64,000 nt of DNA from a virus (Duplodnaviria; Caudoviricetes): the IMG/VR virus record IMGVR_UViG_3300046615_000451, positions 19,357-83,356 of that record. One strand, given 5' to 3'. Position 1 is the first letter of the stretch, and the number at the start of each line of letters is the position of its first letter. The notes beneath the pieces were generated by a model. It was not told where the DNA came from. It was given only the letters and a program-made list of their open reading frames with translations, and did not search any database. Shown piece by piece: positions 1 to 64,000 of this stretch. The position numbers and the translations under genes are program-made.

Positions 1-173
1 TCTGCTTTGTTGACGTCCCGAGTATACCACAGGCTCGGGATCTGCAAAGTTTCCAGCCTTTTCCAAGAATTCTCTAACGGTGTTTTGCTGATCCAGCCGC
101 GTGGCTGTGTCTTTCGGCTCCCGTTCGTGTCCGTGTTTTTTGCCGTCAGCATCCAATCTTTAGGGGGTGCTCG

Positions 174-1199
174 ATGAGCATCGTTCGCGCCGCACGAAAA
201 GCCCAGTTCTACAACCTGCCCACCAACATCGTCGATGACGATCGGTTGTCGTGGGAGGCCCGCGGCATGCTGGTTTACCTACTGAGCAAGCCGGATATGT
301 GGACGGTGCAGGTGCGGGATCTGATGAACCGCACCAAGAACGCCATAGGCAAGTCTGCTGGCAAAGACAAGGTGTACAGCATCCTCAACGAGCTACGCGC
401 CGCAGGGTATGTCTACCGGGAGTTCAGGCGGGAGGGCGGAAACTTCGTGGGGGTGGATTACGAAGTGTCTGAGACGCCTGATTTAGAGGCTGCTGCCGAA
501 TATGTGCAGTCCTTGGAAGTGAAAGCCAGCGCACCGTTTCCGGATTTGACGGAAACGGTAGATCCGGCGCCACCGTTTCCGGATTTGGCGGAAACGGCGG
601 AATCGTTTACGGCAAAGCCCGAAACATTAGACAGTACTGAAAGAGCAACAAGTATTGAAAAAGCAGTAAAACCTATCACCGACCCCCTGGTAGCAAAATC
701 TGACCAGGATCAGGGCGCCGATATCGACTCAACGCTACCCGCTGATTACCCAAGCGAATACCCACGCAATCCGGCCAGTACGATCTATGCCGCCTGGCTG
801 GCGTATGCCGTGGCCTTCCGTGAGAGGTACAAGCTTTGGCCGGTCTACAACGCCACCGTGGCCGGGATCATGGGCAAGGCCGTGGCTCGCATCCAAGACG
901 CAACGCCAGCCGCTGCGACCCATTACGTCAAGCATGAATCCGCCGCGTCACTGACTGACAAGCTCCACCCCGTCGCCATCTTTTTGAAGCATTGCGAAAG
1001 CTACGCCGGCAAGGCCGTGCTGACCGAGCAAAGCCAAAAGCGAGCGGACAGAGCGGCGGTGGCCGTGCAGGAAGCGGAACGAGCCAGCGCAGCAGCGCCC
1101 CAGGCAATCGAAAACACTAAATCCACACCGTCGCCAGCCTCCACCGGCGCCGCAGCCCTGAGCGCGCTCAAAACTCGCGTGGGCATCCCGAGCAAGTGA
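174..1199 (+). CDS. Phage-type replication initiator / replisome organiser with N-terminal HTH (candidate lytic replicon, functional analogue of P1 RepL)
   Basis: N-terminal NLPTNIVDDDRLSWEARGMLVYLLSKPDMW...LNELRAAGYV is typical of HTH_36-type phage replication proteins; gene contains internal iteron-like repeats. Confidence 0.7.
   Translation: MSIVRAARKAQFYNLPTNIVDDDRLSWEARGMLVYLLSKPDMWTVQVRDLMNRTKNAIGKSAGKDKVYSILNELRAAGYVYREFRREGGNFVGVDYEVSETPDLEAAAEYVQSLEVKASAPFPDLTETVDPAPPFPDLAETAESFTAKPETLDSTERATSIEKAVKPITDPLVAKSDQDQGADIDSTLPADYPSEYPRNPASTIYAAWLAYAVAFRERYKLWPVYNATVAGIMGKAVARIQDATPAAATHYVKHESAASLTDKLHPVAIFLKHCESYAGKAVLTEQSQKRADRAAVAVQEAERASAAAPQAIENTKSTPSPASTGAAALSALKTRVGIPSK
532..597. 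repeat. Two 27-bp direct repeats, each an imperfect palindrome (CACCGTTTCCGGATTTG[A/G]CGGAAACGG), candidate lytic origin iterons
   Basis: 532-558 and 571-597, 1 mismatch; followed by an A-rich tract at about 640-672. Confidence 0.8.
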
Positions 1200-1244
1200 T
1201 TCACCCGTAACGCCAAACACTCAATCGCCAGAGAGAAAACAACC

Positions 1245-1652
1245 ATGCGCTATTCCGGTAAAAACCCAACCAAGGCCCAAGACCAGTGGTTCAACGACGT
1301 TGCGGACATTTGCGGTTGCATCTGCTGCATGTTGGACGGCTTCAAGCGGGACTTTTCAGAGCAGGCCCACGTTTCGATCCACCACTGTGACGGCCGCACC
1401 AAGCCCCACGCGCATTTCTTTGTGCTGCCGCTGTGCGCTGGACACCACCAAAACGGCTATGGCCAGCGACCGGGGATGTTGGCGGTTCACGGCCACAAAG
1501 CGCGCTGGATTGAGCAGTACGGCAGCGAAATCGAACTGGTGGGGATGTGTGTCCAGATGGTAGACGCCTCGGGCCGCGCGGTACCGGATGGCGTGCGGGC
1601 ACTGGTGACCGCTTGGGAACAGAGCAATCACGATTCGACTGAGGCCGCCTGA
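1245..1652 (+). CDS. ref: Ref-family recombination enhancement HNH nuclease
   Basis: CICC...IHH...LPLCAGHHQ motif pattern; length similar to P1 Ref. Confidence 0.75.
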   Translation: MRYSGKNPTKAQDQWFNDVADICGCICCMLDGFKRDFSEQAHVSIHHCDGRTKPHAHFFVLPLCAGHHQNGYGQRPGMLAVHGHKARWIEQYGSEIELVGMCVQMVDASGRAVPDGVRALVTAWEQSNHDSTEAA

Positions 1653-1861
1653 TGAGCGACACCGAACAAGTACAGGCACCGGCAAAAAGGAGCACGAAGG
1701 TTTGCCGGTGCGGGAGTACAGCCCTGATCACATTCAAGTCGCTCAACCGCAAGCGGTGCAGTGACTGCAACAAGCTCATGTACTGGCCGCTCGACGAAGG
1801 CCAGCAACCACTCAACGGCCACCACCGGGCGGGCCGCAAGAACAAGGATCAACCAAAATGA
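1652..1861 (+). CDS. Small zinc-ribbon protein
   Basis: CRCG...CSDC; start/stop coupled with neighbours. Confidence 0.6.
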   Translation: MSDTEQVQAPAKRSTKVCRCGSTALITFKSLNRKRCSDCNKLMYWPLDEGQQPLNGHHRAGRKNKDQPK

Positions 1862-2298
1862 AAGCCAAACGTATCGGCACCCACGATCTGCCACTGCCTG
1901 AGCGCGCCAAGGCCCGAGACTTCGGTTACGACCTGCGCACCGCACACATGGTGTACCTGCCGCCTGGCAAGCGCACCACAATCCATACCGGCTTCGCCTA
2001 TGAGTTCCTGGCCGACCAGGGCGCGCAAATCTGGCCGCGCAGTGGGTTGGCGGAAAAGCACGGTATCGACGTATTGGCCGGACTGGTCGACGGTGGCTAT
2101 CAGGGTGAGGTGAAAGTGATCCTGGTCAACCACGGCGATGAGCCGGTGACGTTTGAGGCGGGGGATAGAATCGCGCAGATGGTAATCGTTACCCGTGTAA
2201 TGCCGACGTTCTTCGGTACAGAGCTGGTCGAGGTGGAAGAGTTCACCACGGCCTCAGACCGTGGCGCCGGCGGTTTCGGCCACACTGGCGCCGCGTAG
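1858..2298 (+). CDS. dut: Trimeric dUTPase
   Basis: Motifs GYDL, PRSGLA, GLVDGGYQGEVKV, GDRIAQ, RGAGGFGHTG. Confidence 0.95.
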   Translation: MKAKRIGTHDLPLPERAKARDFGYDLRTAHMVYLPPGKRTTIHTGFAYEFLADQGAQIWPRSGLAEKHGIDVLAGLVDGGYQGEVKVILVNHGDEPVTFEAGDRIAQMVIVTRVMPTFFGTELVEVEEFTTASDRGAGGFGHTGAA

Positions 2299-2431
2299 CT
2301 TTGCCTTAGTGTGTCCGGGGATACTTTCTATCCCCGGACGCAATCCATAAGTTTTATTCAAATAAAGCTTTATAAAATTCAGGGCCTAATGATAATCTTG
2401 CGTCTTCACCAAAACGCCAGAGATAAACCCG

Positions 2432-2788
2432 ATGCCCACCCTCCCACTCATGTTTAGCCGGATGTCGGCGGACCTGTTAGCGCACCGAATGCGCTTCCTG
2501 GCCTGCCCTGAAATCCTGGCAGATTTGTACGACATCAACCCGCCGGCCGGGTTTGACCTTGAGCGCTGGGCCGATACCGCCCGTGCGCTGACCGAGGATC
2601 TGCAAGCCGGTAAAGCCATTACCCCCGATCAAGCCACCATCGCGTTGCTGGTCGAATCGCTTGAAGGCAATAGCGTGATCGCCAAAGCCCCTATGAGTAG
2701 TCGTGCCGGCCTGATTCAAGTGGCCGCCATGATTGCAACCCGTCTTAAGCCCTATGCAGGCCGCACGATTCATCCGGAGGTTCACTGA
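2432..2788 (+). CDS. Hypothetical protein
   Basis: First ORF after an AT-rich promoter-like region; tiles with the next gene. Confidence 0.55.
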   Translation: MPTLPLMFSRMSADLLAHRMRFLACPEILADLYDINPPAGFDLERWADTARALTEDLQAGKAITPDQATIALLVESLEGNSVIAKAPMSSRAGLIQVAAMIATRLKPYAGRTIHPEVH

Positions 2789-2789
2789 T

Positions 2790-3458
2790 ATGACCGTTCA
2801 AACCCTAACCCCGGTCGGCGGCAAGCCTGATTGGGTTGGCGCGATGGTGGGCAATCCCCGCTTTGAGTTCACCGCGCGTCTGTGTACCGGCAACGACAAG
2901 CTGCGCCTGATCGCCAAGCACCTGCCGACCTGCACCACGGCCGAGCTGGAGGTGTGCGCCGTCGGCAATTCCGACATGAATACCGCCCGTGTTGAGCTGT
3001 GCGAGAAACTGGTGGCGACCATGCTGCAAGAAGGCACGGTAGATCACGGTATTAGCCAGTTCGCCAAACTGCTGCGCTGTGAGTACGCCAATCGCCTGAT
3101 TCAGGTCATTTCCAGCTATGGCCGGTTCTTCTTTTACTCCCGGTCGTGCGACAGCGTGGCGCGGCTGACCTTTGACCAGCGGGTTTACTTGCACGATGAG
3201 AAAGGCGCCACGATTGAGGTTAAGGCATCCAGCAAGTGGAAGGGGTTCAGCCACGGGGGCACGCTGCGCGATCTGGTGTTGCAGATGCGCAACTACGTGA
3301 TGCGGGGGGAGCGTATCGACCCGGCCTATCTCGGGATCGATCGTCGGCTGGGCGGAAACATTTGGGGCTACCCGCCTGAGCAGATGCGCCTGTGTCGTGA
3401 GGCGGCGCAGCAGCTGCCGATTATCAACGTGGCCACCCCAATGGAGTGCGCCGCATGA
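2790..3458 (+). CDS. Hypothetical phage protein (WxGFSHGGTL family), paralogue of 25880-26338
   Basis: Start moved to ATG 2790 after a GGAGG SD; C-terminal WKGFSHGGTLRDLV...WGY. Confidence 0.65.
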   Translation: MTVQTLTPVGGKPDWVGAMVGNPRFEFTARLCTGNDKLRLIAKHLPTCTTAELEVCAVGNSDMNTARVELCEKLVATMLQEGTVDHGISQFAKLLRCEYANRLIQVISSYGRFFFYSRSCDSVARLTFDQRVYLHDEKGATIEVKASSKWKGFSHGGTLRDLVLQMRNYVMRGERIDPAYLGIDRRLGGNIWGYPPEQMRLCREAAQQLPIINVATPMECAA

Positions 3459-3604
3459 GCATTCACCTCGGGCCAAAGCCGTTTGGCCATATCAGCGTTA
3501 AGTCCGTTTGTGATGAGTGCGGCAAGGCGCGTAGCAGCGGTAACCACGCGAAGTGCAGCAAGAAGCGCCAAGTTCGCACCGCCTCGCTGAGGGCTGGGCA
3601 ATGA
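3455..3604 (+). CDS. Small Cys/His zinc-binding protein (49 aa, below the track cut-off)
   Basis: Manual translation: CDECGKARSSGNHAKCSKKRQ; ATGA overlaps at both ends. Confidence 0.6.
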   Translation: MSIHLGPKPFGHISVKSVCDECGKARSSGNHAKCSKKRQVRTASLRAGQ

Positions 3605-3987
3605 CCACCTCTGTCGCGCCACCGCTGGCGCCTGTCTTGACCGCCGCGGAACAGGACCAGATCGAAGCCGCCGAGCTGCAAAGCTGGCTGGTGGGTAATG
3701 CCCGGTCGATCCGCCCAGTGGCACGCGTTGGGCTTATGGGTTGGGCGCTGGCGGCACTCAAGGCCAACCCTGCACTGGCCGAGCTGCATATTCTTGAAGA
3801 GGTCTGCGCCTTCTACGCGAATGACGAAGACACTTTTAACCGTGAAGGCGGGGAGCCTTTCGGCTCGATCCCTACTGAGGTCGGCATGAAAGCCCGCCAG
3901 GCCCGCGAACGGTTCATTGAGCGGGAAGAACGGGCCAATAGCGCTATTGAGTTAAAGCGTTATAACTCTTTAGAGTCGGGCGAATGA
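3601..3987 (+). CDS. Hypothetical protein
   Basis: Coupled ATG at 3601. Confidence 0.55.
   Translation: MTTSVAPPLAPVLTAAEQDQIEAAELQSWLVGNARSIRPVARVGLMGWALAALKANPALAELHILEEVCAFYANDEDTFNREGGEPFGSIPTEVGMKARQARERFIEREERANSAIELKRYNSLESGE
3937..3976. promoter_or_regulatory. parH-like 8-bp-periodic box array (site A)
   Basis: aata GCGC tatt GAGT taaa GCGT tata ACTC ttta GAGT. Confidence 0.7.
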
Positions 3988-4361
3988 TGCGGGCCGCCGA
4001 GATACAGACCGACATGTTTGCCATGCCGGTCGAAGCGTCGAAGCCGGTACCCATGGCGCCGGTGGCCAGCGTGGAAAGCCGGGCACTCAATGCGGTGTAT
4101 GGCGAGTATCTGGAGCACAGCATTCGCTATTACCTCCTGGACGCCCCTTTAGTTTCAGACGCTTATTTCGACGGCCTTTGCAAAACGCTGCTGGCCGGCT
4201 GGGAGCTGGTCACGCACCGGTTCAAACACATGTGTGACGAATCGGCCTTGCATGCCGGGACGGGGTTTCAGTTGCCATTTCACGAGCTGGACCCAATCGT
4301 CTGGATGTGCCGCCAGCACCACGAAACCCCACTCAAAGACATTTACGGAATCCACCCATGA
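3984..4361 (+). CDS. Stand-alone NAD-dependent DNA ligase subdomain Ia-like protein
   Basis: EHSIRYYLLDAPLVSDAYFDGL resembles the LigA HxxxYY...P.ISDAEYD.L motif; no adenylation domain. Confidence 0.6.
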   Translation: MMRAAEIQTDMFAMPVEASKPVPMAPVASVESRALNAVYGEYLEHSIRYYLLDAPLVSDAYFDGLCKTLLAGWELVTHRFKHMCDESALHAGTGFQLPFHELDPIVWMCRQHHETPLKDIYGIHP

Positions 4362-5092
4362 ATAACCAAGCCCCCGCCGTCGCTATTACCCGCCACTCCG
4401 CTACAACCCTGCGCTTTGCCACTGGTGACCTGGCGAAGGCCGAGTATGTGGACGCCAAGCTGTTGGACGAAGCCCTGGCGCGCATTGCCGAGCTTGAGGC
4501 GCCAGTGGCCCAGCACCAGGGCGCACCGGCAACGCTTCGATTCCCCACCATGCTGCGCAAGATGTGGTCGGGTGGTGAGGTTCAGAGTTGGATCGAAGAG
4601 CAAGGCCCGCTTTATCGTCAGCCAATGCAGTACCAGGGCGATGCGGCAACGCTCCAGCAGGTTTATGACGTGTTCGGTGTTGGTGAGCTGGCGCGTACCC
4701 CCAGCACGCTGCTGACCTGTCTGCACAACGTGAAACGGTTTTCCGATCTTCTGCACGCCGTGGAGCGTGAGTTTTTCATGGTGCCGGGTGAGCCGTCTGG
4801 TGAGCCGGAGGACGAAGGGGCGCCGGTTGACGACGATTGCCTGGTGAATTGCTGGGGATCGTCACAAGAGCAATACCTTGAGCAGTTCCGTACCGCGCTG
4901 CTGCTGATTTCCAAGCCAGCAGGGGAACCGGTGGCGCATATCCAGTTTGGCGAGGTTGATTCGGGCGAGATTGGCGATTACGAGATTGAGCCAAACCGTA
5001 AGGTCTGCGAGGCCTTGAACTTGGCGGATAACGGGAATGCGTCGATCTATGACCTGTATCTGTTCCCGCGCCAGGAATCCGCCGAGCAATGA
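4358..5092 (+). CDS. Hypothetical phage protein
   Basis: Coupled ATG 4358. Confidence 0.55.
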   Translation: MNNQAPAVAITRHSATTLRFATGDLAKAEYVDAKLLDEALARIAELEAPVAQHQGAPATLRFPTMLRKMWSGGEVQSWIEEQGPLYRQPMQYQGDAATLQQVYDVFGVGELARTPSTLLTCLHNVKRFSDLLHAVEREFFMVPGEPSGEPEDEGAPVDDDCLVNCWGSSQEQYLEQFRTALLLISKPAGEPVAHIQFGEVDSGEIGDYEIEPNRKVCEALNLADNGNASIYDLYLFPRQESAEQ

Positions 5093-5232
5093 CCAAGCAC
5101 CTCGTTTGGTTCCCGCCCCAGTACGGTAATCCCGGCGCTTGGCGCGAATGCACCGTAGACCGGTTCGGCGTGTGGCGTGGCCCGACCGGCTCGTACATTC
5201 CGGCCCCTAGCCCTGATCGAGTAAAAACATGA
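5089..5232 (+). CDS. Small hypothetical protein (47 aa)
   Basis: Manual translation MTKHLVWFPPQYGNPGAW...; ATGA overlaps at both ends. Confidence 0.5.
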   Translation: MTKHLVWFPPQYGNPGAWRECTVDRFGVWRGPTGSYIPAPSPDRVKT

Positions 5233-5645
5233 AAGCACTGACAATTCGCCAGCCATGGGCCTGGCTGATCATCCACGGCGGCAAGGACATCGAAAACCGC
5301 TCGTGGCACACAAAGTTTCGCGGGCGCTTCCTGGTGCATGCCGCCAAGGGGATGACAAGGGACGAATACGCCGACGCTTACCAATTCGCCCTGGAATGCG
5401 GCATTACCGACCTACCGCGTTTCGCAGAACTGGAGCGCGGCGGGATTGTTGGCTCTGTTGAGCTGGTCGACAGCTTGGACCGTAGCGATTCGCCCTGGTA
5501 CATGGGCCAGAAGGCTTTCCTGCTGCGCGATCCTCAGCCTATCCCGTTCATTCCGTACACCGGCCAGCTCCAATTTTTCGAAGTGCCTGACAATCTTGTT
5601 GCCCGGTGCCGAATCCCTACAGCCTTCAAGGGAGAATCCAAATGA
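5229..5645 (+). CDS. ASCH-domain protein
   Basis: MKALTIRQPWAWLIIHGGKDIENRSW...RGRFLVHAAK signature. Confidence 0.9.
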   Translation: MKALTIRQPWAWLIIHGGKDIENRSWHTKFRGRFLVHAAKGMTRDEYADAYQFALECGITDLPRFAELERGGIVGSVELVDSLDRSDSPWYMGQKAFLLRDPQPIPFIPYTGQLQFFEVPDNLVARCRIPTAFKGESK

Positions 5646-6451
5646 CCGACATCGACCCTACCGAGCTTGAGCGCGTTATTCGCAAGATCAAGCACTGCCT
5701 GGCGCTGTCGACCAGCGCCAACGAGCACGAAGCGGCGGCCGCCATGCGTCAGGCTCAAAAGCTGATGGCCAAGTATCGACTCACCGAGGCAGAGGTGAAC
5801 CTGAGTGACGTGGGCGAGGCCCGTAGCGACCTGTCCAAGGCCAAGCGCGACGTGTGGGACTGCATGTTGTCGTCCATGGTCGGCACGGTGTTCGACTGTG
5901 AGGTGCTGACAGTAAAGGGCTACAACCAAATCACCCTCAAGCGTATCGAGCGGGCCATGTTTGTGGGTGTGAAACCGGCGCCGGAAATTGCCAAGTACGC
6001 CTATGAAACACTGCACCGTCAGTGCTCAGGCGCTCGTAAGGCGTATATCGAGCGGATCAAGCGCGGAGAGGTTCCAGAAGCGCCGGGAACCCCCAATACC
6101 CGAGGCAACCACTTCGCGTTTTATTGGGTGGGCGTGGTCGAGGACAAGCTGCGGGCGCTGGTGCCGGATGGTGAAGACACGCCAGAGCAGGCCGAAAGCA
6201 ATGCTCGCGCGCTGATCGTGATCAAGTCCAACAACCAGGAGCTGATCACGGCCTACATAAGAGACCTCACGGGCGGCAAGGGGCCGACCGAAGGGACAAA
6301 CCATCGTAAGTGCAAGGTATCCCCGGTGGACGCTCATTTTGGCATCAGGGCGGGGCGTCAGGCTCAGGTCAATCATGGCGTGGGCACTACCGGCGAACCA
6401 CTGGCCGCCATTGGCCAGCCACCCGTAGGCACGCAAGGGAGCTTTCTGTGA
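5642..6451 (+). CDS. DUF2786-domain protein
   Basis: VIRKIKHCLALSTSANEHEAAAAMRQAQKLMAKY; start moved to ATG 5642. Confidence 0.85.
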   Translation: MTDIDPTELERVIRKIKHCLALSTSANEHEAAAAMRQAQKLMAKYRLTEAEVNLSDVGEARSDLSKAKRDVWDCMLSSMVGTVFDCEVLTVKGYNQITLKRIERAMFVGVKPAPEIAKYAYETLHRQCSGARKAYIERIKRGEVPEAPGTPNTRGNHFAFYWVGVVEDKLRALVPDGEDTPEQAESNARALIVIKSNNQELITAYIRDLTGGKGPTEGTNHRKCKVSPVDAHFGIRAGRQAQVNHGVGTTGEPLAAIGQPPVGTQGSFL

Positions 6452-7071
6452 GCGAATTCCTATTGCAGGACTCCCGCGGCAACACCGGCGACCGCCTGAT
6501 GTTTTGGGCGGCGGGCGGCGGGTACACGACGAACCTGGTCGCGGCTCAGCGCTACACCAAGGAAGAGGCGGCCAGTCAGAACGAAAGCCGGGAAACCGAT
6601 CTGCCTTGGCCGGTTGATTACCTGATGGCGCGTCACACGCTGGCGGTCGATTGCCAGTATGTGAATCCGGACGATATCGCGGCGCAGCTGGACGGTACCG
6701 AGCCGGTCTATCTGTACGCGGCCCGCGCCTGGGATGGCAATGATCTGCTGTGGCAGACCAATGATGGTCGGCATAGCGACAACCTGGCCGAGGCTGAGGC
6801 GTTTGAGGGGCGCGTGGGTGTCTCCGTGGGCGCTGTCGCCAGCAATGGCCTGAGAGCGATCCCTAAGGCCGTCGCTGACTCACTGGCGCGCAAGGTGGTG
6901 GCCGCCGGCAACGTAAAGCACAAGGAAGCACTGAGAGGAACGGGGATTATCCTTACCAAGCCCCCGAAGCTCAGGGTGTTCCGCGACCGGTGCGGCGGCT
7001 GCGGGGTGTTTATCTCCGACGCCCAGCGCTTCCAGGACTGCCCCAGGTGCGGAGGGAGTAACGCGCCATAG
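6448..7071 (+). CDS. Hypothetical phage protein with internal duplicated domain and C-terminal zinc ribbon
   Basis: GTG 6448 overlaps the upstream stop; LQDSRGNTGDRLMFW vs LYAARAWDGNDLLW; CGGC...CPRC. Confidence 0.6.
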   Translation: MSEFLLQDSRGNTGDRLMFWAAGGGYTTNLVAAQRYTKEEAASQNESRETDLPWPVDYLMARHTLAVDCQYVNPDDIAAQLDGTEPVYLYAARAWDGNDLLWQTNDGRHSDNLAEAEAFEGRVGVSVGAVASNGLRAIPKAVADSLARKVVAAGNVKHKEALRGTGIILTKPPKLRVFRDRCGGCGVFISDAQRFQDCPRCGGSNAP

Positions 7072-7100
7072 CGGCAACCCACAAGCGACATGATCCATTC

Positions 7101-7137
7101 AACGGCAAAGCGCCAAAACGCTTTGCCGTTTCTGTTT
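7101..7137 (+). terminator. Rho-independent terminator
   Basis: AACGGCAAAGCG-CCAAAA-CGCTTTGCCGTT stem then T-rich tail. Confidence 0.65.
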
Positions 7138-7188
7138 GAAGCGACGACAGCGACTGCCCGGCCAAAGGCATAAAGATTCGACTAACTG

Positions 7189-7220
7189 CAAAGAGTTAAG
7201 GCGTTAAAACGTTAATGACA
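7189..7220. promoter_or_regulatory. parH-like box array (site B)
   Basis: caaa GAGT taag GCGT taaa ACGT taat GACA. Confidence 0.6.
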
Positions 7221-7319
7221 CATTAGCGTTTTTATGTAATTATGCCGTTACTCCGCCAGAGATAAGGATTACCCCCATGAACGATTACCAAGCAATGGCT
7301 CCCGGCCAGGAGCACGCAA

Positions 7320-7670
7320 ATGGCTGAATACCTGTTAGTCACTCGCGAGCTGCTGCAAGGGCTGTATGAGGATCTTGAGCGCGCTGCGCCCGAAATGCCG
7401 TCTTTGAAGTCTGACGCCGGCGCCCGTCGCAACTTGATGCGCCTCATTCTGGCCCGCCAGCCGTCCGAGCATGTCCGCCCGATGCCGACCACTACGGAAG
7501 AGCTGGCGGAACAGGCGAAAGCGACGGCCGAACGCTTGCGCCATGCCGAGCGCTTGTTGCACCGGTGCCGGCCGCTGATCGTCGAAGGGGGGCGCCATGT
7601 CGAAGTCGGATCGGTGACTGAATCTGTAGAGCGGTTCCTTAAAACTGCATACCGTGGGGGTGAGGAATGA
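7320..7670 (+). CDS. Hypothetical protein
   Basis: AGGAG SD; coupled to the next gene. Confidence 0.55.
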   Translation: MAEYLLVTRELLQGLYEDLERAAPEMPSLKSDAGARRNLMRLILARQPSEHVRPMPTTTEELAEQAKATAERLRHAERLLHRCRPLIVEGGRHVEVGSVTESVERFLKTAYRGGEE

Positions 7671-8536
7671 GCACGACAGACGGACCAGTTCGCCACGACA
7701 TCATGTTCAGCATGTCCGCCGCGAGCCATGGGCGCGTGATTCTGCTGCTGAGCCAGTGTGGCCACAAAAACCTCAATCTGTTGCTGGCGCGTGGTCTGGC
7801 GCTGGTGCAATGGGTGGAGGATCAGCAAGACCTTGGCCGCACCATTGGCGCCGTGATTTATGGCGATGAGGGTGTAGACGTGGCAGAACTGGAAGAGCGC
7901 CCGGAGCTGTTGAAGCCTCAGCCGCGGCCCCAGTCGTTGACTCAACCCAAGGTCGTCGCCCCGGTACCGGTACAAGAGTCGGCGCCGGTGGTGGAGCCAA
8001 CTCCAGCCCCAAAGCCTGAGCCGGTGGCCACGCCTGCGCCGGTGATCGATCCCGCCAAGCTGGTGGCGCGTCCCAAGATGCCGCCCCCGGTAACGCAGCC
8101 GAAATACCGCGCCCCAAGTGGCCGTGAGCAGGTATTGCGCGCCCATATCCCCAATGACAACGGCCCGGTAAAGAGCCATTCGTGGGTGTGCTGGAAGTTT
8201 AAGCAGGAAAAGCGTCTGCCGCCGATCCTCATTGGTGATGACCGGGCGCTACCGGGGGAGTTGAGCCTTGAGCACCTGCCAGAGCTTGAGCGCATGTTGG
8301 TGGACGCTCGCCACGCCACGCACTTCCAGCTGACCAAAGAGAACTACCTTGCCTACTACGCCTTCCAGCACGGTACCGGGAAGCGCGGCGGCTGGTGCTA
8401 TGTCGAAGAAGGTTCTATGCAGCTGCGCAAGGATGACCAATGCGACGGCGGGCTGTTTGCGATCTTTCCGGTGGTGATGGCTGTCGAGTACTTGCGCCGT
8501 CTGGCCAATCCGCGGGCTTCGGTGGCCCGCGCATGA
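7667..8536 (+). CDS. Hypothetical protein with Pro-rich linker
   Basis: Coupled ORF in the operon. Confidence 0.6.
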   Translation: MSTTDGPVRHDIMFSMSAASHGRVILLLSQCGHKNLNLLLARGLALVQWVEDQQDLGRTIGAVIYGDEGVDVAELEERPELLKPQPRPQSLTQPKVVAPVPVQESAPVVEPTPAPKPEPVATPAPVIDPAKLVARPKMPPPVTQPKYRAPSGREQVLRAHIPNDNGPVKSHSWVCWKFKQEKRLPPILIGDDRALPGELSLEHLPELERMLVDARHATHFQLTKENYLAYYAFQHGTGKRGGWCYVEEGSMQLRKDDQCDGGLFAIFPVVMAVEYLRRLANPRASVARA

Positions 8537-8889
8537 ACGGCCGGAAGCATTGCGCCTTTGAGGCGTTCGTGATCGATCAGCACAGTGCGCAGATGAAGGG
8601 CGCCGGGCACCAGTTCACCGAGGCGATGCGCCAGCACATGGTCAAAACGCTTGAGCATGGGCGTCCGTATTACAGCTTTATCGAAGGTGGGGAGCAGTGG
8701 CCCGCGTTCGAAGCGGCCTGGAATCTTTCGCGGGAGGCGCTGGTGATTACGTTGCCGGCGCGTGCCAAGCCGATCGAATTGATGATCGAAGGCCGTCCGA
8801 TTTTCAGCATGAGCGGCGAAGGCCGTAACGCGGCGCTGGATGAATGCCGTGCCAATATCGAATCAGAAGGGGTAACAGTCAGTGAATGA
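8533..8889 (+). CDS. Hypothetical protein
   Basis: Coupled ATG 8533. Confidence 0.55.
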   Translation: MNGRKHCAFEAFVIDQHSAQMKGAGHQFTEAMRQHMVKTLEHGRPYYSFIEGGEQWPAFEAAWNLSREALVITLPARAKPIELMIEGRPIFSMSGEGRNAALDECRANIESEGVTVSE

Positions 8890-9586
8890 ATCAACGAAAT
8901 TTGACCTGTCCACGTCGGAAGGTGGGCGCGGTTACCTGGAGAACCTGTTTCAGACGCAGCTCAAGCGCCACGACTTTACGAATTACATCCGCGTCGAGCT
9001 GGCGGCTGACTTCGCCTGCGCCCTGTCGCAGTACATCGCCCCCGCCCAGGCCGAAATCAACGCTGGTCTGGCTCGTGAGCAAGTGTTGCGGGAACAGCTG
9101 GAGCCCAAGACAGTGCGCGAGCTTCTTGAGTGCAACATGATCAAGAATCTTTCCGAAAAGCAACTCAACGACGGACTCAAGCAGTTGCACCGTGAGAATA
9201 CGGACCTGCGCCGTCACCTTCACGAGGCCGCCACGTCGCTGGAAACGATCAGCAAGCTGGCCGGTCGGGATGAGTTCATGAAGCACATGAGCCAGGTGTG
9301 TGGCTACGCTAATAGCCGCGCCACGGTGGCTCGTGCGTTCATGGACCAGCTAGCAGAGGTAGATAATGCGCCGGTAGTGCTCCCTGACTCGGGACCGTAT
9401 GGCGTTGAACTGCCAGCGCAGACCTGGGACCAGATACACCAACACGCCAAGGAACTTGCCGAGTGTGCGAAGGACAGCAGCGACGTGACTTGTGAGCTTT
9501 CAGAGTCAGATATCAACGAGCTGATTTCCTTTGCCGTTGAGCTGATGCGCCCGAAACCAGCCGAAGAGGCCGCGGGTGATGAGTAA
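8882..9586 (+). CDS. Hypothetical phage protein (coiled-coil)
   Basis: Tiles with neighbours. Confidence 0.55.
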   Translation: MNESTKFDLSTSEGGRGYLENLFQTQLKRHDFTNYIRVELAADFACALSQYIAPAQAEINAGLAREQVLREQLEPKTVRELLECNMIKNLSEKQLNDGLKQLHRENTDLRRHLHEAATSLETISKLAGRDEFMKHMSQVCGYANSRATVARAFMDQLAEVDNAPVVLPDSGPYGVELPAQTWDQIHQHAKELAECAKDSSDVTCELSESDINELISFAVELMRPKPAEEAAGDE

Positions 9587-10691
9587 GCATGTGATGGAAT
9601 GCGTTGAGCTAGACGACGGCGGTAGCAGGGTATGCCTTGGCTGCCGCCAGTACGTGTACGGGAGCCTTACCGAAACCCCACCAGGTGAGTGCCCGACGCC
9701 GTACAAGTCCCCCAAGCAGCTGCTGACCGAGTCTGTAGCCCGTGAGGCAGCGTTGCGGGAAGAACTGGAAACATCAAGGATCGCACACCATGAAACGGCC
9801 AAGGTTGCCGACGCCCTGAAACAGCGCCTTGATAGCGAGTCTGGCGCAGTGTTGTGCCTTCAAGAGCGCCTGACAGCCGCCGCGCAGTGGAATACGGAGC
9901 TGGTTAGCGCCGTCCGTTCAATCAATCGCGGCAAGTATCATGAGGTCTTGGTGCCTGGTGACGATGAGCCGCAGTACAGGCAGCGTAAGGAGTGGGTTGA
10001 TTGGGTGCTCGGCATTTGCGATGAGGTTTCCGCCACAACACCCAATGAGCAGGGAGCGGTTGCGCTCGCACCGATGGTTGAGCGGATGAGTGGTGAGCAG
10101 GCCGGTTTGACATTCAAGTACCAGCACCCACTGACCAAGGAGAACCGTAGCGTCAGCCTGACGAAAGCCGAGGTTGCCGCCGGGATGGAAGACACCTTGT
10201 ATGAAAAGCTGGTCGCTCAGTTCTGCCAGTGCGAATCGGTAGGCGAAACGAATGTGGTTGATTGCAACTGCGACGAGTACATCCACGACTTTGAGCTGGT
10301 AGCGGATGATGCCGAGGCCGAGCAACCCGTGTCCGATCCGGTAAACGAATTTGACGCCCGGTTTCTGCGGAGTATTGACAGCGGCAACGGCCAGCCCGGT
10401 GCATTTTCCCATAACAGCCGGCCCAGTGCATTTAACCATGAGAATTATGGCGCCTGCGGACAGACGCCAAGGGTTTACGGCGGCTATCAGACCAGTGACA
10501 ACAGGCCGATGTCCCATGACTTCACTAAGGCCCGCGATTTTAATGCTGCATCGGCGCCTACGCCTGGAAGAGCCTATAGCGACTGGGCCAACAAGTGCGA
10601 GTCCGCGCCGGTAACGGTAGTAGGTGATGAACCATCGAGCCGCGACTACCCGCACGGCGAATCCTTTTATCGCAACAAGGATGCAGACTGA
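9579..10691 (+). CDS. Hypothetical mosaic phage protein
   Basis: Long ORF, CxxC motifs, coupled stop/start. Confidence 0.6.
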   Translation: MSKHVMECVELDDGGSRVCLGCRQYVYGSLTETPPGECPTPYKSPKQLLTESVAREAALREELETSRIAHHETAKVADALKQRLDSESGAVLCLQERLTAAAQWNTELVSAVRSINRGKYHEVLVPGDDEPQYRQRKEWVDWVLGICDEVSATTPNEQGAVALAPMVERMSGEQAGLTFKYQHPLTKENRSVSLTKAEVAAGMEDTLYEKLVAQFCQCESVGETNVVDCNCDEYIHDFELVADDAEAEQPVSDPVNEFDARFLRSIDSGNGQPGAFSHNSRPSAFNHENYGACGQTPRVYGGYQTSDNRPMSHDFTKARDFNAASAPTPGRAYSDWANKCESAPVTVVGDEPSSRDYPHGESFYRNKDAD

Positions 10692-11452
10692 TGGATAACA
10701 AAACAATTGACGGCGTACCGCGTGAGTTGCTGGAGCGCATAGCTCAATGGGGCTCAGTAACTTGGCCAGATAAGAACAAACTGCGCGCTCTTCTCGCCAA
10801 AGCTGATGTCCCCCTCACCAATGAGGGAAACATGTCGGGCGTGGTCGGTACGGTTGTCGGCGGTGATTGCAGCCACAACACGGTAACCGTCCAGGTGATC
10901 GGTGATGTTCCAAGCGAGCTGTGGACGATGGGCGAGGCGGCTACGCTGACTCACGGCCACCTAGCCGCCACGCCTGACTTTGACAGCGTGCTGGCGGACC
11001 ACAATCGCCTGGTGCGTGAGCTGGACGTGCTGCTGAATGGCGAAGCTGGCGCCGCTGATCAGGCCAGCCTGTGCGATATCGTTGCCCAGGTGCGTATGGC
11101 GCGGAAGAAGCCCGGCACAGGTGCGCTCCAATTGCTGGCGCTGGTCCCTGACCAGGTTGTGGGGCGCGTGCATCACAACCCGGATCAACACGACCAGGTT
11201 CGCGCTGTGCTGAATGAATGCGGCCGCGCGCTGCCTGACCACGCGCCACTCTATGCCCGCCCGGCCGATACCCTTCTGCGCTACGTCCGTGCGCCGTCTC
11301 GGAAAGATCCGAAGTACCACGAGGAATGGCCAGAGATTGAAGGCGGCCCGGTGTTCGACGGCGTGACCTACTGCAAGGATTTGTTTGAGGCGCTAAAGCG
11401 TTTTAACGTTATAGTGGCGGAAACCATGCCAGAGGATGCCGTCGATGAGTAA
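10691..11452 (+). CDS. Hypothetical phage protein
   Basis: Coupled ORF. Confidence 0.55.
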   Translation: MDNKTIDGVPRELLERIAQWGSVTWPDKNKLRALLAKADVPLTNEGNMSGVVGTVVGGDCSHNTVTVQVIGDVPSELWTMGEAATLTHGHLAATPDFDSVLADHNRLVRELDVLLNGEAGAADQASLCDIVAQVRMARKKPGTGALQLLALVPDQVVGRVHHNPDQHDQVRAVLNECGRALPDHAPLYARPADTLLRYVRAPSRKDPKYHEEWPEIEGGPVFDGVTYCKDLFEALKRFNVIVAETMPEDAVDE

Positions 11453-12086
11453 CAAGGAACGATTTGCCGATATCGTCGGCCAGTTTGAGCGGTACGGCTG
11501 GCCGTCTGAGCCGGTATTGAACCTGCTGGAAGCCGTCACAAATTTAAACGATGACGTCTGCAACGACCGCTTGCTTGATCGCAGTCTGGCGCAGATCAAA
11601 GGCGCATTGGCGGCATTCACTCCGGCCGATACCAGCCAAGGCGCGCCGGTGGTGGGGGGGCCCGCAGGCTGGAAGCTGGTACCGATCCAGCCAACCCCGG
11701 ACATGCTCAAGGCCGTTGACGACGAAGCTACGGACAAGCACTTGGCCCGTGGGCGCGCGATCAGCGCTTGGGGGTTGATGCTCGATGCTGCACCGATGGC
11801 TCAGTCCGTAATGCAAAGCATGGAAACGGCGCCGCGTGATGGCACTCACATACTGGTGAAGCACATCGTCACTCACTACGTCCGCGAGCCCTGGCTGCCC
11901 CGCCCCGGTGAATACTCCCACGGTGAGTACCGCCCCGTAGGCCACAAGTGGGAAGAGTTCTGGTTTGTGGACGGAAAGTTTGAAGCGTGGGGCGGTACTG
12001 ACAAAACCCGCACGATCAACGGAGGCGGCGAGCCGATAGGCTGGGTTCCCCTCCCATACGATAAAACGCCAGAGGTGAAGTCTTGA
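11445..12086 (+). CDS. Hypothetical phage protein (DUF551-like METAPRDGT segment)
   Basis: GWKLVPIQPTPDML and METAPRDGTHIL motifs common in phage mosaic proteins. Confidence 0.55.
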   Translation: MSNKERFADIVGQFERYGWPSEPVLNLLEAVTNLNDDVCNDRLLDRSLAQIKGALAAFTPADTSQGAPVVGGPAGWKLVPIQPTPDMLKAVDDEATDKHLARGRAISAWGLMLDAAPMAQSVMQSMETAPRDGTHILVKHIVTHYVREPWLPRPGEYSHGEYRPVGHKWEEFWFVDGKFEAWGGTDKTRTINGGGEPIGWVPLPYDKTPEVKS

Positions 12087-12547
12087 ACAACAACGAAGCT
12101 ATTCCGGGCATGGTGCCTACATTCACCGGCACGCATGCGGTGATGATCGATTCGAAGAACGGGCATTACGGGTGGGTTTTCTTTAAGCATCCGGACGGCG
12201 GTTGGGTTTCGTCCCGCAAAGCCTCGGAGGCAGAATTTAAGGCAGCCCAGCACCAGGTGCAGGCACTTACCGCTGGCGCTCATGCGTTCCTGGCGCCATC
12301 CCCGGCTGAAACGCCTGGCGCCAAGTGGCGCGCTGAGGGCTCCCCTGATCCACACGGGGAGAGTTACGACTGCGAGCGCGCCAATCTGTGCATGGGTGAT
12401 TTAACGGACGATGAGCTGGCGAACGCGCTGTTTGTGTGTGACCACCGCCGGAGCCTGGACAGCATTGGGTATTTGACGGCGGCCAAGGATCGCATCCGGT
12501 GGCTGTCGCGGGCGCTTGAGAAGGCGCAGGCCGGTGGCGGGTTATGA
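12083..12547 (+). CDS. Hypothetical phage protein
   Basis: TTG start overlapping the upstream stop. Confidence 0.55.
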   Translation: MNNNEAIPGMVPTFTGTHAVMIDSKNGHYGWVFFKHPDGGWVSSRKASEAEFKAAQHQVQALTAGAHAFLAPSPAETPGAKWRAEGSPDPHGESYDCERANLCMGDLTDDELANALFVCDHRRSLDSIGYLTAAKDRIRWLSRALEKAQAGGGL

Positions 12548-12750
12548 GTAAGGCGTCTGTAACCCGCATTCGCCATGCGCTGCCAGTGAGCCAGGAGATT
12601 TCTGAGTCGCTGGCGGCGCTTGAGGCTGGCATTCGGGCCGCGATAGGCAAGGCCAAGGACGATGGCTTGCCGCAAGGGCTGCTGTCGTCAATCCTGAGTG
12701 CCTATGCGCTACAGGAGACACAGAGAATGCTTGGGGGCGGTGAGTCATGA
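12544..12750 (+). CDS. Hypothetical protein
   Basis: Coupled ORF. Confidence 0.5.
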   Translation: MSKASVTRIRHALPVSQEISESLAALEAGIRAAIGKAKDDGLPQGLLSSILSAYALQETQRMLGGGES

Positions 12751-13358
12751 GTGAATTCAAGCACGAGCCATTGAAACGGATCCGCGAAGACGTTGCCGGG
12801 GAGGGGATCTTTGTCCGCCTGTGGCAAGAGCTGATGCAGTGCTCGATTGAAGAGCACTCCCGGATCATCGTGACGCCGAACAACAAACTGGGCGAAATCA
12901 TGATGTACAGCCCGGTGGAGGTGACGCAGCGCACGGCGAGCATCTGCGCCGAGTTCTGCCGCTACTTGGGCACGAATGGCGGACGCGGCTATCTCCAGTT
13001 GATCGATGAGCAGGTGAAGATCCAGCGTTCCAGGGAGCAGGCAGCGATTGCGGCGTGGGCGCTTGAGAATCGCCGGTGCTTTGGCACCAATGGTGGGCGC
13101 CGAACGATTGAATTCCTGCTGTCGTCTGTGTGGGGCGAGACTGCCAATCCCGCCGATATCTCTTTTGAAGACGTGGAGGCGGTCGACGCGATGGCCAGCT
13201 GGCTGGGCACGAAAGAGGGTGCGGACTTCGCGGCTGAGGGGGTGCGCCGGATCGATGAGGCCTATCAGCAAAAGCGCGCAGCCGAGCGTGAGGCATTCTG
13301 GAACTTGCACCATCCGATCCAGATCCAACCACCGAGCACTATAGTGCTTTTGCGTTAA
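12747..13358 (+). CDS. Hypothetical protein with repeated [YFW]xGTNGG-like motifs
   Basis: YLGTNGG, FGTNGG, WLGTKEG. Confidence 0.55.
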   Translation: MSEFKHEPLKRIREDVAGEGIFVRLWQELMQCSIEEHSRIIVTPNNKLGEIMMYSPVEVTQRTASICAEFCRYLGTNGGRGYLQLIDEQVKIQRSREQAAIAAWALENRRCFGTNGGRRTIEFLLSSVWGETANPADISFEDVEAVDAMASWLGTKEGADFAAEGVRRIDEAYQQKRAAEREAFWNLHHPIQIQPPSTIVLLR

Positions 13359-13375
13359 AGCTCTTTAGCGCCAAA
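13336..13375. promoter_or_regulatory. parH-like box array (site C)
   Basis: GCAC tata GTGC tttt GCGT taaa GCTC ttta GCGC caaa. Confidence 0.7.
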
Positions 13376-13598
13376 TAAAGCCACCCGATGGCCGTACATA
13401 ATCGGCGGTTGTCGAGAGTGCCCTTGCTTTTATCTCAAAACTGATATAAATTGAGTGTGTTGGGTTACATAAAGCTCTGTGACCAATGCCAAATGAGGCG
13501 GACAGGCTACCCAACATCCCTAAATGACAGGAGAGGCATCATGAGCCCACAACATAAATTCAGATTTAATCGGCGACGAAGTCGTCTAAGGAACCTTA

Positions 13599-13928
13599 GT
13601 GAAAAATCAGGAATTGAAGCCACTCGAATGGGTCGGTAGTAGCAAAGAAGATCTGCGGGACTTCCCGAGTGAAGCGAAGCAGCGAGCAGGGTATCAGTTG
13701 GAAATCCTGCAAGAAGGCGATGAGCCTGATGATGCGAAGTGGATGAAAACCGTTGGGCCGGGTGTGCAAGAGATCCGGATCAAGTGTGATGATGGGGCTT
13801 TTCGCGTGTTTTATGTGGCCAATCGGCCGGAAGCAATCTACGTGTTGCACGCGTTCCGAAAGACCACTCAAAAGACGGAAAAGCGCGATATTGATTTGGG
13901 CAAAGCTCGATTGAAATCGCTGGACTGA
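13599..13928 (+). CDS. higB: Type II toxin, RelE/ParE/HigB superfamily (Gp49/DUF891-like)
   Basis: KPLEWVGSSKEDLRDFP...GVQEIRI...GAFRVFYVA...VLHAFRKTTQKT. Confidence 0.9.
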   Translation: MKNQELKPLEWVGSSKEDLRDFPSEAKQRAGYQLEILQEGDEPDDAKWMKTVGPGVQEIRIKCDDGAFRVFYVANRPEAIYVLHAFRKTTQKTEKRDIDLGKARLKSLD

Positions 13929-14031
13929 AGCTCGGGCGCCCCCTCACCACCAGGTGGGGGAAAGGCGTTTCTACCTTCGATGCTACTCAACGATCTACAT
14001 TATTGATAAGCAAAACTAGAGGAATTACCTA

Positions 14032-14316
14032 ATGGCAAACGAACGCTCTACCTCTGTGTGGGATGCGTTGGTTGATTCGCCAGAAGAGGCTGAAAATCTG
14101 CGCCTGCGATCCAAGCTGATGCGGGCAATCACCCGGACTGTAAAGAGCTGGGATGTCGCGCAGAAGGAAGCGGCTCAGCGGCTGCATGTGACACAGCCGC
14201 GCCTGAATGATTTGTTGAAGGGGAAAATTGATAAGTTCTCCCTGGATGCACTGGTGAACATGTTGGCCAGCGCCAATCTGGAAATAGATGTAACTGTGAA
14301 GATGAAAGCCGCGTAA
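14032..14316 (+). CDS. higA: XRE-family HTH antitoxin
   Basis: SVWDAL...LRSKLM...QKEAAQRLHVTQPRLNDLLKGKIDKFSLDALV; downstream of the toxin. Confidence 0.85.
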   Translation: MANERSTSVWDALVDSPEEAENLRLRSKLMRAITRTVKSWDVAQKEAAQRLHVTQPRLNDLLKGKIDKFSLDALVNMLASANLEIDVTVKMKAA

Positions 14317-14336
14317 GTGCGGTAGGCTCACAAAAG

Positions 14337-14363
14337 AAAGCGGCCAATGTGCCGCTTTTTTTT
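14337..14363 (+). terminator. Rho-independent terminator after the TA pair
   Basis: AAAGCGGC-CAATGT-GCCGCTTT with T8. Confidence 0.7.
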
Positions 14364-14470
14364 GCCCAGCAGAAAGTGGCTGGTCTGTGCGGAAGAGGCC
14401 TCGGTTTCGCTTTCATAGTATTGTTTGGTGGCATAACGCCAACAAACAACCCTGAAAGGGATTTTCCTGG

Positions 14471-15106
14471 ATGTCTAAAAAGCTTGCCGCACTCGCTCTA
14501 ACCACTGGCCTTGGCCTACTTGCGGGCATGCCCAGCGCAGTTGCTGGCGTGAGTCTGTTCAAGGATTACACCTACGGCACGCCCATTGATAAATACACGC
14601 GTTCGGCCGGTTATTACGACTGTTCGAATAGCGAGCAGAAGGGGCGGTGCACCGACAATTTCAACTTTGTCGGGGAAAAGTTCACGGCGGTGCTGTACTT
14701 CCGTGAGGACAAGCTAGACATGGTGGCGCTCATCGCCCCGTACAAGCAGAGCCTGTACCCGAAAGTCTCCGACGCGCTGGGTAAGTCGTTCAACATCATT
14801 TCAATGGAAAACGAGAAATCGTTTATCGACATGGTGACGCTGAGGAACACGGCCACCCAAGAGGACTACGTGAAACAGTTCACGGCCTTTGAGCGTGCCG
14901 CGCTCGCAACGGGCGACCTGACCTATACCTATCTTGAAGTGCCGGACACCGTGGGTTATGCGGATGTTGGCGCGATCATGCAGGCCGCGCCGGAAGACGT
15001 GAGGCGCGCCGCGGTTCGGCTCGTGCGCGACGAAGAGTCGTCCAGCTTGGTGGTGCGGTTCGAATTGCCCAATGTGAGCTATAAACACGTAGCTGAGGCT
15101 TTCTGA
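14471..15106 (+). CDS. Exported hypothetical protein (Sec signal peptide)
   Basis: MSKKLAALALTTGLGLLAGMPSAVA. Confidence 0.65.
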   Translation: MSKKLAALALTTGLGLLAGMPSAVAGVSLFKDYTYGTPIDKYTRSAGYYDCSNSEQKGRCTDNFNFVGEKFTAVLYFREDKLDMVALIAPYKQSLYPKVSDALGKSFNIISMENEKSFIDMVTLRNTATQEDYVKQFTAFERAALATGDLTYTYLEVPDTVGYADVGAIMQAAPEDVRRAAVRLVRDEESSSLVVRFELPNVSYKHVAEAF

Positions 15107-15121
15107 TAAGGATCCCCAACC

Positions 15122-15835
15122 ATGGCGAAGAGCAAGCCGTTAACCCGAATGATTCCATCGGGATACGATGACGAAAAGATCGAAATCGACACCTACCAGG
15201 AAAAGCACTGGCCGAAAAACCAGCGGCTGGTGGTCGAGCGATTCCCGCTTAATCCCATTTTGCGCGATTGGTTCGACCAGACGCCCAACGACCAGCGCGA
15301 GCCCTTGGAGTTGGCGCACTGGTGGGATTTGCCCTTTATCGTCACGGACACTTGGGAAGACTGCGAGACGCATTTTCGCAACCACCAGTCGAGGCTGCGT
15401 GCCGAACGTATCGCCGGCGCCCTGACTGAAGAGCAGGTAGCGGCCGAAATACCGACGCGCAAGGCTGAATGGTTCAAGGGATGGCCAACGGGTACACGCT
15501 ATGAGGTGCGCTGTCTGGATGGCGGGGCTTGGGATCGCTCCACGCACTGGGGAATGGTGGCTACCCTGGAGGAAGCTGTGGCGAAATGCGAAGCCGGACC
15601 GGTATGGCGCCGTGATCTGGACGCGATGAGCGAAGAGGTGCGGACCGCCGCGGGCTTGGTCCTAGAAGGCTTGCCAGGCTTCCAGCGCGTCGAGGTGTGG
15701 ACCGAAGACTACGACCTGACTGGCGTTTGCGATAGTTGTGGCGAAGTTGCACCGCTGACCAATGACGATCTGTGTCGTAAGTGCGCTGAGGGTGGTGTGC
15801 CTGCGAATGGTGATGACGACCAGCCCGCGAACTGA
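15122..15835 (+). CDS. Hypothetical protein
   Basis: AAGGA SD; YEVRCLDGGAWDRST motif; C-terminal CxxC pairs. Confidence 0.6.
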   Translation: MAKSKPLTRMIPSGYDDEKIEIDTYQEKHWPKNQRLVVERFPLNPILRDWFDQTPNDQREPLELAHWWDLPFIVTDTWEDCETHFRNHQSRLRAERIAGALTEEQVAAEIPTRKAEWFKGWPTGTRYEVRCLDGGAWDRSTHWGMVATLEEAVAKCEAGPVWRRDLDAMSEEVRTAAGLVLEGLPGFQRVEVWTEDYDLTGVCDSCGEVAPLTNDDLCRKCAEGGVPANGDDDQPAN

Positions 15836-15843
15836 GAGCCCCC

Positions 15844-16080
15844 ATGAGTACCGAGAAAACCCGCCGCCGGATCAGCGCGGCCCTGGACCTGATCGACGAA
15901 GCACCCGACCCGTTGCGGGTGCGCTTTGTCGCCGCCTATGCCATCGGCTACATCGACGCGCTGCACGACGAGCAGATAATCAGCATCGACGGCGCGCAGC
16001 TCTACCGTGAAGACATTCAGGAGCGCCGCCGGAGCCGTCTGGCCGAGTTCGGTATCGAGCAGGACGACCGCGAAGGGTAG
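15844..16080 (+). CDS. Hypothetical protein
   Basis: Last ORF before the terminator. Confidence 0.5.
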   Translation: MSTEKTRRRISAALDLIDEAPDPLRVRFVAAYAIGYIDALHDEQIISIDGAQLYREDIQERRRSRLAEFGIEQDDREG

Positions 16081-16193
16081 CCGCATGCGTTACACGTAAA
16101 GCCTGATATCATCACCGCTCGCTCTGCCTTTGTTGGCTGTGGTGATGTATCCAGGGGGATGGCCGTCGAAAACTTCCCCCTTGGATCGCTGGT

Positions 16194-16230
16194 AAAAGCC
16201 CTGACGCTGTAATGGTGTCAGGGCTTTTTT
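16194..16230. terminator. Bidirectional rho-independent terminator
   Basis: AAAAGCCCTGAC...GTCAGGGCTTTTTT. Confidence 0.75.
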
Positions 16231-16242
16231 ATGTCTATTTTC

Positions 16243-16268
16243 CAGATAAATACATAAAATTGATGTAT
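16243..16268. promoter_or_regulatory. 26-bp operator-like motif, copy 1 (CAGATAAATACATAAAATTGATGTAT)
   Basis: 25/26 identical to 53248-53273; internal ATACAT-N7-ATGTAT dyad. Confidence 0.6.
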
Positions 16269-16329
16269 TGAGTTTTGTGGCCGGTGTATAGTGGCGCCAA
16301 GCCAGAAATAGCCAGTCAGGTACACGGGT

Positions 16330-17061
16330 ATGTCGGACACTGAAAACGTCGTAGAGATAGGCGAGCTGCGGCTTGCAAGGGTTGCGCAGGGTTATCTGCG
16401 GATGCGTGAAGGCTGCCAGCACAAGCAGGTTGAGCTCGACGATACCGGCGAAGTTGTCACCTGTATGGCCTGTAAAGTCCAAGTATCCGCGTACTGGGCG
16501 CTGAGCATGCTCACCACCTATTGGGCCGACAACATGCTCAAGGTGAAGCGCGCACAGGAGGCGGCCAAAGAAGAGCGCGGCGCCGTGTTGCATCTGACAG
16601 CTGCCAAGAAGGTCGAGGCGGCTTGGCGTAACAGAACCATGGTGCCGGGCTGCCCACACTGCAATCGCGGGATCTTTCCGCAAGACGGCTTTGGCGGCTC
16701 GATGATTCAGCGTCGATTTGAGGAAGGCCTACGTGAGCGGGAGAGAGCAGACAGCATTGCGCAGGGATTGCCGGTGGTAGCGAAGCTGTTGCCTCGCAAG
16801 ACCGTGAAGAGAACCACACCAGCCAACGCAAAACCACGCTCCAAGGTCAAACCCCGCCCATTGTGGGCCAACGCACCGGCTTGGGCTGAATGGCTCACAG
16901 GTGACGTTAAGGGGCGCTGGACGTGGCACCAGATCGAGCCCTTTGAGGTATCGAGCGAATATCAGAGCGGATCCATGAGCGAGTTTGCCGGCACGACGCT
17001 GGCGGCCGCGGATGGTGCTGGTATCAAAGAGAAGCGCCCACGGGCCGAGCCGTCCCAATGA
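16330..17061 (+). CDS. Hypothetical zinc-binding phage protein
   Basis: CQH, CMAC, CPHC motifs; C-terminal WANAPAWAEW. Confidence 0.6.
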   Translation: MSDTENVVEIGELRLARVAQGYLRMREGCQHKQVELDDTGEVVTCMACKVQVSAYWALSMLTTYWADNMLKVKRAQEAAKEERGAVLHLTAAKKVEAAWRNRTMVPGCPHCNRGIFPQDGFGGSMIQRRFEEGLRERERADSIAQGLPVVAKLLPRKTVKRTTPANAKPRSKVKPRPLWANAPAWAEWLTGDVKGRWTWHQIEPFEVSSEYQSGSMSEFAGTTLAAADGAGIKEKRPRAEPSQ

Positions 17062-17255
17062 TCACCCGTAACCACACTGGCCATCGCGTTGGTGCCTGTC
17101 ACCAGCACGCCAAGCTGACCACTGCGCAGGTTCTGGCTATTCGTGCTGACTACGCCGCCAAACGTGGCGGCTACATCGTACTGGGCCGCCTACACGGCTG
17201 CGGAGCTTCGACAGTCCGCGACATTGTTCTGTATCGAACGCGCTGGGCTGCATAA
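17058..17255 (+). CDS. Small HTH DNA-binding protein (resembles HNH-endonuclease C-terminal HTH)
   Basis: AKLTTAQVLAIR...LGRLHGCGASTVRDIV. Confidence 0.6.
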   Translation: MITRNHTGHRVGACHQHAKLTTAQVLAIRADYAAKRGGYIVLGRLHGCGASTVRDIVLYRTRWAA

Positions 17256-17289
17256 GCGCTTACACCCCTTAACCGTCTGGAAACCTGAA

Positions 17290-18387
17290 ATGAGCCGAGA
17301 AGAAGAAAACAAGCTGCTGGCTGATAGCGCTGAGTGGCTGAAGGATCATGCTTACACCGAGCTGGCCAACACGAAGGGCGTAGAGGTGTGGCGCTGCCAG
17401 CAGCCCGGCACCGTCCATTTGGCGTTCGACATCTGCATTACCCGGTTCGGTATTTCCGTAATGGGCGATATCGGCTCGCTGGCGTTCTCTGTGGGAGCGA
17501 GCTACGGCGTGAAGTTCCTGGCCGGTACCGATGGGGATTACATCTTTGGCAAGCTGGAAGCGTCCAGCAAGACAACCGAATTCGATCTGCCGGGGTTTAT
17601 CCAGCGAGTGGAAGACGTCATGTGTGATTGGCTTTCGCATTCGCGTGAGTCGGCGCCGGAGTGGATGGAAGACTATTCAAAGAATCAGGGGCGCGGAAAG
17701 GATATTGAGGCGTGGTTGCTCGCCAATGCCGAGGGAGACGGCGAGTTGTCGGCGCTGGTCGTTGCTCTGCGTGAGGCGTGGGCATTTGAAGGTGATTCGT
17801 CAGCGGCCCATGAATGGCTGGTAGACCATGAAGAGCTGTTAGAAGTCAGTGATACGTGGGAGTGGGATCTACGCAAGCCTACTGACAGCGTGCTGCGCCG
17901 TCTGGCCAGGGTGCGCCATGCTGCGCGGATGATCATGGCTCAGAAGGCCACGGCCGAAGCCGCTGCACAGGCAACCGAGTACTGCTACGCCCTCGGCCCG
18001 GCGGATGAGCGTTGGAGTAGCGACAGCTTGGCGTCATACGTGAGCGACCACGAATTGACTATGGGCGCAGTGATCCAGCGCGCGGTGATATCCCGTAGTA
18101 GCGCAAGTAGCTTCCTGCCTGATGCCAATGACGTGATCGAGCACATGGCGAACTCTGCCGCCGACGAAAACAGCGAGTTTGCCGATGGATTCCCCGACGC
18201 CACTAAAGAGCAGGAAGCCGAGATTGAGCGCCTGTTGAAGCCGCTGACAGCTTGGGTCGACCGAACTTTCGACGTGAATTTCTACACCGTCGAGGGCAAA
18301 ACCATTGAGGCTTACACCGTGACCGCCGAAGACGTGGCCGCTGGCGAGGCGTACCGCAAGACTCTGGAAGCCGAGGTGGCGGCATGA
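17290..18387 (+). CDS. Hypothetical phage protein
   Basis: Start moved to ATG 17290 to avoid overlap. Confidence 0.6.
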   Translation: MSREEENKLLADSAEWLKDHAYTELANTKGVEVWRCQQPGTVHLAFDICITRFGISVMGDIGSLAFSVGASYGVKFLAGTDGDYIFGKLEASSKTTEFDLPGFIQRVEDVMCDWLSHSRESAPEWMEDYSKNQGRGKDIEAWLLANAEGDGELSALVVALREAWAFEGDSSAAHEWLVDHEELLEVSDTWEWDLRKPTDSVLRRLARVRHAARMIMAQKATAEAAAQATEYCYALGPADERWSSDSLASYVSDHELTMGAVIQRAVISRSSASSFLPDANDVIEHMANSAADENSEFADGFPDATKEQEAEIERLLKPLTAWVDRTFDVNFYTVEGKTIEAYTVTAEDVAAGEAYRKTLEAEVAA

Positions 18388-18818
18388 CTGCTACAGCCGA
18401 AACGAAGACGATCGTTGTCGAGACGTGCAAGCTGGAAGGGCTGGCGCTGAATTGGGCTGTAGGGAAAGCGCTGGGCTGGCTGGACTATCCCGATGATTCG
18501 ATAGAGCAAGGCGCATGGTGGTACATCGACCCGGTAAAAGCGCCATTCTGCGAGCGTACTTACAAGGCAGATTGGAAACCATCTACTGACTGGCGCCAGA
18601 CCGGTGAGCTGGTGGACGCCCATATCAAGCGCATGGGTGACTGTGCCGAGCCTGTAAATGGTTGGGATGCCCTTCGCGATGGCAAACAGTGCTACGCCAT
18701 GAACCATAACAGCGACATGGCCTTTGGATCGACCAAGCGCATTGCAGTGTGTCGTGCTGTGGTGCTGGCCAAGCTGGGAACGTCGGTGGAAGTGCCGGCC
18801 GTATTGGTGACCCAATGA
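18384..18818 (+). CDS. NinX/DUF2591-family protein
   Basis: LEGLALNWAVGKA...WKPSTDW...G.TKRIAVCRAVV. Confidence 0.7.
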   Translation: MTATAETKTIVVETCKLEGLALNWAVGKALGWLDYPDDSIEQGAWWYIDPVKAPFCERTYKADWKPSTDWRQTGELVDAHIKRMGDCAEPVNGWDALRDGKQCYAMNHNSDMAFGSTKRIAVCRAVVLAKLGTSVEVPAVLVTQ

Positions 18819-19276
18819 CTACCGAATTCAACATCCTTAATCATCCGTGGCCGCTTCCTGAAAGAGCTGCCGCGCCGACACCCCGTGAACAGTTTGAGGC
18901 CCAGGCCTTGGTGCTGGCTGTGAAGCACTACGGATACGAGCCAAGCGATGCGCTGTTGAAATCGATCCTGGAGCGCCGCGCCAATGATCGTTACATGGTG
19001 CCGTGGGTAGATGGCGCTTGGATTGGCTGGCAGTCGGCGATTGAGGCCGTTGAAGGGATGTCGGTGATTACTATCGATCCGCCAGACCTTTCCGGTTTCG
19101 AGGATCGAATCAAGGCGCTGATTGAAAAGGCGAGTCACCAAGTGAACCCGCGTCAGTTCATGGTTGTTCTGCCCAAGGGGGGCAGCATGTGGGACGACGA
19201 ACCCGTTGAAATTAAGCGCAGTGACGCGGTGACAGCCATTGAAGCCGCTGGCGGCACCGTGAAGGGGAAATCATGA
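18815..19276 (+). CDS. Hypothetical phage protein
   Basis: Coupled ATG 18815. Confidence 0.55.
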   Translation: MTTEFNILNHPWPLPERAAAPTPREQFEAQALVLAVKHYGYEPSDALLKSILERRANDRYMVPWVDGAWIGWQSAIEAVEGMSVITIDPPDLSGFEDRIKALIEKASHQVNPRQFMVVLPKGGSMWDDEPVEIKRSDAVTAIEAAGGTVKGKS

Positions 19277-19725
19277 ATACCGGAATCGTGCTTGTTGATG
19301 TCGCTGTAAAGGATTTATCAGGGGCTGCGCTTGATTGGGCGGTGGCTCAGGTTGCCCCTCAATGCCAAGGGCTCAAGTGGGAATGGCAAGGCGGCTACTA
19401 CATGGCTGGTAAAGCCCCTGAGACGGGCGATACCTGTGTTTTTATCTGCGGATCAGGCGTTATCACTGCTACGCGCTTGGCTCGCGACCTTGAAGCCCCG
19501 CGCTACAACCCTTCCAGTTCTTGGGCTCAGTGCGGGCCGCTGATCGACAAGTACAAGGCGTGTTTTGCTGCCTATGACTACGGGTATCTGTGTCGGTTGG
19601 CGCATAACGACCTGCACCATGGCCAAGGGAAAGGTCCGGACCATCTTACCGCCGCGTGCCGTGCCATTGTCGCCGCCATCCTTGGCGATATCGTCAAAGT
19701 CCCTGCCTGCCTGGTGATGCCATGA
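19273..19725 (+). CDS. NinX/DUF2591-family protein (paralogue 2)
   Basis: LSGAALDWAVAQ...YNPSSSWAQCGPLI...HLTAACRAIV. Confidence 0.75.
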   Translation: MNTGIVLVDVAVKDLSGAALDWAVAQVAPQCQGLKWEWQGGYYMAGKAPETGDTCVFICGSGVITATRLARDLEAPRYNPSSSWAQCGPLIDKYKACFAAYDYGYLCRLAHNDLHHGQGKGPDHLTAACRAIVAAILGDIVKVPACLVMP

Positions 19726-20087
19726 GAAACCATAATCAAGAATTGTTGACCTTTGCTGCCAAGGCTATTGGCCAAGGCCCGAGCGGCACCTATTACGCTG
19801 CTGGTGGGTGGTCGCCAAGCACAGAGCAGCACTTCAAACCATCCAGTGGCATTGGGGGCGGATGTGACACTTCCGGCTGGGATCCGTTGAACGATGACGG
19901 CGACTGCGCTCGCTTGGAGTCTGCGCTGATGTTGTCCGTGGTGTGGGGTGAGAGCGAGGTAAGCATCCATTACCAGGGCGATACCCTTAGTAGGCAGTCT
20001 TACGCGATGTTCGGCGGTGATCGAAACATGGCTCGCCGCCATGCGACGGTTAACGCTGCCGCCTTGATCGGAGGGGCTATGGCATGA
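19722..20087 (+). CDS. NinX-related protein (divergent paralogue 3)
   Basis: LLTFAAKAIG...WDPLNDDGDCARL...ARRHATVNAAA. Confidence 0.45.
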   Translation: MRNHNQELLTFAAKAIGQGPSGTYYAAGGWSPSTEQHFKPSSGIGGGCDTSGWDPLNDDGDCARLESALMLSVVWGESEVSIHYQGDTLSRQSYAMFGGDRNMARRHATVNAAALIGGAMA

Positions 20088-20440
20088 AGGTGTTCGAAAT
20101 TGAAATGACCGTGACGGCCGTGGTTGCGGCTGAGAGTGAATTTGCAGCTGAGCAGTGGGCGGATCTGAATATGGTCGAGATTTGTAACGGTTCTACAGTG
20201 CTGGCCACCAGTTCCCGCGAAATCACGTCGCGCGCCGAGTTGGACACGGTGGAGAACGGCCAGTGGAACGACGCCCAGCCGTATGGTCTGCCGTCGGGTG
20301 ATAAGCGCCTGATCGTGGACCTGCTGCCGTTCGATCCGACCGCGCCGTATCGCTGTGAGCAGACGGAGGACATGTTTTCGCCTAACCCGGTGACGGCTGG
20401 TATTGACCGCGACACTACTGGAGCGATAGGCCAGCCATGA
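20084..20440 (+). CDS. Hypothetical protein
   Basis: Coupled ORF. Confidence 0.5.
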   Translation: MKVFEIEMTVTAVVAAESEFAAEQWADLNMVEICNGSTVLATSSREITSRAELDTVENGQWNDAQPYGLPSGDKRLIVDLLPFDPTAPYRCEQTEDMFSPNPVTAGIDRDTTGAIGQP

Positions 20441-20655
20441 CTTTCGAGAAAAAGCGGATAGAAAACCCTGTTGTGCTGCTGAGCGATCCGGACGGCGATA
20501 AATTGCGGAAAATCGTCGAAGAAATGGCGCGCAATGAACAGATCGTCTCCTACGAGTACCAGGGCGAAGGCGCTGATGGTCATTCGTACAAGCTGACCAT
20601 GGTGGCGCCGGTTGAATATATCTCCATGACTCAGGTGTTGAAGCGTGAGCCGTAA
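20437..20655 (+). CDS. Hypothetical protein
   Basis: Coupled ORF. Confidence 0.5.
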   Translation: MTFEKKRIENPVVLLSDPDGDKLRKIVEEMARNEQIVSYEYQGEGADGHSYKLTMVAPVEYISMTQVLKREP

Positions 20656-20950
20656 TGTTTACCGCTATGCCGACACCACCATGACGCTGGCCACCTACAA
20701 GGAAGCCGACAAGCTGGCGGGCTTTCGATTGGATCGGCGCAAGCATTACCTGATCGAGGGCAACGAGGTACAGGAGCAAGGCCGGTTCACCATGCGCTGC
20801 TCAGGTTGCTGCTGCGGCTGCGAAATGGGCGGGTGTGGCTGTGGCAACGCTGGGTGTCGGGAGTGTGGCTATACCGGGCGGGCGCGACATGTCGAGTGGG
20901 GGCCGGTGATAAAGCCAGAGTCTGCTATCCATCAAAACAATCGAAATTAA
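20645..20950 (+). CDS. Cys-rich small protein
   Basis: CSGCCCGCEMGGCGCGNAGCREC. Confidence 0.55.
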   Translation: MSRNVYRYADTTMTLATYKEADKLAGFRLDRRKHYLIEGNEVQEQGRFTMRCSGCCCGCEMGGCGCGNAGCRECGYTGRARHVEWGPVIKPESAIHQNNRN

Positions 20951-20959
20951 GAGAGCGAT

Positions 20960-21307
20960 ATGAAAATCAATACAGGCGGTTCAAGCGTAACCATCGACGG
21001 ACGCACGTTCACCGGCAAGAGCATCAGCATTAACGGTGACAAGGTGGTGATCGATGGCGTAGAGCAGGCCGGTTCGTTGGTAGGCCCTGTGAGCGTGACA
21101 GTGAACGGCAACGCTGATTCGGTTGAAACCACGTCGGGCAAGGTCGAGGTCACCGGCACTGTAGGGCGTGTAAAGACCATGAGCGGCGCCGTGCGCTGTG
21201 GGGATGTTCGGGGCGATGTAGGCACCATGTCGGGCGACGTGACCTGTGGATCGGTTGCAGGCAACGCTAAAACCATGTCGGGCGACATCACTGGCTTGCG
21301 CAAGTAG
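20960..21307 (+). CDS. Beta-solenoid repeat protein (DUF4097-like)
   Basis: Repeats TTSGKV, TMSGAV, TMSGDV, TMSGDI. Confidence 0.7.
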   Translation: MKINTGGSSVTIDGRTFTGKSISINGDKVVIDGVEQAGSLVGPVSVTVNGNADSVETTSGKVEVTGTVGRVKTMSGAVRCGDVRGDVGTMSGDVTCGSVAGNAKTMSGDITGLRK

Positions 21308-21322
21308 GGCAACGGATCGTGC

Positions 21323-21350
21323 AAAGGGCGCCCAGGTTGGCGCCCTTTTT
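21323..21350 (+). terminator. Rho-independent terminator
   Basis: AAAGGGCGCC-CAGGTT-GGCGCCCTTTTT. Confidence 0.7.
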
Positions 21351-21367
21351 GTTGGGAAAATGCGGCT

Positions 21368-21904
21368 ATGAGCACAACACGATGGATCAGCGAAGAGCAT
21401 TTGAAGAGCCTGCCGGCGGACATGACGCGGCGGGCGCTGGGTGGCGCTGCCTCGGCCCCCGCGGCCAGGAAGCCAGCGAGCAGAGCCACGGCCAAGGCTG
21501 TGCAGGTTCCGCCGCCGGTGGTGGCGGCCAAGCCCGCCCCAACGGCCAAACAACGCATGCAGGCCAAGGGGCGCTTACCGAAAGGCGTGATGAACGCCAC
21601 CGAAACCAAGTACGCGGCGCACCTGGACGAGCTGAAGCTGGTCGGGGAGGTCGTGTGGTGGCGTTTCGAGCCTATGAAGCTGTTGCTGGCGCCGCTCACT
21701 ACGCTGACGCCTGATTTCATGGTGCAACTGGCTGACGGCATGATCGAGTTTCACGACGTGAAGGGGGCGAAGGCGATCTATGAGGATGACGCTAAGGTCA
21801 AAATGAAGGTGGCGGCCAAGGAGTACCCCTTTGTGTTCCGTGTGGTGTTCCCCAAAGCCAAGCAGGACGGCGGCGGCTGGTTGATTGAGCAGGTTGGTGA
21901 ATGA
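21368..21904 (+). CDS. PD-(D/E)XK endonuclease (DUF1064-like)
   Basis: MNATETKYAAHL...TPDFMV...EFHDVKG...KVKMK. Confidence 0.75.
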   Translation: MSTTRWISEEHLKSLPADMTRRALGGAASAPAARKPASRATAKAVQVPPPVVAAKPAPTAKQRMQAKGRLPKGVMNATETKYAAHLDELKLVGEVVWWRFEPMKLLLAPLTTLTPDFMVQLADGMIEFHDVKGAKAIYEDDAKVKMKVAAKEYPFVFRVVFPKAKQDGGGWLIEQVGE

Positions 21905-22179
21905 GCGGGCCTCAGCCTCCCGAGGTGCTGGCCGCTCACGAACAATACGTTAGCCATATCATGTTATGCGTTGTTTGTTTTGCCCCAAAAAAGCGCCATT
22001 GTCCTACAGGATTGGTATTGCGGGTTGAGTACGACGCCCGGTTTTTAATGACAATTTCCGACCTGCGCTGGCGCCGAATCCTGTTGCAGCGTGAGGTCGA
22101 ACAAAACCCGGCAAACGCAGACGGGCTCAAGGACCGCGTTATAGAGCTGTACAACGAAGAGCAGGGCGAGGCGCAATAG
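21901..22179 (+). CDS. Hypothetical protein (H/C zinc motif)
   Basis: HIMLCVVC...HC. Confidence 0.5.
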   Translation: MSGPQPPEVLAAHEQYVSHIMLCVVCFAPKKRHCPTGLVLRVEYDARFLMTISDLRWRRILLQREVEQNPANADGLKDRVIELYNEEQGEAQ

Positions 22180-22233
22180 GTTGTCAGTTTTCCCGCGTCA
22201 ATAGCTAAGCTCTTGCGCCTTTTTGGCTTGCTA

Positions 22234-22251
22234 AATGTATAGGGATACTTT
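22234..22251. promoter_or_regulatory. AATGTATAGGGAT[A/G]CTTT motif, copy 1
   Basis: Recurs at 32817-32834 and 47420-47437. Confidence 0.6.
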
Positions 22252-22291
22252 CTAATCGCCGACGTTGAGACGTGCCGGGGAGGGTGCTTAG

Positions 22292-23047
22292 ATGGACGGG
22301 GACAAAACAATCGCAGCGGCTACTACAGAGCAGGCAGGCACCACGCCTGGCGATACCCAGCCGTCTGTGCTCTCGCTGTTTTGTGAGTCGGAGGATCTGG
22401 GGGTTGGTGCTGGCAAGAGCGAGCGCCGACGGGCCGAAGAATCCAAGCTGATGGCCGTTGTAGGTGCCAAGCTGCGCCGGGCGCGCAAGGCTGCCGGACT
22501 GAGTGAAAGCGCCGCCGGTCTGGCGCTGGCTCAAGAAGGTATGACCATGATCAGCCTGTACGAGAATGGCCATCGTCTGCCCAGCCTTTCGAATGTGCGT
22601 TTAATGGCACAATTGTACGGTGTGACGACTGATTACATCCTTGATATGCACGACGACATTCTGGCCGAGCCAGAAGAGGGCAATCAGGCGGTACTGCGGG
22701 GGATTATCAGCGCCTCCCTCATGGGCCAGTTTGGTCAGTTCGTAGATGTCATGTCCCGCCGCAACTCCGTAATGATCGAGGCCTTGAGCCTGGATCGCGC
22801 CCTATTGTCCAGCCTGGCCGTCGTCGCCACTGATCTGGTCAGCGCTTTAAACGTCGTCAAAACCCACGCCCCCGAGTTCGAAGAGATTCGCGGAGGTGCA
22901 AAGCTCGTCCGTTTGGTCGGTGAGCTGCATGGGAGTATGTCCGAACAGATTCGCCGGAGAGCGCGAGAGGAAGCCATGGCCGACTACGAGCCGTTTTGTC
23001 TCGCCCCCGAACAGATTGCAAAGCAGGTGCAGCAGCTTTTGTTTTAG
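22292..23047 (+). CDS. XRE-family HTH transcriptional regulator
   Basis: LRRARKAAGLS...MISLYENGHRLPSL..V.LMAQLYGVTTDYIL. Confidence 0.85.
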   Translation: MDGDKTIAAATTEQAGTTPGDTQPSVLSLFCESEDLGVGAGKSERRRAEESKLMAVVGAKLRRARKAAGLSESAAGLALAQEGMTMISLYENGHRLPSLSNVRLMAQLYGVTTDYILDMHDDILAEPEEGNQAVLRGIISASLMGQFGQFVDVMSRRNSVMIEALSLDRALLSSLAVVATDLVSALNVVKTHAPEFEEIRGGAKLVRLVGELHGSMSEQIRRRAREEAMADYEPFCLAPEQIAKQVQQLLF

Positions 23048-23570
23048 ATGGTGGTTTCAGGTGCTGGGGAAGTGGACGCGTATAGCCCTGCGTGGCGTCC
23101 ACTGGCTTGACCAGCTGGTTAACGGGGGCAGTGGTACCCCCATCGGCCTAACTTCGGAGGTCGGTGGGGTGTTTTAAGGGTTACGCATAACCGGAGCGCT
23201 TTGTGAAGAGCGCTGCGGTATGCAGTAGGCCGAAAGGCGAGCAAGCATGGCCGGGGCTTCCTACCGGTTGTAGAGGCGCCAGTAACGCGGGTTGACCATG
23301 CGCCTAAGCGCGTTACCTGCTGCATTTCGAATTTGCGCTCTGCGCGGATAGCTTGGCCTCCTTAAGGGGCATGTGATGCGGTCGCTCGTTGTTGGTGGTC
23401 AGGTGTGCGGTTTGCACTCGGCATATGGCGTCCTTAGACAGTGCGCTGAAACACCACGGCATGGATAACCGACAGGGAGAAAGGTATTACCACCTTTGCG
23501 GCGCCGATCAGTAGCGTTCCCGTTGGCTGATAGTGGTGGGGGTCTACCAGGACCCACGCCCAAAAGAATG

Positions 23571-23594
23571 GCCCGCACTGCGGGCTATTTTTTT
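23571..23594 (+). terminator. Rho-independent terminator upstream of terS
   Basis: GCCCGCA-C-TGCGGGC then T-rich tail. Confidence 0.55.
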
Positions 23595-23665
23595 AACGTA
23601 AGGCGCAAGAAGTTGGCCGCGTTACCACGGCCGATAGCGAACATATTACGCATTAGGGATAGCAG

Positions 23666-24739
23666 ATGCCGCGCAAGCCAGAGACTGAAAAACCTACGGT
23701 GTCGAGGGATGATTTATCCCCGTCCAAGGCTCCCGCGCGCTCTCGAAAACCTGCAAAACCGCGCGCTACTAATGCCGACAAGGTGAAAAGCAGCAAAAAT
23801 CCGGCCACCACGGAAGCAAAAAAGCCCGTGAAAGCTGCTGCTAAACCCGCAGCTAAACGCAAGCCTCGCAGCGCGGCCACGATTGGAAGGACTGCGATCA
23901 AGAACCCGGTAAAGCTCACCCCTAAGGCACAGCAAGCCATTGATATCTCTGCTTTCCAGGGGCTGGACGCTCGACAGGCAAAGTTCGTGGATCTGTGGCT
24001 GGTCACCTACAACGGCGCTCAGTCCTACAGGGACGCGGGTTACAAGTGCAAGAACGATAATGTTGCGCGGGTGGGTGCTCACAAACTGCTAACTAAGGTT
24101 AAAAACCACCCTTATACGCTCGCTCGACAGGTTGAACTGTTCTCACGCACCGCCGATGTGCAAAACCAGATCGTCGCCACCTTTCACGCGGCCTCCTTTG
24201 CCGATCCGCGGGAGCTGGTCGAGTACGTGCGCCGGTGCTGCCGCTATTGCTACGGCATCGATCACAAGTTTCAGCTGCGCCCCAGTGAAATGGAGCGCCG
24301 CCGCCAGCAGTACGAGGCCGACAAAGCCGCTCTCAAGGCCGAGGGAAAGGAAATTGGTGAGTTCGATGAGCTGGGTGGTGTGGGGTACGACGGCAAGAAG
24401 TCGCCCAACTACGATTGCCCCGAGTGCGACGGCGAAGGCGAAGGCCGTGCACTGTTCAAAGACAGCTCCACCCTGTCCCCTGCCGCCCTGACGCTGTACG
24501 AGGGTGTGAAAGAGGGCAAGGACGGTACCGAAATGAAGGTCGCCAGCCAGAAAGGCTATCGCGACTCCCTGGCCAAGCTGTTCAACATGAACGTAGAGCC
24601 GGCTGTAGTGGTGAATGTGGGTATCAGCGAGGAAGAGCTTGAGAAAATCCTGGCGCTTGCCCAGGCGAACACCGAGAAGAATCGCGAGGCCATGGCCGGC
24701 CGCGCCGAAGAGCTGGCCAAGATAGGGATCGTGAATTGA
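23666..24739 (+). CDS. terS: Terminase small subunit with basic N-terminal tail and zinc-binding insert
   Basis: LDARQAKFVDLWLVTYNGAQSYRDAGY HTH; ADPRELVEYVRRCCRYC...CPEC. Confidence 0.8.
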   Translation: MPRKPETEKPTVSRDDLSPSKAPARSRKPAKPRATNADKVKSSKNPATTEAKKPVKAAAKPAAKRKPRSAATIGRTAIKNPVKLTPKAQQAIDISAFQGLDARQAKFVDLWLVTYNGAQSYRDAGYKCKNDNVARVGAHKLLTKVKNHPYTLARQVELFSRTADVQNQIVATFHAASFADPRELVEYVRRCCRYCYGIDHKFQLRPSEMERRRQQYEADKAALKAEGKEIGEFDELGGVGYDGKKSPNYDCPECDGEGEGRALFKDSSTLSPAALTLYEGVKEGKDGTEMKVASQKGYRDSLAKLFNMNVEPAVVVNVGISEEELEKILALAQANTEKNREAMAGRAEELAKIGIVN

Positions 24740-25017
24740 AGCCTTGCAGCCCCACCGCCGACCAGGTGAAGAAATCTCGCGCCACGACCGGCCTGAGCCA
24801 GCGTGAAAGCGCGGAGTTGATCAGTGTCAGCCGTAGAGCCTGGCAGACCTACGAAGACGGCACCGTACCGATGAAAGTCGGCCTGTGGGAGCTGTACCAG
24901 TTCAAAACCGGACAAATATGGGTCCGTCCGTTGCCTTTGAAGGCTCAGAAGCGGGCGACATTACGCCAGGGTAGGCAAGAAAACTTAACGCCATTCAAGG
25001 CTAAGTCACAGGAGTAG
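24736..25017 (+). CDS. XRE-type HTH protein
   Basis: VKKSRATTGLSQRESAELISVSRRAWQTYEDG. Confidence 0.75.
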   Translation: MKPCSPTADQVKKSRATTGLSQRESAELISVSRRAWQTYEDGTVPMKVGLWELYQFKTGQIWVRPLPLKAQKRATLRQGRQENLTPFKAKSQE

Positions 25018-25023
25018 GCATAC

Positions 25024-25683
25024 ATGCAATCACAACAATCAGTAGCTGTTGAGCGTCGTTCACCTGTTGCGGCACCAGGTGCAAGCATCGTGAACGATAT
25101 CGGTCTGTTGAATGCCGGTCAGATCCCGGCCTTCCGGGTGTACCTGGAGGAAAGCGGCCTGCTGGTCCGTGATTCGGCCGGCTCCGGGCAGTTCTTTCAC
25201 GTCCGCCTGCCTGAGTTGCCGCGCTGGTTGGCGATTGAGCGTGGTTGTGGTGGTGCGCCGGTAACGCCGGACGTGCTGCGCCCCTTCGTGGCCAGCTTCC
25301 TCAAGAAGCCATTGGATAGCGCAATTGGTGAAGTCCGGGCCGCCCGTCAATCTGCCGAGCGCGCCGTGGCCCGTGCTGCGCTGGCGCTGCCGGCGTCTGT
25401 TGTCGGTGCCGCCGAGCCTGCCCTGGAGTCGGTCCACGCCACCGTAACGCGAAAATTGCAGGCCGCCGCATCAGAGTCGTGGCGTCAACCTGGCCACGCT
25501 CCTGTCGCCGCCCCTGCCCCCTTATCGCGCTACCTGAGCGACCTGCGCGACGACCTGGCCCTGCATGCGCCGATCAGCCTGCCCGTGAATCCCTCAGCAG
25601 ACGACATGCTCCATAACGCTATTCGCCGCTGGGCTTACGCGGACATGATGCTTGCAACACGCACCGCCAAGGCCGGGGATTAA
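25024..25683 (+). CDS. Hypothetical protein
   Basis: GGAG SD; tiles. Confidence 0.55.
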   Translation: MQSQQSVAVERRSPVAAPGASIVNDIGLLNAGQIPAFRVYLEESGLLVRDSAGSGQFFHVRLPELPRWLAIERGCGGAPVTPDVLRPFVASFLKKPLDSAIGEVRAARQSAERAVARAALALPASVVGAAEPALESVHATVTRKLQAAASESWRQPGHAPVAAPAPLSRYLSDLRDDLALHAPISLPVNPSADDMLHNAIRRWAYADMMLATRTAKAGD

Positions 25684-25701
25684 CCGGGAGAGTACAAGCC
25701 A

Positions 25702-25872
25702 ATGGTTTGCCGTTACTGCGACGGGGCCAGGGTCGTTTGGCGCACAGGTGCGCACGGCCCTTACACCCTGTGCCAGGACTGCAAACGTCGGAACTGTGAG
25801 CGGGGCACGCGCGCCCTGCCTCACGGGCTCCACGAATGCGTCCGCGCCCAACTTCAACTGAAAATGCTGTGA
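25702..25872 (+). CDS. Small zinc-ribbon protein (56 aa, below the track cut-off)
   Basis: Manual translation MVCRYCDG...LCQDC; GGGAG SD. Confidence 0.55.
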   Translation: MVCRYCDGARVVWRTGAHGPYTLCQDCKRRNCERGTRALPHGLHECVRAQLQLKML

Positions 25873-25879
25873 GCCCCAT

Positions 25880-26338
25880 ATGAGCAAGTCACAGAAAACC
25901 CTGTTAGCCGCCACTGAATTGAATCGCGCCACCCGCCTGATGCGGTTGCAGCACGCCAACGCGGTGTTGATCGAGATATCGAAGGTCGGGAACCACACAT
26001 GGGCGAACGAAGCGGGGGACGTGTGCCGCTTGCGCCTCACCATCGACGGCCGCGTGCATTTCCGCGACCACAACCCGGAAACGCCGACCATCGACCTGCA
26101 CAGCACCGCCAAGGGCGCCAACGGCTTCTGGCTGGGGTTTCCCTACAAGGGCTCCGAGGCGCTGGTGCTGCGCGGGCTGCGCGACTATGTGGCGAAGGGG
26201 ACCAAGATTCACCGCACGTTGCTGGTGCCGCTGGTAAACGGCCGCCTGGCTCGTGGGTATACCGCCGCCGACGTGGCGCTGATCGAGGATCGGTTGAAGT
26301 TCGTGCCGATCTTTGTTGAGCCAGGGGCGCGGCCATGA
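25880..26338 (+). CDS. Hypothetical phage protein, paralogue of the 2790-3458 C-terminus
   Basis: ANAVLIEISKVG...GRVHFRD...WLGF...LRDYV..G..I. Confidence 0.55.
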   Translation: MSKSQKTLLAATELNRATRLMRLQHANAVLIEISKVGNHTWANEAGDVCRLRLTIDGRVHFRDHNPETPTIDLHSTAKGANGFWLGFPYKGSEALVLRGLRDYVAKGTKIHRTLLVPLVNGRLARGYTAADVALIEDRLKFVPIFVEPGARP

Positions 26339-26922
26339 TCTTTTTGAATCGCGCTGATTTTGAGTATGCCGCCAAGGAAGCCGGGATTACCGACCTGGAG
26401 CACGACGGCGACGGTTACGCCAGCGCCCACACACAGGCGGCGTATGCGGTCTGGAAGAGCGTGGCATTCCCACTTGGGGATAAGGGTGATGCCCCATTGG
26501 TATGGGTAAACATCCGCGGTGGTAAAGCGGTTGGCCTGTCCACAACGCGCCCGAGCGGGCCTGAGTCGCCGCTATGGCCCAAGCGCCGCGCACAGGGTTG
26601 GGAGCCTTCAAGGCCGCTGCATATCAACGTGCCGGGGGTGAGCCCTGAGGTGATGGCGGTTATCCGTGAGTTACAGCGCCAGCGCCAGGAGGAAGGCTAT
26701 TCGGTTGAAAGCGATATCGAGCAGTACCAGGGCGGGGAGTTGGCGCGGGCGGCGGCGTGCTATGCGATGCAGGCGGCCGGGGTGTATCCGATGCGGTTCG
26801 CCAGCTTCTGGCCATTCAAGTCGAAGATGAAAACATGCCTGCCGGCCGAGTCGCTGACAAAGGCGGTCGCGTTGATCCTGGCCGAGGTTGAGCGCGCCAA
26901 GGCGCAAGGGTCCGCCCGATGA
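26335..26922 (+). CDS. Hypothetical phage protein
   Basis: RQRQEEGY...GELARAAACYA...WP...LTKAVALILAEVER domain common in phages. Confidence 0.6.
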   Translation: MIFLNRADFEYAAKEAGITDLEHDGDGYASAHTQAAYAVWKSVAFPLGDKGDAPLVWVNIRGGKAVGLSTTRPSGPESPLWPKRRAQGWEPSRPLHINVPGVSPEVMAVIRELQRQRQEEGYSVESDIEQYQGGELARAAACYAMQAAGVYPMRFASFWPFKSKMKTCLPAESLTKAVALILAEVERAKAQGSAR

Positions 26923-27608
26923 GCACGGCACCGCTCTACGAGGATGCTCGCTGGCCGGCGTTCATCGCTCGTTACGCCAACGACCTCTGCGCGTTTGCTG
27001 CTGATGTCCTCGGCATGGAGGTAACGCCAGCGCTCGCCCGTACCTACTGCCTCGCCTCACTTCCGGGCTGTCGTGTGTCCATCGCTACTGACATCGATCT
27101 GCATGGAGTCGACGCAATCAGCCCGATGGCGCCTATCGCGATCTGGCGCCTGCTGTGTTGCCCCGAGTCCAGAACCTTGGTGACCATTCCGTTTGGTGGT
27201 GGTCGTGCCCGCAAGCAGCAATACGCGCGTTTACTGACGTGGATGGCCGGGGGCGCCCACAGCTGGTTGCGTGCCTATATCAGTGTTGACGCTACTCAAA
27301 TCCATCTGAGGCGCGAGTATACGGGCGCAAAAATCCTGTTTCTCTGTGCCGATCATAGAAGCCCCGAGAACCTGGCTGGGTTCTTCGGTGATCACATTTG
27401 CTGGCTGATGGAAGCCGCCGAGGACATCCCTGATGCGTGTTTCAGCGTGGCACTCGCGGCGATGCGCAATCCTGGCGCCAGCATGTTGCTCACCAACAAA
27501 CCTTGGCGGGAGTCTGGATTTGCCGCCGACACGCGCGGAAGACTGAGCCGGGACCAGGGTGGATCGTGGGATGTCTGCACCCTGGAAAGCGCGCAAAGCC
27601 AGCAATAA
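26919..27608 (+). CDS. Truncated terminase large-subunit paralogue (ATPase domain only, Walker A/B degenerate)
   Basis: Colinear similarity to the N-terminal about 240 aa of 27675-29240. Confidence 0.85.
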   Translation: MSTAPLYEDARWPAFIARYANDLCAFAADVLGMEVTPALARTYCLASLPGCRVSIATDIDLHGVDAISPMAPIAIWRLLCCPESRTLVTIPFGGGRARKQQYARLLTWMAGGAHSWLRAYISVDATQIHLRREYTGAKILFLCADHRSPENLAGFFGDHICWLMEAAEDIPDACFSVALAAMRNPGASMLLTNKPWRESGFAADTRGRLSRDQGGSWDVCTLESAQSQQ

Positions 27609-27633
27609 GTGCCATCAAATCAAGCAGTAAGGT
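27593..27633 (+). promoter_or_regulatory. Putative late promoter (GCAAAG...TAAGGT) for terL
   Basis: GCAAA box with xAxxxT hexamer exactly 35 nt downstream. Confidence 0.65.
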
Positions 27634-27635
27634 GT

Positions 27636-27659
27636 AAGGGCCGGTAATACGGCCCTTTT
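27636..27659 (+). terminator. Rho-independent terminator between pseudo-terL and terL
   Basis: AAGGGCCG-GTAATA-CGGCCCTTTT. Confidence 0.7.
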
Positions 27660-27674
27660 GCGTTAAGGAATGGC

Positions 27675-29240
27675 ATGGCCAGGGCGAAGAAAGAAAAACA
27701 GTTGGTGCTCGATGCCGATCCGCGCTGGCCCGCGTTCGTCGCCCGGTATGCCTTCGAACAATACAAATTCGCCGTCGAAGTGTGCGGCATGGGTATTGTG
27801 GGCAAGCCCGTAACGCACCAGCAGAAAGAACTGTTTGATGAAGCCTCGCCCTATGGGTGCCGGGTGTCGGTGGCGTCTGGCCACGGTACCGGCAAGACTA
27901 GGAGTTTTGGCGTTATAGCGCTTTGGCACCTACTCTGCTATCGCAATTCAAACACCTACATCACCGCACCAAAGCTCAAGACCGTGCGCGAAGGTGTATG
28001 GAAGGAAATCACCACGCTCAAGGCGCAGATCGAGAAAGGCCCGCACGCCTGGATTGCGCAATACATCACCATCCAGGCCGAAAAGGTCTACATCAACACC
28101 AAGTCGGCTATCTGGTACGTCACCACCCGTACAGCACCCCGCGGCGCCCCTGAGAACCTGGCCGGTACCCACGGCGATTACCTCTTATGGATGGCGGACG
28201 AAGCCTCAGGTATCCCGGACGAAAACTTTGGCGTGATCGGTGGCGCCCTCACCGATCCGCGTAACCGCTTCATCATGGCCAGCCAGCCTACCCGTAGCAG
28301 CGGGTTCTTTCGTGACTCGCACCACAGTAAGAGCAAGCGCCAAGGCGGGGCGTGGACAAGCCTCACGTTCAGCTCCGAAGAAAGCACGTTGGTGGGTATC
28401 GAGTTCATCAAGGAAAAGCTCATCCAGTACGGTGGGCGCGATGAAATGGAGTACCAGATCAAGGTCCGGGGCATGTTCCCGACCAACTCCAGCAAGTACC
28501 TGCTCAGCCAAGCAGCCATTGAGCGCGTCATTGAAGGCCCGAACGTCATCCTGCCGGGCGAAGCCTATGGTCACCTGATCGTGGTCGACGTAGCGGCGGG
28601 CGTAGGGCGAGACAAGACCGTGGCCACGCATATGAAGGTGATCGGCAATGGCGACCGCATGAGCGCAGATCGGCGCCGGATTGAGGTGGTCGCGGTACCG
28701 GTCTACACCAACACCGAAGACTGGACACCGGTGGCGGTGAAGGTGCTGGACTACGCGGCGCAATTCTCCAACGTCACGATCATCGTCGACACCAACGGCA
28801 TGGGTAACCAGTTCCTCAAGCGGCTGATAGAGCTGTCGGGGGGCGGGATCCATGCCAAGGGCTGTCGCTGGGGTGAATTGCCGTTCAGCAACGAATACCG
28901 CAAGCGATTCCTTAACCAGCGGGCGCAGTCCACGGTCCACCTGGTCGAGGCGATCAAGGACGGTGTGGTACGCCTGTCGAGCCAGTACAAAAAGGATCTG
29001 ATCGACCAGGGCAGCCGTATTCCTTACTTCCTGGATGAGTTGGGGCGCTACCACATCGCCCGCAAGCAGGACATGGCCGCGGAGGGGCTTCCATCCCCCG
29101 ACCTTTTGGACACGCTCGCCATGGCGTTTCTGGAATCTGCGGAGTACGTGCCGGCGCAAGGCGAGGCCGTCAGCCTCAGCACAGACAGGCGCCAGGCCGC
29201 ACTTGATGCTGCGCGCGAGGCGCTGGCTGGCATCACGTAA
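27675..29240 (+). CDS. terL: Terminase large subunit (P1 PacB-like)
   Basis: Walker A SGHGTGKT, Walker B WMADEAS, RNase H-like VDVAAGVGRD...PDLLD. Confidence 0.93.
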   Translation: MARAKKEKQLVLDADPRWPAFVARYAFEQYKFAVEVCGMGIVGKPVTHQQKELFDEASPYGCRVSVASGHGTGKTRSFGVIALWHLLCYRNSNTYITAPKLKTVREGVWKEITTLKAQIEKGPHAWIAQYITIQAEKVYINTKSAIWYVTTRTAPRGAPENLAGTHGDYLLWMADEASGIPDENFGVIGGALTDPRNRFIMASQPTRSSGFFRDSHHSKSKRQGGAWTSLTFSSEESTLVGIEFIKEKLIQYGGRDEMEYQIKVRGMFPTNSSKYLLSQAAIERVIEGPNVILPGEAYGHLIVVDVAAGVGRDKTVATHMKVIGNGDRMSADRRRIEVVAVPVYTNTEDWTPVAVKVLDYAAQFSNVTIIVDTNGMGNQFLKRLIELSGGGIHAKGCRWGELPFSNEYRKRFLNQRAQSTVHLVEAIKDGVVRLSSQYKKDLIDQGSRIPYFLDELGRYHIARKQDMAAEGLPSPDLLDTLAMAFLESAEYVPAQGEAVSLSTDRRQAALDAAREALAGIT

Positions 29241-29251
29241 CAAACAATGTT

Positions 29252-29279
29252 TTGATAATGCGTAATCCGCTGATATGCT
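29252..29279 (+). promoter_or_regulatory. Sigma70-type promoter (TTGATA-16-TATGCT, extended -10)
   Basis: TG at 29271-29272 before the -10; intergenic. Confidence 0.5.
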
Positions 29280-29311
29280 GGCGCCCGCCCCACATACTCG
29301 GAATAAATCTT

Positions 29312-30355
29312 ATGAGTGAATCCACCTCAAGGCCGGCGCCGATCAGCGCCAGCGACATGTCCAGGATCGAACAGGATGCCAAGCGCGGCATAGGCGCCAG
29401 TTCAGGCGACACTATCCGCCTGGTGGGCGAGCTGAGCCGCTACGTGCGCGATCCCGTTGTGGTCGAAAGCACGATGGTGAATGCAATCTTTGACGTTACC
29501 GAAGACTACATAGCCGATAACACCACGCTGGAGGCCGAGAACTATCGCCTGCGCGCCCTGCTCGCTGAGAAGGTCGTCACCTCCACCATGCTGACGGGCC
29601 TTGTCCCCGAAGACGGCGGCATGACTGTCGGTTTCGAGGGTGGCGCCTGCGGGATGCTGGCTCAGGTATTTGGCGATCAGTTCTATCAGAACAAGGCCAT
29701 CAACTATCTGGAGCTGCGCTTTAACAGCGCCAAGCACCCGGAGCTGGGTCCGCTTGTCGTCACCCTACAGCGCGTAGAGGGCAAGACGCCGCACCAGTTG
29801 CGCGAAGTGGCCGAGGCCCAAAACCGCACGCTGACCGAACAGGTTGCCGTCCTGCAATCCGATGCCAATAGCTGGCAGTCCGGGTATGACGAAGGCCGGC
29901 GCATGGGTAGCAAGACCATGCAGGAAGCGCGGACGGTGGATGCTCGCCTTGCCGGTTTCTGGAACTCCCTCAAGGAAACGCCACCTGTGGGCGTACCGCT
30001 GGTGGTACTGCGCGATGCCGGCAACGTGGGGAATGGTCAGCACCCTGGCCACCGCTGTGGGCGCTGGCTTGAGCTGACAGCCATTCAGGGAACCATGTTC
30101 CTCTGTGATGCGTTTTCAACCGGCCATGTTATGGGCTGGGTGCGCGCTGATGAGTTCCTAGGGCTTGAGGCCATGCGCAAGGAGGCCGAGCTGTATCGCT
30201 TCGTCAGTCGGCTCGCTTGGTATGTCGACAAGGCGTCGTTTGTTTATGACATCGGGAATAACCGCTCCAACTGGGCTACCGAACGCCAGTCAGTAGACGC
30301 TGACGAGGTTGAGGCAGCCATTACCGCCACTATGAACAAGGAAACAGAAGTATGA
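29312..30355 (+). CDS. Hypothetical mosaic phage protein (Ead/Ea22-like segments)
   Basis: INYLELRF...LVVTLQRVEGKTPHQL; start moved to ATG 29312. Confidence 0.55.
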   Translation: MSESTSRPAPISASDMSRIEQDAKRGIGASSGDTIRLVGELSRYVRDPVVVESTMVNAIFDVTEDYIADNTTLEAENYRLRALLAEKVVTSTMLTGLVPEDGGMTVGFEGGACGMLAQVFGDQFYQNKAINYLELRFNSAKHPELGPLVVTLQRVEGKTPHQLREVAEAQNRTLTEQVAVLQSDANSWQSGYDEGRRMGSKTMQEARTVDARLAGFWNSLKETPPVGVPLVVLRDAGNVGNGQHPGHRCGRWLELTAIQGTMFLCDAFSTGHVMGWVRADEFLGLEAMRKEAELYRFVSRLAWYVDKASFVYDIGNNRSNWATERQSVDADEVEAAITATMNKETEV

Positions 30356-30576
30356 GCATTCTCAATTTGAAATGGATCAAGGGCGCCCCGCCCAAGCTGC
30401 TGCCGGGGATGGTTGTGCGCGTTGGTCCGGAGCAAGTCGTTCTGATGGGCTCGTATGCCGACGAAAGCGAGCAGACCGGAATCCTGTCGCGCGCCATCGA
30501 GCACGCACAAGCCATTAGCGGCTACGAGCTGGATTGGCTCGCAAACATGGGACTACCTGCTAAGGCGGTTGCGTGA
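30352..30576 (+). CDS. Hypothetical protein
   Basis: Coupled ORF. Confidence 0.5.
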   Translation: MSILNLKWIKGAPPKLLPGMVVRVGPEQVVLMGSYADESEQTGILSRAIEHAQAISGYELDWLANMGLPAKAVA

Positions 30577-30758
30577 GTGACGAAGCGCTGGCCACGTTGG
30601 TGATCTGCTACCTGGCTGGCAGCACCGTAACCCTCATGAGCATGGACGCTCCCAGCAAAGTCCGTTTCCTGTACCGCCGTCTCGCGCTGTGGCCGCTGTA
30701 CTGGGCCTACCTGCTCGTAAAGATGGCTTTCATGCTGGCGCACGAGCTGCGCCGGTAA
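30573..30758 (+). CDS. Small membrane protein
   Basis: Two hydrophobic segments, LALWPLYW. Confidence 0.55.
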   Translation: MSDEALATLVICYLAGSTVTLMSMDAPSKVRFLYRRLALWPLYWAYLLVKMAFMLAHELRR

Positions 30759-30800
30759 ACACCCCTTTCAATCCCGACCATAACCGATAGGAACATCACC

Positions 30801-31814
30801 ATGCCTGTACTCCATAGCGCTATTCACAAGATCGACAAGAAGCCAGACGGTAGCCCTGCCGTGCTGCACATCGGCCGTTCCGAGCAGGTCGAGAGCCAGG
30901 CCCGCGACGATCTGATGAGTCAGTTCAACGAAAGCTACAACGGCACTACCGGCAAGGCGTGGGGCTTCTTCCATGCGGAGTCCGGGGCGCACCCACTGCG
31001 CGGATGGCTCGCGACGTACCTGGCCGGTGGGTCTGACTTCTTGGCTTTCAGCACCATCGCCGTCGAGCACCTGACCAGGCTCATGGAAGAGTCGAATCTG
31101 ACCGTGGGCGGCCACGCGCTCTTCTGCCACTACCGTCAAGGTCTGACCGACTACCTGGTCATCGCCCTGGTGCAGGAAACCGAAGCGCTGACAATGACCG
31201 AAGAGCTGGACCTGATCAGAGGCAAGCGCCTGGACTTGGACCATTTGCGCCTGGCCGCGCGTATCAATCTGTCGGAGTGGGCGAGTAATTCCGCGTCGAA
31301 GCAATACGTCTCTTATCTCAAGGGTAAGAACGGCAAGCGGTCCAGCGAGTATTTTCGTGACTTCATTGGTGTTCAGGAAGGCGTCGACGGCGCCGGCGAA
31401 ACCCGGACCTTGCTCAAGGCGTTCAGTGACTTCGTTGAAAGCGAGGATCTGCCAGAAGAGTCCACCCGTGAACGCACCAAGACCCTGATCGATTACGCCA
31501 CCAGCCAGACAAAGCTGGGCGAGCCGATGAATCTTGAAGAGCTGTCGGAGCTGATCGACGAAGAGCGCCCGAAAGCCTTCTATGATCACATCCGGGCCAA
31601 GGACTACGGCCTGTCTCCTGAAATCCCGGCCGATAAGCGCGTTCTGAATCAGTTCCGTCGCTTCACCGGGCGCACCGAAGGCCTGTCGATCAGCTTTGAA
31701 TCGCATCTGCTGGGCTCTAAGGTCGCGTTTGACCAAGAGGGCGGCACGCTGACACTGAGCGGCCTGCCTACCCAACTCACCGACCAACTCAAGCGCGCAG
31801 CGGTGCAGAAATGA
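30801..31814 (+). CDS. ndpA: Nucleoid-associated protein NdpA/YejK
   Basis: [10 protein letters not shown]...[12 protein letters not shown]...SEYFRDFIG...[21 protein letters not shown]. Confidence 0.92.
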
Positions 31815-32077
31815 AGACGCGTTTTACTTGGGTGTGGGTGGCGAAGGCAGTGGCTACAGGGCCACTTGATGCCGATATCCGGACCGAAGCGTGGTCAGGG
31901 TTCAAAACACTGGCGAACGCCGTGCTGGCGCTGATTTTGCGGACTGTGATGCTGTTAACGTTCCCTGTGTCCGTTCCGGCGCGAGTGTATGGGTTCCGGT
32001 GGGCCGAGCGCCGCCGGGCAAACAAACGAGCGGCGACCAGTCTGGCTCGCCGTGCTGCACAGGATGCCGACGCATGA
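31811..32077 (+). CDS. Hypothetical membrane-associated protein
   Basis: Hydrophobic central stretch; coupled. Confidence 0.5.
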
Positions 32078-32574
32078 AAAAGAGGAAATCACTTCAAGCG
32101 CTGCTCCGCCGAGAGCGCGCACGGGGCCGCGCTGAGGCCGTCACGATCTTTAGCAGCCTTTGCCCTGAGGATGGGCTTGATAAGTACATAGGCTGCTCAG
32201 CAAACGGTGAGTCGGGCGACTACAGCAGCTATTGGGACGTGGACGCGCTGCGTAAGCTCCTGTGTGCTGATACCGAGGTGTGCGACAAGATCGATCGGTT
32301 GGCGGGCGCGCATGAATGGGTGTCCTACCTGGAGTTCGATCTGGCCAAGGCTCGCAAGGCCCTGGCGTTGGCGCAGATTGACGTGGACCGGTTCACATTT
32401 ATCGCAGGCGACATGCTGTCGTCGCTGGCCCGTCGCTATGCTGACGACGTGTCTGCCGAGCTGCCGGCCGTACTGAAAGGCCTGGATGCGGCCCGCGGTC
32501 CCTCCCCGCAACAAGAGTTCTACCCTACGCCCGCCCACTTGGTCGAAGCGCTGGCGAATCAAGTCGATGAGTGA
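32074..32574 (+). CDS. Hypothetical protein ending in a methyltransferase-like FYPTP motif
   Basis: Start moved to ATG 32074; ends QEFYPTPAHLVEALANQVDE. Confidence 0.5.
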   Translation: MKKRKSLQALLRRERARGRAEAVTIFSSLCPEDGLDKYIGCSANGESGDYSSYWDVDALRKLLCADTEVCDKIDRLAGAHEWVSYLEFDLAKARKALALAQIDVDRFTFIAGDMLSSLARRYADDVSAELPAVLKGLDAARGPSPQQEFYPTPAHLVEALANQVDE

Positions 32575-32764
32575 CGTGGAACTTGTTCAGGTTGTCGTCA
32601 GTGTTGACGGCGCACTATGCCAAGTTGTGATCCCGCCCGAGTGCAAGCCGCTCCTGTTGCAGCTGATGCAGGGCTTCCAGAACGACCGTGCCTTGAAGGT
32701 GGTCCGCCTACCCGCTACGGTGGGCCTGATGCCACTGCATGACTTAATTAAGTCAGAATCGTGA
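32567..32764 (+). CDS. Hypothetical protein
   Basis: ATG 32567 overlapping the upstream end. Confidence 0.45.
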   Translation: MSDVELVQVVVSVDGALCQVVIPPECKPLLLQLMQGFQNDRALKVVRLPATVGLMPLHDLIKSES

Positions 32765-32816
32765 AATGCACTAGAGTGGCGTTTTGGCATCACTAAAGCC
32801 GTTTTTTAACCAAAAG

Positions 32817-32834
32817 AATGTATAGGGATGCTTT
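32817..32834. promoter_or_regulatory. AATGTATAGGGAT[A/G]CTTT motif, copy 2
   Basis: 17/18 identical to copies 1 and 3. Confidence 0.6.
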
Positions 32835-32884
32835 TTTGGATCCCTTTCTGCCACAAACAGTAAAACCATAAGGATGGAAACCGG

Positions 32885-33274
32885 ATGATCTTGAAGGCGT
32901 ACAGGGATGGGCAATTTCATTACATCAAGGCCCGCGATTTTGCCGTGTTCAAGGCAGACAGCAAGTATGTGATAGGCGTCACCCCGGATGCGCGCGAGTG
33001 GTTGTTGTCGGATGGCGTGACACTCAAGTCTCTTGAGTCGGTGTTGCCCAGCCTGATCCGGTTGAATCGCGGCGTGCTGGTCAAGCGCTCCCAGGTCACC
33101 GGGCTGATTCGCACCCGCAAGGGCAGTAACATTGCCATTACGGTGGTGACGACGGCGGGCGAGTACAGGCTGGCGCGCCGCAGCTGCACGAACACCATTG
33201 TCGAACTGATCGAGCACAACCTAAGGCGCGAACGTTCGCCCACTTACCCCATGGAATCGCCAGATGAGCTTTGA
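32885..33274 (+). CDS. Stand-alone LytTR DNA-binding protein
   Basis: FKADSKYVIG...TLKSLE...LIRLNRGVLV. Confidence 0.8.
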   Translation: MILKAYRDGQFHYIKARDFAVFKADSKYVIGVTPDAREWLLSDGVTLKSLESVLPSLIRLNRGVLVKRSQVTGLIRTRKGSNIAITVVTTAGEYRLARRSCTNTIVELIEHNLRRERSPTYPMESPDEL

Positions 33275-33746
33275 AAGCACAACCCCGGACCTGTCCGGCC
33301 TTATACCGCCCACGCCCACCGAAACACTTGAGCAGGCCCGTGAACGCATCATTGCCCAAGTGATGGCCCGTCAGAAGGCCCTGAGCGAGCAATTCAGTAA
33401 GGTCGATCACCCATTTGTCAGTGAGGCCGCACAGGATGACTATGAGCTGGCCGCCGAAGAGTTTCGGGCGCTGATCAAGTGCGTGGTCCATCTGCCCCAG
33501 TCGGTCGAGGGGGTACGCTTCCTGGAAGGCTGGCACGCTAACCGTATGAAGCAAGTCGAGCTGCTGATGGATCACGCCAGACCGGGTAAACACATGGTGT
33601 TTGGCGCAGGTACCGAGCCTGTACCAATCAGCGAAGACTTTGCTAGGGGTATGTACGCTGCCCTTACGGTAGTTCGCGATATGTTCGGGAATTTCCCCCT
33701 GGAACTGACGGTGAGCGAAGAACCCGAGGACGATCCGGAGGAATAG
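33264..33746 (+). CDS. Hypothetical protein
   Basis: Tiles; followed by a terminator. Confidence 0.55.
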   Translation: MSFESTTPDLSGLIPPTPTETLEQARERIIAQVMARQKALSEQFSKVDHPFVSEAAQDDYELAAEEFRALIKCVVHLPQSVEGVRFLEGWHANRMKQVELLMDHARPGKHMVFGAGTEPVPISEDFARGMYAALTVVRDMFGNFPLELTVSEEPEDDPEE

Positions 33747-33764
33747 CCCGCAACGCTCATAAGG

Positions 33765-33785
33765 CCCGCCCACACGGCGGGTTTT
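33765..33785 (+). terminator. Rho-independent terminator
   Basis: CCCGCC-CACAC-GGCGGG-TTTT. Confidence 0.6.
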
Positions 33786-33845
33786 GCTTTTCTGGTATGC
33801 TGAATAAATCTTATAAGCACCAGACTCAAAATTCAGGGTGGCACG

Positions 33846-34070
33846 ATGGAAGTAGCACGATTGGTTGAACTACTCGGCAACAAGAAGGCGGTAGCGGAGG
33901 CGCTGGGACTGGCCTATCAAACCGTTTATTGCTGGGACAAGGACGTCCCCCCGAAACAGTTGCCCACGGTTCTGGTGGCGCTCGAAACAAAAAGCATTGA
34001 GGCGATGGAGCATTCCAAGTTGCTGGCGCGAGAAGCCAAGGCGTTGCGCATCAAGCTGACCACCGAATAA
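33846..34070 (+). CDS. Cro-like HTH regulator
   Basis: LVELLGNKKAVAEALGLAYQTVYCW. Confidence 0.75.
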   Translation: MEVARLVELLGNKKAVAEALGLAYQTVYCWDKDVPPKQLPTVLVALETKSIEAMEHSKLLAREAKALRIKLTTE

Positions 34071-34095
34071 GCCGGCGCCGGACCTGATCCGGCAT

Positions 34096-34136
34096 GCAAA
34101 CCCGGAATCTCTCCCCCTTTCCCTGCATGTGACACT
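34096..34136 (+). promoter_or_regulatory. Putative late promoter (GCAAAC...GACACT)
   Basis: Same spacing as the other copies. Confidence 0.6.
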
Positions 34137-34167
34137 ACCGCCCTGGCTATCAATGGGGTGCGTGGAC

Positions 34168-34464
34168 ATGATCGAAGAGTCGCGGTTTTATCGGGAGGTG
34201 CGCAAATTCGCCACCACTGAGCCGAGCTATTCCGCCAACTGCCAAGTGATCCGCACGCTTCCCAGTGACCGACACAACCTGTCGGCGGTGGCGCGGCGGG
34301 CGTTTGGTGACGCGACAGAGACGCGCACGATCCTGGCGGCGGCCGGCCTGCCCAATGTCGACTCCCCGCTGATCGAGCAAGACCTGGTGCTACCGACGAT
34401 TGCCTACCTGCGCTATCTGAAAGAGAAGTGCGGGCTCACCACAGCGGTTAGGACGGTTCGCTAA
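34168..34464 (+). CDS. Baseplate protein, LysM/tail-X-like (P1 gp26-like)
   Basis: LSAVARRAFGD...ILAAAGL...LVLPT pattern; start likely 34168 or 34153. Confidence 0.5.
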   Translation: MIEESRFYREVRKFATTEPSYSANCQVIRTLPSDRHNLSAVARRAFGDATETRTILAAAGLPNVDSPLIEQDLVLPTIAYLRYLKEKCGLTTAVRTVR

Positions 34465-35537
34465 TGGCGGCCAAGGACCAGGGCCGGCCGGATGTCGTCC
34501 AGGACGCGCGCAAGGCGGGCAAGGAGGCGCGGTTAGCCTTTGAGTTTGACCTTAAGCGTCGTCTCGGGGACCAGGCCAAGATCCTATCCGCCGACGACAT
34601 GGGCGGCCTGTACGAGCCCAAGCGCGGGCTGTTCACGTCGATTGACGGCAAGCCGCGCATGCTCACCTTTGACGACATCCTGGCTTTCAAGGCGGCCGTC
34701 AAAGACATTCAACGGATGCACGGCCAGCACAGCAAGCAGGCGTCCGGCGGGATCCTGGTCAAGAAGGTGATCGACCTGTCCACGCCCCAGGACCGGGAGC
34801 GCGCCAACAAGCAGATTCATTTCGCGGTACCGATGAGCAACCGGGCCGGCGTGGTGCAGTTCCAGACCAACGCCGGCCCTAACTCCGACGTCTCGCGCCA
34901 CACGGTGATGGTGCAGTTCCTCAGCTATGACGCCGCCCTGTCGAGTGGTCAGCCGGCGGCCGAGGCTGCGAAGTCGCTGGCGCGCGGCAAAATCAAGTAC
35001 GACTGCGACTGCAACCGGCACACGTTCTGGTTTCGCTACATCGCCAGCATTGGCAACTTCAACTACGGCCGCGCCGAGGACGGTTTTCCGCGGATCCGCA
35101 ACCCCAAGCTGTATGGGGTGGCCTGCAAGCACGTCATCCGCGTTATGGGCACGCTGGGGCACGCCGGTACGTTCAACAACTTCGCCACGAAGATGATCAA
35201 TCACGGCCGCAAAACGCTGAGCGGCAAGCAGCAGATCATGACGGTAAAAGAGCAGCAGGCGTTTATCGACAACGCCGCCAGTGCTCGCAGTCGGGCGCGC
35301 ACCGTCAAGACCTCCGAAGAGAAGCGCCTGGAGCGTGCCGCACAGCCTGCGCAGCAACGCAAAGCGGTAGAGGCGGCCAAGGTGCGGGCGGCGAACGAAT
35401 CGCTGCGCAAGACGCACGCCACCAAGGTCAACAAGCCGGTGCCACTGGATAAGAAAATCAAGGCCATGATGAAGCTGGGCTATTCCGAACAGGCCGCGCG
35501 GATCGCCATCACCGCCGCCGACAACGCACAGGGTTAA
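34464..35537 (+). CDS. P1-like tail morphogenesis protein with SWIM-type zinc motif (gp25-like)
   Basis: DCDCNRHTFWFRYIA...FPRIRNPKLYGVACKH. Confidence 0.6.
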   Translation: MAAKDQGRPDVVQDARKAGKEARLAFEFDLKRRLGDQAKILSADDMGGLYEPKRGLFTSIDGKPRMLTFDDILAFKAAVKDIQRMHGQHSKQASGGILVKKVIDLSTPQDRERANKQIHFAVPMSNRAGVVQFQTNAGPNSDVSRHTVMVQFLSYDAALSSGQPAAEAAKSLARGKIKYDCDCNRHTFWFRYIASIGNFNYGRAEDGFPRIRNPKLYGVACKHVIRVMGTLGHAGTFNNFATKMINHGRKTLSGKQQIMTVKEQQAFIDNAASARSRARTVKTSEEKRLERAAQPAQQRKAVEAAKVRAANESLRKTHATKVNKPVPLDKKIKAMMKLGYSEQAARIAITAADNAQG

Positions 35538-35540
35538 GAC

Positions 35541-36050
35541 ATGCTCAATAACGTCGCAATTCAGATCAACCGGGCCAACCGCCAGCGCACCCTGCGCGAG
35601 CCCAACGCTATCGAGTGCGTGCTGTTCACCAAGCAAGTCGACCGGGAGTCAGACAGCGCCAGCTATGACGGCTATCCCACGCTGGGCGGCGCTGGCGTGA
35701 TGAGCGATGAGGATGAGGTTAACTATTCGTGGGTGTACGCCTGCGATGCCAAGATCCACTTCGCCCAAGGCTTCGCCGCGCCGCTGGGCAACACGTCCGA
35801 CGATGGTGGGCGCCTCAACTATCCCGAGGGCGTAACAGAGGCGTCCATCGAGCCAATCCTTGACCCTGGCGCCGAAGGCTACGTGCAGCCGGCCAAGCGC
35901 ATGCTGGTGGCCTTGCTGATGGGTGACGGCCTGATCATCAACTACGAGATTGTTGACGTCACCGGTAACGTGAACATTCCGCCGTACACCCGTAAGTACC
36001 TGGTCAACCCGCGCCCGGATGAAGAGGCTACCGGCGACCTGGAGCCATAG
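35541..36050 (+). CDS. Putative head-tail joining / tail stability protein
   Basis: Position in the late cluster; beta-rich. Confidence 0.4.
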   Translation: MLNNVAIQINRANRQRTLREPNAIECVLFTKQVDRESDSASYDGYPTLGGAGVMSDEDEVNYSWVYACDAKIHFAQGFAAPLGNTSDDGGRLNYPEGVTEASIEPILDPGAEGYVQPAKRMLVALLMGDGLIINYEIVDVTGNVNIPPYTRKYLVNPRPDEEATGDLEP

Positions 36051-36071
36051 CGCGCACGTCATCCATATGGT

Positions 36072-36112
36072 GCAAAGCCCCGCCCGGAAGGGCTCAAAAC
36101 CGCCTGTACGCT
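36072..36112 (+). promoter_or_regulatory. Putative late promoter (GCAAAG...TACGCT) for portal
   Basis: Conserved spacing. Confidence 0.65.
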
Positions 36113-36143
36113 GACCGGTAAATGGGACTAATGCGTACAGACA

Positions 36144-37742
36144 ATGGCCGACGAAAAGAAACCGAAAAAGAGCTGGTTGGGGTCGCTTGGCGGCGCCACC
36201 AAGCTTTTGCTGGGCGAGGTGAGCACGGCGCCCGAAAACCGAATGGAAGGCATCAGCACCTTCGACGCTGATTACGTCGGCGTTGAAATGCTGTTGGGGT
36301 CAAGTGATCGCCCCGCCCGGTCCCGTTCTGCGATCTATCAGAAGTGGCACTACATGATTCAGGACGGGCTGATCAGCACCATCCTGCGTTTGCACGTACA
36401 GATGGCGCTGGGCGGCCACGAGACGACCGGGGAAACGATCTTTATCGAGCCCAAGCCCGGTATCTCGGCGGCGGACAAGAAGGCCGTCGACGAACTGCAA
36501 TTTATCGCCAAGATCCTCAACAAACACGCCCACAGCATGTGCTTCACCGCCTGCGCCTTCGGGGATGCCTACGCCCGGCTCTACACCCAAAAGGGCGAGG
36601 GAATGTTTGCTTTCGACAGCGAGCAGCCGTTTGCGCCCCTGGTGCAGGCCTATGAAGAGATTGGCCAGACCGTGGGCTACATCGTCAGTCTCGGATCGAA
36701 GCTGCAAAGCCGCTTCAATCACCTGGACATGGTGCGTATGCGCATGCCGCGCATGGTGTACCTGCCGCAGATGCGCGCTATCGAGAACGCCCAAAAGATC
36801 AACCTGGAAGCCACAGAGCCGCGCGATATGCGGCCATTGCCGGCGCTGGTGGGCGGTTCGTTCCTGGAAGCGGCCGAGGTGGACTACGACAACCTCATGT
36901 CCGCCCTGCGCGGGATGATCGGCCAGCGTATCGCCGGATCGATTGACGAAACGATGATCGGCGCCAACCTCTCCGACATGACGGCGGCGCAGCAGAAGCT
37001 GTTCATGGACTCGCTGGAAAAGATGCTGATCAGCATGAAAACCCGCGCCGAGGAAGCGGTGAAGACGGGCCAATACGCCACCTCCCGCAACTTCCACGTT
37101 ATGCCGACCTTCAATGAAAAGCAGCTGACGCAAATCAGCTCGTTTCAGGGCGGCTCCAACTCCGGCGCCGGCGCCAATATCGAAGACGTGATGTTCTGCG
37201 CTCGCAAGCTGGCGGGCACGCTGGGTATTGACCTGTCGATGGTGGGCTTTGCTGACCAAATGACTGGGGGCCTGGGTGAGGGTGGTTTCAACCGTACCAG
37301 CAGCCAGGCCGCTGAGCGCTCCCGGATCATCCGCACCGCCTTTATGCAAACAGTTAACGACACCATCGACCGCCACATGCTGGCGAAGGATGGCAAGTGC
37401 TGGGCCGACGATGAGCGCCCCTATGACGTGAATTTCTTCGGTTCCATTGCGGCGCTTGAGGCCGAGAAACAGGCCAGCCGAGAACGATCGATCAACGCCG
37501 GCGTGATGCTGCTCCAGGGCATGGACCTGATGCGCACCATGGGTCTGCCTGAGTCGATGTGCGAGCAGTTCATGGCCACGATGATGGAAATCGATACCGA
37601 GAAGGCCAAGATTTTTGCCAAGGGACTCAAGGAAGCAAAACCGCCTGCACCAGATATGGGTGGGGGATTCGGCGGTGGTGATGACGACCAGCAGCCGCCA
37701 CAACTACCGGCGCCGAACGGCACGAAAGAGAGCGAGGAATGA
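36144..37742 (+). CDS. prt: Portal protein (P1 Prt-like)
   Basis: 532 aa; directly upstream of Pro as in P1; acidic Gly/Pro-rich tail. Confidence 0.7.
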   Translation: MADEKKPKKSWLGSLGGATKLLLGEVSTAPENRMEGISTFDADYVGVEMLLGSSDRPARSRSAIYQKWHYMIQDGLISTILRLHVQMALGGHETTGETIFIEPKPGISAADKKAVDELQFIAKILNKHAHSMCFTACAFGDAYARLYTQKGEGMFAFDSEQPFAPLVQAYEEIGQTVGYIVSLGSKLQSRFNHLDMVRMRMPRMVYLPQMRAIENAQKINLEATEPRDMRPLPALVGGSFLEAAEVDYDNLMSALRGMIGQRIAGSIDETMIGANLSDMTAAQQKLFMDSLEKMLISMKTRAEEAVKTGQYATSRNFHVMPTFNEKQLTQISSFQGGSNSGAGANIEDVMFCARKLAGTLGIDLSMVGFADQMTGGLGEGGFNRTSSQAAERSRIIRTAFMQTVNDTIDRHMLAKDGKCWADDERPYDVNFFGSIAALEAEKQASRERSINAGVMLLQGMDLMRTMGLPESMCEQFMATMMEIDTEKAKIFAKGLKEAKPPAPDMGGGFGGGDDDQQPPQLPAPNGTKESEE

Positions 37743-38641
37743 TCATGCGTAAGCGCACAGGGGTTATCAGATACAACTTGAACACGCGAGGCCGCGACTT
37801 TAATGGCCAGGATCGTGAGGTGGACATTGCGGCGGCCATGCTCTTGATTAATGGCCCCGCAGTGCAGGAGCTGGTACGCCAGGGGGACGTATACGGCTAC
37901 GTCGGCCACACGTTCCGCCAGAAATATGGCCTAAACGTGCCTGAGGTGACCACTGAGGGCGGAACGGTGGTGGTGCTTGAGCCCTGCGTGCGCACGGTTT
38001 ACATCAAGTGTCTGCCCGATGGCACGGTAGAGCATGAACAGGAGTTTTTGAACAACGCGCCAGGGCGGATCGGCGGCCGTCTGTTCGACAGCAAGGCCTA
38101 CGGTTTCAGCTCTGTATTCCACGCGCCCGAAGAGAACGGCAAGCGCACGCCCAAGACGTTCCACGGTATGGATTTCGTCAGAGTCCCGAACTACAACACC
38201 AACAAGGGCTACGCAATGCTGGATAGCCTTGAGCCGGGCGCCATTGAGTCGCTGGGCTACGCTGGCGAGTGCGCGGCCCTCATGGACAGCATTGAGGCGA
38301 TCCTGGCGCAGAGCGATGCAGGGGCGGCGGAAATCAGCGAGGCCTACCTGCACCAGTGCAAGGTTAACGATGAGCAGACAGACCTGATCGCTCGCCTGAT
38401 GCTGCGCCTACAGAAAGCCGGTACCGGCGCCATGCTCGATAGTATCGATCCGACCACGCTGCAACGCGGCTCTGAGTTCCTGCCAAGTCGTGCGGCGGAC
38501 ATGCTCGACAGCGCCGACCGATTCATGTCCGCTGTTCTGCCAGAACTGGAGCCGGCGCCCGAGGAAGTGGAAGCTGAGAAGAAATCCGGCGTGCTGGCCA
38601 AAAGCATCGACATGGTGCGCAAAGTGATTGGGGGGGTGTAA
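37739..38641 (+). CDS. pro: Head-processing protease (P1 Pro-like)
   Basis: GDVYGYVGH..RQ, GTVEHEQEFLNNAPGRI, FHGMDFVRVPNY match remembered P1 Pro motifs. Confidence 0.75.
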   Translation: MIMRKRTGVIRYNLNTRGRDFNGQDREVDIAAAMLLINGPAVQELVRQGDVYGYVGHTFRQKYGLNVPEVTTEGGTVVVLEPCVRTVYIKCLPDGTVEHEQEFLNNAPGRIGGRLFDSKAYGFSSVFHAPEENGKRTPKTFHGMDFVRVPNYNTNKGYAMLDSLEPGAIESLGYAGECAALMDSIEAILAQSDAGAAEISEAYLHQCKVNDEQTDLIARLMLRLQKAGTGAMLDSIDPTTLQRGSEFLPSRAADMLDSADRFMSAVLPELEPAPEEVEAEKKSGVLAKSIDMVRKVIGGV

Positions 38642-41215
38642 GTGGCTAACCTTCCCTCTGGTCCAGACGGCTTCCTTGCTGGGAAGGACTCCGAATCGCT
38701 TAGCCGGATCGCCAGCGAAATCGAGGTGCTAAAGGCGATTCACTCGGACACGACCGCGACCCTCAAAACGCTGACCAAAATGGCGCGCTCGCTGTCTGTC
38801 CCTGCGCCAGCGGCGCCGCCCAATCAGCGCGCCCCAGTTGCCCCGCCGCGGGCGCCCGTAGCGCCGCGCGAGCCCTCTTCAAGGCTGCCAGGCGTCCCCT
38901 CGGCCAGTCGTGGCCGGGATGAGAACGGCCGGTGGAGCCCCAAGACGCCAGCCTCAGACGCTGGCCCGTCTCGCAGCAGTGAGGGCGGCCGCGTCTCGGC
39001 GGCCATGCACAACGTCGGGGACTCTCTGAAAGGTGCCGGCCACTCCATAGCGTCCGGCGCCGAAGGCATGGACCCTACTGTCCAGGCCGTCAAAGAAATC
39101 AGCGGCATATTCTCCCCGCTGTCGAGCATGCTTAAGCCCATGGGGCGGCTGTTCGGCCGGGGCAAAACCCCGGAGCAGAAGAATCAGCGCGAAAATGTGA
39201 CCTGGTACCGCCGTATCTGGAGCGCGGTTAAGAACCCGGCCGGTGGTAGTGGCGGCGGTATGGGCATGATGATGACGGCCTTGCTGTCGATGCTTGGCAT
39301 GCTGCTGGCGCCTATCAAGGCATTGGGGCGGCTGTTGGGTATGGGCTCACTGGGCAAGCTCTTGGGCGGGCTTGCGGGTGGCGGCCGCGCGGGCTTAAAA
39401 GGCTCTAAAAGTCGGCTCAATGCGGGGGCGCCGGGCTCAGTAGACGCGAAGGGAAAGCCAGGTAGGGCTGGTAGTACCGCCGGCGCTGCGCCGGCCGGCA
39501 CAAAAGCCGAGGCACAAGCGGCCAAGGCAGCAAAGGCCGGCGGTAAGGGGCTTTTGGGCAAAGGCGTCGACTTCGGTAAATCCCTGATCGGCAAGGGCGC
39601 CGGTCTGCTGGGTAAGTCGGCCAAAGGGTTCATCCGCAAGATTCCATTCATTGGCACGCTGCTGGGCGGCCTCATGGTCGCCAACGCGGTGCTGGCCGAC
39701 GAAAACCCGAACGCAACCCCGGACGAGAAGAAGCAAGCCAAGGCTGACAAGTGGGGAACTGTCGGCGGTGTCGCGGGTGGTGTTGTCGGCGGCGCTATAG
39801 GTAGCTTTCTCGGCCCGGTCGGCACTGTCATTGGCGGCGTTGTGGGCGACTATGTTGGCTCGATGATGGGCGAATGGCTGTCGACCGTTGATTTTGACGC
39901 CGTGGCCAAAACCGTCAGCGATACCTTTAGCTCTCTCGCTGATAGCACTCTCAAAGCGGCCAGCTCGGCGTTCGACTCGGTAAAGAGCTCCTGGAACGGC
40001 ATGGTGGAGAGCGCCGCCAAAATCTTTACCAGCATGAGCGATTGGGCCAAAGACACCTGGAAGGCTGCCACAGAGGCAGTCATGGGTATCAAGGACACCG
40101 TGGCCGACAAGGTGCAGAGCGCTCAGGACTATGTGGGCGATAAAGTCACGTCGGTGAAGGATGCCGGCCAGAACCTGCTGGCGAAGGCCACAGGGGGCAG
40201 CTACACGGGCGGCTCCAACGCGCGCAAGGATGAGCTGATTAAGGCGATGGACGCCGGCGGTATCACCGATCCGAAGTCGAAAGCCATGCTCATGGCCAAC
40301 GTTGACGTTGAGACGGGCGGTTTCAAGAAGAACGAGGAAAACCTTAACTACAGCGCCAAGCGCCTACAGGAGGTATTCCCCAAGTACTACAGCACCCCCG
40401 AGGCGGCGCGCGCGGATGCCAACAACCCCGAGGCCATTGCCAACAAGGTCTATGGCGGGCGTATGGGCAACACCGACGCGGGAGACGGGTACAAGTACCG
40501 TGGGCGTGGCGATATCCAGCTCACCGGCAAGGCGCAATATGCGGACATGGGCAAAAAGCTGGGCGTCGACCTGGTGAATAACCCGGATCTGGCCATGGAC
40601 CCGAAATATTCGGCGCAGATCGCCGTGCAGCACTGGAAAGGTTCCGGCGCCGACAGAGCAGCCATGGCTGGCGACCAGGACCGCGCCCGTAAGCTCACCA
40701 ACGGCGGCACCAATGGCCTGGAGGACGTGAAAAGCAAGTACGACGGCTACCTGGCTCAGGCCAAGGCCGGCGACTTGACGCCAACCCGGCGCGCCGATCA
40801 GGGCAAGGTGCAAGCCCCCGAGGGCGCCACCGCTGCGCTGGCCAGTACCATGTCAGCGGTAAAGGGCGCCCCAGCCGTGGGAGTAATGCCGATTGGACCG
40901 CGTGGACCACTGGCCCCGGCCATGCCTGGCGCTCAAACGGTGGGGGTTATGGCGCCGACGGTGCCGAGCGTGGGTATGGCATCCATCAGGCCGATCAATG
41001 CCGGCACGATGGCCGCCCCCAGCTACTCCCCGCCGGCGCCGGACGCCTCCCTAACCAAGATCGCGCCGACGCCCGCAGTTGAAAAGCCCCTCCTGACGCC
41101 AGGCAAGGCCGCGCCCGCCACGAGCGTTCAAGTGTCGGTGCCGCTCAGCCAGAACCTGGAAGACAGGCAGATTGCCCACGTCGCCAGTGGTGGCATAGGT
41201 ATGGGGAGCATGTAG
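38642..41215 (+). CDS. Tape-measure-like protein with GH19 lysozyme/chitinase domain (P1 Sit analogue)
   Basis: Gly/Ala-rich helical region; VETGGF...EENLNYS...YRGRGDIQLTGKAQY...KLTNGGTNGL. Confidence 0.85.
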   Translation: MANLPSGPDGFLAGKDSESLSRIASEIEVLKAIHSDTTATLKTLTKMARSLSVPAPAAPPNQRAPVAPPRAPVAPREPSSRLPGVPSASRGRDENGRWSPKTPASDAGPSRSSEGGRVSAAMHNVGDSLKGAGHSIASGAEGMDPTVQAVKEISGIFSPLSSMLKPMGRLFGRGKTPEQKNQRENVTWYRRIWSAVKNPAGGSGGGMGMMMTALLSMLGMLLAPIKALGRLLGMGSLGKLLGGLAGGGRAGLKGSKSRLNAGAPGSVDAKGKPGRAGSTAGAAPAGTKAEAQAAKAAKAGGKGLLGKGVDFGKSLIGKGAGLLGKSAKGFIRKIPFIGTLLGGLMVANAVLADENPNATPDEKKQAKADKWGTVGGVAGGVVGGAIGSFLGPVGTVIGGVVGDYVGSMMGEWLSTVDFDAVAKTVSDTFSSLADSTLKAASSAFDSVKSSWNGMVESAAKIFTSMSDWAKDTWKAATEAVMGIKDTVADKVQSAQDYVGDKVTSVKDAGQNLLAKATGGSYTGGSNARKDELIKAMDAGGITDPKSKAMLMANVDVETGGFKKNEENLNYSAKRLQEVFPKYYSTPEAARADANNPEAIANKVYGGRMGNTDAGDGYKYRGRGDIQLTGKAQYADMGKKLGVDLVNNPDLAMDPKYSAQIAVQHWKGSGADRAAMAGDQDRARKLTNGGTNGLEDVKSKYDGYLAQAKAGDLTPTRRADQGKVQAPEGATAALASTMSAVKGAPAVGVMPIGPRGPLAPAMPGAQTVGVMAPTVPSVGMASIRPINAGTMAAPSYSPPAPDASLTKIAPTPAVEKPLLTPGKAAPATSVQVSVPLSQNLEDRQIAHVASGGIGMGSM

Positions 41216-41230
41216 CCCCGTCAGTTCACT

Positions 41231-41271
41231 GCAAACCGCCCCGCAATAGGGCGGTTTTTGTTTGTCATCAT
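41231..41271 (+). promoter_or_regulatory. Putative late promoter (GCAAAC...CATCAT) overlapping terminator hairpin 41233-41259
   Basis: Conserved spacing; hairpin AAACCGCCC/GGGCGGTTT. Confidence 0.65.
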
Positions 41272-41299
41272 GTAATCAATAAACCGCTACCGGTGCCCT

Positions 41300-41620
41300 A
41301 TGGCAGACGACACGCTCAACACGGACCTGCTCTTTCGCATGATTGCCCATTGGGTGGGTACCCGGCCGAACACCTATTACGGATCGACCTATGGCGCGCC
41401 GACCGAGGACTTGCTGCAAAAGCCCCTCAGTTCGCCCATTGCTGACGCCTACCTGGCCAAGATGCGCGAAGACATTCCCGTTATCGCTGCGCTGCCGCCG
41501 GGCACGATCAACATGTACACGGACAACGATGGGCTTGACCGAAAAACCATCTATATCGATATCAACGGCTCCTACGTGAGTCTGGCGGACCTGGGGGACG
41601 TGCAACGTGGCAGTTACTAA
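41300..41620 (+). CDS. Baseplate wedge initiator (gpW/gp25; P1 PmgA-like)
   Basis: HWVGTRPNTYYGSTYG; position between TMP and baseplate J. Confidence 0.55.
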   Translation: MADDTLNTDLLFRMIAHWVGTRPNTYYGSTYGAPTEDLLQKPLSSPIADAYLAKMREDIPVIAALPPGTINMYTDNDGLDRKTIYIDINGSYVSLADLGDVQRGSY

Positions 41621-43001
41621 AGACGATTTCATTCAAAGCGCGGTTAATGAAATCGCCAGCTACCCCACTATCGCCATGCGGTACCAGATTGGCGACCCGC
41701 TGATTATCCAGGGGCTCGCCTCGATGGGGGGCATGCTGGCGGACGTGAGCAATCAGGTGGAAGTGACCGCCGGCGAACCCTTCACAAAGGCCCGCGACGT
41801 GACGGTACGCAGTGATGCAGCCGTTAAGGGTATCTTGCCCTTCGCTACGCCAGCCATTGCCGCCATCAAGGTCACGAACGGCGCCCTGGTGCCGGTCCAG
41901 GTGCTGGCGGGGCGAGTGCTCCAAGATGCGGCTGGGCGCTATTGGCTGGTCACGTCGGGGGTGAACCTGGCCGCCGGCGCAATCGGCTACCTGACGGCCA
42001 AGCAAGTCAGCTCGCGAGCATTCACGCACCAGGTGGCGACCTACGCCCCGTTCTACTCGATCCCCCTCAGTCAGCCCGAAGTTGGGTTTATCGCCAACGT
42101 GCTGGTGGACACTTTCGAGTACTCCACAAACTTCGCCAACATCCTGGACGGCGAACGGGTTTACAACATCAAGTCCAACGAAGTCAGTGAGCTGTTCCTG
42201 CAATTCGGTATCGCTGGGCTTTCCGGGTTTCAGCCGGCCGTGGGCGCGCAGATCAAAATCGCCGTGCAAGATACAGAGGGGGCTGTGACGCTCTCCACCG
42301 GTATGAAGTTCTATTTTGAGTACACCGGTGGCGCCAGTGATGCGTTGTTGGCCATGGAGCTGTCAGAGGTCAGCCAGGCCGGCGCCAACCCGATGGACAT
42401 CACGACCATGCGCGAGGTGTGTTCCTACCCCGGCATATACGACGACAGCGCCGTATTCGGCTCCAACTTCGATTTTGTGGTGCGCAAGGCCATCAGCCCG
42501 GTAACGTTCCTCAGTATCTGGAACGAAGCCAAGGAAGAAACGGTGCGCGGTGCCAGCCTGGACAATATCAACACCCTGTTCATCGCCGTTCGTAAGGCCG
42601 GATCAACCGACACGGTGCTGCGCGCGCAGATCGACACGGTAATCAAGCGCGCCGACGACAGCTACAAGCGCAAGTACGTGCCGGTGATCGATGTCGTGGT
42701 GCCCATGGTGATCACCCTCACCATTCCATCGGTCTATGACTCGGGCGCCGTTACCCAACAAGTCAGCACCATCCTGCTCGACCACTACGGCCCCGAATCG
42801 GCTTGGGCCAAACGGGGCGAGGCGCAGATTCTGGAAAAAGACGTATACGCGCTGATGGTCGATAACAACGTGACTGCACTCTCTGCGCGCCTGGGTAACA
42901 TGACGGTAGACAGCATTGGTGATGACGCTGAGGTGTTACCCGAGCAATACCGGTACATCACGCCAGAAAGCTTAATCATCAACATTCAGGAGGCGGGCTG
43001 A
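41607..43001 (+). CDS. Baseplate J-like protein (P1 BplA-like)
   Basis: 464 aa; GANPMDITTMRE...YDDSAV; synteny. Confidence 0.65.
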   Translation: MAVTKDDFIQSAVNEIASYPTIAMRYQIGDPLIIQGLASMGGMLADVSNQVEVTAGEPFTKARDVTVRSDAAVKGILPFATPAIAAIKVTNGALVPVQVLAGRVLQDAAGRYWLVTSGVNLAAGAIGYLTAKQVSSRAFTHQVATYAPFYSIPLSQPEVGFIANVLVDTFEYSTNFANILDGERVYNIKSNEVSELFLQFGIAGLSGFQPAVGAQIKIAVQDTEGAVTLSTGMKFYFEYTGGASDALLAMELSEVSQAGANPMDITTMREVCSYPGIYDDSAVFGSNFDFVVRKAISPVTFLSIWNEAKEETVRGASLDNINTLFIAVRKAGSTDTVLRAQIDTVIKRADDSYKRKYVPVIDVVVPMVITLTIPSVYDSGAVTQQVSTILLDHYGPESAWAKRGEAQILEKDVYALMVDNNVTALSARLGNMTVDSIGDDAEVLPEQYRYITPESLIINIQEAG

Positions 43002-43002
43002 T

Positions 43003-43719
43003 ATGGAGCTTCTGCCGCTTGTTCGCAGTGCTGAGTTCGACGAGGTTGAAAGCGAATTCAAAGCGCTGTTCCTCAGCCTGTACAAGCAACACGTAGACGA
43101 TCAGGTCACCGAGGTGGCGCTGTACGGCATGCCCCATATCGGCCCTGACTCTTTGGTTGAGCGAAGCCTTACCGTGGATGGCCTGGCCGTCTTGCGCACC
43201 ACCACCATGGAGCAGATCCGCCACTTGTTCCACGCCTGGCGTTATCGCAACCCTCAGCGCGGCACGACGTTTCTGGCGACCTATCTCAAGACCTTGTTTG
43301 GCCCGGTGTTCACCATTAATCAGCTCTGGTGCAAGAAGGCCGGCGAATACCCGGTCGACGTAATGACGGCGGCTGAAATGACGCTGGCCGGCGAGCAGGA
43401 GGCTGATTACTTCCTAACCAGTCGACTGCGTGTGGACATAGAGACTGAGATTATTCCATCGCGCATCCTGGCTGCGGCCCGTACCGCCGTGGCCGCCAGA
43501 TTCGTGCTGGAACTGCGCGCGGTACGTCGCACCCTATCCACTTATCGGGTGGGAATGATCGCCAACTCAGTGCTGGTGTGTCGCACTCAAGGTGCTTCGC
43601 TATACCAGCAGCCTGAAATCCAGGCGGGCGAGACTTCTAGGTTGGCTACGATCATGGGCGGATCGAACTTTGTGTACAGCGTGGGAGGCGGCGCAGACAC
43701 GCAAAGTCACCTAAATTAG
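43003..43719 (+). CDS. Baseplate wedge protein (gpI / P1 gp16-like)
   Basis: RGTTFLATYL; position before the fibre. Confidence 0.55.
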   Translation: MELLPLVRSAEFDEVESEFKALFLSLYKQHVDDQVTEVALYGMPHIGPDSLVERSLTVDGLAVLRTTTMEQIRHLFHAWRYRNPQRGTTFLATYLKTLFGPVFTINQLWCKKAGEYPVDVMTAAEMTLAGEQEADYFLTSRLRVDIETEIIPSRILAAARTAVAARFVLELRAVRRTLSTYRVGMIANSVLVCRTQGASLYQQPEIQAGETSRLATIMGGSNFVYSVGGGADTQSHLN

Positions 43720-43741
43720 GGCGTTTTTTGGTCAGTAGACT
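43701..43741 (+). promoter_or_regulatory. Putative late promoter (GCAAAG...TAGACT) for tail fibre
   Basis: Conserved spacing. Confidence 0.65.
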
Positions 43742-43767
43742 TTGCCATAAACCAACTTGGGGGCTTT

Positions 43768-46110
43768 ATGGCGAATCCTGTAATCATCAACCCGACACTG
43801 ACGCTGGCGGGGCAAATTGCCGCGTTTAACGCCAGTGGTACAGGGCTTGAGCTGAACATCACGCACGTTTCCTTCGGGACCGATCACTATGATCCAACTG
43901 GCGATGAGATCGCGCTTCGCGCCCCGGTCGGGATCAAGATTCCGGTAGCGGGGGCCAGTCGTCCGACTCCTACTCAAATCCGCATGGTCAGTGTCTGGCA
44001 CGACGACGTTGGCGAGGTGCCCGTTGGTGAAATTGGGTTTTGGGCAGACGACACGCTGGTATTCGTTTGGTCAAAAGCTGACGGCACAATCGCGTCGTAC
44101 AAGACTAATGGCGTTGCCTACGTCCTTTTCAATGACCTGACCTTTTCCTCTGCCCCCCCCAACAGCATCAATTTTACCGTAGATCCTAACGAAAGCGTGG
44201 CGCTGGCGGCGTTGGCTGCGCACGAGGGCGCATCAAACGCTCACCCGCAATATGTACTACGCGCCAAGTTCCCCGACTACCAGGGCCACTTGTGGGGTGA
44301 CGTGGGCGGCACGGCCAACGCCATAACACTAACCTTGCCGGCCATTGTTGAGCTGACGGGCTATATCAAGGGAAATCGTTTCACGTTCAAAGCGACCTCG
44401 ACGAATACCGGCGACACTACGATCAACGTTGCAAACGTAGGGCCGGTGCAAGTGCTCAAAACCGGCGGTTTGGCGTTGTCGGCAGGCAGTATCGTCGCGG
44501 GTGGCGTGTATGACGTGTATTACGACGGTGCAAAGTTTCAGCTCACTGCGGGCGCGGGCTTTGCAAGTGCCGAGGCGACAACTGCCGAAGTAACCGGAAC
44601 TACGGCCATCAATAGCACTAGCTGGGTATCTGTTCGGCGCCTGCTTGAAGCGATGGCCCTCAAGGCGAACTTGGCCGACCCTACGTTTACCGGGACGCCA
44701 AAGGCACCAACCGCCACCGCTCTGACTAGCTCAACGCAAATTGCCACCACTGCGTTTGTCTATTCAGTACTGATCAATACCATGACCAAATCGGTGGCTG
44801 GCGGGGTGGACATTACCATGTCCACTACCGAGGCGAAGTATCCGATATTTCGGTTTGTTGGCGCCTTGACCGCCAATATCAACATCATTGTTCCATCCGG
44901 CGTTAACGCCAACTGGGCAGTTGTAAATAACACCTCCGGGGCGTACACGCTGACAGTAAAGACCGCGAGCAGCCCAGGGGTGACGGTGGCGCAAGGGCAA
45001 TCGCGGAGCGTACTGATAGTCGACACTGTTACCTTAATTAGCGCGAATAGCGACATGACGAATGTGGCCCTAACCGGCCTCCCGACCGCGCCGACTGCTG
45101 CGCCAGGGACTAACACCAATCAGGTAGCTAACACGGCTTTTGTAAGTACGGCGCTGGCTAACCTGGTGGCCTCGTCCCCAGCGGCGCTAGACACCCTAAA
45201 CGAACTGGCGGCGGCGCTGGGCAATGACCCTAACTTTGCCACGACTGTGACCAACGCCTTAGCGGGCAAGGTCGCGACCAGCGACAAAGCAACTCAGCTT
45301 GAGGCGGAGACAGGTACTGACAATACCAAATGGATGACCCCGCTTCGTGCGAGTCAGGCAATCTCAAAGGTTGTAGCGACCGAAATTTTTTCGGACGCTA
45401 CAGCCGGCGCAACCACCGTCACACTACCTGCCGCCAACAAGCCGATGGATGTTGTTGTACGGCGGGTCGACAACACCGGCAACCGCCTGGTGGTTCAAGC
45501 AGCGGGCACAGATAAAGTCCTGTTTCATACCCACTTGCGCCCCGAGGGCTACTCGTTCTTCGTTCTGATGGGGGCGGGAGACTTCTGGTATCTGCGCAGT
45601 GACGGCGCCGGCCATTGGCGCCTGCTTTATCGTCTGAACAGCGAGTCGTTGGGCCGGCCGGTATTTGAGACAACCACCGCGTTCTCTCCAGGCGGCTGGG
45701 GTGGTATTAACAATTTTACGTATAACCGCGCCGACTGGCCCTGGTTGTGGGACCACGCGCAGGCGTCGGGGATGCTGACCACGGAAGCCGCTCGCACTGG
45801 TATGGAAGGTGGATGGACCTCGGGCGACGGGGCATTGACGTTCCGGGTTCCGGAAGGTCGAGCCGAGTTCTGGCAAGTGCTGGATGAGGGTCGCGGAGTT
45901 GATGTTGGTCGCGCGGCGGGTAGCTGGAAGGCCTCCGATAACAAAGCGCACAACCACGCACTTTCTGGGGCCGGGAACTACGGCACCCAGATGATGGGCG
46001 GCGGTAGCGTCACTTATGCACAGTGGACCGCCGGTTCCACTGCATCTAGCGGTGGTGCAGAGGCTCGTCCTCGAAGCATCGCATATCCTGGCCGTTTTAA
46101 AATGATCTGA
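43768..46110 (+). CDS. Tail fibre protein
   Basis: Fibre repeats FTGTPKAPT...QIATTAFV and SSPAALDTLNELAAALGNDPNF; C-terminal collar FRVPEGRAEF...RPRSIAY. Confidence 0.92.
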   Translation: MANPVIINPTLTLAGQIAAFNASGTGLELNITHVSFGTDHYDPTGDEIALRAPVGIKIPVAGASRPTPTQIRMVSVWHDDVGEVPVGEIGFWADDTLVFVWSKADGTIASYKTNGVAYVLFNDLTFSSAPPNSINFTVDPNESVALAALAAHEGASNAHPQYVLRAKFPDYQGHLWGDVGGTANAITLTLPAIVELTGYIKGNRFTFKATSTNTGDTTINVANVGPVQVLKTGGLALSAGSIVAGGVYDVYYDGAKFQLTAGAGFASAEATTAEVTGTTAINSTSWVSVRRLLEAMALKANLADPTFTGTPKAPTATALTSSTQIATTAFVYSVLINTMTKSVAGGVDITMSTTEAKYPIFRFVGALTANINIIVPSGVNANWAVVNNTSGAYTLTVKTASSPGVTVAQGQSRSVLIVDTVTLISANSDMTNVALTGLPTAPTAAPGTNTNQVANTAFVSTALANLVASSPAALDTLNELAAALGNDPNFATTVTNALAGKVATSDKATQLEAETGTDNTKWMTPLRASQAISKVVATEIFSDATAGATTVTLPAANKPMDVVVRRVDNTGNRLVVQAAGTDKVLFHTHLRPEGYSFFVLMGAGDFWYLRSDGAGHWRLLYRLNSESLGRPVFETTTAFSPGGWGGINNFTYNRADWPWLWDHAQASGMLTTEAARTGMEGGWTSGDGALTFRVPEGRAEFWQVLDEGRGVDVGRAAGSWKASDNKAHNHALSGAGNYGTQMMGGGSVTYAQWTAGSTASSGGAEARPRSIAYPGRFKMI

Positions 46111-46117
46111 GGTGTCT

Positions 46118-46924
46118 ATGAGCGCGATGAGCAAAATTGTTTACATGACTGACCTGGCCGGCGGCCTATCCCCTTACCTGTTGGGCGTGGTGCCGGGAAT
46201 CGGCTTCCAGCCACCAGAGGGCGCCATCGATCTGGGCTATGAACTGGAGGCGCCGGCGGAGGGCTTTGCGTGGACGATGCTGGCCGGCGAACCGGTTCAA
46301 GTGCGCGACTGTCGGGGGACCGTCTGCTGCACCGCCACGGGGGCTGAGCAGCCGCACGATTTGTTGGGTGATCTGCCCGACGGCCTGACGCCCGAGCCGC
46401 GCCCATCGCCTGCCCATGCTTGGACTGATGGGCAATGGCAGGTTAGCGCGGAGCTTGTGGCACAGCTACGCGCGGCGGCTCAGACGAAGTACTGGGAGCT
46501 GATCAAGGCCGACCGCGACCGCCGCAAGGAGGCCGGGTTTAAGGTGGGCGATAAGTGGGTGCATTCCGACCTGTTCAGCCGTAGCCAATGGCTGGGCTTG
46601 AAAGACAACGCCCGCGACACCCTGGCCGCTGGCGGCGCCATGGCCGGCGTCCTGCATGACGGCGAAGGCCAGCCCATCCTGTGGAAAATGCTGGACGGTT
46701 CCTTTGTCCAGGTGACGGCGCAACTGGCGTTCGACGTAGTATCAGCCGTTACGTGCTCTGACATGACGATTTTCAAAGTGGCCGAGGTGCATAACGCTTC
46801 CATGCGTGCCGCTGAAGATCCGGGCGCCTACGACTACAGCACCGGCTGGCCACAAACCTATGCAGAGTCGATAGAAATCCCACCTGTAGACCCTGAGACA
46901 ATTCCCCCTGTTGATCCAGCATAG
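46118..46924 (+). CDS. Tail fibre assembly chaperone fused to a DUF4376-like domain
   Basis: Tfa-type VRDCRGTV...GDLPDGLTPEPRPSPAHAWTDGQW; IKADRDRR..GF...HSDLFSR. Confidence 0.75.
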   Translation: MSAMSKIVYMTDLAGGLSPYLLGVVPGIGFQPPEGAIDLGYELEAPAEGFAWTMLAGEPVQVRDCRGTVCCTATGAEQPHDLLGDLPDGLTPEPRPSPAHAWTDGQWQVSAELVAQLRAAAQTKYWELIKADRDRRKEAGFKVGDKWVHSDLFSRSQWLGLKDNARDTLAAGGAMAGVLHDGEGQPILWKMLDGSFVQVTAQLAFDVVSAVTCSDMTIFKVAEVHNASMRAAEDPGAYDYSTGWPQTYAESIEIPPVDPETIPPVDPA

Positions 46925-46935
46925 GAATCGTCGCA

Positions 46936-47418
46936 ATGAAGCAATCGGTACAGCTACTGTTCACTCGCCGCCGCATGATCGGCAGTCTGCTTATCCGGGG
47001 CGTTACCTGGTCGTCGTTCAGTCACGTTGAAATCGTGGTGGGCGACCAGGTGATAGGCGCCAACATGGTGGGAGGCGTGAGCCTGACGCCGCTCAAGGAG
47101 CGTCTGGCGAATTCCAGCTATGCCGCCCTGGTCAATATCCCTTGCCATGACGCTCAGGCGATCAAGCAGACGGCGTTGAGCATGATCGGCGCCGGCTATG
47201 ACTATCTGGCGCTGTTCGGGATCCTGGTGCACTCCGAGCGCTTCGACAGCAAGGCGCGTTTCTTCTGCTCCGAGTTTGTGGCGTGGGCGTTTGAAAAGGC
47301 CGGTTCGCCGTTGATTCGTCCGGAGATTACCGGCCGCGTCACGCCCCAGCACCTTTGGATGCTCCCTGCTCCCGCGGTGACCGCTGGCGACCCTCTTTCG
47401 CTCTTAAATTTGGCCTAA
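46936..47418 (+). CDS. Permuted NlpC/P60 (YiiX/YebB-like) papain-fold enzyme
   Basis: SFSHVEI...YDY...FFCSEFVAWAF...TPQHL (His before Cys). Confidence 0.8.
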   Translation: MKQSVQLLFTRRRMIGSLLIRGVTWSSFSHVEIVVGDQVIGANMVGGVSLTPLKERLANSSYAALVNIPCHDAQAIKQTALSMIGAGYDYLALFGILVHSERFDSKARFFCSEFVAWAFEKAGSPLIRPEITGRVTPQHLWMLPAPAVTAGDPLSLLNLA

Positions 47419-47419
47419 C

Positions 47420-47437
47420 AATGTATAGGGATACTTT
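47420..47437. promoter_or_regulatory. AATGTATAGGGAT[A/G]CTTT motif, copy 3
   Basis: Identical to 22234-22251. Confidence 0.6.
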
Positions 47438-47472
47438 TCCGGGGTGCGCCCCGGCGAAGTATCGAGGTATTT

Positions 47473-48252
47473 ATGAACAAACCGTTAAACGGCAGTTTCG
47501 ACCAGATCAAAGACGGATTTGGCCACTACCTGCAACGCTGGCGTGACGGCCTTTACGCGGACTACGCCGACACCAAGGCGGTAAAAGCGTTCATGGCCAA
47601 GCCGTTCGCGGAGGCCGTCAAGTGGGCGGCCGGGCGCATGGTCGACGATGCCGAGGCCATGTTGGCGGCGTACCAGAAGAACAAAAACGGTCCGCCCGGT
47701 AAAACCACGCTGTTTCCGGTGCTGCTGCTCGCCATGGATGAGAATTTTGTCGGTACCGGCGCCGATTGGGGTGGCGATCAGATTGGCCGCACCATGCAAC
47801 AAATCGAAGAGGGCGGATCCTGGTACGGGCATAAGCACGTTATGCAGGATCGGCGCCTACAGATGGTGATCATCGCCAGCGAAGGTGGATCGGCGCAGAG
47901 CCTGGCCGCGCAGCTGTCGTCGTTCATCAAAGAGCCGTCTAACCGCTATTTCAATGCCGTGTACCAGTTCGGCCAGTACAACGTGCCGGTGCCACAGACA
48001 CTGGAATCGGTGCGAATCGACTGGATGGAGGTCAAGCAGGATGAGAAGAATATCAAGATCCTGGTGGCCGACCTGACGCTCAAGTGTACGATCCCGTTCT
48101 TCGATGCCCCGGCCGAGGGTGCGCCCAATGACGGCTCCGACAAGGTTCCGCCAGGCTATCCAGTTGTCAGTGTGGTGGCGCACGCCAACATCTCTACCCC
48201 AACCGGATCGACGACCACGGAAGCCGGCACGGTGTGGGGCACGCCGCAGTGA
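47473..48252 (+). CDS. Tail completion/stability protein (P1 gp24-like)
   Basis: Synteny with hub and spike genes. Confidence 0.45.
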   Translation: MNKPLNGSFDQIKDGFGHYLQRWRDGLYADYADTKAVKAFMAKPFAEAVKWAAGRMVDDAEAMLAAYQKNKNGPPGKTTLFPVLLLAMDENFVGTGADWGGDQIGRTMQQIEEGGSWYGHKHVMQDRRLQMVIIASEGGSAQSLAAQLSSFIKEPSNRYFNAVYQFGQYNVPVPQTLESVRIDWMEVKQDEKNIKILVADLTLKCTIPFFDAPAEGAPNDGSDKVPPGYPVVSVVAHANISTPTGSTTTEAGTVWGTPQ

Positions 48253-49148
48253 ACGTCTACCTGCGCGAGGGGGGCGACCAGCTCCCCACCGACGTGATAC
48301 TCAAGTGGGTGGGGCGCTCTGACCTGACGCCTACCCTGCGCTCGCTTGAGTTCACGGTGAAGCTGATCGATGGCGTCCAGGACAAGCTCAAGGTCGGCGC
48401 CTCGGTATGGGCCGGGCGGGAAAACCTGCGCTATGAAATCGTCAAAACCGACCGGGCGCAGCCGATTGGCCAGGTGCAGGGCAAGAATCAGCAGCAGGCC
48501 ATGAAAGTGACCGCGTTGCTGCACCGCTGCGCCTCAGTCGCGCGCCCGCTCAATAACGCGGTGATCCTGACCAAGACCACGCTCGGTGCGATCTACCGGG
48601 CGTGTGGGGCGTTCATGCCGGTGGCCAGCGACTTCGCGGTACCGCGCTTTACCTGTTTCAAGGGCCACCAGCCCAGCTATCCGTTGGCGCAGGCGCTCCA
48701 GGAGGAAGGCGCGGCGCTGGTGCTCAGGAATGGCAGCATTACCGCCATGCGCCTGACTGACATGGTCAAGCAGAACGCCATGGCGGATATCGGCCAGGTG
48801 GACAGTAGCGCCAAGATCGAAAGCGAATTTCTGCAACTCCAGGATATCCCGTCGTTCTACTCGGTCGACGACAGCGCCGCCATTGTCCTGGGGCAGATGG
48901 GCCAGGCCCGCCGCGTGTCCTTCATGGCCCGCGCCGACGAACGCCAGCTGAGGAACGCCAGTTGTGTCCTGGTGCGCAGCAAGACGGTAGACAGCACCAT
49001 TTGCCAGCAATACCAGGCCGGTGACGTGCTACGGGTGGCGGGCGAGAACCTGGTGATCATCACCGCCGCGCACGCCTTTGAAAACCTTGAGGGGGCGCAG
49101 GAAAGCCGCAGCCGCCTATGGCTCGGGAAGCTGATCAATGCCCAGTAA
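48249..49148 (+). CDS. Baseplate hub protein (gpD/gp27-like; P1 gp6-like)
   Basis: Precedes the spike; start moved to GTG 48249. Confidence 0.55.
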   Translation: MNVYLREGGDQLPTDVILKWVGRSDLTPTLRSLEFTVKLIDGVQDKLKVGASVWAGRENLRYEIVKTDRAQPIGQVQGKNQQQAMKVTALLHRCASVARPLNNAVILTKTTLGAIYRACGAFMPVASDFAVPRFTCFKGHQPSYPLAQALQEEGAALVLRNGSITAMRLTDMVKQNAMADIGQVDSSAKIESEFLQLQDIPSFYSVDDSAAIVLGQMGQARRVSFMARADERQLRNASCVLVRSKTVDSTICQQYQAGDVLRVAGENLVIITAAHAFENLEGAQESRSRLWLGKLINAQ

Positions 49149-49698
49149 CAAACATCCAGGATTCATCCGCATAGTGGATCGGGAACGCCGGGAGGTGCGC
49201 GTAGAGATACCACCTTTCACCGACGGGGCCAGCGAGCTGCCTATCGCTGAAATCGAATACCCGATTGGTGATGACTCGCAAAACACCGAGATTCGTCTGG
49301 TCGTGGGGCGCGGAGTGTGGATTGAGTTCATCGCGGGCGATCCGCGCCGACCGCTCATCACCGGCTATCGCAACCCGAACACGGGCAACGTGATCGGCAC
49401 GCGCTGCTGGAACCATGACAACTTTGAAATCAACGCTGACGAAGTTTTCACCGTAAACGCAGGGGCAAAAATCGCCCTGATCGTTGGCGGTACGTCCATC
49501 ATCTTGACGCCTGAGTCCATCGCGCAGCTCGCTACGGCACTGAGCATCAAAGCGACGACGACCATTGAAGGCGCGACAACCATTAAAGGAGCCGTAACGC
49601 AGACCGGTGGCGATATCACCAGCGACGGTATCAGCGTGCAGCACCACAAGCACCCTACCGCAGCACTTGGCCCACCAAGCGAGCCGAGTCCGTCGTAA
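49138..49698 (+). CDS. Baseplate spike protein (gpV/Gp5-like)
   Basis: OB-fold VWIEFIAGDPRRPLITG; C-terminal ISVQHHKH metal-binding tip. Confidence 0.85.
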   Translation: MPSNKHPGFIRIVDRERREVRVEIPPFTDGASELPIAEIEYPIGDDSQNTEIRLVVGRGVWIEFIAGDPRRPLITGYRNPNTGNVIGTRCWNHDNFEINADEVFTVNAGAKIALIVGGTSIILTPESIAQLATALSIKATTTIEGATTIKGAVTQTGGDITSDGISVQHHKHPTAALGPPSEPSPS

Positions 49699-49775
49699 CA
49701 GTGGCCGGGGGTTCGTTCATCGTATGAACACACCCCTGCTCATCCCTGTGAGATAGCGAACATCCTGGTTAGCCG

Positions 49776-50804
49776 TTATTTCAGGTGATCAAGTGACTTG
49801 CGGTAAACCATGCGCAGCTGTGGCCCGCGCTGGCCAGGTTCTTCGGATAGATCGTATTCGGGCACGTCGTTCTCCTTGATCACCTTGCGCAGGCTTCTGG
49901 AGAATTCTTTGAACGTGGTGTCGCTCCCGCTGCGCTGGTAGATCAGGTCAAACCCCCAGGTGGACATGTCCTTGCCGGCGGCCTTGCGTGCGAGCCGGTA
50001 GATAAAGCGGCTGTAGCCCGATTCACTCTCAAAGTACTCAGGGTGTACCGCCAAGATGTCCGGTTTCACGCTGCCGGTAATTTCTTTATAGAGCCAGTCC
50101 GCCACCTTGAATTCGATGTATTCGATATTGCCGTTTTTGGCGTTCGCGATGGTGCGGTAAGGCCCTATCAGGTTCTCGCCTTCGTCGGTAACCACCATGC
50201 GATCCTTGATCATCCGGGTGCGCTGAATCTTGACGTGCGTGGTGCTCAGTCGCTCAAGGGCGCCCACTACCGCCGCGCGCTGATTGCCCCCTTCGGTCTT
50301 TTTGGTGAATTTGATCACGTCACCAATGTGCGGGCGAAACAGCTGTAATGGCTTCTCTCCGTCGCCCTTGCGAAAGCGGTTCATCGCTTCGGTCAGGTGT
50401 GAGGTAGCCATTAGCACCAGGTCATAATCGAACACCGAGGCCATTCCGTAGACGCCAGAAGAAACGATAACCTCGCCGTCAGGCAGCTCGTAACGAATAA
50501 CGTCGTTCTCGCGCTTTTTGGTTTTCGACAGGCGAAACGGGGCAACGTCCATCAGGCTGCGTATATCGCGTGTGCCGATGTCGTAAATCATCGGAACGAA
50601 AAAATCAGGCTGCTGTGGTTCCTTGCTGGCGGCCGTTGTGGACTTTGATACCGGTTTGGCTTTAGGTGCTTTTGCCACGGCCGGTTGCGGCTCGGTACCG
50701 CCAAGGAGGTCGCCCTGGCGATCTGACTTCTTTCGGCTCTTGATTACATCAAGGCGCCGATTGTGTTGATTAACAGGTTCCGCTGGGCTCTTGTTGGCTG
50801 ACAT
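49776..50804 (-). CDS. repA: Plasmid replication initiator, RPA family
   Basis: QPDFF...SLMDVAPFRLSK...GMASVFDYDLVL...ALERLSTT; start moved to ATG 50804. Confidence 0.88.
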   Translation of the reverse strand: MSANKSPAEPVNQHNRRLDVIKSRKKSDRQGDLLGGTEPQPAVAKAPKAKPVSKSTTAASKEPQQPDFFVPMIYDIGTRDIRSLMDVAPFRLSKTKKRENDVIRYELPDGEVIVSSGVYGMASVFDYDLVLMATSHLTEAMNRFRKGDGEKPLQLFRPHIGDVIKFTKKTEGGNQRAAVVGALERLSTTHVKIQRTRMIKDRMVVTDEGENLIGPYRTIANAKNGNIEYIEFKVADWLYKEITGSVKPDILAVHPEYFESESGYSRFIYRLARKAAGKDMSTWGFDLIYQRSGSDTTFKEFSRSLRKVIKENDVPEYDLSEEPGQRGPQLRMVYRKSLDHLK

Positions 50805-50856
50805 GATCGCTTCCGATGCTGTTTGCAAGTAAACAGGTGAACAGAGTGCTGGGGCG

Positions 50857-51059
50857 GGTGGGTGAATTACAAAATGCTGCAAATTAAAACCCTAGAAGCC
50901 TTGTCGGGCCTGCTCTATAAGGCGAAAAGACGGGGTAACTGATCGGTTTTTTGTAATTCACCCACCGAAACACGCCTTTTTAGTAATTCGCCCACCAAAG
51001 TGTGTAATTCACCCACCTTTCTTTGTAATTCACCCACCGTTTGTTGTAATTCACCCACC
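50857..51059. repeat. Iterons TGTAATTCACCCACC: direct copies at 50952, 50982, 51003, 51024, 51045 and an inverted copy at 50857-50871
   Basis: 15-mers with 30/21/21/21 bp spacing; one copy has 2 mismatches. Confidence 0.93.
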
Positions 51060-51185
51060 CATCCACAGGGTTGTTATGACGGTCTAGGCCAAGTGGGGCG
51101 CTGGCTCTAGCGCTTATCCACAATGGCCAAAACATAGATATAAAACCTTTTAAAACTTTTAATCTTATAGAGGGATAACTTTTGC
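51059..51185. other. Plasmid origin elements: DnaA box TTATCCACA (51114-51122), degenerate box (51059-51067), AT-rich region
   Basis: Consensus DnaA box adjacent to iterons; AT-rich 51128-51170. Confidence 0.8.
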
Positions 51186-51197
51186 CCTCCTTGGCGG

Positions 51198-51482
51198 TTA
51201 GGCTGCGCGCAATCGGGAAATCGCCGGCACGTCTTTGTGCTGGGCCTGCCAAAGGTCGTAAGCCGACTGGCGCCCGAGCCACGTATGCGCCTTGCCCAGC
51301 CCTGCCAGCTCTAGGCGCCAAGCGAGGTCGGCGCTAATCGCGGAGCGGCAGTGCAGCACGTTGGACAGTTGAACCCTGGAATAGCCAAGGTGTTTAGCCA
51401 GTGCGGTAACAGTCATTTTGATTTCTGGCAGCACGTCTGCGCGCAGCCCCTCGCCCGGATGGGGAGGATTGAGCATGGTCAT
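51198..51482 (-). CDS. higA: Orphan HigA-family addiction-module antitoxin
   Basis: NPPHPGE.LR...ALAKHLGYSR..LSNVL...ISADLAWRL...WL..Q..YDLW; GGAG SD; no toxin ORF adjacent. Confidence 0.85.
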   Translation of the reverse strand: MTMLNPPHPGEGLRADVLPEIKMTVTALAKHLGYSRVQLSNVLHCRSAISADLAWRLELAGLGKAHTWLGRQSAYDLWQAQHKDVPAISRLRAA

Positions 51483-51648
51483 TTGCCGCTCTCCTTTCGA
51501 ATGTCGCGGGCTTACTGTAAAGCCACGCTTTACACTGCGCAAGCAAATTATGTATGGCCTTGCTTTACAATCCTTACGCTAACGAGCAGGGCTGATCACT
51601 AGCGCGCACGGTTGAGCTAGGGGTAGTTCAGATTGATGGCTTTACCAC

Positions 51649-51689
51649 GCAAACCGCGCCGGTCCCTGCCCTTTTCGCTCCCTCACACT
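51649..51689 (+). promoter_or_regulatory. Putative late promoter (GCAAAC...CACACT) for hdf
   Basis: Conserved spacing. Confidence 0.65.
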
Positions 51690-51720
51690 GTCCCCCAGTA
51701 TTCAACCCATGGGGGCAGTC

Positions 51721-52758
51721 ATGCCAGCAACGAACAAACTCGACTTTTCCAATGCCCAGGCCGCTGCCAAGGCGCTCAAGAAAGTCAGTACGATCATGAT
51801 CCGCGCGGGCCAGCCCGTGGTTTCATCTGAATTCAACGACACGGCCAAACGTACCTCGGGCATCACGTACCGGGAGGCGTCTTTGACGGTGGCCAGCGGT
51901 CAAATGGTCGTGCTGCGCGTGAATGCGACCGGCGATATCTTCCAGGTGCTGCTCAACGGTGCCGTGCAGCCGTTGAAGAATCAGACCGATTCCGACAAGG
52001 CTGTGATGGAAATCGCCGCGTTGCTGGAAAAGGGTCAGGGGGCGTTCCAGAAGGCCCAGGCCCGCAAAGCGATTGCCTTGCCCAAGGGTATGAGCACACC
52101 GGCGCCGAAACAGGCGAAGGTCTACGCCGAGCGCGTGGCTCAGCTCGATACGCAGATTGCCGAGCGCCAGGCGACTGTGGCGGACCTACAGCAGCAGCTG
52201 GGGGCTATGACCGACAGCCTGGAGCCTTTGAGCACGGCCGAACAGGATGCAGCGGCTAAGGCGGCCATGTTGCTGGATGGTATCGACCAGCCTCAAGACG
52301 TAGAGCTGACCATGGCAGACGCCTACGTGGCTGCGCGTGAGATTGTCCAGGCTGATCCCGCGATGATGGATAGCATCGCTACCGCTGGCGCTATCGAACA
52401 GCTCAAGCAGGCGCTGAGCGTGGTCGAGACGAACGCACCGATCAATGAGGCCGAAGGCAATCTTGACCAGGCTAAGCTTGAGCGCAGCCTGGCCAAGTCC
52501 TTCATTACCGCCATTGCCATGCTGGATAGCGTTGACTCGGATATGGGCGATTCTGGTCTGTCTGAGCTGGTCAACATCGCGCTGGTGTCGGCGGCGGACG
52601 TGAGCGATATCAAAGACCAGAACGCGCTGGCGCAATTGCTGGCGCTGGGCCTGGTCGAGACGGCTGAGGGGCTTTACATGCTGACGAGCAAGGGCAAGGC
52701 GGCGTTAGAGGACGCGGGGTTTGACGCCTACGGTGAGCCCTTCGCCGCCGAGGATTAA
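51721..52758 (+). CDS. hdf: Hdf-like (DarA N-terminal domain) head protein with C-terminal extension
   Basis: GQMVVLRVNATGDIFQVLLNG matches the remembered P1 Hdf motif. Confidence 0.7.
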   Translation: MPATNKLDFSNAQAAAKALKKVSTIMIRAGQPVVSSEFNDTAKRTSGITYREASLTVASGQMVVLRVNATGDIFQVLLNGAVQPLKNQTDSDKAVMEIAALLEKGQGAFQKAQARKAIALPKGMSTPAPKQAKVYAERVAQLDTQIAERQATVADLQQQLGAMTDSLEPLSTAEQDAAAKAAMLLDGIDQPQDVELTMADAYVAAREIVQADPAMMDSIATAGAIEQLKQALSVVETNAPINEAEGNLDQAKLERSLAKSFITAIAMLDSVDSDMGDSGLSELVNIALVSAADVSDIKDQNALAQLLALGLVETAEGLYMLTSKGKAALEDAGFDAYGEPFAAED

Positions 52759-53237
52759 ACCGAGGTGATCTGATACAACCGGGCGATGTCGTCACTCATT
52801 CGCCCTAATGACTCGATACCGCGCTGGCGTGACATGAAATGCGCCAGTGCGAGTATCGCCACCTCCGCGTTACCGATATCCGCTGCCAGGCGGTATTTCT
52901 GCCCCTGTGTGTCCACTCCGTCCGTTTCGATTCGTGGTCGCCAGCGCGCCACGTCGTCAGCCAGCACGATGGTGTTCATCCCCTCCGCTTCCTTGTAGGC
53001 CGTGATCGCGTCCGCCAAGTGTTCCTCTTTGAACAGGCAGTCATAGTCCTTTAGCCGAAGGTTGGTCACAAAGGCAAAGCCCTTGTCTGCTTCCTCCCTA
53101 TACGTCACCTTGTCCAATATGACCAATACCCCGAGGGCGTTGTTTTTGAACGCCGAAAGTGTCACCGGCTCAGCGCCTGCGCCACCGTAGCCCCCGATTG
53201 ACACCATGATTCGCATTCCTGCCGGTGCGTCTGACAT
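52755..53237 (-). CDS. Hypothetical protein
   Basis: GAGG SD; fills the gap convergent to hdf. Confidence 0.55.
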   Translation of the reverse strand: MSDAPAGMRIMVSIGGYGGAGAEPVTLSAFKNNALGVLVILDKVTYREEADKGFAFVTNLRLKDYDCLFKEEHLADAITAYKEAEGMNTIVLADDVARWRPRIETDGVDTQGQKYRLAADIGNAEVAILALAHFMSRQRGIESLGRMSDDIARLYQITSV

Positions 53238-53247
53238 GTCATATCCT

Positions 53248-53273
53248 CAGATAAATACATAAAAATGATGTAT
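53248..53273. promoter_or_regulatory. 26-bp operator-like motif, copy 2
   Basis: 25/26 identical to 16243-16268; lies between divergent genes. Confidence 0.6.
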
Positions 53274-53353
53274 CGATAGTTGTAAGGTAAACAATCAACT
53301 GATAATGTCTTTTCTGTCGAGGCTTTCGACACGCCAGAGAAAGGAAAAGACCG

Positions 53354-53587
53354 ATGAGAGCTATAAATCTTAAGCGTCAACGCCAGGCCATTTGGGCCGG
53401 CTGTTTGCTAATGGTTGTGCTGTATCTGATTGTGGTCAGCCTGCTAGGTGGGAGCGATTACGATCAGGCCGTGGCGGATCATGAGTGGAAGTGCAAGATG
53501 ATCAGTGAGGGCGTTTGGCCCAAAGATCCGGCTACTCATTGCTCCGAGCCCCTTGAGACGCTGGCGCTCAACACCGTCAACCGGTAA
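53354..53587 (+). CDS. Small single-pass membrane protein
   Basis: One TM segment; C-terminal CKMISEGVWP...C. Confidence 0.55.
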   Translation: MRAINLKRQRQAIWAGCLLMVVLYLIVVSLLGGSDYDQAVADHEWKCKMISEGVWPKDPATHCSEPLETLALNTVNR

Positions 53588-53603
53588 CTCCGGTGCACAC
53601 CAC

Positions 53604-53628
53604 AAGCCCCGGCCTTCGGGGCTTTTTT
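53604..53628 (+). terminator. Rho-independent terminator
   Basis: AAGCCCC...GGGGCTTTTTT. Confidence 0.7.
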
Positions 53629-53640
53629 ACGCCTGAAATA

Positions 53641-53708
53641 ACACCATAGCGCATTAACGCCAAAGCACCATAGCGTGACAGCCCTATTGCGTTATAGCGC
53701 GATGGCGC
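53641..53708. promoter_or_regulatory. parH/OF-like centromere-operator: nine tetramer boxes at an exact 8-bp period
   Basis: ACAC cata GCGC atta ACGC caaa GCAC cata GCGT gaca GCCC tatt GCGT tata GCGC gatg GCGC, directly upstream of parA. Confidence 0.8.
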
Positions 53709-53747
53709 TAGAATCCAGCCCACTATCAATTGGGCGGAGCGCAAGAC

Positions 53748-54386
53748 ATGACAGTTATCGCGGTGATGAATCAGAAAGGTGGCGTCGGCAAAACCACCAC
53801 TTGCACTGGGCTGGCGGGCGCGCTGAATCAGTTCGGTCGTGACGTGGTGCTGGTCGACTCCGATCCGCAAGGCAGCTTGCAAGACTATGCGGGGGAGAAC
53901 GCCGAGCAGCCGGTAAAGATTTACGCCATTGAGCGCAATCAACTGGCGGCACAGATACCACGGCTGAAAAATGAAATAGTGATCATCGACGGCACCGCGA
54001 AGGCGGCCGACTTGGCCAAGAAGACGATTGCTGTGGCCGACATCATCATTATTCCGGTAACGCCCTCGCCGCTGGATGTGTGGGCAACCGGCGACATGGT
54101 GGCGATGATCCAAGATAGGATTGAAGAACAGCAAGCCGCTGGCGAGAAGCCCGTGCAGGCGTACTTTCTCGTGAATCGCGCTCTCGGCAACTCCAAGCTG
54201 AGCAAGAGCCTTGCCAAGACGCTGACCGGCTACGGCTTCCCAGTATTGCAATCGCGGCTTGTGTCCCGCACCGCGCACCCTAACTCCCAGCTATCCGGCC
54301 AAACCCCACTCGAAACCCAGCCGCATGGCCTGGCGGCGCGTGAGCTGCGCGCACTGCGTGACGAAGTGCTGGCGCTGCTGGCGTAG
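53748..54386 (+). CDS. parA: Type Ib partition ATPase (ParF-like)
   Basis: MNQKGGVGKTT, DSDPQGS, IIDG; short, no N-terminal HTH. Confidence 0.93.
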   Translation: MTVIAVMNQKGGVGKTTTCTGLAGALNQFGRDVVLVDSDPQGSLQDYAGENAEQPVKIYAIERNQLAAQIPRLKNEIVIIDGTAKAADLAKKTIAVADIIIIPVTPSPLDVWATGDMVAMIQDRIEEQQAAGEKPVQAYFLVNRALGNSKLSKSLAKTLTGYGFPVLQSRLVSRTAHPNSQLSGQTPLETQPHGLAARELRALRDEVLALLA

Positions 54387-54393
54387 TGAATAG

Positions 54394-54439
54394 ACGTTAA
54401 GGCGTTAGATGCACTATGATGCGCGAAACGCCGTAACGT
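54394..54439. promoter_or_regulatory. Degenerate parH-like box array (site E) between parA and the RHH gene
   Basis: ACGT taag GCGT taga...ACGC cgta ACGT. Confidence 0.45.
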
Positions 54440-54457
54440 TAATAAGGTGGGTGAGCC

Positions 54458-54706
54458 ATGGTAGAAATGAAGATCAAGACCCGCGAGCGCGCCGCAACTG
54501 AAAGCGTGGCCGACGCGGATGCAGTAGGCGGTCAGAGCGCCAAACCAGCGAACAAAGTGATCAAGCTTGGCGCCAAGGAACGTTTAAACAGCTACGTGAC
54601 TCCCGAGCAGAAGCGCAAGCTGCGTCTACTCGCTATCTCGCGCAACTGCTCTATTTCTGAAATCGTCGGGGTTCTGACCGACGAGGCAGAAGCGCCAGTG
54701 CTGTAG
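54458..54706 (+). CDS. Ribbon-helix-helix centromere-binding protein (ParG-like)
   Basis: Flexible N-terminus then RLNSYV-TPEQKRKLRLLAISR-NCSISEIV; follows ParF-like ATPase. Confidence 0.75.
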   Translation: MVEMKIKTRERAATESVADADAVGGQSAKPANKVIKLGAKERLNSYVTPEQKRKLRLLAISRNCSISEIVGVLTDEAEAPVL

Positions 54707-54724
54707 CAACAAAGGATTCACCCC

Positions 54725-54751
54725 AAGGGTGCCCACGCGGCGCCCTTTTTT
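54725..54751 (+). terminator. Rho-independent terminator
   Basis: AAGGGTGCC-CACGC-GGCGCCCTTTTTT. Confidence 0.7.
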
Positions 54752-54767
54752 GTGCCTGCGATTTGAC

Positions 54768-54808
54768 GCAAACCGCCGGCCGGGGCGGTGGAAATCGGGC
54801 GGTATCGT
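54768..54808 (+). promoter_or_regulatory. Putative late promoter (GCAAAC...TATCGT) for darA
   Basis: Conserved spacing; supports a start at 54833. Confidence 0.65.
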
Positions 54809-54832
54809 GGCTGCTTTCAGGGAGCGGCTTCT

Positions 54833-57800
54833 ATGACCGACGTTTTCAGCAAACTCCAAAGCGCCGCCCATGCTGGCGCTTTCGGTGCAGGTTCAACCTC
54901 GCAACCCACGCCCGCGCAGATCCGGGCCGGCAACTACGCCAAGGGCAGCTTTCGCCTGCACGGGCTGCGCATCACCATTGAAACGCCCATGTTCCAGTCC
55001 CGCCGGGGCAAAGAGGATGGCAAGCCGTGGTCAATCACCTGCATGGCGCATTACGGCTATGTGGCCGGCACCAAGGGCGCCGACGGGGACGCGGTGGACG
55101 TGTTTGTTGGTCCGGCGCCCGAGAGCTTGCGCGTGTACGTGGTCAACCAGAACGCCAAAGACGGCACCTTTGACGAACACAAGGTGTTACTGGGCTTTAT
55201 CGACCAGGAGCAAGCCTGCACCGCCTACCTCAACTCGTATGAGAAAGGATGGCCCGGCCTGGGCAGTGTCGCGGCCTGCACCATCAAGCAGTTCAAGTAC
55301 TGGCTAAAGCACGGGGATCTAAGCCTGCCCCTCTCCCCCGACTTACCCAATATTCCAAAAGACGAGGCATTGAGCATGACTGATGTACTGACGCGCTGGG
55401 GCGGTGACAACCTCCCGGTGGGCGAAACCGTGGGCGCCGTGCTGTACGAGCTGCGCCGTGCTGACCCTGACGGCCTGCTGATGGATAGCGCCACCCTGGC
55501 CGACCTGAGCGAGAGCCTGGGCGACGGCGGCGAAATGCTCGACGCCATGGTGATCGAGTACAAGCAGTTTGAACGTAAGGCTGGCCAGCTCCTGAAAGTG
55601 ATGCAGGTGGCCAGCGGCGCAGTTACGGCCGACACAGTTGAAGTCAGCAAGCCATTCAAGAACAAGGGCACCACTCAAGTGGCCATGTTGTTCGCCATGA
55701 GTGACGGCCAGAGCGTGTCGGTGTTCTTCCACAACCCCGACAGCACGCCCAACAAGTTGACGCCCGCCGACGAGCTGATTAGCTGGAAGTGGGTAATGAA
55801 CAAGAAGGACATCACCGCTGTGGTGGCGCCTGAGAGCGGCCAGGACATTAGCCCGCGCGTGGTTGCCCGCCGCATCATGGCGCTAATCCAGAAGAACAGC
55901 GCCAAGTTCATCAAGGCGAACGAGAACAAGGCCGCCAGCACCGCCGCGCTCGAAGAGTTGAAGGCGCAGGAAGCAAGCAAAACCACCGAACTGGCCGAGC
56001 TGGACGCGCAAATCAGCGACCTACAAGCCCAGCTTGAGCAGAAGAAGTCCGCCCCGGTGGCGCCTGTGGTCGATCCTGCTGTTATTCCTGAAACCGTATT
56101 GGGCCAGATCCGTTTCGCGGTGCAGACGCTCCAGGAGGCTGACAAGAGCCTGGCCAATGTGGTCGCCGTCCGTGGTCACGGGGCAAACCTTGCGTTAGCG
56201 CTGGCTGAGCAACAACCGGCCATTGATCAGGCGCTGGCGAAGCTGGCCAAGGTCCGAGAGCTTGCCGCCACCAATGGCGCGGACGTAGAAACCCCCATTG
56301 CTGAGGCGGGCGGCATTCCTGACTTCTCCGTGTACCAAGCCGCTGCGCCGGCGCTATCCACCGCCAGCATCATCCTGGAGGACTACGCCGACGTTGCCGC
56401 GCTGGGATCGGCCACCGTACTCAGCGTGGGTTCCGAGAACGTCTATTTCGACAAGGACGGCAAGCAGTACATGACGAAATTGCTCAACACTGACGACTAT
56501 GAGTCGAAAGTGGGTGAGGTGGTCGACCTGTCGGGCGTTGTAGATCCATACGTGGCGCCAACTGCTTCTGAAATCGCTGATCAGGAAAAGGTACAGCGCT
56601 TGATCGGTGCCCTTGCTGGCGCACGCGCTCGCCTGGCCGGTATGGCGCCTGGTGATGCCTTCTACGGCAACCTGTCGCGGGATGTAGTCGACATGGCCAA
56701 ACAGCTATGGGATACCGGCTATCGCGGGCCAGAAGTGAGCGAGGCCGATACAGTCGAGCCGGCACCAGTTGTCGAGCCTGATGCCGCGCCTAAATCGACA
56801 TTCCTTGGCGCAACGCTGGTCTGGTCGGAAGGCAGCCATGACGAGAATAAAGACTTCGCCACCCTGGCCGAGCTGGATTCCTGGTTTAAAGCGACCTTTA
56901 GCCCTGAGCAAATGGATGGTCAGAGCGGTAGCTACTACAAAAACAAGCTGGTCATTCGCTCGATGGATGAGGCCGGCAACAAGCGCGAGGATACGACGCG
57001 GGTTGATGTGTCTCGCTCCCAAGGCGATTTTGACCCGAACAAGCAGACCATTGCTCAGTACCTTTCCGAGAACGGGTTTGGCGGCATTAGTGCGGGCATG
57101 ATTGAAATTGTTGATCCCGCTCCCGCAGCCCCCGACATCGCGCCAGAGCCGTCGCAAGTCGCTGGCGGCGTGAACGTGGACGATATGAAAGCCGTAATGA
57201 CTGAAAATGTCGTGATGGACGTTCCGGCCGGCTGGCTGGTGATGAATGCCCCGCGCCCCATGGTTGGGCAAAAGACGCTTGAAAATGGCGAGTTCCTGAC
57301 AGGCCGCTTCTACGGCGCCGTTGATCCGTCCGACGCCTACGCCGCCAGCACCATCGAAACCAACCGCAAGCTGGACGCGGCTATTGTGATGCAGGGAGTT
57401 GACCGGGCCACTCAAATGGCGATGGCTATGGTGGGCAGCAAATACCGCGACGACTACCTGGCCATGTCCGAGGATGAGCGTTACAAGGCTTTGAGCGCCA
57501 AGATCAAGAAGCTTTACGGCAAGCCATACGGCGAACTGAAAGCGCTTATGGCACAAGCCAAGGCCGAGCCGGCGCCAGCTGCTGTATCTGCCGAAGAAGA
57601 GGACACCGGCACTATCGAATCCGAGGGCCGCGACAACACGGTAAAAACCGCCAAGGGCACCAAGGTCGTTACCGGCTTCAAGGTGATCGAAGCGAAGAAC
57701 CTGGTTATCAGCCACGAGACTGACGGCACCGTAAACCCGGAATACCCGCCTGAAATCCAGCCGCGTGACCGTGCGCGCACCACTTCGCAGGCATGGGTAC

Positions 57801-59110
57801 AGAAAACCGCCCGCAACCTCGATCCTGATAGCCTGGGCCGCACCCAGCGCGCCGACAGTGGCGCTCCTATCGTTGGCGCTGACCGTGTGGTCGAGTCGGG
57901 CAACGGCCGCGCCATGGCGATCCGTGAGGCCTACCGCATTGGCCAAGCCGATGAATACCGCGAGTGGCTGGTGGAAAACGCGGAGTACTTCGGCGTAGAT
58001 CCGGCAAAGATCCAGCGCATGAAAGCCCCGGTGCTGATCCGTGTGCGTAAAACCGCCGTCGACCGCGTGGAATTCGCCGTGGAGTCGAACCAAGACGACA
58101 AACTAGCGATGACCGCCACCGAGAAGGCCCGCAGCGATGCCAAGCGCCTGGACACCGCCATGCTGTCGAAGCTGGCAGACGGCGACCTCAATAGCGCGGC
58201 AAACCGTGACTTTGTGGCGGCCTTCCTGCAATCGCTGGGGGATGCCGAGGCGGCGCAGTACCTGACCACCGACGGCAAGCCTACGTCGGGCCTTATCAGC
58301 CGCCTACAGGCCGCGCTGTTTGCTGGCGCCTACTCGGACGATCGTTTGCTGGAAATGACGGCGGACCAGGCCAAGCCTGAGATTGCCAACATCGTCAGCG
58401 CCTTGAACAGCGCGGCGCCGGACTTCATGCGGGCCAAGGAACAAGATCGGATCGGCGCCGAGCAAGCGGGTGAGCAGGTCACTGACTCCCTGGAGCTGTC
58501 GCTTAACCAGGAGGCGGTAAACGCCATCATTGGCGCGACCAACGTACTGCGCCAGGCCAAAGAGGCGGGCATGGGCCTGGACGAGTTCCTGCGCCAGGGC
58601 GACATGTTTGGCGGTACCGATCCGGCCGTGGCTGCAATGGCCGTGTTCATCAGCGCCAACAACCGCAGCGCCAAACGCATGAGCACCGCATTCAAGGCCA
58701 TGGCGCAGTTCGTTGAGAGCGAGAACATCCGCAAGCAGACCGCCGGCCTGTTTGGTGATGAGCCGGCCAGCTTCACCGACATTGTGAGCGCGGCGAACCG
58801 CAAGCTTGAGCAGGAATACGGGGAGGGACTGTTTGCCATCGACCAGGGCGATATGTTTAGCCAGGCACCGCCCGCCGCGCCGGTAGTAGAGCCAGAAGCG
58901 CCCAGCGAGGACGACGCCTTACAGAGCGCTAAATCCTACCTGGACGACATCATTGGCGGCGCTACCGACCTGGGCAGTCCTGGCGATGTGCTCAAGGAGC
59001 TTGAGCGCATTTACGCGGCCTATGGCGAGGACAAGCTGAGCGAGCTGTTTATCGAAGCCTCGGACGCCTTCCGGGACTACGCGCTTAAGGCCACCGCCGG
59101 CGCGTTCTAA
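54833..59110 (+). CDS. darA: Polyvalent DarA-like protein: InPase domain + DarA N-domain + LPD25-like + DdrB-like ParB domain + DarA-C-like helix bundle
   Basis: AGNYAKG...YGYVAGTKGADGDAVDVFVG...FDEHKV; SDGQSVSVFFH...NKKDITAVVAP...KNSAKF; VWSEG...YYKNK; PEIQPRDR...GAPIV...VESGNGR. Confidence 0.85.
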   Translation: MTDVFSKLQSAAHAGAFGAGSTSQPTPAQIRAGNYAKGSFRLHGLRITIETPMFQSRRGKEDGKPWSITCMAHYGYVAGTKGADGDAVDVFVGPAPESLRVYVVNQNAKDGTFDEHKVLLGFIDQEQACTAYLNSYEKGWPGLGSVAACTIKQFKYWLKHGDLSLPLSPDLPNIPKDEALSMTDVLTRWGGDNLPVGETVGAVLYELRRADPDGLLMDSATLADLSESLGDGGEMLDAMVIEYKQFERKAGQLLKVMQVASGAVTADTVEVSKPFKNKGTTQVAMLFAMSDGQSVSVFFHNPDSTPNKLTPADELISWKWVMNKKDITAVVAPESGQDISPRVVARRIMALIQKNSAKFIKANENKAASTAALEELKAQEASKTTELAELDAQISDLQAQLEQKKSAPVAPVVDPAVIPETVLGQIRFAVQTLQEADKSLANVVAVRGHGANLALALAEQQPAIDQALAKLAKVRELAATNGADVETPIAEAGGIPDFSVYQAAAPALSTASIILEDYADVAALGSATVLSVGSENVYFDKDGKQYMTKLLNTDDYESKVGEVVDLSGVVDPYVAPTASEIADQEKVQRLIGALAGARARLAGMAPGDAFYGNLSRDVVDMAKQLWDTGYRGPEVSEADTVEPAPVVEPDAAPKSTFLGATLVWSEGSHDENKDFATLAELDSWFKATFSPEQMDGQSGSYYKNKLVIRSMDEAGNKREDTTRVDVSRSQGDFDPNKQTIAQYLSENGFGGISAGMIEIVDPAPAAPDIAPEPSQVAGGVNVDDMKAVMTENVVMDVPAGWLVMNAPRPMVGQKTLENGEFLTGRFYGAVDPSDAYAASTIETNRKLDAAIVMQGVDRATQMAMAMVGSKYRDDYLAMSEDERYKALSAKIKKLYGKPYGELKALMAQAKAEPAPAAVSAEEEDTGTIESEGRDNTVKTAKGTKVVTGFKVIEAKNLVISHETDGTVNPEYPPEIQPRDRARTTSQAWVQKTARNLDPDSLGRTQRADSGAPIVGADRVVESGNGRAMAIREAYRIGQADEYREWLVENAEYFGVDPAKIQRMKAPVLIRVRKTAVDRVEFAVESNQDDKLAMTATEKARSDAKRLDTAMLSKLADGDLNSAANRDFVAAFLQSLGDAEAAQYLTTDGKPTSGLISRLQAALFAGAYSDDRLLEMTADQAKPEIANIVSALNSAAPDFMRAKEQDRIGAEQAGEQVTDSLELSLNQEAVNAIIGATNVLRQAKEAGMGLDEFLRQGDMFGGTDPAVAAMAVFISANNRSAKRMSTAFKAMAQFVESENIRKQTAGLFGDEPASFTDIVSAANRKLEQEYGEGLFAIDQGDMFSQAPPAAPVVEPEAPSEDDALQSAKSYLDDIIGGATDLGSPGDVLKELERIYAAYGEDKLSELFIEASDAFRDYALKATAGAF

Positions 59111-59131
59111 CCCTTCACCCACTGACCAGAA

Positions 59132-59168
59132 GCCCGCCGCGTGCGGGCTTTTTTGTGGGCGTTTGCTG
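59132..59168. repeat. Terminator-containing direct repeat, copy 1
   Basis: GCCCGCCGCG[T/C]GCGGGCTTTTTTGTGGGCG[T/C]T[T/C]GCTG; copy 2 at 59788-59824. Confidence 0.8.
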
Positions 59169-59175
59169 ATAGCAC

Positions 59176-59216
59176 GCAAACCGTGCCGAGGGAGCCGGAA
59201 AAAAGCTACTTACAAT
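59176..59216 (+). promoter_or_regulatory. Putative late promoter (GCAAAC...TACAAT) for the nuclease
   Basis: Conserved spacing; near-consensus -10. Confidence 0.7.
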
Positions 59217-59293
59217 TTTCGACGCTGCCGACGCCCTCAGCCAGTACGCGCGGAAGGCCACGGCAGACGGTTTCTAATCCATGAGGTAAAGCA

Positions 59294-59770
59294 ATGAAGC
59301 GATTTTTTTGGGGTGGCTTGTTCGCGGCACTGGCAATACAGAGTCAGGTTGCTATGGCGTCAGACTTCGGCACCATGCCGATTACCCGTGACCAGATCGA
59401 AGAGGTGTACGACGGCGACACCTTCATGATCACCGTCAAGGATGTGCCCGAGGTATTCGGCAAGCACATCGGCGTGCGTATCAGTGGACTGGACAGCCCG
59501 GAGCGTCATAGCCAGTGCAGCGACCCGGTAGCCAAGGCTGGCGAAGAGGCCAAGGCGATGGCCGCCCGCAGCGCGTTAACTGGGCTGCTGGACAGTGGGC
59601 AGAAGATTGAACTGCGCAATCTGGACCGGGACAAGTATTTTCGGATCTTGGCTGAGGTGTGGGTGGGTGGTCAGAACGTGGCGCCCATCCTGATTAGCAA
59701 GGGGCTGGCGGTGGGCTACCACGGGGAAAAGAAGGTGGGTTGGTGTGGCCCTCATCTGATAGCCACGTAA
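59294..59770 (+). CDS. Secreted thermonuclease (SNase family)
   Basis: Signal peptide; VYDGDTF, VRISGLDSPE, DKYFRILAEV, LISKGLA. Confidence 0.9.
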   Translation: MKRFFWGGLFAALAIQSQVAMASDFGTMPITRDQIEEVYDGDTFMITVKDVPEVFGKHIGVRISGLDSPERHSQCSDPVAKAGEEAKAMAARSALTGLLDSGQKIELRNLDRDKYFRILAEVWVGGQNVAPILISKGLAVGYHGEKKVGWCGPHLIAT

Positions 59771-59787
59771 CTGGATAGAAGGCAAAG

Positions 59788-59824
59788 GCCCGCCGCGCGC
59801 GGGCTTTTTTGTGGGCGCTCGCTG
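59788..59824. repeat. Terminator-containing direct repeat, copy 2
   Basis: 3 mismatches versus 59132-59168. Confidence 0.8.
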
Positions 59825-59876
59825 GCGATATAGCGCCATAACTCAAAAGAGTTAAAGCGTTTAAGTGTTAAAAAGT
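59825..59876. promoter_or_regulatory. parH-like box array (site F)
   Basis: GCGA tata GCGC cata ACTC aaaa GAGT taaa GCGT ttaa GTGT taaa AAGT. Confidence 0.75.
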
Positions 59877-59878
59877 TG

Positions 59879-59907
59879 TTGACCAGTAGGCACGACGTGC
59901 CTATTAT
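59879..59907 (+). promoter_or_regulatory. Strong sigma70 promoter TTGACC-17-TATTAT
   Basis: Near-consensus hexamers, 17-bp spacer. Confidence 0.75.
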
Positions 59908-59956
59908 CCCCTCAAGCCGAACGACACGGCGCCCAACAGCAGCGGAGCAAGACGAC

Positions 59957-60373
59957 ATGAATGCAAATATCGGCAAACTGAACAGCGGTAAATGCTACGT
60001 CTACCTGTCCGGCTACGGCGTCAATGCTGAACCGTTCTACGGCACCGAGTCTGAATGCGAGGCGGCAATCCTGGCTAACGGTGTTGCCGACCCGATCCCG
60101 GTGTTCTGCGACGGCGTGGACCTTACCACTAGCACAAAGCCTGCCGTCGTTGCCGCCCAAGTCGCCCCAAAGGTCAAGCCTGCCCGCCTACCGCTGCGCG
60201 AATACGTTATGACCTTCAAGGCCGCTGACGGCTCCGAAGACGACACCAGCGGCTACGTGGAAAACGTGTTCGCCCGTGATCGTAACGAAGCTATGCGCAA
60301 AGGCCGCGACATCGTTCGCGACAATGCTGGCCCGTACGGCCCAAAGATCCGCATTAACGCCAAGCTGGCATAA
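59957..60373 (+). CDS. Hypothetical protein
   Basis: GGAG SD; start moved to ATG 59957. Confidence 0.6.
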   Translation: MNANIGKLNSGKCYVYLSGYGVNAEPFYGTESECEAAILANGVADPIPVFCDGVDLTTSTKPAVVAAQVAPKVKPARLPLREYVMTFKAADGSEDDTSGYVENVFARDRNEAMRKGRDIVRDNAGPYGPKIRINAKLA

Positions 60374-60418
60374 CGATCCCGCCCGGAGCGATCCGGGCTC
60401 TACCTGGAGCAAGACAGC

Positions 60419-60733
60419 ATGAAGGTTGAATGTTCACGCTGCACTAATGGGAAAGGCCAAATCCGCGCTTACAGCCATGTCATGGGGGGCGTGTGCTTCA
60501 AGTGCGGCGGCGCGGGGCATGTGGAACGCAAGACCGCCCCAAAGAAGCAGTTTTGGTTCCGCTGCTGGACCGTACTTGATGGTGAGGGGATGTTTCGCTT
60601 CAACCTGAAAGCCCCGAGCGAAAAACAAGCTCTGACCAAGCTACGAAAGTTCATTGAAAGAGCGGCCGATAAGGGCATTGGCTACAACCTCCAGAATTAT
60701 CGCGTCGAGCTGGATGCTAACCGTCCCGTCTAA
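60419..60733 (+). CDS. Zinc-finger protein (CxxCxGxG type)
   Basis: CSRCTNGKG...CFKCGGAG. Confidence 0.7.
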   Translation: MKVECSRCTNGKGQIRAYSHVMGGVCFKCGGAGHVERKTAPKKQFWFRCWTVLDGEGMFRFNLKAPSEKQALTKLRKFIERAADKGIGYNLQNYRVELDANRPV

Positions 60734-60800
60734 CACGCTCTGCCCACCTAAAGCCCCTTCACTGGGGGCTTTGCCAGTACCACCATAAGGAGATTCACCC

Positions 60801-61052
60801 ATGCCAGCACCAAAACGCCCAACCGCCGCTCAGCTGCAAAAGAAATGTGACAAGTGGAACGCTGCCAACGAGGTCGGCGCCACCGTTTCGTTTGAGGAAA
60901 TCGTCGGCCGGGGCGAAACCTTCCGGGGCAAGTCGAGCAGCGAAGCTCAGGTAATGGGCGGCCACTCCGCTGTTATCTGGCTGGAAGGCAAGAGCGGTTG
61001 CGTTGACCTGGAGCACTGCACCGCCGTAGCAGGCGACACCGTAGCGGCATAA
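60801..61052 (+). CDS. Hypothetical protein
   Basis: AAGGAG SD; flanked by hairpins 60750-60772 and 61070-61091. Confidence 0.65.
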   Translation: MPAPKRPTAAQLQKKCDKWNAANEVGATVSFEEIVGRGETFRGKSSSEAQVMGGHSAVIWLEGKSGCVDLEHCTAVAGDTVAA

Positions 61053-61117
61053 CCGTCAGCGGCACGAACAACCCCCTTGATTGGGGGTTTTCTGGTATCA
61101 ACAAAGGGAAAAGCCCA

Positions 61118-61351
61118 ATGAGTTTTAAGCACCTTTACGGCGCCAAGCCTGATGCAACCCTGCACAATCCAGACGCGGCTTACCTGCGCAGTCTGGTGAA
61201 GGCGTGCGACCTGACTCAGGCCAAGGCCGCCAAGGCTATCGGTATCAGTGAGCGCACTATGCGCAACTACCTGAGCCAAGATCCGGACACGTTCCGGCCG
61301 GCGCCTTATTCGGTCCAGTACACGCTTGAGCAGCTGGCCGCCAACACATGA
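61118..61351 (+). CDS. XRE-like HTH protein
   Basis: LTQAKAAKAIGISERTMRNYL. Confidence 0.75.
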   Translation: MSFKHLYGAKPDATLHNPDAAYLRSLVKACDLTQAKAAKAIGISERTMRNYLSQDPDTFRPAPYSVQYTLEQLAANT

Positions 61352-61719
61352 CAGGTGAAGTCGTGACGCGCGATCCCTTCAAACACCACTACCGGCTCAA
61401 GCGCCCGTGTGCGAACTGTCCGTTTCTCAAGGTCGGCGCCATCGAGCTGCAACCGGGGCGCCTGGACGGGATCGTCTCGGATCTGCTGGAGAGCGATCAA
61501 GGCACGTTCCAATGCCACAAGACGGTTCATTGCGCCCGTGGGGGCGAGTGGGACGGCGAGGACAACTATCAGCCGTCGGGGCATGAGGCAATGTGTGCCG
61601 GCGCCGCCGCGCTGCTGATGAAGCGAGGGCGGCCGACGGTAAGCATGCGGTTCGCCTTTCTTACTGGAGCCGCAAGCCCCAGCGACTGGGATGCAGTACA
61701 ACCACTGGTAATTGACTGA
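61348..61719 (+). CDS. Cys/His zinc-binding protein (DUF6283-like)
   Basis: PCANCPF...FQCH...MCAG. Confidence 0.65.
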   Translation: MTGEVVTRDPFKHHYRLKRPCANCPFLKVGAIELQPGRLDGIVSDLLESDQGTFQCHKTVHCARGGEWDGEDNYQPSGHEAMCAGAAALLMKRGRPTVSMRFAFLTGAASPSDWDAVQPLVID

Positions 61720-61726
61720 GGAAGCC

Positions 61727-61942
61727 ATGAACAAGAATCAAGCCGAAGCGCCACCCAAGCGCACCCTGTTACAGCGCCTGTTCCGTGGCGGCCTGGGGCG
61801 CCCGCTGGTCAATCTGTGGATAGAGACGCGCGAGGGCGGCTATGGCCAGATCACCACCGACACCAAGTTGAATCTTGGGCGCTATACGGTGCTGCGCTGG
61901 CAGAGCATCAAAACGGATATGGATCAGTTCGACCGAAGCTGA
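61727..61942 (+). CDS. Hypothetical protein
   Basis: GAGG SD; ATG 61727. Confidence 0.5.
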   Translation: MNKNQAEAPPKRTLLQRLFRGGLGRPLVNLWIETREGGYGQITTDTKLNLGRYTVLRWQSIKTDMDQFDRS

Positions 61943-61999
61943 CACGCAACAACCTGTAAACAATTCGCACACAACAACCAAATCGCCAGAGATTAACGT

Positions 62000-62473
62000 A
62001 TGACAAAGACACTTATGGAAGCCCCACGGCTTGAATCCACGCCTTGCGCGCACTGCGCCGCTACCGGGCTGCGCGCTGGCGTCGATTGCCCCCGCTGCCA
62101 TGGCAACGGCTCGTTTCTGACAAAGCGTGGCCAGGCAGCGCGGGCGTACATGCGGACGCTGTTAGAAAAGCCTGCGACTCAAGTGGTCGCTGGTGATGTG
62201 GTGTGGTTCCCGGTCGGCGGACTGAAAGTCGCCAGCACCGTGCTGCATATTGAGCTGAATATCGGTCCCGCCAACCGCGTGCGCCTGCATGGTCGGCGCC
62301 GTAAGACTAATGAGGAAATTGCCTTTACCGTGGCAACGCATGGCGCTGTGGATCTGGCGTTTACCCCGCTGGAACTGGAGGCTATCCGGGCGAAGGTCGA
62401 GGCGTATCAGGCCACGCTGACAATGAAAGGCCTTACGTCCAAACGGCCGCGCATGCTCAAGCGCGCCGCGTAA
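62000..62473 (+). CDS. Zinc-finger protein
   Basis: CAHCAATG...CPRCHGNG. Confidence 0.65.
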   Translation: MTKTLMEAPRLESTPCAHCAATGLRAGVDCPRCHGNGSFLTKRGQAARAYMRTLLEKPATQVVAGDVVWFPVGGLKVASTVLHIELNIGPANRVRLHGRRRKTNEEIAFTVATHGAVDLAFTPLELEAIRAKVEAYQATLTMKGLTSKRPRMLKRAA

Positions 62474-62476
62474 ATG

Positions 62477-62520
62477 ACGCAAAGGCACCAAAGAGTTAAA
62501 GCGTTTTGGTGCTTTAGAGT
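62477..62520. promoter_or_regulatory. parH-like box array (site G)
   Basis: ACGC aaag GCAC caaa GAGT taaa GCGT tttg GTGC ttta GAGT. Confidence 0.75.
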
Positions 62521-62564
62521 TAGCCCTACGGCCATTCGGGCCGACCGAACATAAGGCGTAGGGC

Positions 62565-63278
62565 ATGAGCGAAGTATTAGCGGTGCGTGAAAGTGATCTG
62601 GTAATGCGCGAGCTGGCGCAGACGAAGGCGTCCGTTATCGAAGCTCAACGGGTGCTGATCGTCGGCGCCGGTTCTATCCCCAAGCTGCTGGGCGAGCTGA
62701 ATGCCAGCCTGGAAGACCTGGGCTATGTGTGCGTGCCGATTGAGCCAGCGCAAGGCCTGTACAAGACGTTTGCTGGTCTGCTGGCGTGTCCGGCGCTGGC
62801 GCCACTGCTGGCGGTCGAGGATAAAGCCCCGCCGTCCGTGGACGATGCGCAGATTGAGCACCATTGGCCAACCCCAACCCCAACCCCAACCCCCGAACCG
62901 TTGATCGTTCCACCGGTAGAGCCCGACCCGCAGCTATGGATCGAAGAGCCGGGCTTTGCAGAACGCCAGATTCGCGCCCTGGAAGAATCGTTGGCTATCC
63001 CCCAGGCGCCAGACGTGTCGAAGCTCGATATGAGCAAGCCAATCAACTGGAAGCTGGGCGACGTTTTCCAGGACAACCCCCGCGTCACCCTCCCGCACAA
63101 GTGCCGCAAATGGTTGCTCGACTCGCTGGACATTTCCGATCTGGAGAACCTGAGCGGGATGGACGTTCAAATCAGAAGCCCGAACACGACCACCACTGAG
63201 CTGCTGACTCTCAAGCAATTCATGGCGCAATACGTGTTCCTTGAGCGCCCTGTCGCCGAGCAAAGCGCCGCCGAGTAA
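62565..63278 (+). CDS. Hypothetical protein with (PT)4 linker
   Basis: (CCAACC)4 at 62868-62891. Confidence 0.6.
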   Translation: MSEVLAVRESDLVMRELAQTKASVIEAQRVLIVGAGSIPKLLGELNASLEDLGYVCVPIEPAQGLYKTFAGLLACPALAPLLAVEDKAPPSVDDAQIEHHWPTPTPTPTPEPLIVPPVEPDPQLWIEEPGFAERQIRALEESLAIPQAPDVSKLDMSKPINWKLGDVFQDNPRVTLPHKCRKWLLDSLDISDLENLSGMDVQIRSPNTTTTELLTLKQFMAQYVFLERPVAEQSAAE

Positions 63279-63300
63279 CCCCGTTTCAACGCCTCAAAAT
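63260..63300 (+). promoter_or_regulatory. Putative late promoter (GCAAAG...CAAAAT)
   Basis: Conserved spacing. Confidence 0.6.
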
Positions 63301-63334
63301 ATGGGCTTGCATACCACTATGTAGGCCCGTATTT

Positions 63335-64000
63335 ATGCTCAATCCTCTTGAACAAGCCCGGAGCACCGCGAGGCTTTTACAGCTACGCGAGCCGCTGCTA
63401 TCGGGCAGCCTCAGTCCTATCGAACAAGCCCGCGCCACGGCCGAGGCCATCGAGCTGCACGGGGCGCTGCTGGATGCCCTCCCGGAATCAACACCAAACC
63501 CCCTTAACGCCTTGGAGTTAATGCGCTTTAGCGCTGAGCTTCTGACGGTGCGCGCCAACCTGGAAGCCGGCAAGCTCAGCCCGATTGAGCAGGTTCGCGC
63601 CAGTGCCCGAGGTTTGGAGCTGCGCGGCCTGCTGGGCTCCGCTCGACGCCCGCAACGGCGCCGGCAAGCTGAGCCCGCCAATACCATGCGGGTGTTGGTC
63701 ACGGGCACAATCGCGCAGAAAAACGGCGGTCTGCTCGTTACCGGCAACTCGCTGGCGCTGTCGGCCTATGCCACGGCCTACATGGATCAGGCCAAGTTCA
63801 CCATGACGGCGGACGGCCTGCTATTCACCAAAGCTCAGGCCCGAGCAGCAAAGGCACTGCCAACCACGCAAGAAATCCTGCCGTCTGGCGCTGTGCTCTA
63901 CACCTATGTCGATCCTGAAGGCGTGGCGGTGGCGTTCAAGGGCGATATTTCCGGGATTGCCCGCGACTTGCCGAACCTGAAAAGCTTGATGGCGCAGGAA
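63335..64000 (+). CDS. Late gene running off the window; N-terminal L[SN]P[IL]EQ helical repeats (possible capsid-internal Dar-type protein)
   Basis: Manual translation gives 222 open codons; LNPLEQAR, LSPIEQAR, LNALELMR, LSPIEQVR. Confidence 0.65.
   Translation, partial: MLNPLEQARSTARLLQLREPLLSGSLSPIEQARATAEAIELHGALLDALPESTPNPLNALELMRFSAELLTVRANLEAGKLSPIEQVRASARGLELRGLLGSARRPQRRRQAEPANTMRVLVTGTIAQKNGGLLVTGNSLALSAYATAYMDQAKFTMTADGLLFTKAQARAAKALPTTQEILPSGAVLYTYVDPEGVAVAFKGDISGIARDLPNLKSLMAQE

Follow-up and report, generated by a model that had tools for sequence, protein, structure and literature searches.

A predicted catalytically dead paralogue of the TerL ATPase domain encoded directly upstream of terL in P1-like phages

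A 229-aa open reading frame located directly upstream of the large terminase gene of a P1-like phage very probably encodes a functional, non-catalytic and dispensable mimic of the large terminase TerL. The protein (hereafter P0001, or the dead copy; type I family) is encoded at positions 26919..27608 of the window, i.e., the whole stretch of 64,000 nucleotides analysed here, and was described on the basis of its open reading frame, its BLASTP match to TerL, its predicted fold and its dN/dS ratio. This and all the other features reported below lie on the plus strand. Avs1-3 and Upx, the most widespread pattern-recognition receptors of bacteria, detect phages through their terminase, and P1-like phages matter both as transducers and as vehicles of resistance genes. 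The locus adds a large, clearly homologous and apparently catalytically dead family fixed beside terL, natural isogenic-like variants without the gene and evidence for the repeated evolution of dead copies. The presence/absence polymorphism makes the role of TerL look-alikes readily testable.

RESULTS

P0001 corresponds to the ATPase domain of the adjacent TerL

The BLASTP comparison between P0001 and the TerL encoded next to it returned one colinear alignment, in which residues 9-227 of P0001 match residues 15-237 of TerL with 34% identity (E 2e-39). This colinearity had been proposed in a first-pass annotation made from the sequence alone, and all the motifs quoted there are present in the alignment, as is the loss of both Walker motifs that it had described. 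Indeed, the Walker A motif of TerL (SGHGTGKT) lies opposite TDIDLHGVDA in P0001, and the Walker B motif with the catalytic pair (LLWMADEAS) lies opposite ICWLMEAAE. The former P-loop, as placed by the alignments (residues 57-69, TDIDLHGVDAISP; 27087..27125), is without GK[ST], and its length and sequence vary across the dead family. More generally, the Walker A pattern G/S-x4-GK[ST] is absent from P0001 and from all 27 representatives of the dead family. The Walker B remnant, also placed by the alignments (residues 159-167, HICWLMEAA; 27393..27419), falls in a region where the dead-family consensus is LLWL.EDA vs LLWMADEA in TerL; the catalytic pair DE is EA in P0001 and ED in the dead-family consensus.

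A joint alignment with 49 TerLs showed that the TerL-invariant residues lost in the dead family include Q50 (Q motif), S68-G69-H70-G71-G73-K74, H166, D175-E176 (now E-D), R207, G210 and F212. The dead copies keep the PE.LAG segment, the core strands and the N-terminal helices of TerL. In particular, the N-terminal helical motif D.RWPAF..RYA.DL.AFA..V.G (residues 9-33; 26943..27017; alignments A1 and A3) is common to P0001 and the PacB-type TerLs, is the best conserved part of the dead family and has the lowest entropy among the close relatives of P0001. At the other end of the protein, residue 229 of P0001 aligns with TerL residue 237, where the linker to the nuclease domain starts, and the C-terminal RNase H-like nuclease domain is absent; the first-pass reading that the frame stops before the nuclease domain was thus correct.

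The AlphaFold2 model of P0001, built on 15 homologues, had a pLDDT of 72. Searching this model with Foldseek, the top PDB matches were all TerLs (Sf6 gp2, T4 gp17 and P74-26), and the matches in BFVD were viral TerLs as well. The superposition of predicted structures, which had been suggested together with the original description, returned a terminase ATPase fold: using VIA-align, the Z score was 14.2 to T4 gp17 (210 residues aligned, rmsd 3.5), 12.8 to P74-26 TerL and 11.5 to HK97 TerL. P0001 matched no Pfam family, and a sequence profile search against the PDB gave chance-level matches only. Judging from its sequence, P0001 is a catalytically dead and nuclease-less paralogue of the ATPase domain of the adjacent PacB-type TerL, and it would be unable to bind or hydrolyse ATP in the terminase manner.

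The dead copy closes the terS-to-terL cluster

The source record is 83,356 bp long, has direct terminal repeats and is rated complete in IMG/VR; the whole record contains one dead copy and one TerL. Its relatives are viral contigs of ~80-95 kb and non-mobilizable Pseudomonas plasmids (e.g., P. fluorescens CP048608.1 and P. putida NZ_AP015032.1). The source is a P1-like phage, and probably a phage-plasmid.

The genes around P0001 form a tightly packed, same-strand run including an HTH protein, a gap of ~600 nt, the small terminase TerS, four small ORFs, the dead copy, a hairpin and TerL. The TerS gene (357 aa; 23666..24739; phrog_51, with Terminase_2 found in relatives) opens the terS-to-terL cluster. 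The PacB-type TerL (521 aa; 27675..29240; phrog_2, with tblastn matches to pacB) has intact Walker A (SGHGTGKT) and DE. The possibility that P0001 is itself a small terminase was discarded: it has no TerS match, and the real TerS is encoded upstream, at 23666-24739.

Immediately upstream of the dead copy lies P0003, an ORF of 195 aa with no assigned function (26335..26922). Pfam, PDB and Atlas searches gave nothing useful on this protein, which matched only PHROGs of unknown function. The P0003 stop codon overlaps the start codon of the dead copy (ATGA, 26919-26922), and this 4-nt overlap recurs between the P0003-like gene and the dead copy in most relatives, in agreement with the translational coupling described by the first-pass annotation. 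The P0003-like gene is the constant left neighbour of the dead copy and is retained where the dead copy is lost.

The first reading of the locus had also placed a terminator and a late promoter in front of terL, and had proposed that the dead copy is expressed earlier than TerL. The terminator-like element is there: a GC hairpin, recognised in the sequence (GGGCCG/CGGCCC, followed by TTTT; 27638..27659), precedes the terL start codon by about 15 nt. Its position is conserved across lineages with compensatory changes in the stem (GGGCCG/CGGCCC, GGGGCCGG/CTGGCCCC, GGGTCGG/CCGACCC and GGCCGG/CCGGCC). Since the hairpin is present even in the loci without the dead gene, we assign it to terL. It could be a terminator or attenuator of the terS-to-dead-copy transcript, or a 5' stem-loop of the terL message. 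Within the window, neither the 16-nt hairpin core (GGCCGGTAATACGGCC) nor the 13-mer upstream of it recurs more than expected by chance.

The promoter fared less well. Just upstream of the hairpin there is a -10-like hexamer, TAAGGT (27628..27633), conserved as TAGAGT/TACAGT/TAAGGT; a TAnnnT hexamer occupies this place in most lineages, and it is possibly a weak, putative promoter element of terL. A consensus scan found no sigma-70 site before the hairpin and terL, and the layout of the P1 late promoter LPpac (9-bp -22 box, 4 nt, -10) had no match before terL. The earlier expression of the dead copy is not supported: the gene closes the tightly packed, same-strand terS-to-terL cluster, and no early promoter of its own was identified.

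This organization bears on a reading in which P0001 modulates packaging. The dead domain would bind a partner of the TerL N-domain (TerS, TerL itself, its nuclease domain, the portal or DNA) and tune pac cleavage, motor assembly or nuclease activity, as a helpful but non-essential accessory subunit. Coherently with it, the dead copy is always directly before terL, last of the terS-to-terL cluster and coupled to its neighbour, the conserved hairpin between the two genes could set their expression ratio, and the most constrained part of the protein is the D.RWPAF..RYA..FA.EV.G motif that it has in common with the PacB-type TerLs. A co-fold of the dead copy with TerS residues 90-357, carried out without control runs, had a score of 0.00 and carries no weight in either direction.

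A family of dead copies in a fixed slot

The profile search of 1.84 billion representatives returned 409 matches. Among these, all but one of the full-length matches (about 450-580 aa) carry SGHGxGK[ST], and in the intein-bearing ones, where the motif is split, its GK[ST] half is still there. SGHGxGK[ST] is missing from about 37 clusters of 185-310 aa, and 27 of them were included in the alignment A3. Grouped at 50% identity, the resulting family counts about 27 clusters of 185-270 aa, all lacking Walker A. The features conserved in A3 are the N-terminal D.RWPAF.ERYA.DL.AFA.EVCG, LAP.ALW.LL, a Trp at position 116, PE.LAG and LLWL.EDA. The profile built from the dead family also retrieves full-length TerLs.

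The gene order was the same at every dead-copy locus examined: a P0003-like gene of 195-200 aa, the dead copy and TerL. Even the deepest branches have the dead copy in this slot, namely the P0029 type (L028), the P0045 type (L029) and the P0047 type (L020/L021), and all the type I members examined belong to P1-like Pseudomonas phages or phage-plasmids of ~80 kb. The presence of the dead copy in related elements was one of the checks proposed by the first-pass annotation.

The maximum-likelihood tree included 89 N-domains, 27 of which from type I proteins. A total of 24/27 type I proteins formed one clade with 99% SH-aLRT, and all 27 fell on one side of a weakly supported branch; the topology is compatible with a single origin of the 27 proteins. 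The type I proteins branch outside every TerL in the sample, without nesting with that of the phage itself, which marks the type I dead copy as an old duplication. On the same tree, other TerL copies lacking Walker A and nuclease domain have separate origins, at least three times.

The slot was kept while the dead family diverged to about 25% identity. This weighs against the reading, unlikely in our opinion, that the dead copy is a neofunctionalised scaffold, i.e., that the fold is kept as a platform for binding something unrelated to the partners or sensors of the terminase, such as a host takeover target, and that the position beside terL only reflects the origin by duplication. The TerL-like surface motifs (N-terminal helices and PE.LAG) are also kept, which does not fit it either, while the loss of all catalytic features with retention of the core does, as does the accessory and fast-evolving nature of the gene described below.

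The dead copy is constrained, but evolves faster than TerL

The dN/dS ratios were calculated by the Nei-Gojobori method on ten loci, and the ranges given here come from the 14 pairs with unsaturated dS. The dead copy had values of 0.14-0.37, the neighbouring 195-aa gene of 0.09-0.33 and the TerL N-domain of 0.007-0.08. By these values, purifying selection acts on the dead copy, about ten times less stringently than on TerL; at non-synonymous sites, the dead copy evolves about ten times faster than TerL, which counts against a role in modulating packaging. No frameshift or stop was seen in the dead copy among more than 40 sequences.

The word-indexed search found 14 proteins of 228-240 aa, eight with 77-96% identity and six with 40-44%. 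The two main clades share 69% identity in TerL vs only 40% in the dead copy. Many residues are invariant across the 14 dead copies, though the clades are only 40% identical. Among close relatives, site 64 is hypervariable, and so are a dozen sites across the C-terminal half. An arms-race signature centred on the former P-loop was ruled out, as the variable sites are spread over the C-terminal half.

Could the dead copy be the decaying and presently functionless remnant of a tandem duplication? The gene is often deleted in nature and is less constrained than TerL, as such a remnant would be. Nevertheless, dN/dS is 0.14-0.37 in the 14 unsaturated pairs, the frames are intact in all the copies examined, residues are invariant across clades of 40% identity, and the length of the protein is conserved across the family, with its about 27 clusters (50% identity). 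We thus consider this explanation extremely improbable. The first-pass annotation had argued against a simple decaying duplicate, and had indicated dN/dS and the state of the reading frames in homologues as informative on this point; both the intact frames and the purifying selection agree with its argument.

The gene has been lost repeatedly in nature

The TerL-anchored scan of IMG/VR found 17 contigs with a P0003-like gene or with enough upstream sequence to judge. The dead copy is present in 12 of these related viral contigs; in the remaining 5/17, the P0003-like gene lies directly before terL, without the dead copy. The TerLs of the contigs without the gene are 97% identical to that of the window in L031 and L034 (the latter being the same contig as L025), 87% in L032 (the same contig as L022) and 77% in L035 and L036. 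No dead copy was found anywhere in the whole records of L022 (82.8 kb, 97% complete) and L025 (82.7 kb, 96% complete).

The deletions left clean junctions: the upstream gene of L025 and L031 continues into the final few codons of what was the dead gene (ERNKAQSTR* / ERAKAQSHQ*). Comparing the sequence of the window with these junctions, we found a GCGCAA microhomology with the left copy at 26902..26907 and the right copy at 27592..27597, exactly 690 nt apart, and the natural deletions join there, as would be expected for recombination between the GCGCAA repeats. The retained tails of L025 and L031 match different dead-gene subtypes, and for this reason the two deletions look like separate events. 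In L035 and L036, the ATPase-like body alone was deleted, leaving an ORF of ~70 aa with the extra C-terminal tail of the P0047 type; the persistence of this added tail as a small ORF is a point in favour of the neofunctionalised scaffold.

From these sequences, we estimate at least three, and probably four, independent losses of the dead gene. The dead copy is naturally dispensable and accessory, and the repeated independent losses therefore make it unlikely that it is an essential terminase subunit. The losses, at least three in otherwise near-identical and near-complete phages, also weigh against the milder version in which the dead copy modulates packaging.

In ring ATPases, a dead subunit is expected to poison the motor, which is a further argument against the modulation of packaging by P0001. 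The same property could make the dead copy a weapon against rival phages or satellites, acting as a dominant-negative subunit that poisons the terminase of competitors. In its favour, P0001 copies a ring-motor subunit without the catalytic residues, and its carriers are temperate phage-plasmids that meet competitors. On the other hand, the protein is closest to the TerL of its own phage, which would be poisoned first, and its gene is in the late packaging cluster and shows no hint of expression during lysogeny; we regard this reading as very unlikely.

DISCUSSION

The ATPase domain of TerL by itself activates EcAvs2, at an interface where a bridging ATP touches the ATP bound to the terminase, and Upx senses the unfolded state of the TerL ATPase core (Evans et al. 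2026, Nat Commun, PMC13601566). The same work describes T4 vs.8 as a stand-alone homologue of the TerL ATPase, with Walker A and B kept, which activates EcAvs2 on co-expression. Stand-alone TerL-like proteins dock in the same Avs2 pocket as TerL, and the authors suggest for these look-alikes a "possibly anti-defence" role (PMC13601566). Ksap1 and Ksap2 are small phage proteins that trigger KpAvs2; the structure of Ksap2 weakly resembles that of a TerL ATPase domain (Bechon et al. 2024, PMC11564622).

Our leading explanation, which we advance tentatively, is that some factor recognises the TerL ATPase fold and that the dead copy competes with TerL for it. Both proteins would be made from the packaging gene cluster; the dead copy would act by binding, resembling monomeric TerL, and would confer a conditional, non-essential benefit. 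The leading candidate for the factor would be a host TerL-sensing immune receptor of the Avs2, Avs1/3 or Upx type. Present in abundance and free of ATP, the look-alike may occupy the sensor and leave the ATP-bridged activating interface incomplete. The dead copy has several traits of genes involved in host-virus conflict, such as conditional dispensability, rapid yet constrained evolution, recurrent invention and a mimicked domain that is the target of Avs2 and Upx. We lowered our confidence in immune mimicry because vs.8, Ksap1 and Ksap2 all activate Avs2, so that a look-alike may even harm its phage, and a simple decoy is not the default expectation.

Some other aspects of the locus were counted against immune mimicry. 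The gene is located inside the packaging cluster, and not within any anti-defence island. Its best conserved segment is shared with TerL, and fits a shared packaging partner equally well. Lastly, the variation among close relatives extends over the C-terminal half and is not concentrated on a single surface.

The modulation of packaging is nearly as likely as immune mimicry, although we consider it somewhat doubtful taken alone; if true, P0001 would represent a new accessory terminase subunit in P1-like phages. Returning to immune mimicry, a wider and more doubtful extension is that the PacB-type and the independently evolved dead TerL copies are natural inhibitors of terminase-sensing immunity. 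The ATP-free copies, produced along with TerL, would fill Avs2, Avs1/3 or Upx without completing an ATP-bridged and oligomerisation-competent interface. Were this inhibition real, it would be the first case of a counter-defence against pattern recognition in which a core phage protein is the pattern, and would account for the repeated emergence of dead copies.

The literature search found no paper on catalytically dead TerL paralogues, and the proteins to which P0001 can be compared are few. The closest term of comparison is the TerL of the same phage (27675-29240), which is like the dead copy in the fold, the N-terminal motif, the core strands and PE.LAG, with 34% identity. Unlike TerL, the dead copy is without the Q motif, the P-loop, DE, His166, Arg207, Gly210 and the nuclease domain, and is dispensable.

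T4 vs.8 is, like P0001, a lineage-restricted separate gene with a TerL-ATPase-like domain only, found in addition to a complete TerL. The two proteins differ in that vs.8 keeps Walker A/B, is predicted to hold ATP and derives from a T4-type TerL, whereas P0001 is dead at the ATP site, derived from PacB and encoded directly upstream of terL. The tblastn search of P0001 against 50,697 phage records found only PacB-type TerLs and a Punavirus paralogue, and no T4-like phage. Ksap1 and Ksap2 resemble P0001 in being small, non-essential and taxon-restricted, with a TerL-ATPase-like arrangement of sheet and helices; however, their resemblance to TerL is weak, structural and without sequence homology, while P0001 is a clear sequence paralogue.

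The Punavirus paralogue is represented by phrog_5902, a 356-aa protein of Escherichia phage vB_EcoM-813R1 labelled "unknown function" in PHROG. Proteins of this type occur in some Punavirus phages and in about 70 enterobacterial P1-like plasmids, and are absent from the P1 reference genome; their identity with the IS1-interrupted isaA/isaB of P1 was ruled out by this absence. Like P0001, phrog_5902 is derived from PacB and is without the P-loop lysine (PHGIGETS), DE and the nuclease domain. Unlike P0001, which lies upstream of terL, it is longer, is located near ssb and has another left neighbour, to which P0003 is unrelated. The match of P0001 to the phrog_5902 profile is partial (E 5.5e-20, positions 5-227 of 359), and its own TerL is the better match (1.7e-70). 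On the tree, the phrog_5902 clade is sister to the PacB-like TerLs and apart from the type I family, a position indicating that the phrog_5902-type dead copies arose separately. In conclusion, P0001 belongs with the recently recognised stand-alone, TerL-ATPase-like phage proteins; it differs in being dead, PacB-derived, fixed beside terL and naturally polymorphic in its presence.

Genes and upstream elements around the dead copy

The left neighbour of the dead copy, P0003 (195 aa, window 26335-26922), carries at its C-terminus a domain of about 90 aa, which is also C-terminal in numerous PHROG families that have no assigned function and differ widely in length, including phrog_6628, phrog_9763, phrog_11504, phrog_9434, and others. 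The rate at which P0003 evolves matches that of the dead copy, whose loss leaves P0003 in place.

The same layout, in which GTAAGG(C/T)G is followed by a short spacer and a GGCCG...CGGCC hairpin, was found 5' of both terS (window 23598-23634) and terL (window 27627-27655). The terS copy is immediately preceded by another hairpin, strong and terminator-like, which has a T7 run (23571-23593). No enrichment of the motif was observed in the rest of the window, and the layout may represent a regulatory element common to the packaging genes. TerS itself (window 23666-24739) presents an N-terminal tail of about 90 aa, rich in Lys, Pro, and Ala, and an insertion that resembles a zinc ribbon, its cysteines being invariant (CCR.C.G ... 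CPEC.G.G), and that is kept in both clades.

Gene remnants and inteins in related loci

In two relatives, L035 and L036, the dead gene has lost its ATPase-like body in frame. The deletion left an ORF of about 70 aa (2770-2990 in both loci), composed of the first three codons of the dead gene and the extra C-terminal tail (..FIELVAGKPLTP..). Among dead-copy members, this tail is restricted to the deep-branching P0047 type, and it may be a separable module.

The near-identical TerLs of several relatives (L004:4757-7051, L005:4754-7048, L007:4760-7057, L013:5757-8051, and L025:4050-6362) contain an intein of about 245 aa, with a Hint/homing-endonuclease match, that interrupts the Walker A P-loop (GHG|C...HN|TGKT). 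The window TerL (27675-29240) has no intein. Among the relatives compared, intein occurrence does not track dead-copy occurrence.

A separately evolved dead TerL paralogue

A dead TerL paralogue of separate evolution (phrog_5902, 356 aa), which the P1 reference genome lacks, is present in some P1-like phages, such as Escherichia phage vB_EcoM-813R1 (L002:4989-6059), and in many P1-like plasmids, about 70 of them (~95 kb) from E. coli, Klebsiella, and Shigella. It is placed after ssb, and in it the P-loop has become PHGIGETS and the DE pair NS.

Follow-up and report, generated by a model that had tools for sequence, protein, structure and literature searches.

Gene and genomic context

The window—the whole 64,000-nt stretch of DNA analysed—belongs to a record of 83,356 bp, complete and bearing terminal repeats. 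Its source is a complete P1-like Pseudomonas phage-plasmid of 83 kb with terminase, portal, baseplate, fibre, RepA, ParA, Hdf-like, and Pro genes. The target gene and its relevant context features are:

54833..59110, plus strand: DarA-related polyvalent protein, 1425 aa, putatively of the head (translation, Pfam, homologues)
54725..54757, plus strand: intrinsic-terminator-like hairpin and T-run (9-pair stem with 6 GC pairs, then TTTTGTG)
54767..54808, plus strand: putative late promoter, YGCAAA-N30-NANNNT, 25 nt before the target ATG
51709..52758, plus strand: Hdf-like partner, 349 aa, with a DarA_N domain (phrog_1620, E 2.4e-36)
37739..38641, plus strand: homologue of P1 pro, for head processing (36% identity, E 1.9e-21)
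63335..64000, plus strand: start of a methyltransferase-domain protein of ~1,050 aa (48–66% identity to an 849-aa protein of pKF715C)

Translation of 54833–59110 (plus strand) yields 1425 stop-free residues (152.8 kDa, pI 4.7). An AGGGAG-type ribosome-binding site lies ~8 nt upstream, and the homologue from the Pseudomonas putida plasmid pKF715C aligns starting at residue 1, bearing out the single ORF proposed in the first-pass annotation. Directly 5′ of the gene are a ParA-type ATPase gene (53730–54386) and a small ORF, a unit that the hairpin terminates; the pKF715C homologue, too, adjoins ParA and a partition determinant. Late-promoter-like sites number 11, all on the plus strand (shuffles gave 4.0 ± 2.0, and 0/100 reached 11), with further copies upstream of the terL, portal, baseplate, fibre, and hdf-like genes (the last at 51648). 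The pro homologue sits immediately 3′ of the portal gene (36144–37742), the same order as in P1. The ~1,050-aa ORF crosses the terminal repeat into the genome start; its match to Methyltransf_23 is weak and under the cut-off, and its product is a candidate DarB-like co-packaged protein. A DdrA homologue was not found in the phage-plasmid genome.

InPase, DarA_N, and candidate cleavage sites

Pfam bore out the InPase-like, DarA N-terminal, and DdrB-like ParB domains called in the first-pass annotation, and its coiled coil was likewise recovered by alignment to P1 DarA. The N-terminal part comprises:

54914..55327, plus strand: InPase domain, aa 28–165 (PF18823, E 2.8e-46; Pfam match 28–159)
55475..55546, plus strand: linker with two candidate prohead-protease sites, LLMD218↓S219 and EMLD237↓A238 (motif scan; putative cleavage)
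55535..55900, plus strand: DarA_N domain, aa 235–356 (Pfam E 4.9e-37)
55901..56056, plus strand: coiled-coil helix, aa 357–408 (aligns with the P1 DarA helix region)

Among 47 relatives, InPase residues E50, R57, Y74, Y76, D84, D86, D89, D114, E115, and K117 are nearly invariant, including the acidic metal-site cluster (D84-G-D86-A-V-D89 and D114-E115-x-K117). The classical Pyrophosphatase model PF00719 scored below its cut-off (12.3 against 23.5 bits, E 0.15). The same InPase subtype occurs on another head-interior protein in the portal–InPase fusions of PB1-like Pseudomonas phages (Pa193 gp19, PDB 9B41) and BcepF1, where the carrier is the portal C-terminus instead of DarA_N. Our domain matches the C-terminus of Pa193 gp19 at E 2e-43, a part lying outside the built model (residues 94–528 only). 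With its metal-site residues intact, the InPase may hydrolyse pyrophosphate or a nucleotide-derived compound in the infected cell.

DarA_N is 33% identical to residues 110–258 of P1 DarA, and the family profile matches the P1 DarA chain 9ukm_I (E 8.5e-32); on sequence grounds, it is a homologue of the P1 DarA hexon-binding domain. In P1, the DarA N-domain, together with Hdf, attaches to the inside of the capsid and exits the head with the DNA, the alpha-helix domain pairs with Hdf, and DarA–Hdf pairs are missing from emptied heads (PMC12810830). DarA, DdrB, and Hdf have been detected in P1 virions, the first two by mass spectrometry (PMC9024508). The target shares with P1 DarA (639 aa; PDB 9UKM/9VZ0) the order of DarA_N and long helix (33% identity over 150 aa), an Hdf-type partner gene on the element, and a candidate cleavage-type site with an acidic residue just before DarA_N. 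However, the 68-aa N-terminal propeptide of P1 DarA is replaced by a 237-aa InPase-bearing segment, the chain continues for ~1,000 further residues, and the P1 penton-binding domain is undetectable in the 1425-aa protein. The NCBIfam DarA equivalog NF052326 reaches 89 bits, over residues 283–490 only, against a cut-off of 350, and the target is therefore not an orthologue-grade DarA.

Both candidate sites are conserved and lie between InPase and DarA_N. They are the only strict [ML][MLT]D[SA] sites within the protein, although two in 1425 aa are weakly unusual on their own (shuffle P = 0.06). All 47 relatives share D237 and A238, and alignment by the Pfam DarA_N model pairs M235-L236-D237↓A238 with P1 DarA L66-L67-E68↓A69. 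The P1 DarA structural model begins at residue 70 (PMC12810830), and P1 capsid cleavage falls at AMLE↓SVAAEM (PMC9024508). Because EMLD237↓A aligns with P1 LLE68↓A69 and resembles the capsid MLE↓S, a cut within the head probably releases the InPase; the motif behind this prediction comes from one Edman-mapped P1 site and positional arguments. Across the genome, at least two strict sites occur in only four ORFs: the Hdf-like gene, pro, the target, and an ORF at genome 6970–7788.

This organization places the protein among the phage-type polyvalent proteins, which have several conflict-type domains (at least two) in one polypeptide encoded by late genes (Iyer, Burroughs, Anand, de Souza, Aravind 2017, PMC5512222): three domains score above Pfam cut-offs, and the context holds head and tail genes and a late-promoter-like site. 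InPase, DarA-N, and DdrB-ParB are listed as restricted to this phage type (Iyer et al. 2017, PMC5512222), for which delivery with the DNA is predicted, as we would propose for the target. An MPTase (Zn-peptidase) domain has been proposed for self-processing of polyvalent proteins (PMC5512222), whereas the target lacks one and its candidate processing sites are of the prohead-protease type.

DdrB-like region and C-terminal tail

The C-terminal part comprises:

57623..58051, plus strand: DdrB-like ParB/Srx domain, aa 931–1073 (PF18763, E 9e-34; Pfam match 941–1073)
58052..58837, plus strand: DdrB-N helical region, aa 1074–1335, all-alpha (246 bits to P1 DdrB 169–431)
58907..59107, plus strand: C-terminal tail domain, aa 1359–1425, three-helix bundle (AF2, three helices, pLDDT about 88)

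As the first-pass annotation stated, DarA and DdrB are separate in P1, where darA (639 aa), ddrA, and ddrB (995 aa) are individual genes. The ddrB-ParB region is 43% identical to P1 DdrB 27–435. The motifs R978-D-R-x-R982 and E1021-S-G-N show no variation among the 47 relatives, and G1025 and R1026 are nearly invariant. The helical region was modelled by AF2 with a pLDDT of mostly 75–93; a structure search returned no specific match for it. While the ParB/Srx domain and the 260-aa helical region are common to both proteins, the alignment ends at DdrB residue 435 and only those N-terminal residues are represented; the C-terminal predicted-metallopeptidase half is missing, with no HExxH motif in the 1425-aa protein. 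Moreover, P1 ddrB is a separate gene behind ddrA, whereas here the module is fused to DarA on a genome in which no ddrA homologue was found. With its Arg motif intact, the ParB/Srx DdrB-N module may act on or bind DNA or nucleotides in the cell; alternatively, it could have done its work earlier, as the adaptor for loading the DarB-like methyltransferase protein. Since P1 DdrB is tabulated as an aid to DarB loading and not as an effector (PMC9024508), some of the payload may have an adaptor function in assembly.

Given a ParB/Srx-superfamily domain in a gene directly 3′ of a ParA-type ATPase and small ORF, a neighbourhood shared with pKF715C, the product might be taken for an unpackaged, cytoplasmic plasmid-maintenance protein whose ParB-like domain serves partition or plasmid-DNA handling. 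We consider this very unlikely: a terminator separates the par genes from the target, which has its own late-type site in common with head and tail genes; the ParB domain is of the DdrB type of virion proteins, as its identity to P1 DdrB indicates; and DarA_N binds the capsid in P1 (PMC12810830).

The 67-aa tail follows a Pro/Ala linker, is terminal in all 133 of 133 carriers, and co-occurs with DarA_N in 128/132. Both split proteins of Burkholderia pBVIE05 terminate in it (45.7 bits for the DarA-like one). A DarA-C-like end had been annotated here. The conserved terminal domain is real, but PF18789 gave no match at E ≤ 10, with the whole protein or with segments of it, and in P1 DarA lies at 411–472 (62 bits), not at the protein end. 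As the tail also ends the DarA-like protein of pBVIE05, that call was right in spirit and wrong as a Pfam assignment.

A variable cassette of orphan modules

Family conservation covers residues 1–405 and 925–1425. Between them, residues 405–925 vary and make up a cassette of five orphan modules, each independently mobile:

56066..56362, plus strand: module C1, aa 412–510 (homologous segments in other proteins)
56348..56572, plus strand: module C2, aa 506–580 (homologous segments in relatives)
56576..56782, plus strand: module C3, aa 582–650 (homologous segments in relatives)
56789..57082, plus strand: module D, aa 653–750, earlier called LPD25-like (17 homologous segments)
57158..57568, plus strand: module E, aa 776–912, alpha/beta plus helical (54-sequence alignment, AF2)

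Module number and order differ even among relatives with 93–96% identical DdrB ends, and the cassette can be as short as 62 or as long as 838 aa. C1 is found by itself in small proteins and as part of giant ones, is present on large plasmids of Burkholderia, Paraburkholderia, and Aeromonas, and matched no Pfam or PHROG family. Copies of C2 that are 70–91% identical lie at other positions and in other order among relatives, and the C3–C2 order is reversed in P0186, P0187, P0188, and P0169. Homologous segments of D include those of InPase–DarA_N–D–tail proteins. D matched neither LPD25 nor any other Pfam family, and the LPD25-like call was not sustained: no match appeared at E ≤ 10 with the whole protein or with residues 640–773 alone. 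LPD25 has been reported only in conjugative-element proteins (Iyer et al., PMC5512222).

Module E carries the motif GW.vMNAPRPL.G...G.FL.GRFYAA.DP.D, with residues nearly invariant across 54 diverse proteins, stand-alone ones included, and its AF2 model is confident (pLDDT 94.7). Structural neighbours were not found by Foldseek (best E 1.8 in the PDB and 0.7 in BFVD) or among VIA-wide structures (best Z 3.8), nor did it match a Pfam family. Records containing it numbered 114 among plasmids and 0 among phages. Unrelated giant helicase/methylase polyvalent proteins, as well as megaplasmids, also carry C1, D, and E.

None of the five modules, nor the tail, matches a Pfam family, and the cassette modules bear no enzymatic signature. 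Two segments reported as unrecognised at ~56050–56750 and ~57150–57600 indeed lack a Pfam or PHROG family, but consist of modules with homologues elsewhere. Of the extra enzymatic domains envisaged in the protein, InPase and ParB look enzymatic, and only these two do. The modules might serve as exchangeable binding or inhibitor units against host defences.

Fusion prevails in the lineage

InPase–DarA_N...ParB architectures are common to at least 119 protein clusters (945–2255 aa), mostly on 78–95 kb Pseudomonas contigs or plasmids. The 1425-aa fusion is hence no exception, fusion being usual in this lineage. Clusters of this set, ~119 in number, are titled 'defense against restriction DarA-related protein'. 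The pKF715C homologue (WP_096427189, 1027 aa) shares family and end architecture (68–80% identity at both ends) but lacks residues of about 420–900; other relatives reach up to 96% identity in the DdrB end. In this census—biased in that sequences were retrieved with the 1425-aa protein as query—DarA_N and the tail were constant among sampled relatives, whereas InPase, ParB/DdrB-N, and modules C1–E varied in presence, number, and order. DdrB-less relatives exist (InPase–DarA_N–E–tail and InPase–DarA_N–D–tail), Halomonas forms carry InPase after DdrB-N, and no sampled relative has the exact set C1-C2-C3-D-E.

P1, Acinetobacter phage ABMM1, and Burkholderia pBVIE05 have separate adjacent genes in place of the fusion, from which we conclude that the target is a gene fusion of these partners. 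Such split forms, together with the origin of the record in a viral metagenome collection, would also suit an annotation artefact in which darA-like and ddrB-like genes were merged by sequencing or assembly error. This is exceedingly improbable, as the frame is open across 4.3 kb and the fusion is uninterrupted in those 119 or more clusters, finished plasmids of cultured Pseudomonas (pKF715C) among them.

A proposed head-internal protein delivered with the DNA

Taken together, the gene product is likely a polyvalent protein of the P1 Dar type, expressed late and located inside the head, that unites DarA and the N-terminal half of DdrB in one chain. By homology with P1, which is the basis for the packaging, cleavage, ejection, and biochemical activities proposed here, DarA_N and the following helix would dock the 153-kDa precursor on the inner capsid surface with the Hdf-like protein. 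The prohead protease (the P1 Pro homologue) would then cut at LLMD218↓S and/or EMLD237↓A, releasing a 24–25 kDa InPase fragment inside the head and leaving a chain of ~127 kDa with DarA_N, helix, cassette, DdrB-N, and tail; all fragments would exit with the DNA at infection. The earlier idea of DarA as a capsid-loading carrier is supported by comparative architecture and the P1 precedent, albeit for a protein that is no exception in its family; the anti-defence role of the payload is putative.

The protein could instead be mainly structural: a head-size determinant and loading platform in which DarA and the DdrB adaptor are fused and DdrA is unnecessary, with the middle as a spacer or filler devoid of effector activity. 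P1 DarA and Hdf indeed set head size and are needed for loading all other Dar proteins (PMC12810830), DdrB aids DarB loading (PMC9024508), DdrA has no homologue in the genome while a DarB-like methyltransferase-domain gene is present, and the range of cassette lengths is spacer-like. Yet module E is compact, confidently folded, and nearly invariant at key residues even in stand-alone proteins, the recurrence of C1, D, and E in unrelated giant polyvalent proteins and megaplasmids is unexpected of a spacer, and the InPase and ParB site residues are conserved. We therefore deem this reading unlikely.

Building on the preferred head-internal, DNA-delivered protein, a tentative extension is possible, if doubtful: DarA_N and tail might form a general capsid cargo chassis with a fast-evolving effector slot in between, in which C1–E would be new anti-defence domains, C1 and E being drawn from a pool shared with polyvalent proteins of conjugative megaplasmids. 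If so, the same first-wave effectors would be delivered by phage head or conjugation channel. Phage proteins injected with the DNA act ahead of any phage gene expression and therefore decide whether an infection survives standing host defences. The near-identical carriers with different middle modules constitute a natural experiment, and since these elements live as plasmids in culturable Pseudomonas (pKF715C), genetic tests may be feasible. Testing modules against defences could assign functions to several orphan domains together, module E included, and would reveal whether one effector pool serves both phage heads and conjugation systems. To the P1 Dar model, the prediction of a free pyrophosphatase-type enzyme in the head adds a specific point that can be checked.

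Being constant, the DarA_N and tail ends might also offer a handle by which foreign proteins could be loaded into phage heads. Cargo is likewise carried in phage T4, whose internal proteins IPI–IPIII are brought into the prohead by a capsid-targeting sequence, trimmed by the prohead protease after an acidic residue, and injected. There, a short N-terminal peptide does the targeting and is cleaved off, whereas the proposed anchor of the target would be a folded domain kept on the larger fragment.

An InPase–DarA_N–DdrB fusion in a P1-like phage-plasmid

The window comes from a virus record that is complete at 83,356 bp and bears direct terminal repeats. This element has genes for a large terminase, for portal, baseplate and tail-fibre proteins and for an RPA-type RepA and a ParA; the ORF next after the portal gene (37739–38641) encodes a homologue of the P1 pro product (36% identity, E 1.9e-21). 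The element's nearest DNA and protein relatives are non-mobilizable Pseudomonas plasmids of 80–95 kb. It is therefore a P1-like Pseudomonas phage-plasmid.

As the first-pass annotation had claimed, the ORF at 54833–59110 (+) is open over 1425 uninterrupted codons. An AGGGAG-type ribosome-binding site lies about 8 nt upstream of its ATG. The start is sound, because the alignment with the closest finished homologue (WP_096427189 of the P. putida plasmid pKF715C) begins at residue 1. The InPase, DarA_N and DdrB-like ParB domains assigned to the product were each recovered as strong Pfam matches:

Pfam domains of the 1425-aa protein
aa 28–159: InPase, E 2.8e-46
aa 235–356: DarA_N, E 4.9e-37
aa 941–1073: ddrB-ParB, E 9e-34

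BLASTP aligned residues 261–407 with P1 DarA 110–258 (33% identity) and residues 932–1333 with P1 DdrB 27–435 (43% identity). Two further calls, an LPD25-like domain and a DarA-C-like end, fell away: neither LPD25 nor DarA_C gave a Pfam match at E≤10 in the whole protein or in isolated segments, and in P1 DarA itself DarA_C lies at 411–472 rather than at the C-terminus. The NCBIfam DarA equivalog model, whose cut-off is 350 bits, gave 89. The protein has no HExxH motif and hence lacks the peptidase half found at the C-terminus of P1 DdrB. The protein is neither an orthologue-grade DarA nor an orthologue-grade DdrB. As Iyer et al. 2017 (PMC5512222) define the term, it is a phage-type polyvalent protein, and its domains are ones given there as phage-specific.

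We consider it probable that this protein acts as a late, head-internal carrier—anchored by DarA_N, trimmed by the prohead protease and leaving with the DNA. Our literature search returned no paper on this Pseudomonas family, nor on InPase beyond Iyer et al. New here are a grammar of constant ends and variable cassette, a tail domain at the C-terminus, module E as an orphan domain and a prediction that InPase is set free; the finding holds up and offers testable handles.

Fusion is the ordinary state in this lineage

DarA and DdrB are separate in P1, as had been stated, the gene order being hdf-darA-ddrA-ddrB. Acinetobacter phage ABMM1 encodes a 650-aa DarA_N protein followed directly by a 483-aa DdrB-like protein, and in Burkholderia pBVIE05 an 890-aa InPase–DarA_N protein overlaps a 774-aa DdrB-like protein, with an SNF2 giant next. 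These arrangements mark the protein as a textbook case of functional partners fused into one chain. A search of its genome for ddrA gave no homologue at E≤1.

The fusion had been presented as an exceptional giant, yet a search of 5.8 billion proteins recovered at least 119 clusters (945–2255 aa) that share InPase, DarA_N and ddrB-ParB in one protein, mostly on 78–95 kb contigs and several from cultured Pseudomonas; in UniRef they bear the name 'defense against restriction DarA-related protein'. The fused form is thus the ordinary state in this lineage, and we give next to no credence to an assembly artefact as the source of the long ORF.

Conserved ends and a strictly terminal tail

Among 47 aligned relatives, the candidate metal-site residues of InPase (E50, R57, Y74, Y76, D84, D86, D89, D114, E115 and K117) are nearly invariant. 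Invariant are D291-G-Q293, H300-N-P302 and N323 in DarA_N, as well as R978-D-R-x-R982 and E1021-S-G-N in the ParB/Srx domain, where G1025 and R1026 are nearly so. The family profile matched two solved entries, P1 DarA (9UKM/9VZ0, E 8.5e-32) and portal gp19 of Pseudomonas phage Pa193 (9B41, E 2e-43), the latter via a C-terminal InPase that lies outside the built model (residues 94–528); it agrees with the portal–InPase fusions that Iyer et al. 2017 (PMC5512222) had already reported.

The helical region of the DdrB-like end (1074–1335) aligns with P1 DdrB 169–431 at 246 bits and is predicted to be all-helical (pLDDT mostly 75–93), with no specific structural match; a model of this region plus the tail gave generic helical-bundle matches only (Z≤7.2), limited to the tail. 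Together with the ParB/Srx domain, this region could form a DNA- or nucleotide-directed module, or a loading adaptor for the methyltransferase-domain protein whose gene starts at 63335.

The C-terminal 67 residues (1359–1425), or tail, form a predicted three-helix bundle after a disordered Pro/Ala linker. In all 133 retrieved carriers detected by a tail HMM this domain ends the protein (≤15 residues from the C-terminus), and in 128 of 132 it occurs together with DarA_N. A likeness to the extreme C-terminus of P1 DarA (551–590) is recurrent but weak (7.1 and 2.6 bits). The tail's terminal-only placement suggests a position-dependent role, for instance in docking, oligomerisation or the order of ejection.

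Both split proteins of pBVIE05 end in the tail as well (DarA-like, 45.7 bits; DdrB-like, 22.8 bits). At this Burkholderia vietnamiensis pBVIE05 locus (positions 1438–6431 of the retrieved stretch), the 890-aa and 774-aa proteins bear the same tail of about 70 aa ahead of the SNF2 giant; one terminal module would thus be carried by co-packaged partners.

A variable cassette of probably exchangeable modules

BLAST coverage mapped over the 119 relatives showed residues 1–405 and 925–1425 in nearly all of them, residues 405–650 in about a third and residues 650–900 in only 5–12. An exhaustive phmmer search of 1.8 billion representatives with the middle (aa 410–920) gave 290 matches in separate blocks, and local BLAST delimited five modules, with Pro/Ala-rich linkers between them:

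Cassette modules of the 1425-aa protein
aa 412–510: module C1
aa 506–580: module C2
aa 582–650: module C3
aa 653–750: module D
aa 776–912: module E

Two segments in this region had been described as matching nothing recognisable; they are indeed without a Pfam or PHROG family, as are all five modules, but resolve into modules found in other proteins. Using one HMM per module, we tabulated the architectures of 268 retrieved proteins, which follow the pattern [InPase]-DarA_N-{a variable number of modules in variable order}-tail. The commonest architecture is without any known cassette module, both C2-C3 and C3-C2 orders exist, and InPase-DarA_N-E-tail and InPase-DarA_N-D-tail proteins are without DdrB entirely; in two Halomonas-group proteins, InPase sits C-terminal to the DdrB-like ParB/Srx and helical region. 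The full C1-C2-C3-D-E set was in none of the 268 sampled proteins, a census biased because the protein under study served as query for every sequence. Relatives 93–96% identical to this protein in the DdrB end have cassettes of 272–525 aa that differ in content, and their N-terminal identity (65–85%) is decoupled from their C-terminal identity. This indicates recombinational mosaicism. The cassette is probably a set of exchangeable modules.

HMMs of the five modules found nothing significant in P1 Hdf, DarA, DdrA or DdrB, or in the split pBVIE05 and ABMM1 proteins, so that C1 cannot be recognised as a P1 penton-binding or DarA_C domain. A short PE..G..R.A.Q likeness to P1 DarA 406–418 (E 2.7) is best taken as chance. 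Among the carriers of C1 are large Burkholderia, Paraburkholderia and Aeromonas plasmids. Modules C1, C2, C3 and D had no phage-record match, and seeking the C1–D alignment yielded only seven viral-contig loci.

Module E is a widely reused orphan

Module E has the widest spread of the five. It occurs as stand-alone proteins of 110–300 aa, within 3,000–4,350-aa proteins with SNF2 helicase, Eco57I-type methylase and KfrB domains, and likewise in one Strawberry-notch-type helicase protein. By tblastn it was present in 114 plasmid records, mostly Pseudomonas megaplasmids, as against 0 of 50,697 phage records. A 54-sequence alignment defines the motif GW.vMNAPRPL.G...G.FL.GRFYAA.DP.D, nearly invariant at six positions, and AlphaFold2 predicts a small sheet and helices followed by a helical half (pLDDT 94.7, pTM 0.87).

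The main rival to a carrier role holds that the protein is purely structural or serves assembly, its cassette being a spacer. We regard this as unlikely, though a serious contender, given that module E is conserved, compactly folded and widely reused.

Foldseek, which had been proposed for each domain, was run for module E against PDB and BFVD and gave no structural neighbour (best E 1.8 and 0.7, respectively). VIA-align against 48,161 PDB representatives topped out at Z 3.8, whereas 7–8 is typical of models without a match; the module's profile matched nothing below E 0.4 among PDB sequences, Pfam scans of all 54 members revealed no shared family, and ESM Atlas look-ups for modules E and D gave no usable match. 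Module E has no detectable relative by these searches, which does not prove a new fold.

We also inspected neighbourhoods of stand-alone module proteins in two plasmid records. In the P. aeruginosa megaplasmid NZ_CP083367.1 (7001–7339 of the retrieved locus), module E is a stand-alone 151-aa hypothetical protein, found on about 100 Pseudomonas megaplasmids of 300–400 kb; in the Stutzerimonas plasmid NZ_CP142123.1 (9001–9324 of the retrieved locus) it lies near the N-terminus of a 2,531-aa 'N-6 DNA methylase' adjoining DotD/TraH conjugation genes.

A probable prohead-protease site that would free InPase

The mature P1 capsid protein starts with SVAAEM, as determined by Edman analysis (PMC9024508), and AMLE immediately precedes it in the capsid sequence; the P1 capsid cut is therefore MLE|S. 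P1 DarA contains LLE68|A69, and its cryo-EM model starts at residue 70. Position 2 of the Pfam DarA_N profile falls on residue 66 of P1 DarA and on residue 235 of our protein, so P1 L66-L67-E68|A69 is equivalent to M235-L236-D237|A238, in which D237 and A238 are invariant among the 47 relatives. Strict sites of the candidate prohead-protease motif [ML][MLT]D[SA] occur in the protein exactly twice, at 216–219 and 235–238, both in the linker between InPase and DarA_N. Only four ORFs in the genome hold at least two: this one, Pro, an Hdf-like protein (51709–52758) and one ORF near the capsid gene. The element's capsid protein, homologous to P1 gp23 (E 4e-13), has MLDS, MLDG and TLDS in its N-terminal region, with TLD|S positioned like the P1 cut.

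From site position and conservation, we infer a probable cut in the linker, which would leave an InPase fragment of 23.6–25.4 kDa and an anchored chain of 127–129 kDa. Trimming by the prohead protease would thereby turn InPase into a free enzyme.

The ORF near the capsid gene (genome 6970–7788, outside the window) encodes 273 aa, and its product may be a scaffold or an internal core protein. The Hdf-like protein, at 349 aa versus 203 aa in P1, has a C-terminal extension with three strict sites; P1 Hdf, by contrast, is reportedly left unprocessed.

Late-type sites and neighbouring genes

A terminator-like hairpin (54725–54757) lies between the par genes and the fusion gene; that the product is itself a partition protein, as its ParB domain might suggest, we hold to be very improbable. 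A YGCAAA-N30-NANNNT site lies 25 nt upstream of the ATG. Examined for enrichment and placement, this motif has 11 copies, all on the + strand, versus 4.0 ± 2.0 in shuffles:

21320, 22897, 27592, 34095, 36071, 41230, 43700, 49277, 51648, 54767, 59175 (+): YGCAAA-N30-NANNNT sites

Most lie just 5′ of head, tail and Dar-type genes, including terL, portal, baseplate, fibre and the hdf-like gene, whose product has the genome's sole other DarA_N domain. The carrier would be expressed late and anchored inside the head by DarA_N.

Directly 3′ of the fusion gene, 59294–59770 encodes a 158-aa SNase (staphylococcal nuclease)-like protein with its own site at 59175, possibly another late or virion-associated nuclease. 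The 157-aa product of 62000–62473 has a weak, below-cut-off match to Anti-TRAP/DnaJ CXXCXGXG zinc fingers (E 7e-6). The last ORF (63335–64000) crosses the terminal repeat to genome 2–2662 and encodes about 1,050 aa with a weak methyltransferase match, 48–66% identical to an 849-aa pKF715C protein. Its first ~50 residues are tandemly doubled (window ~63338–63472 and 63503–63649) and resemble the N-termini of two pKF715C proteins, one with an LPD1 and one with a methyltransferase domain; these residues may therefore represent a shared capsid-targeting peptide.
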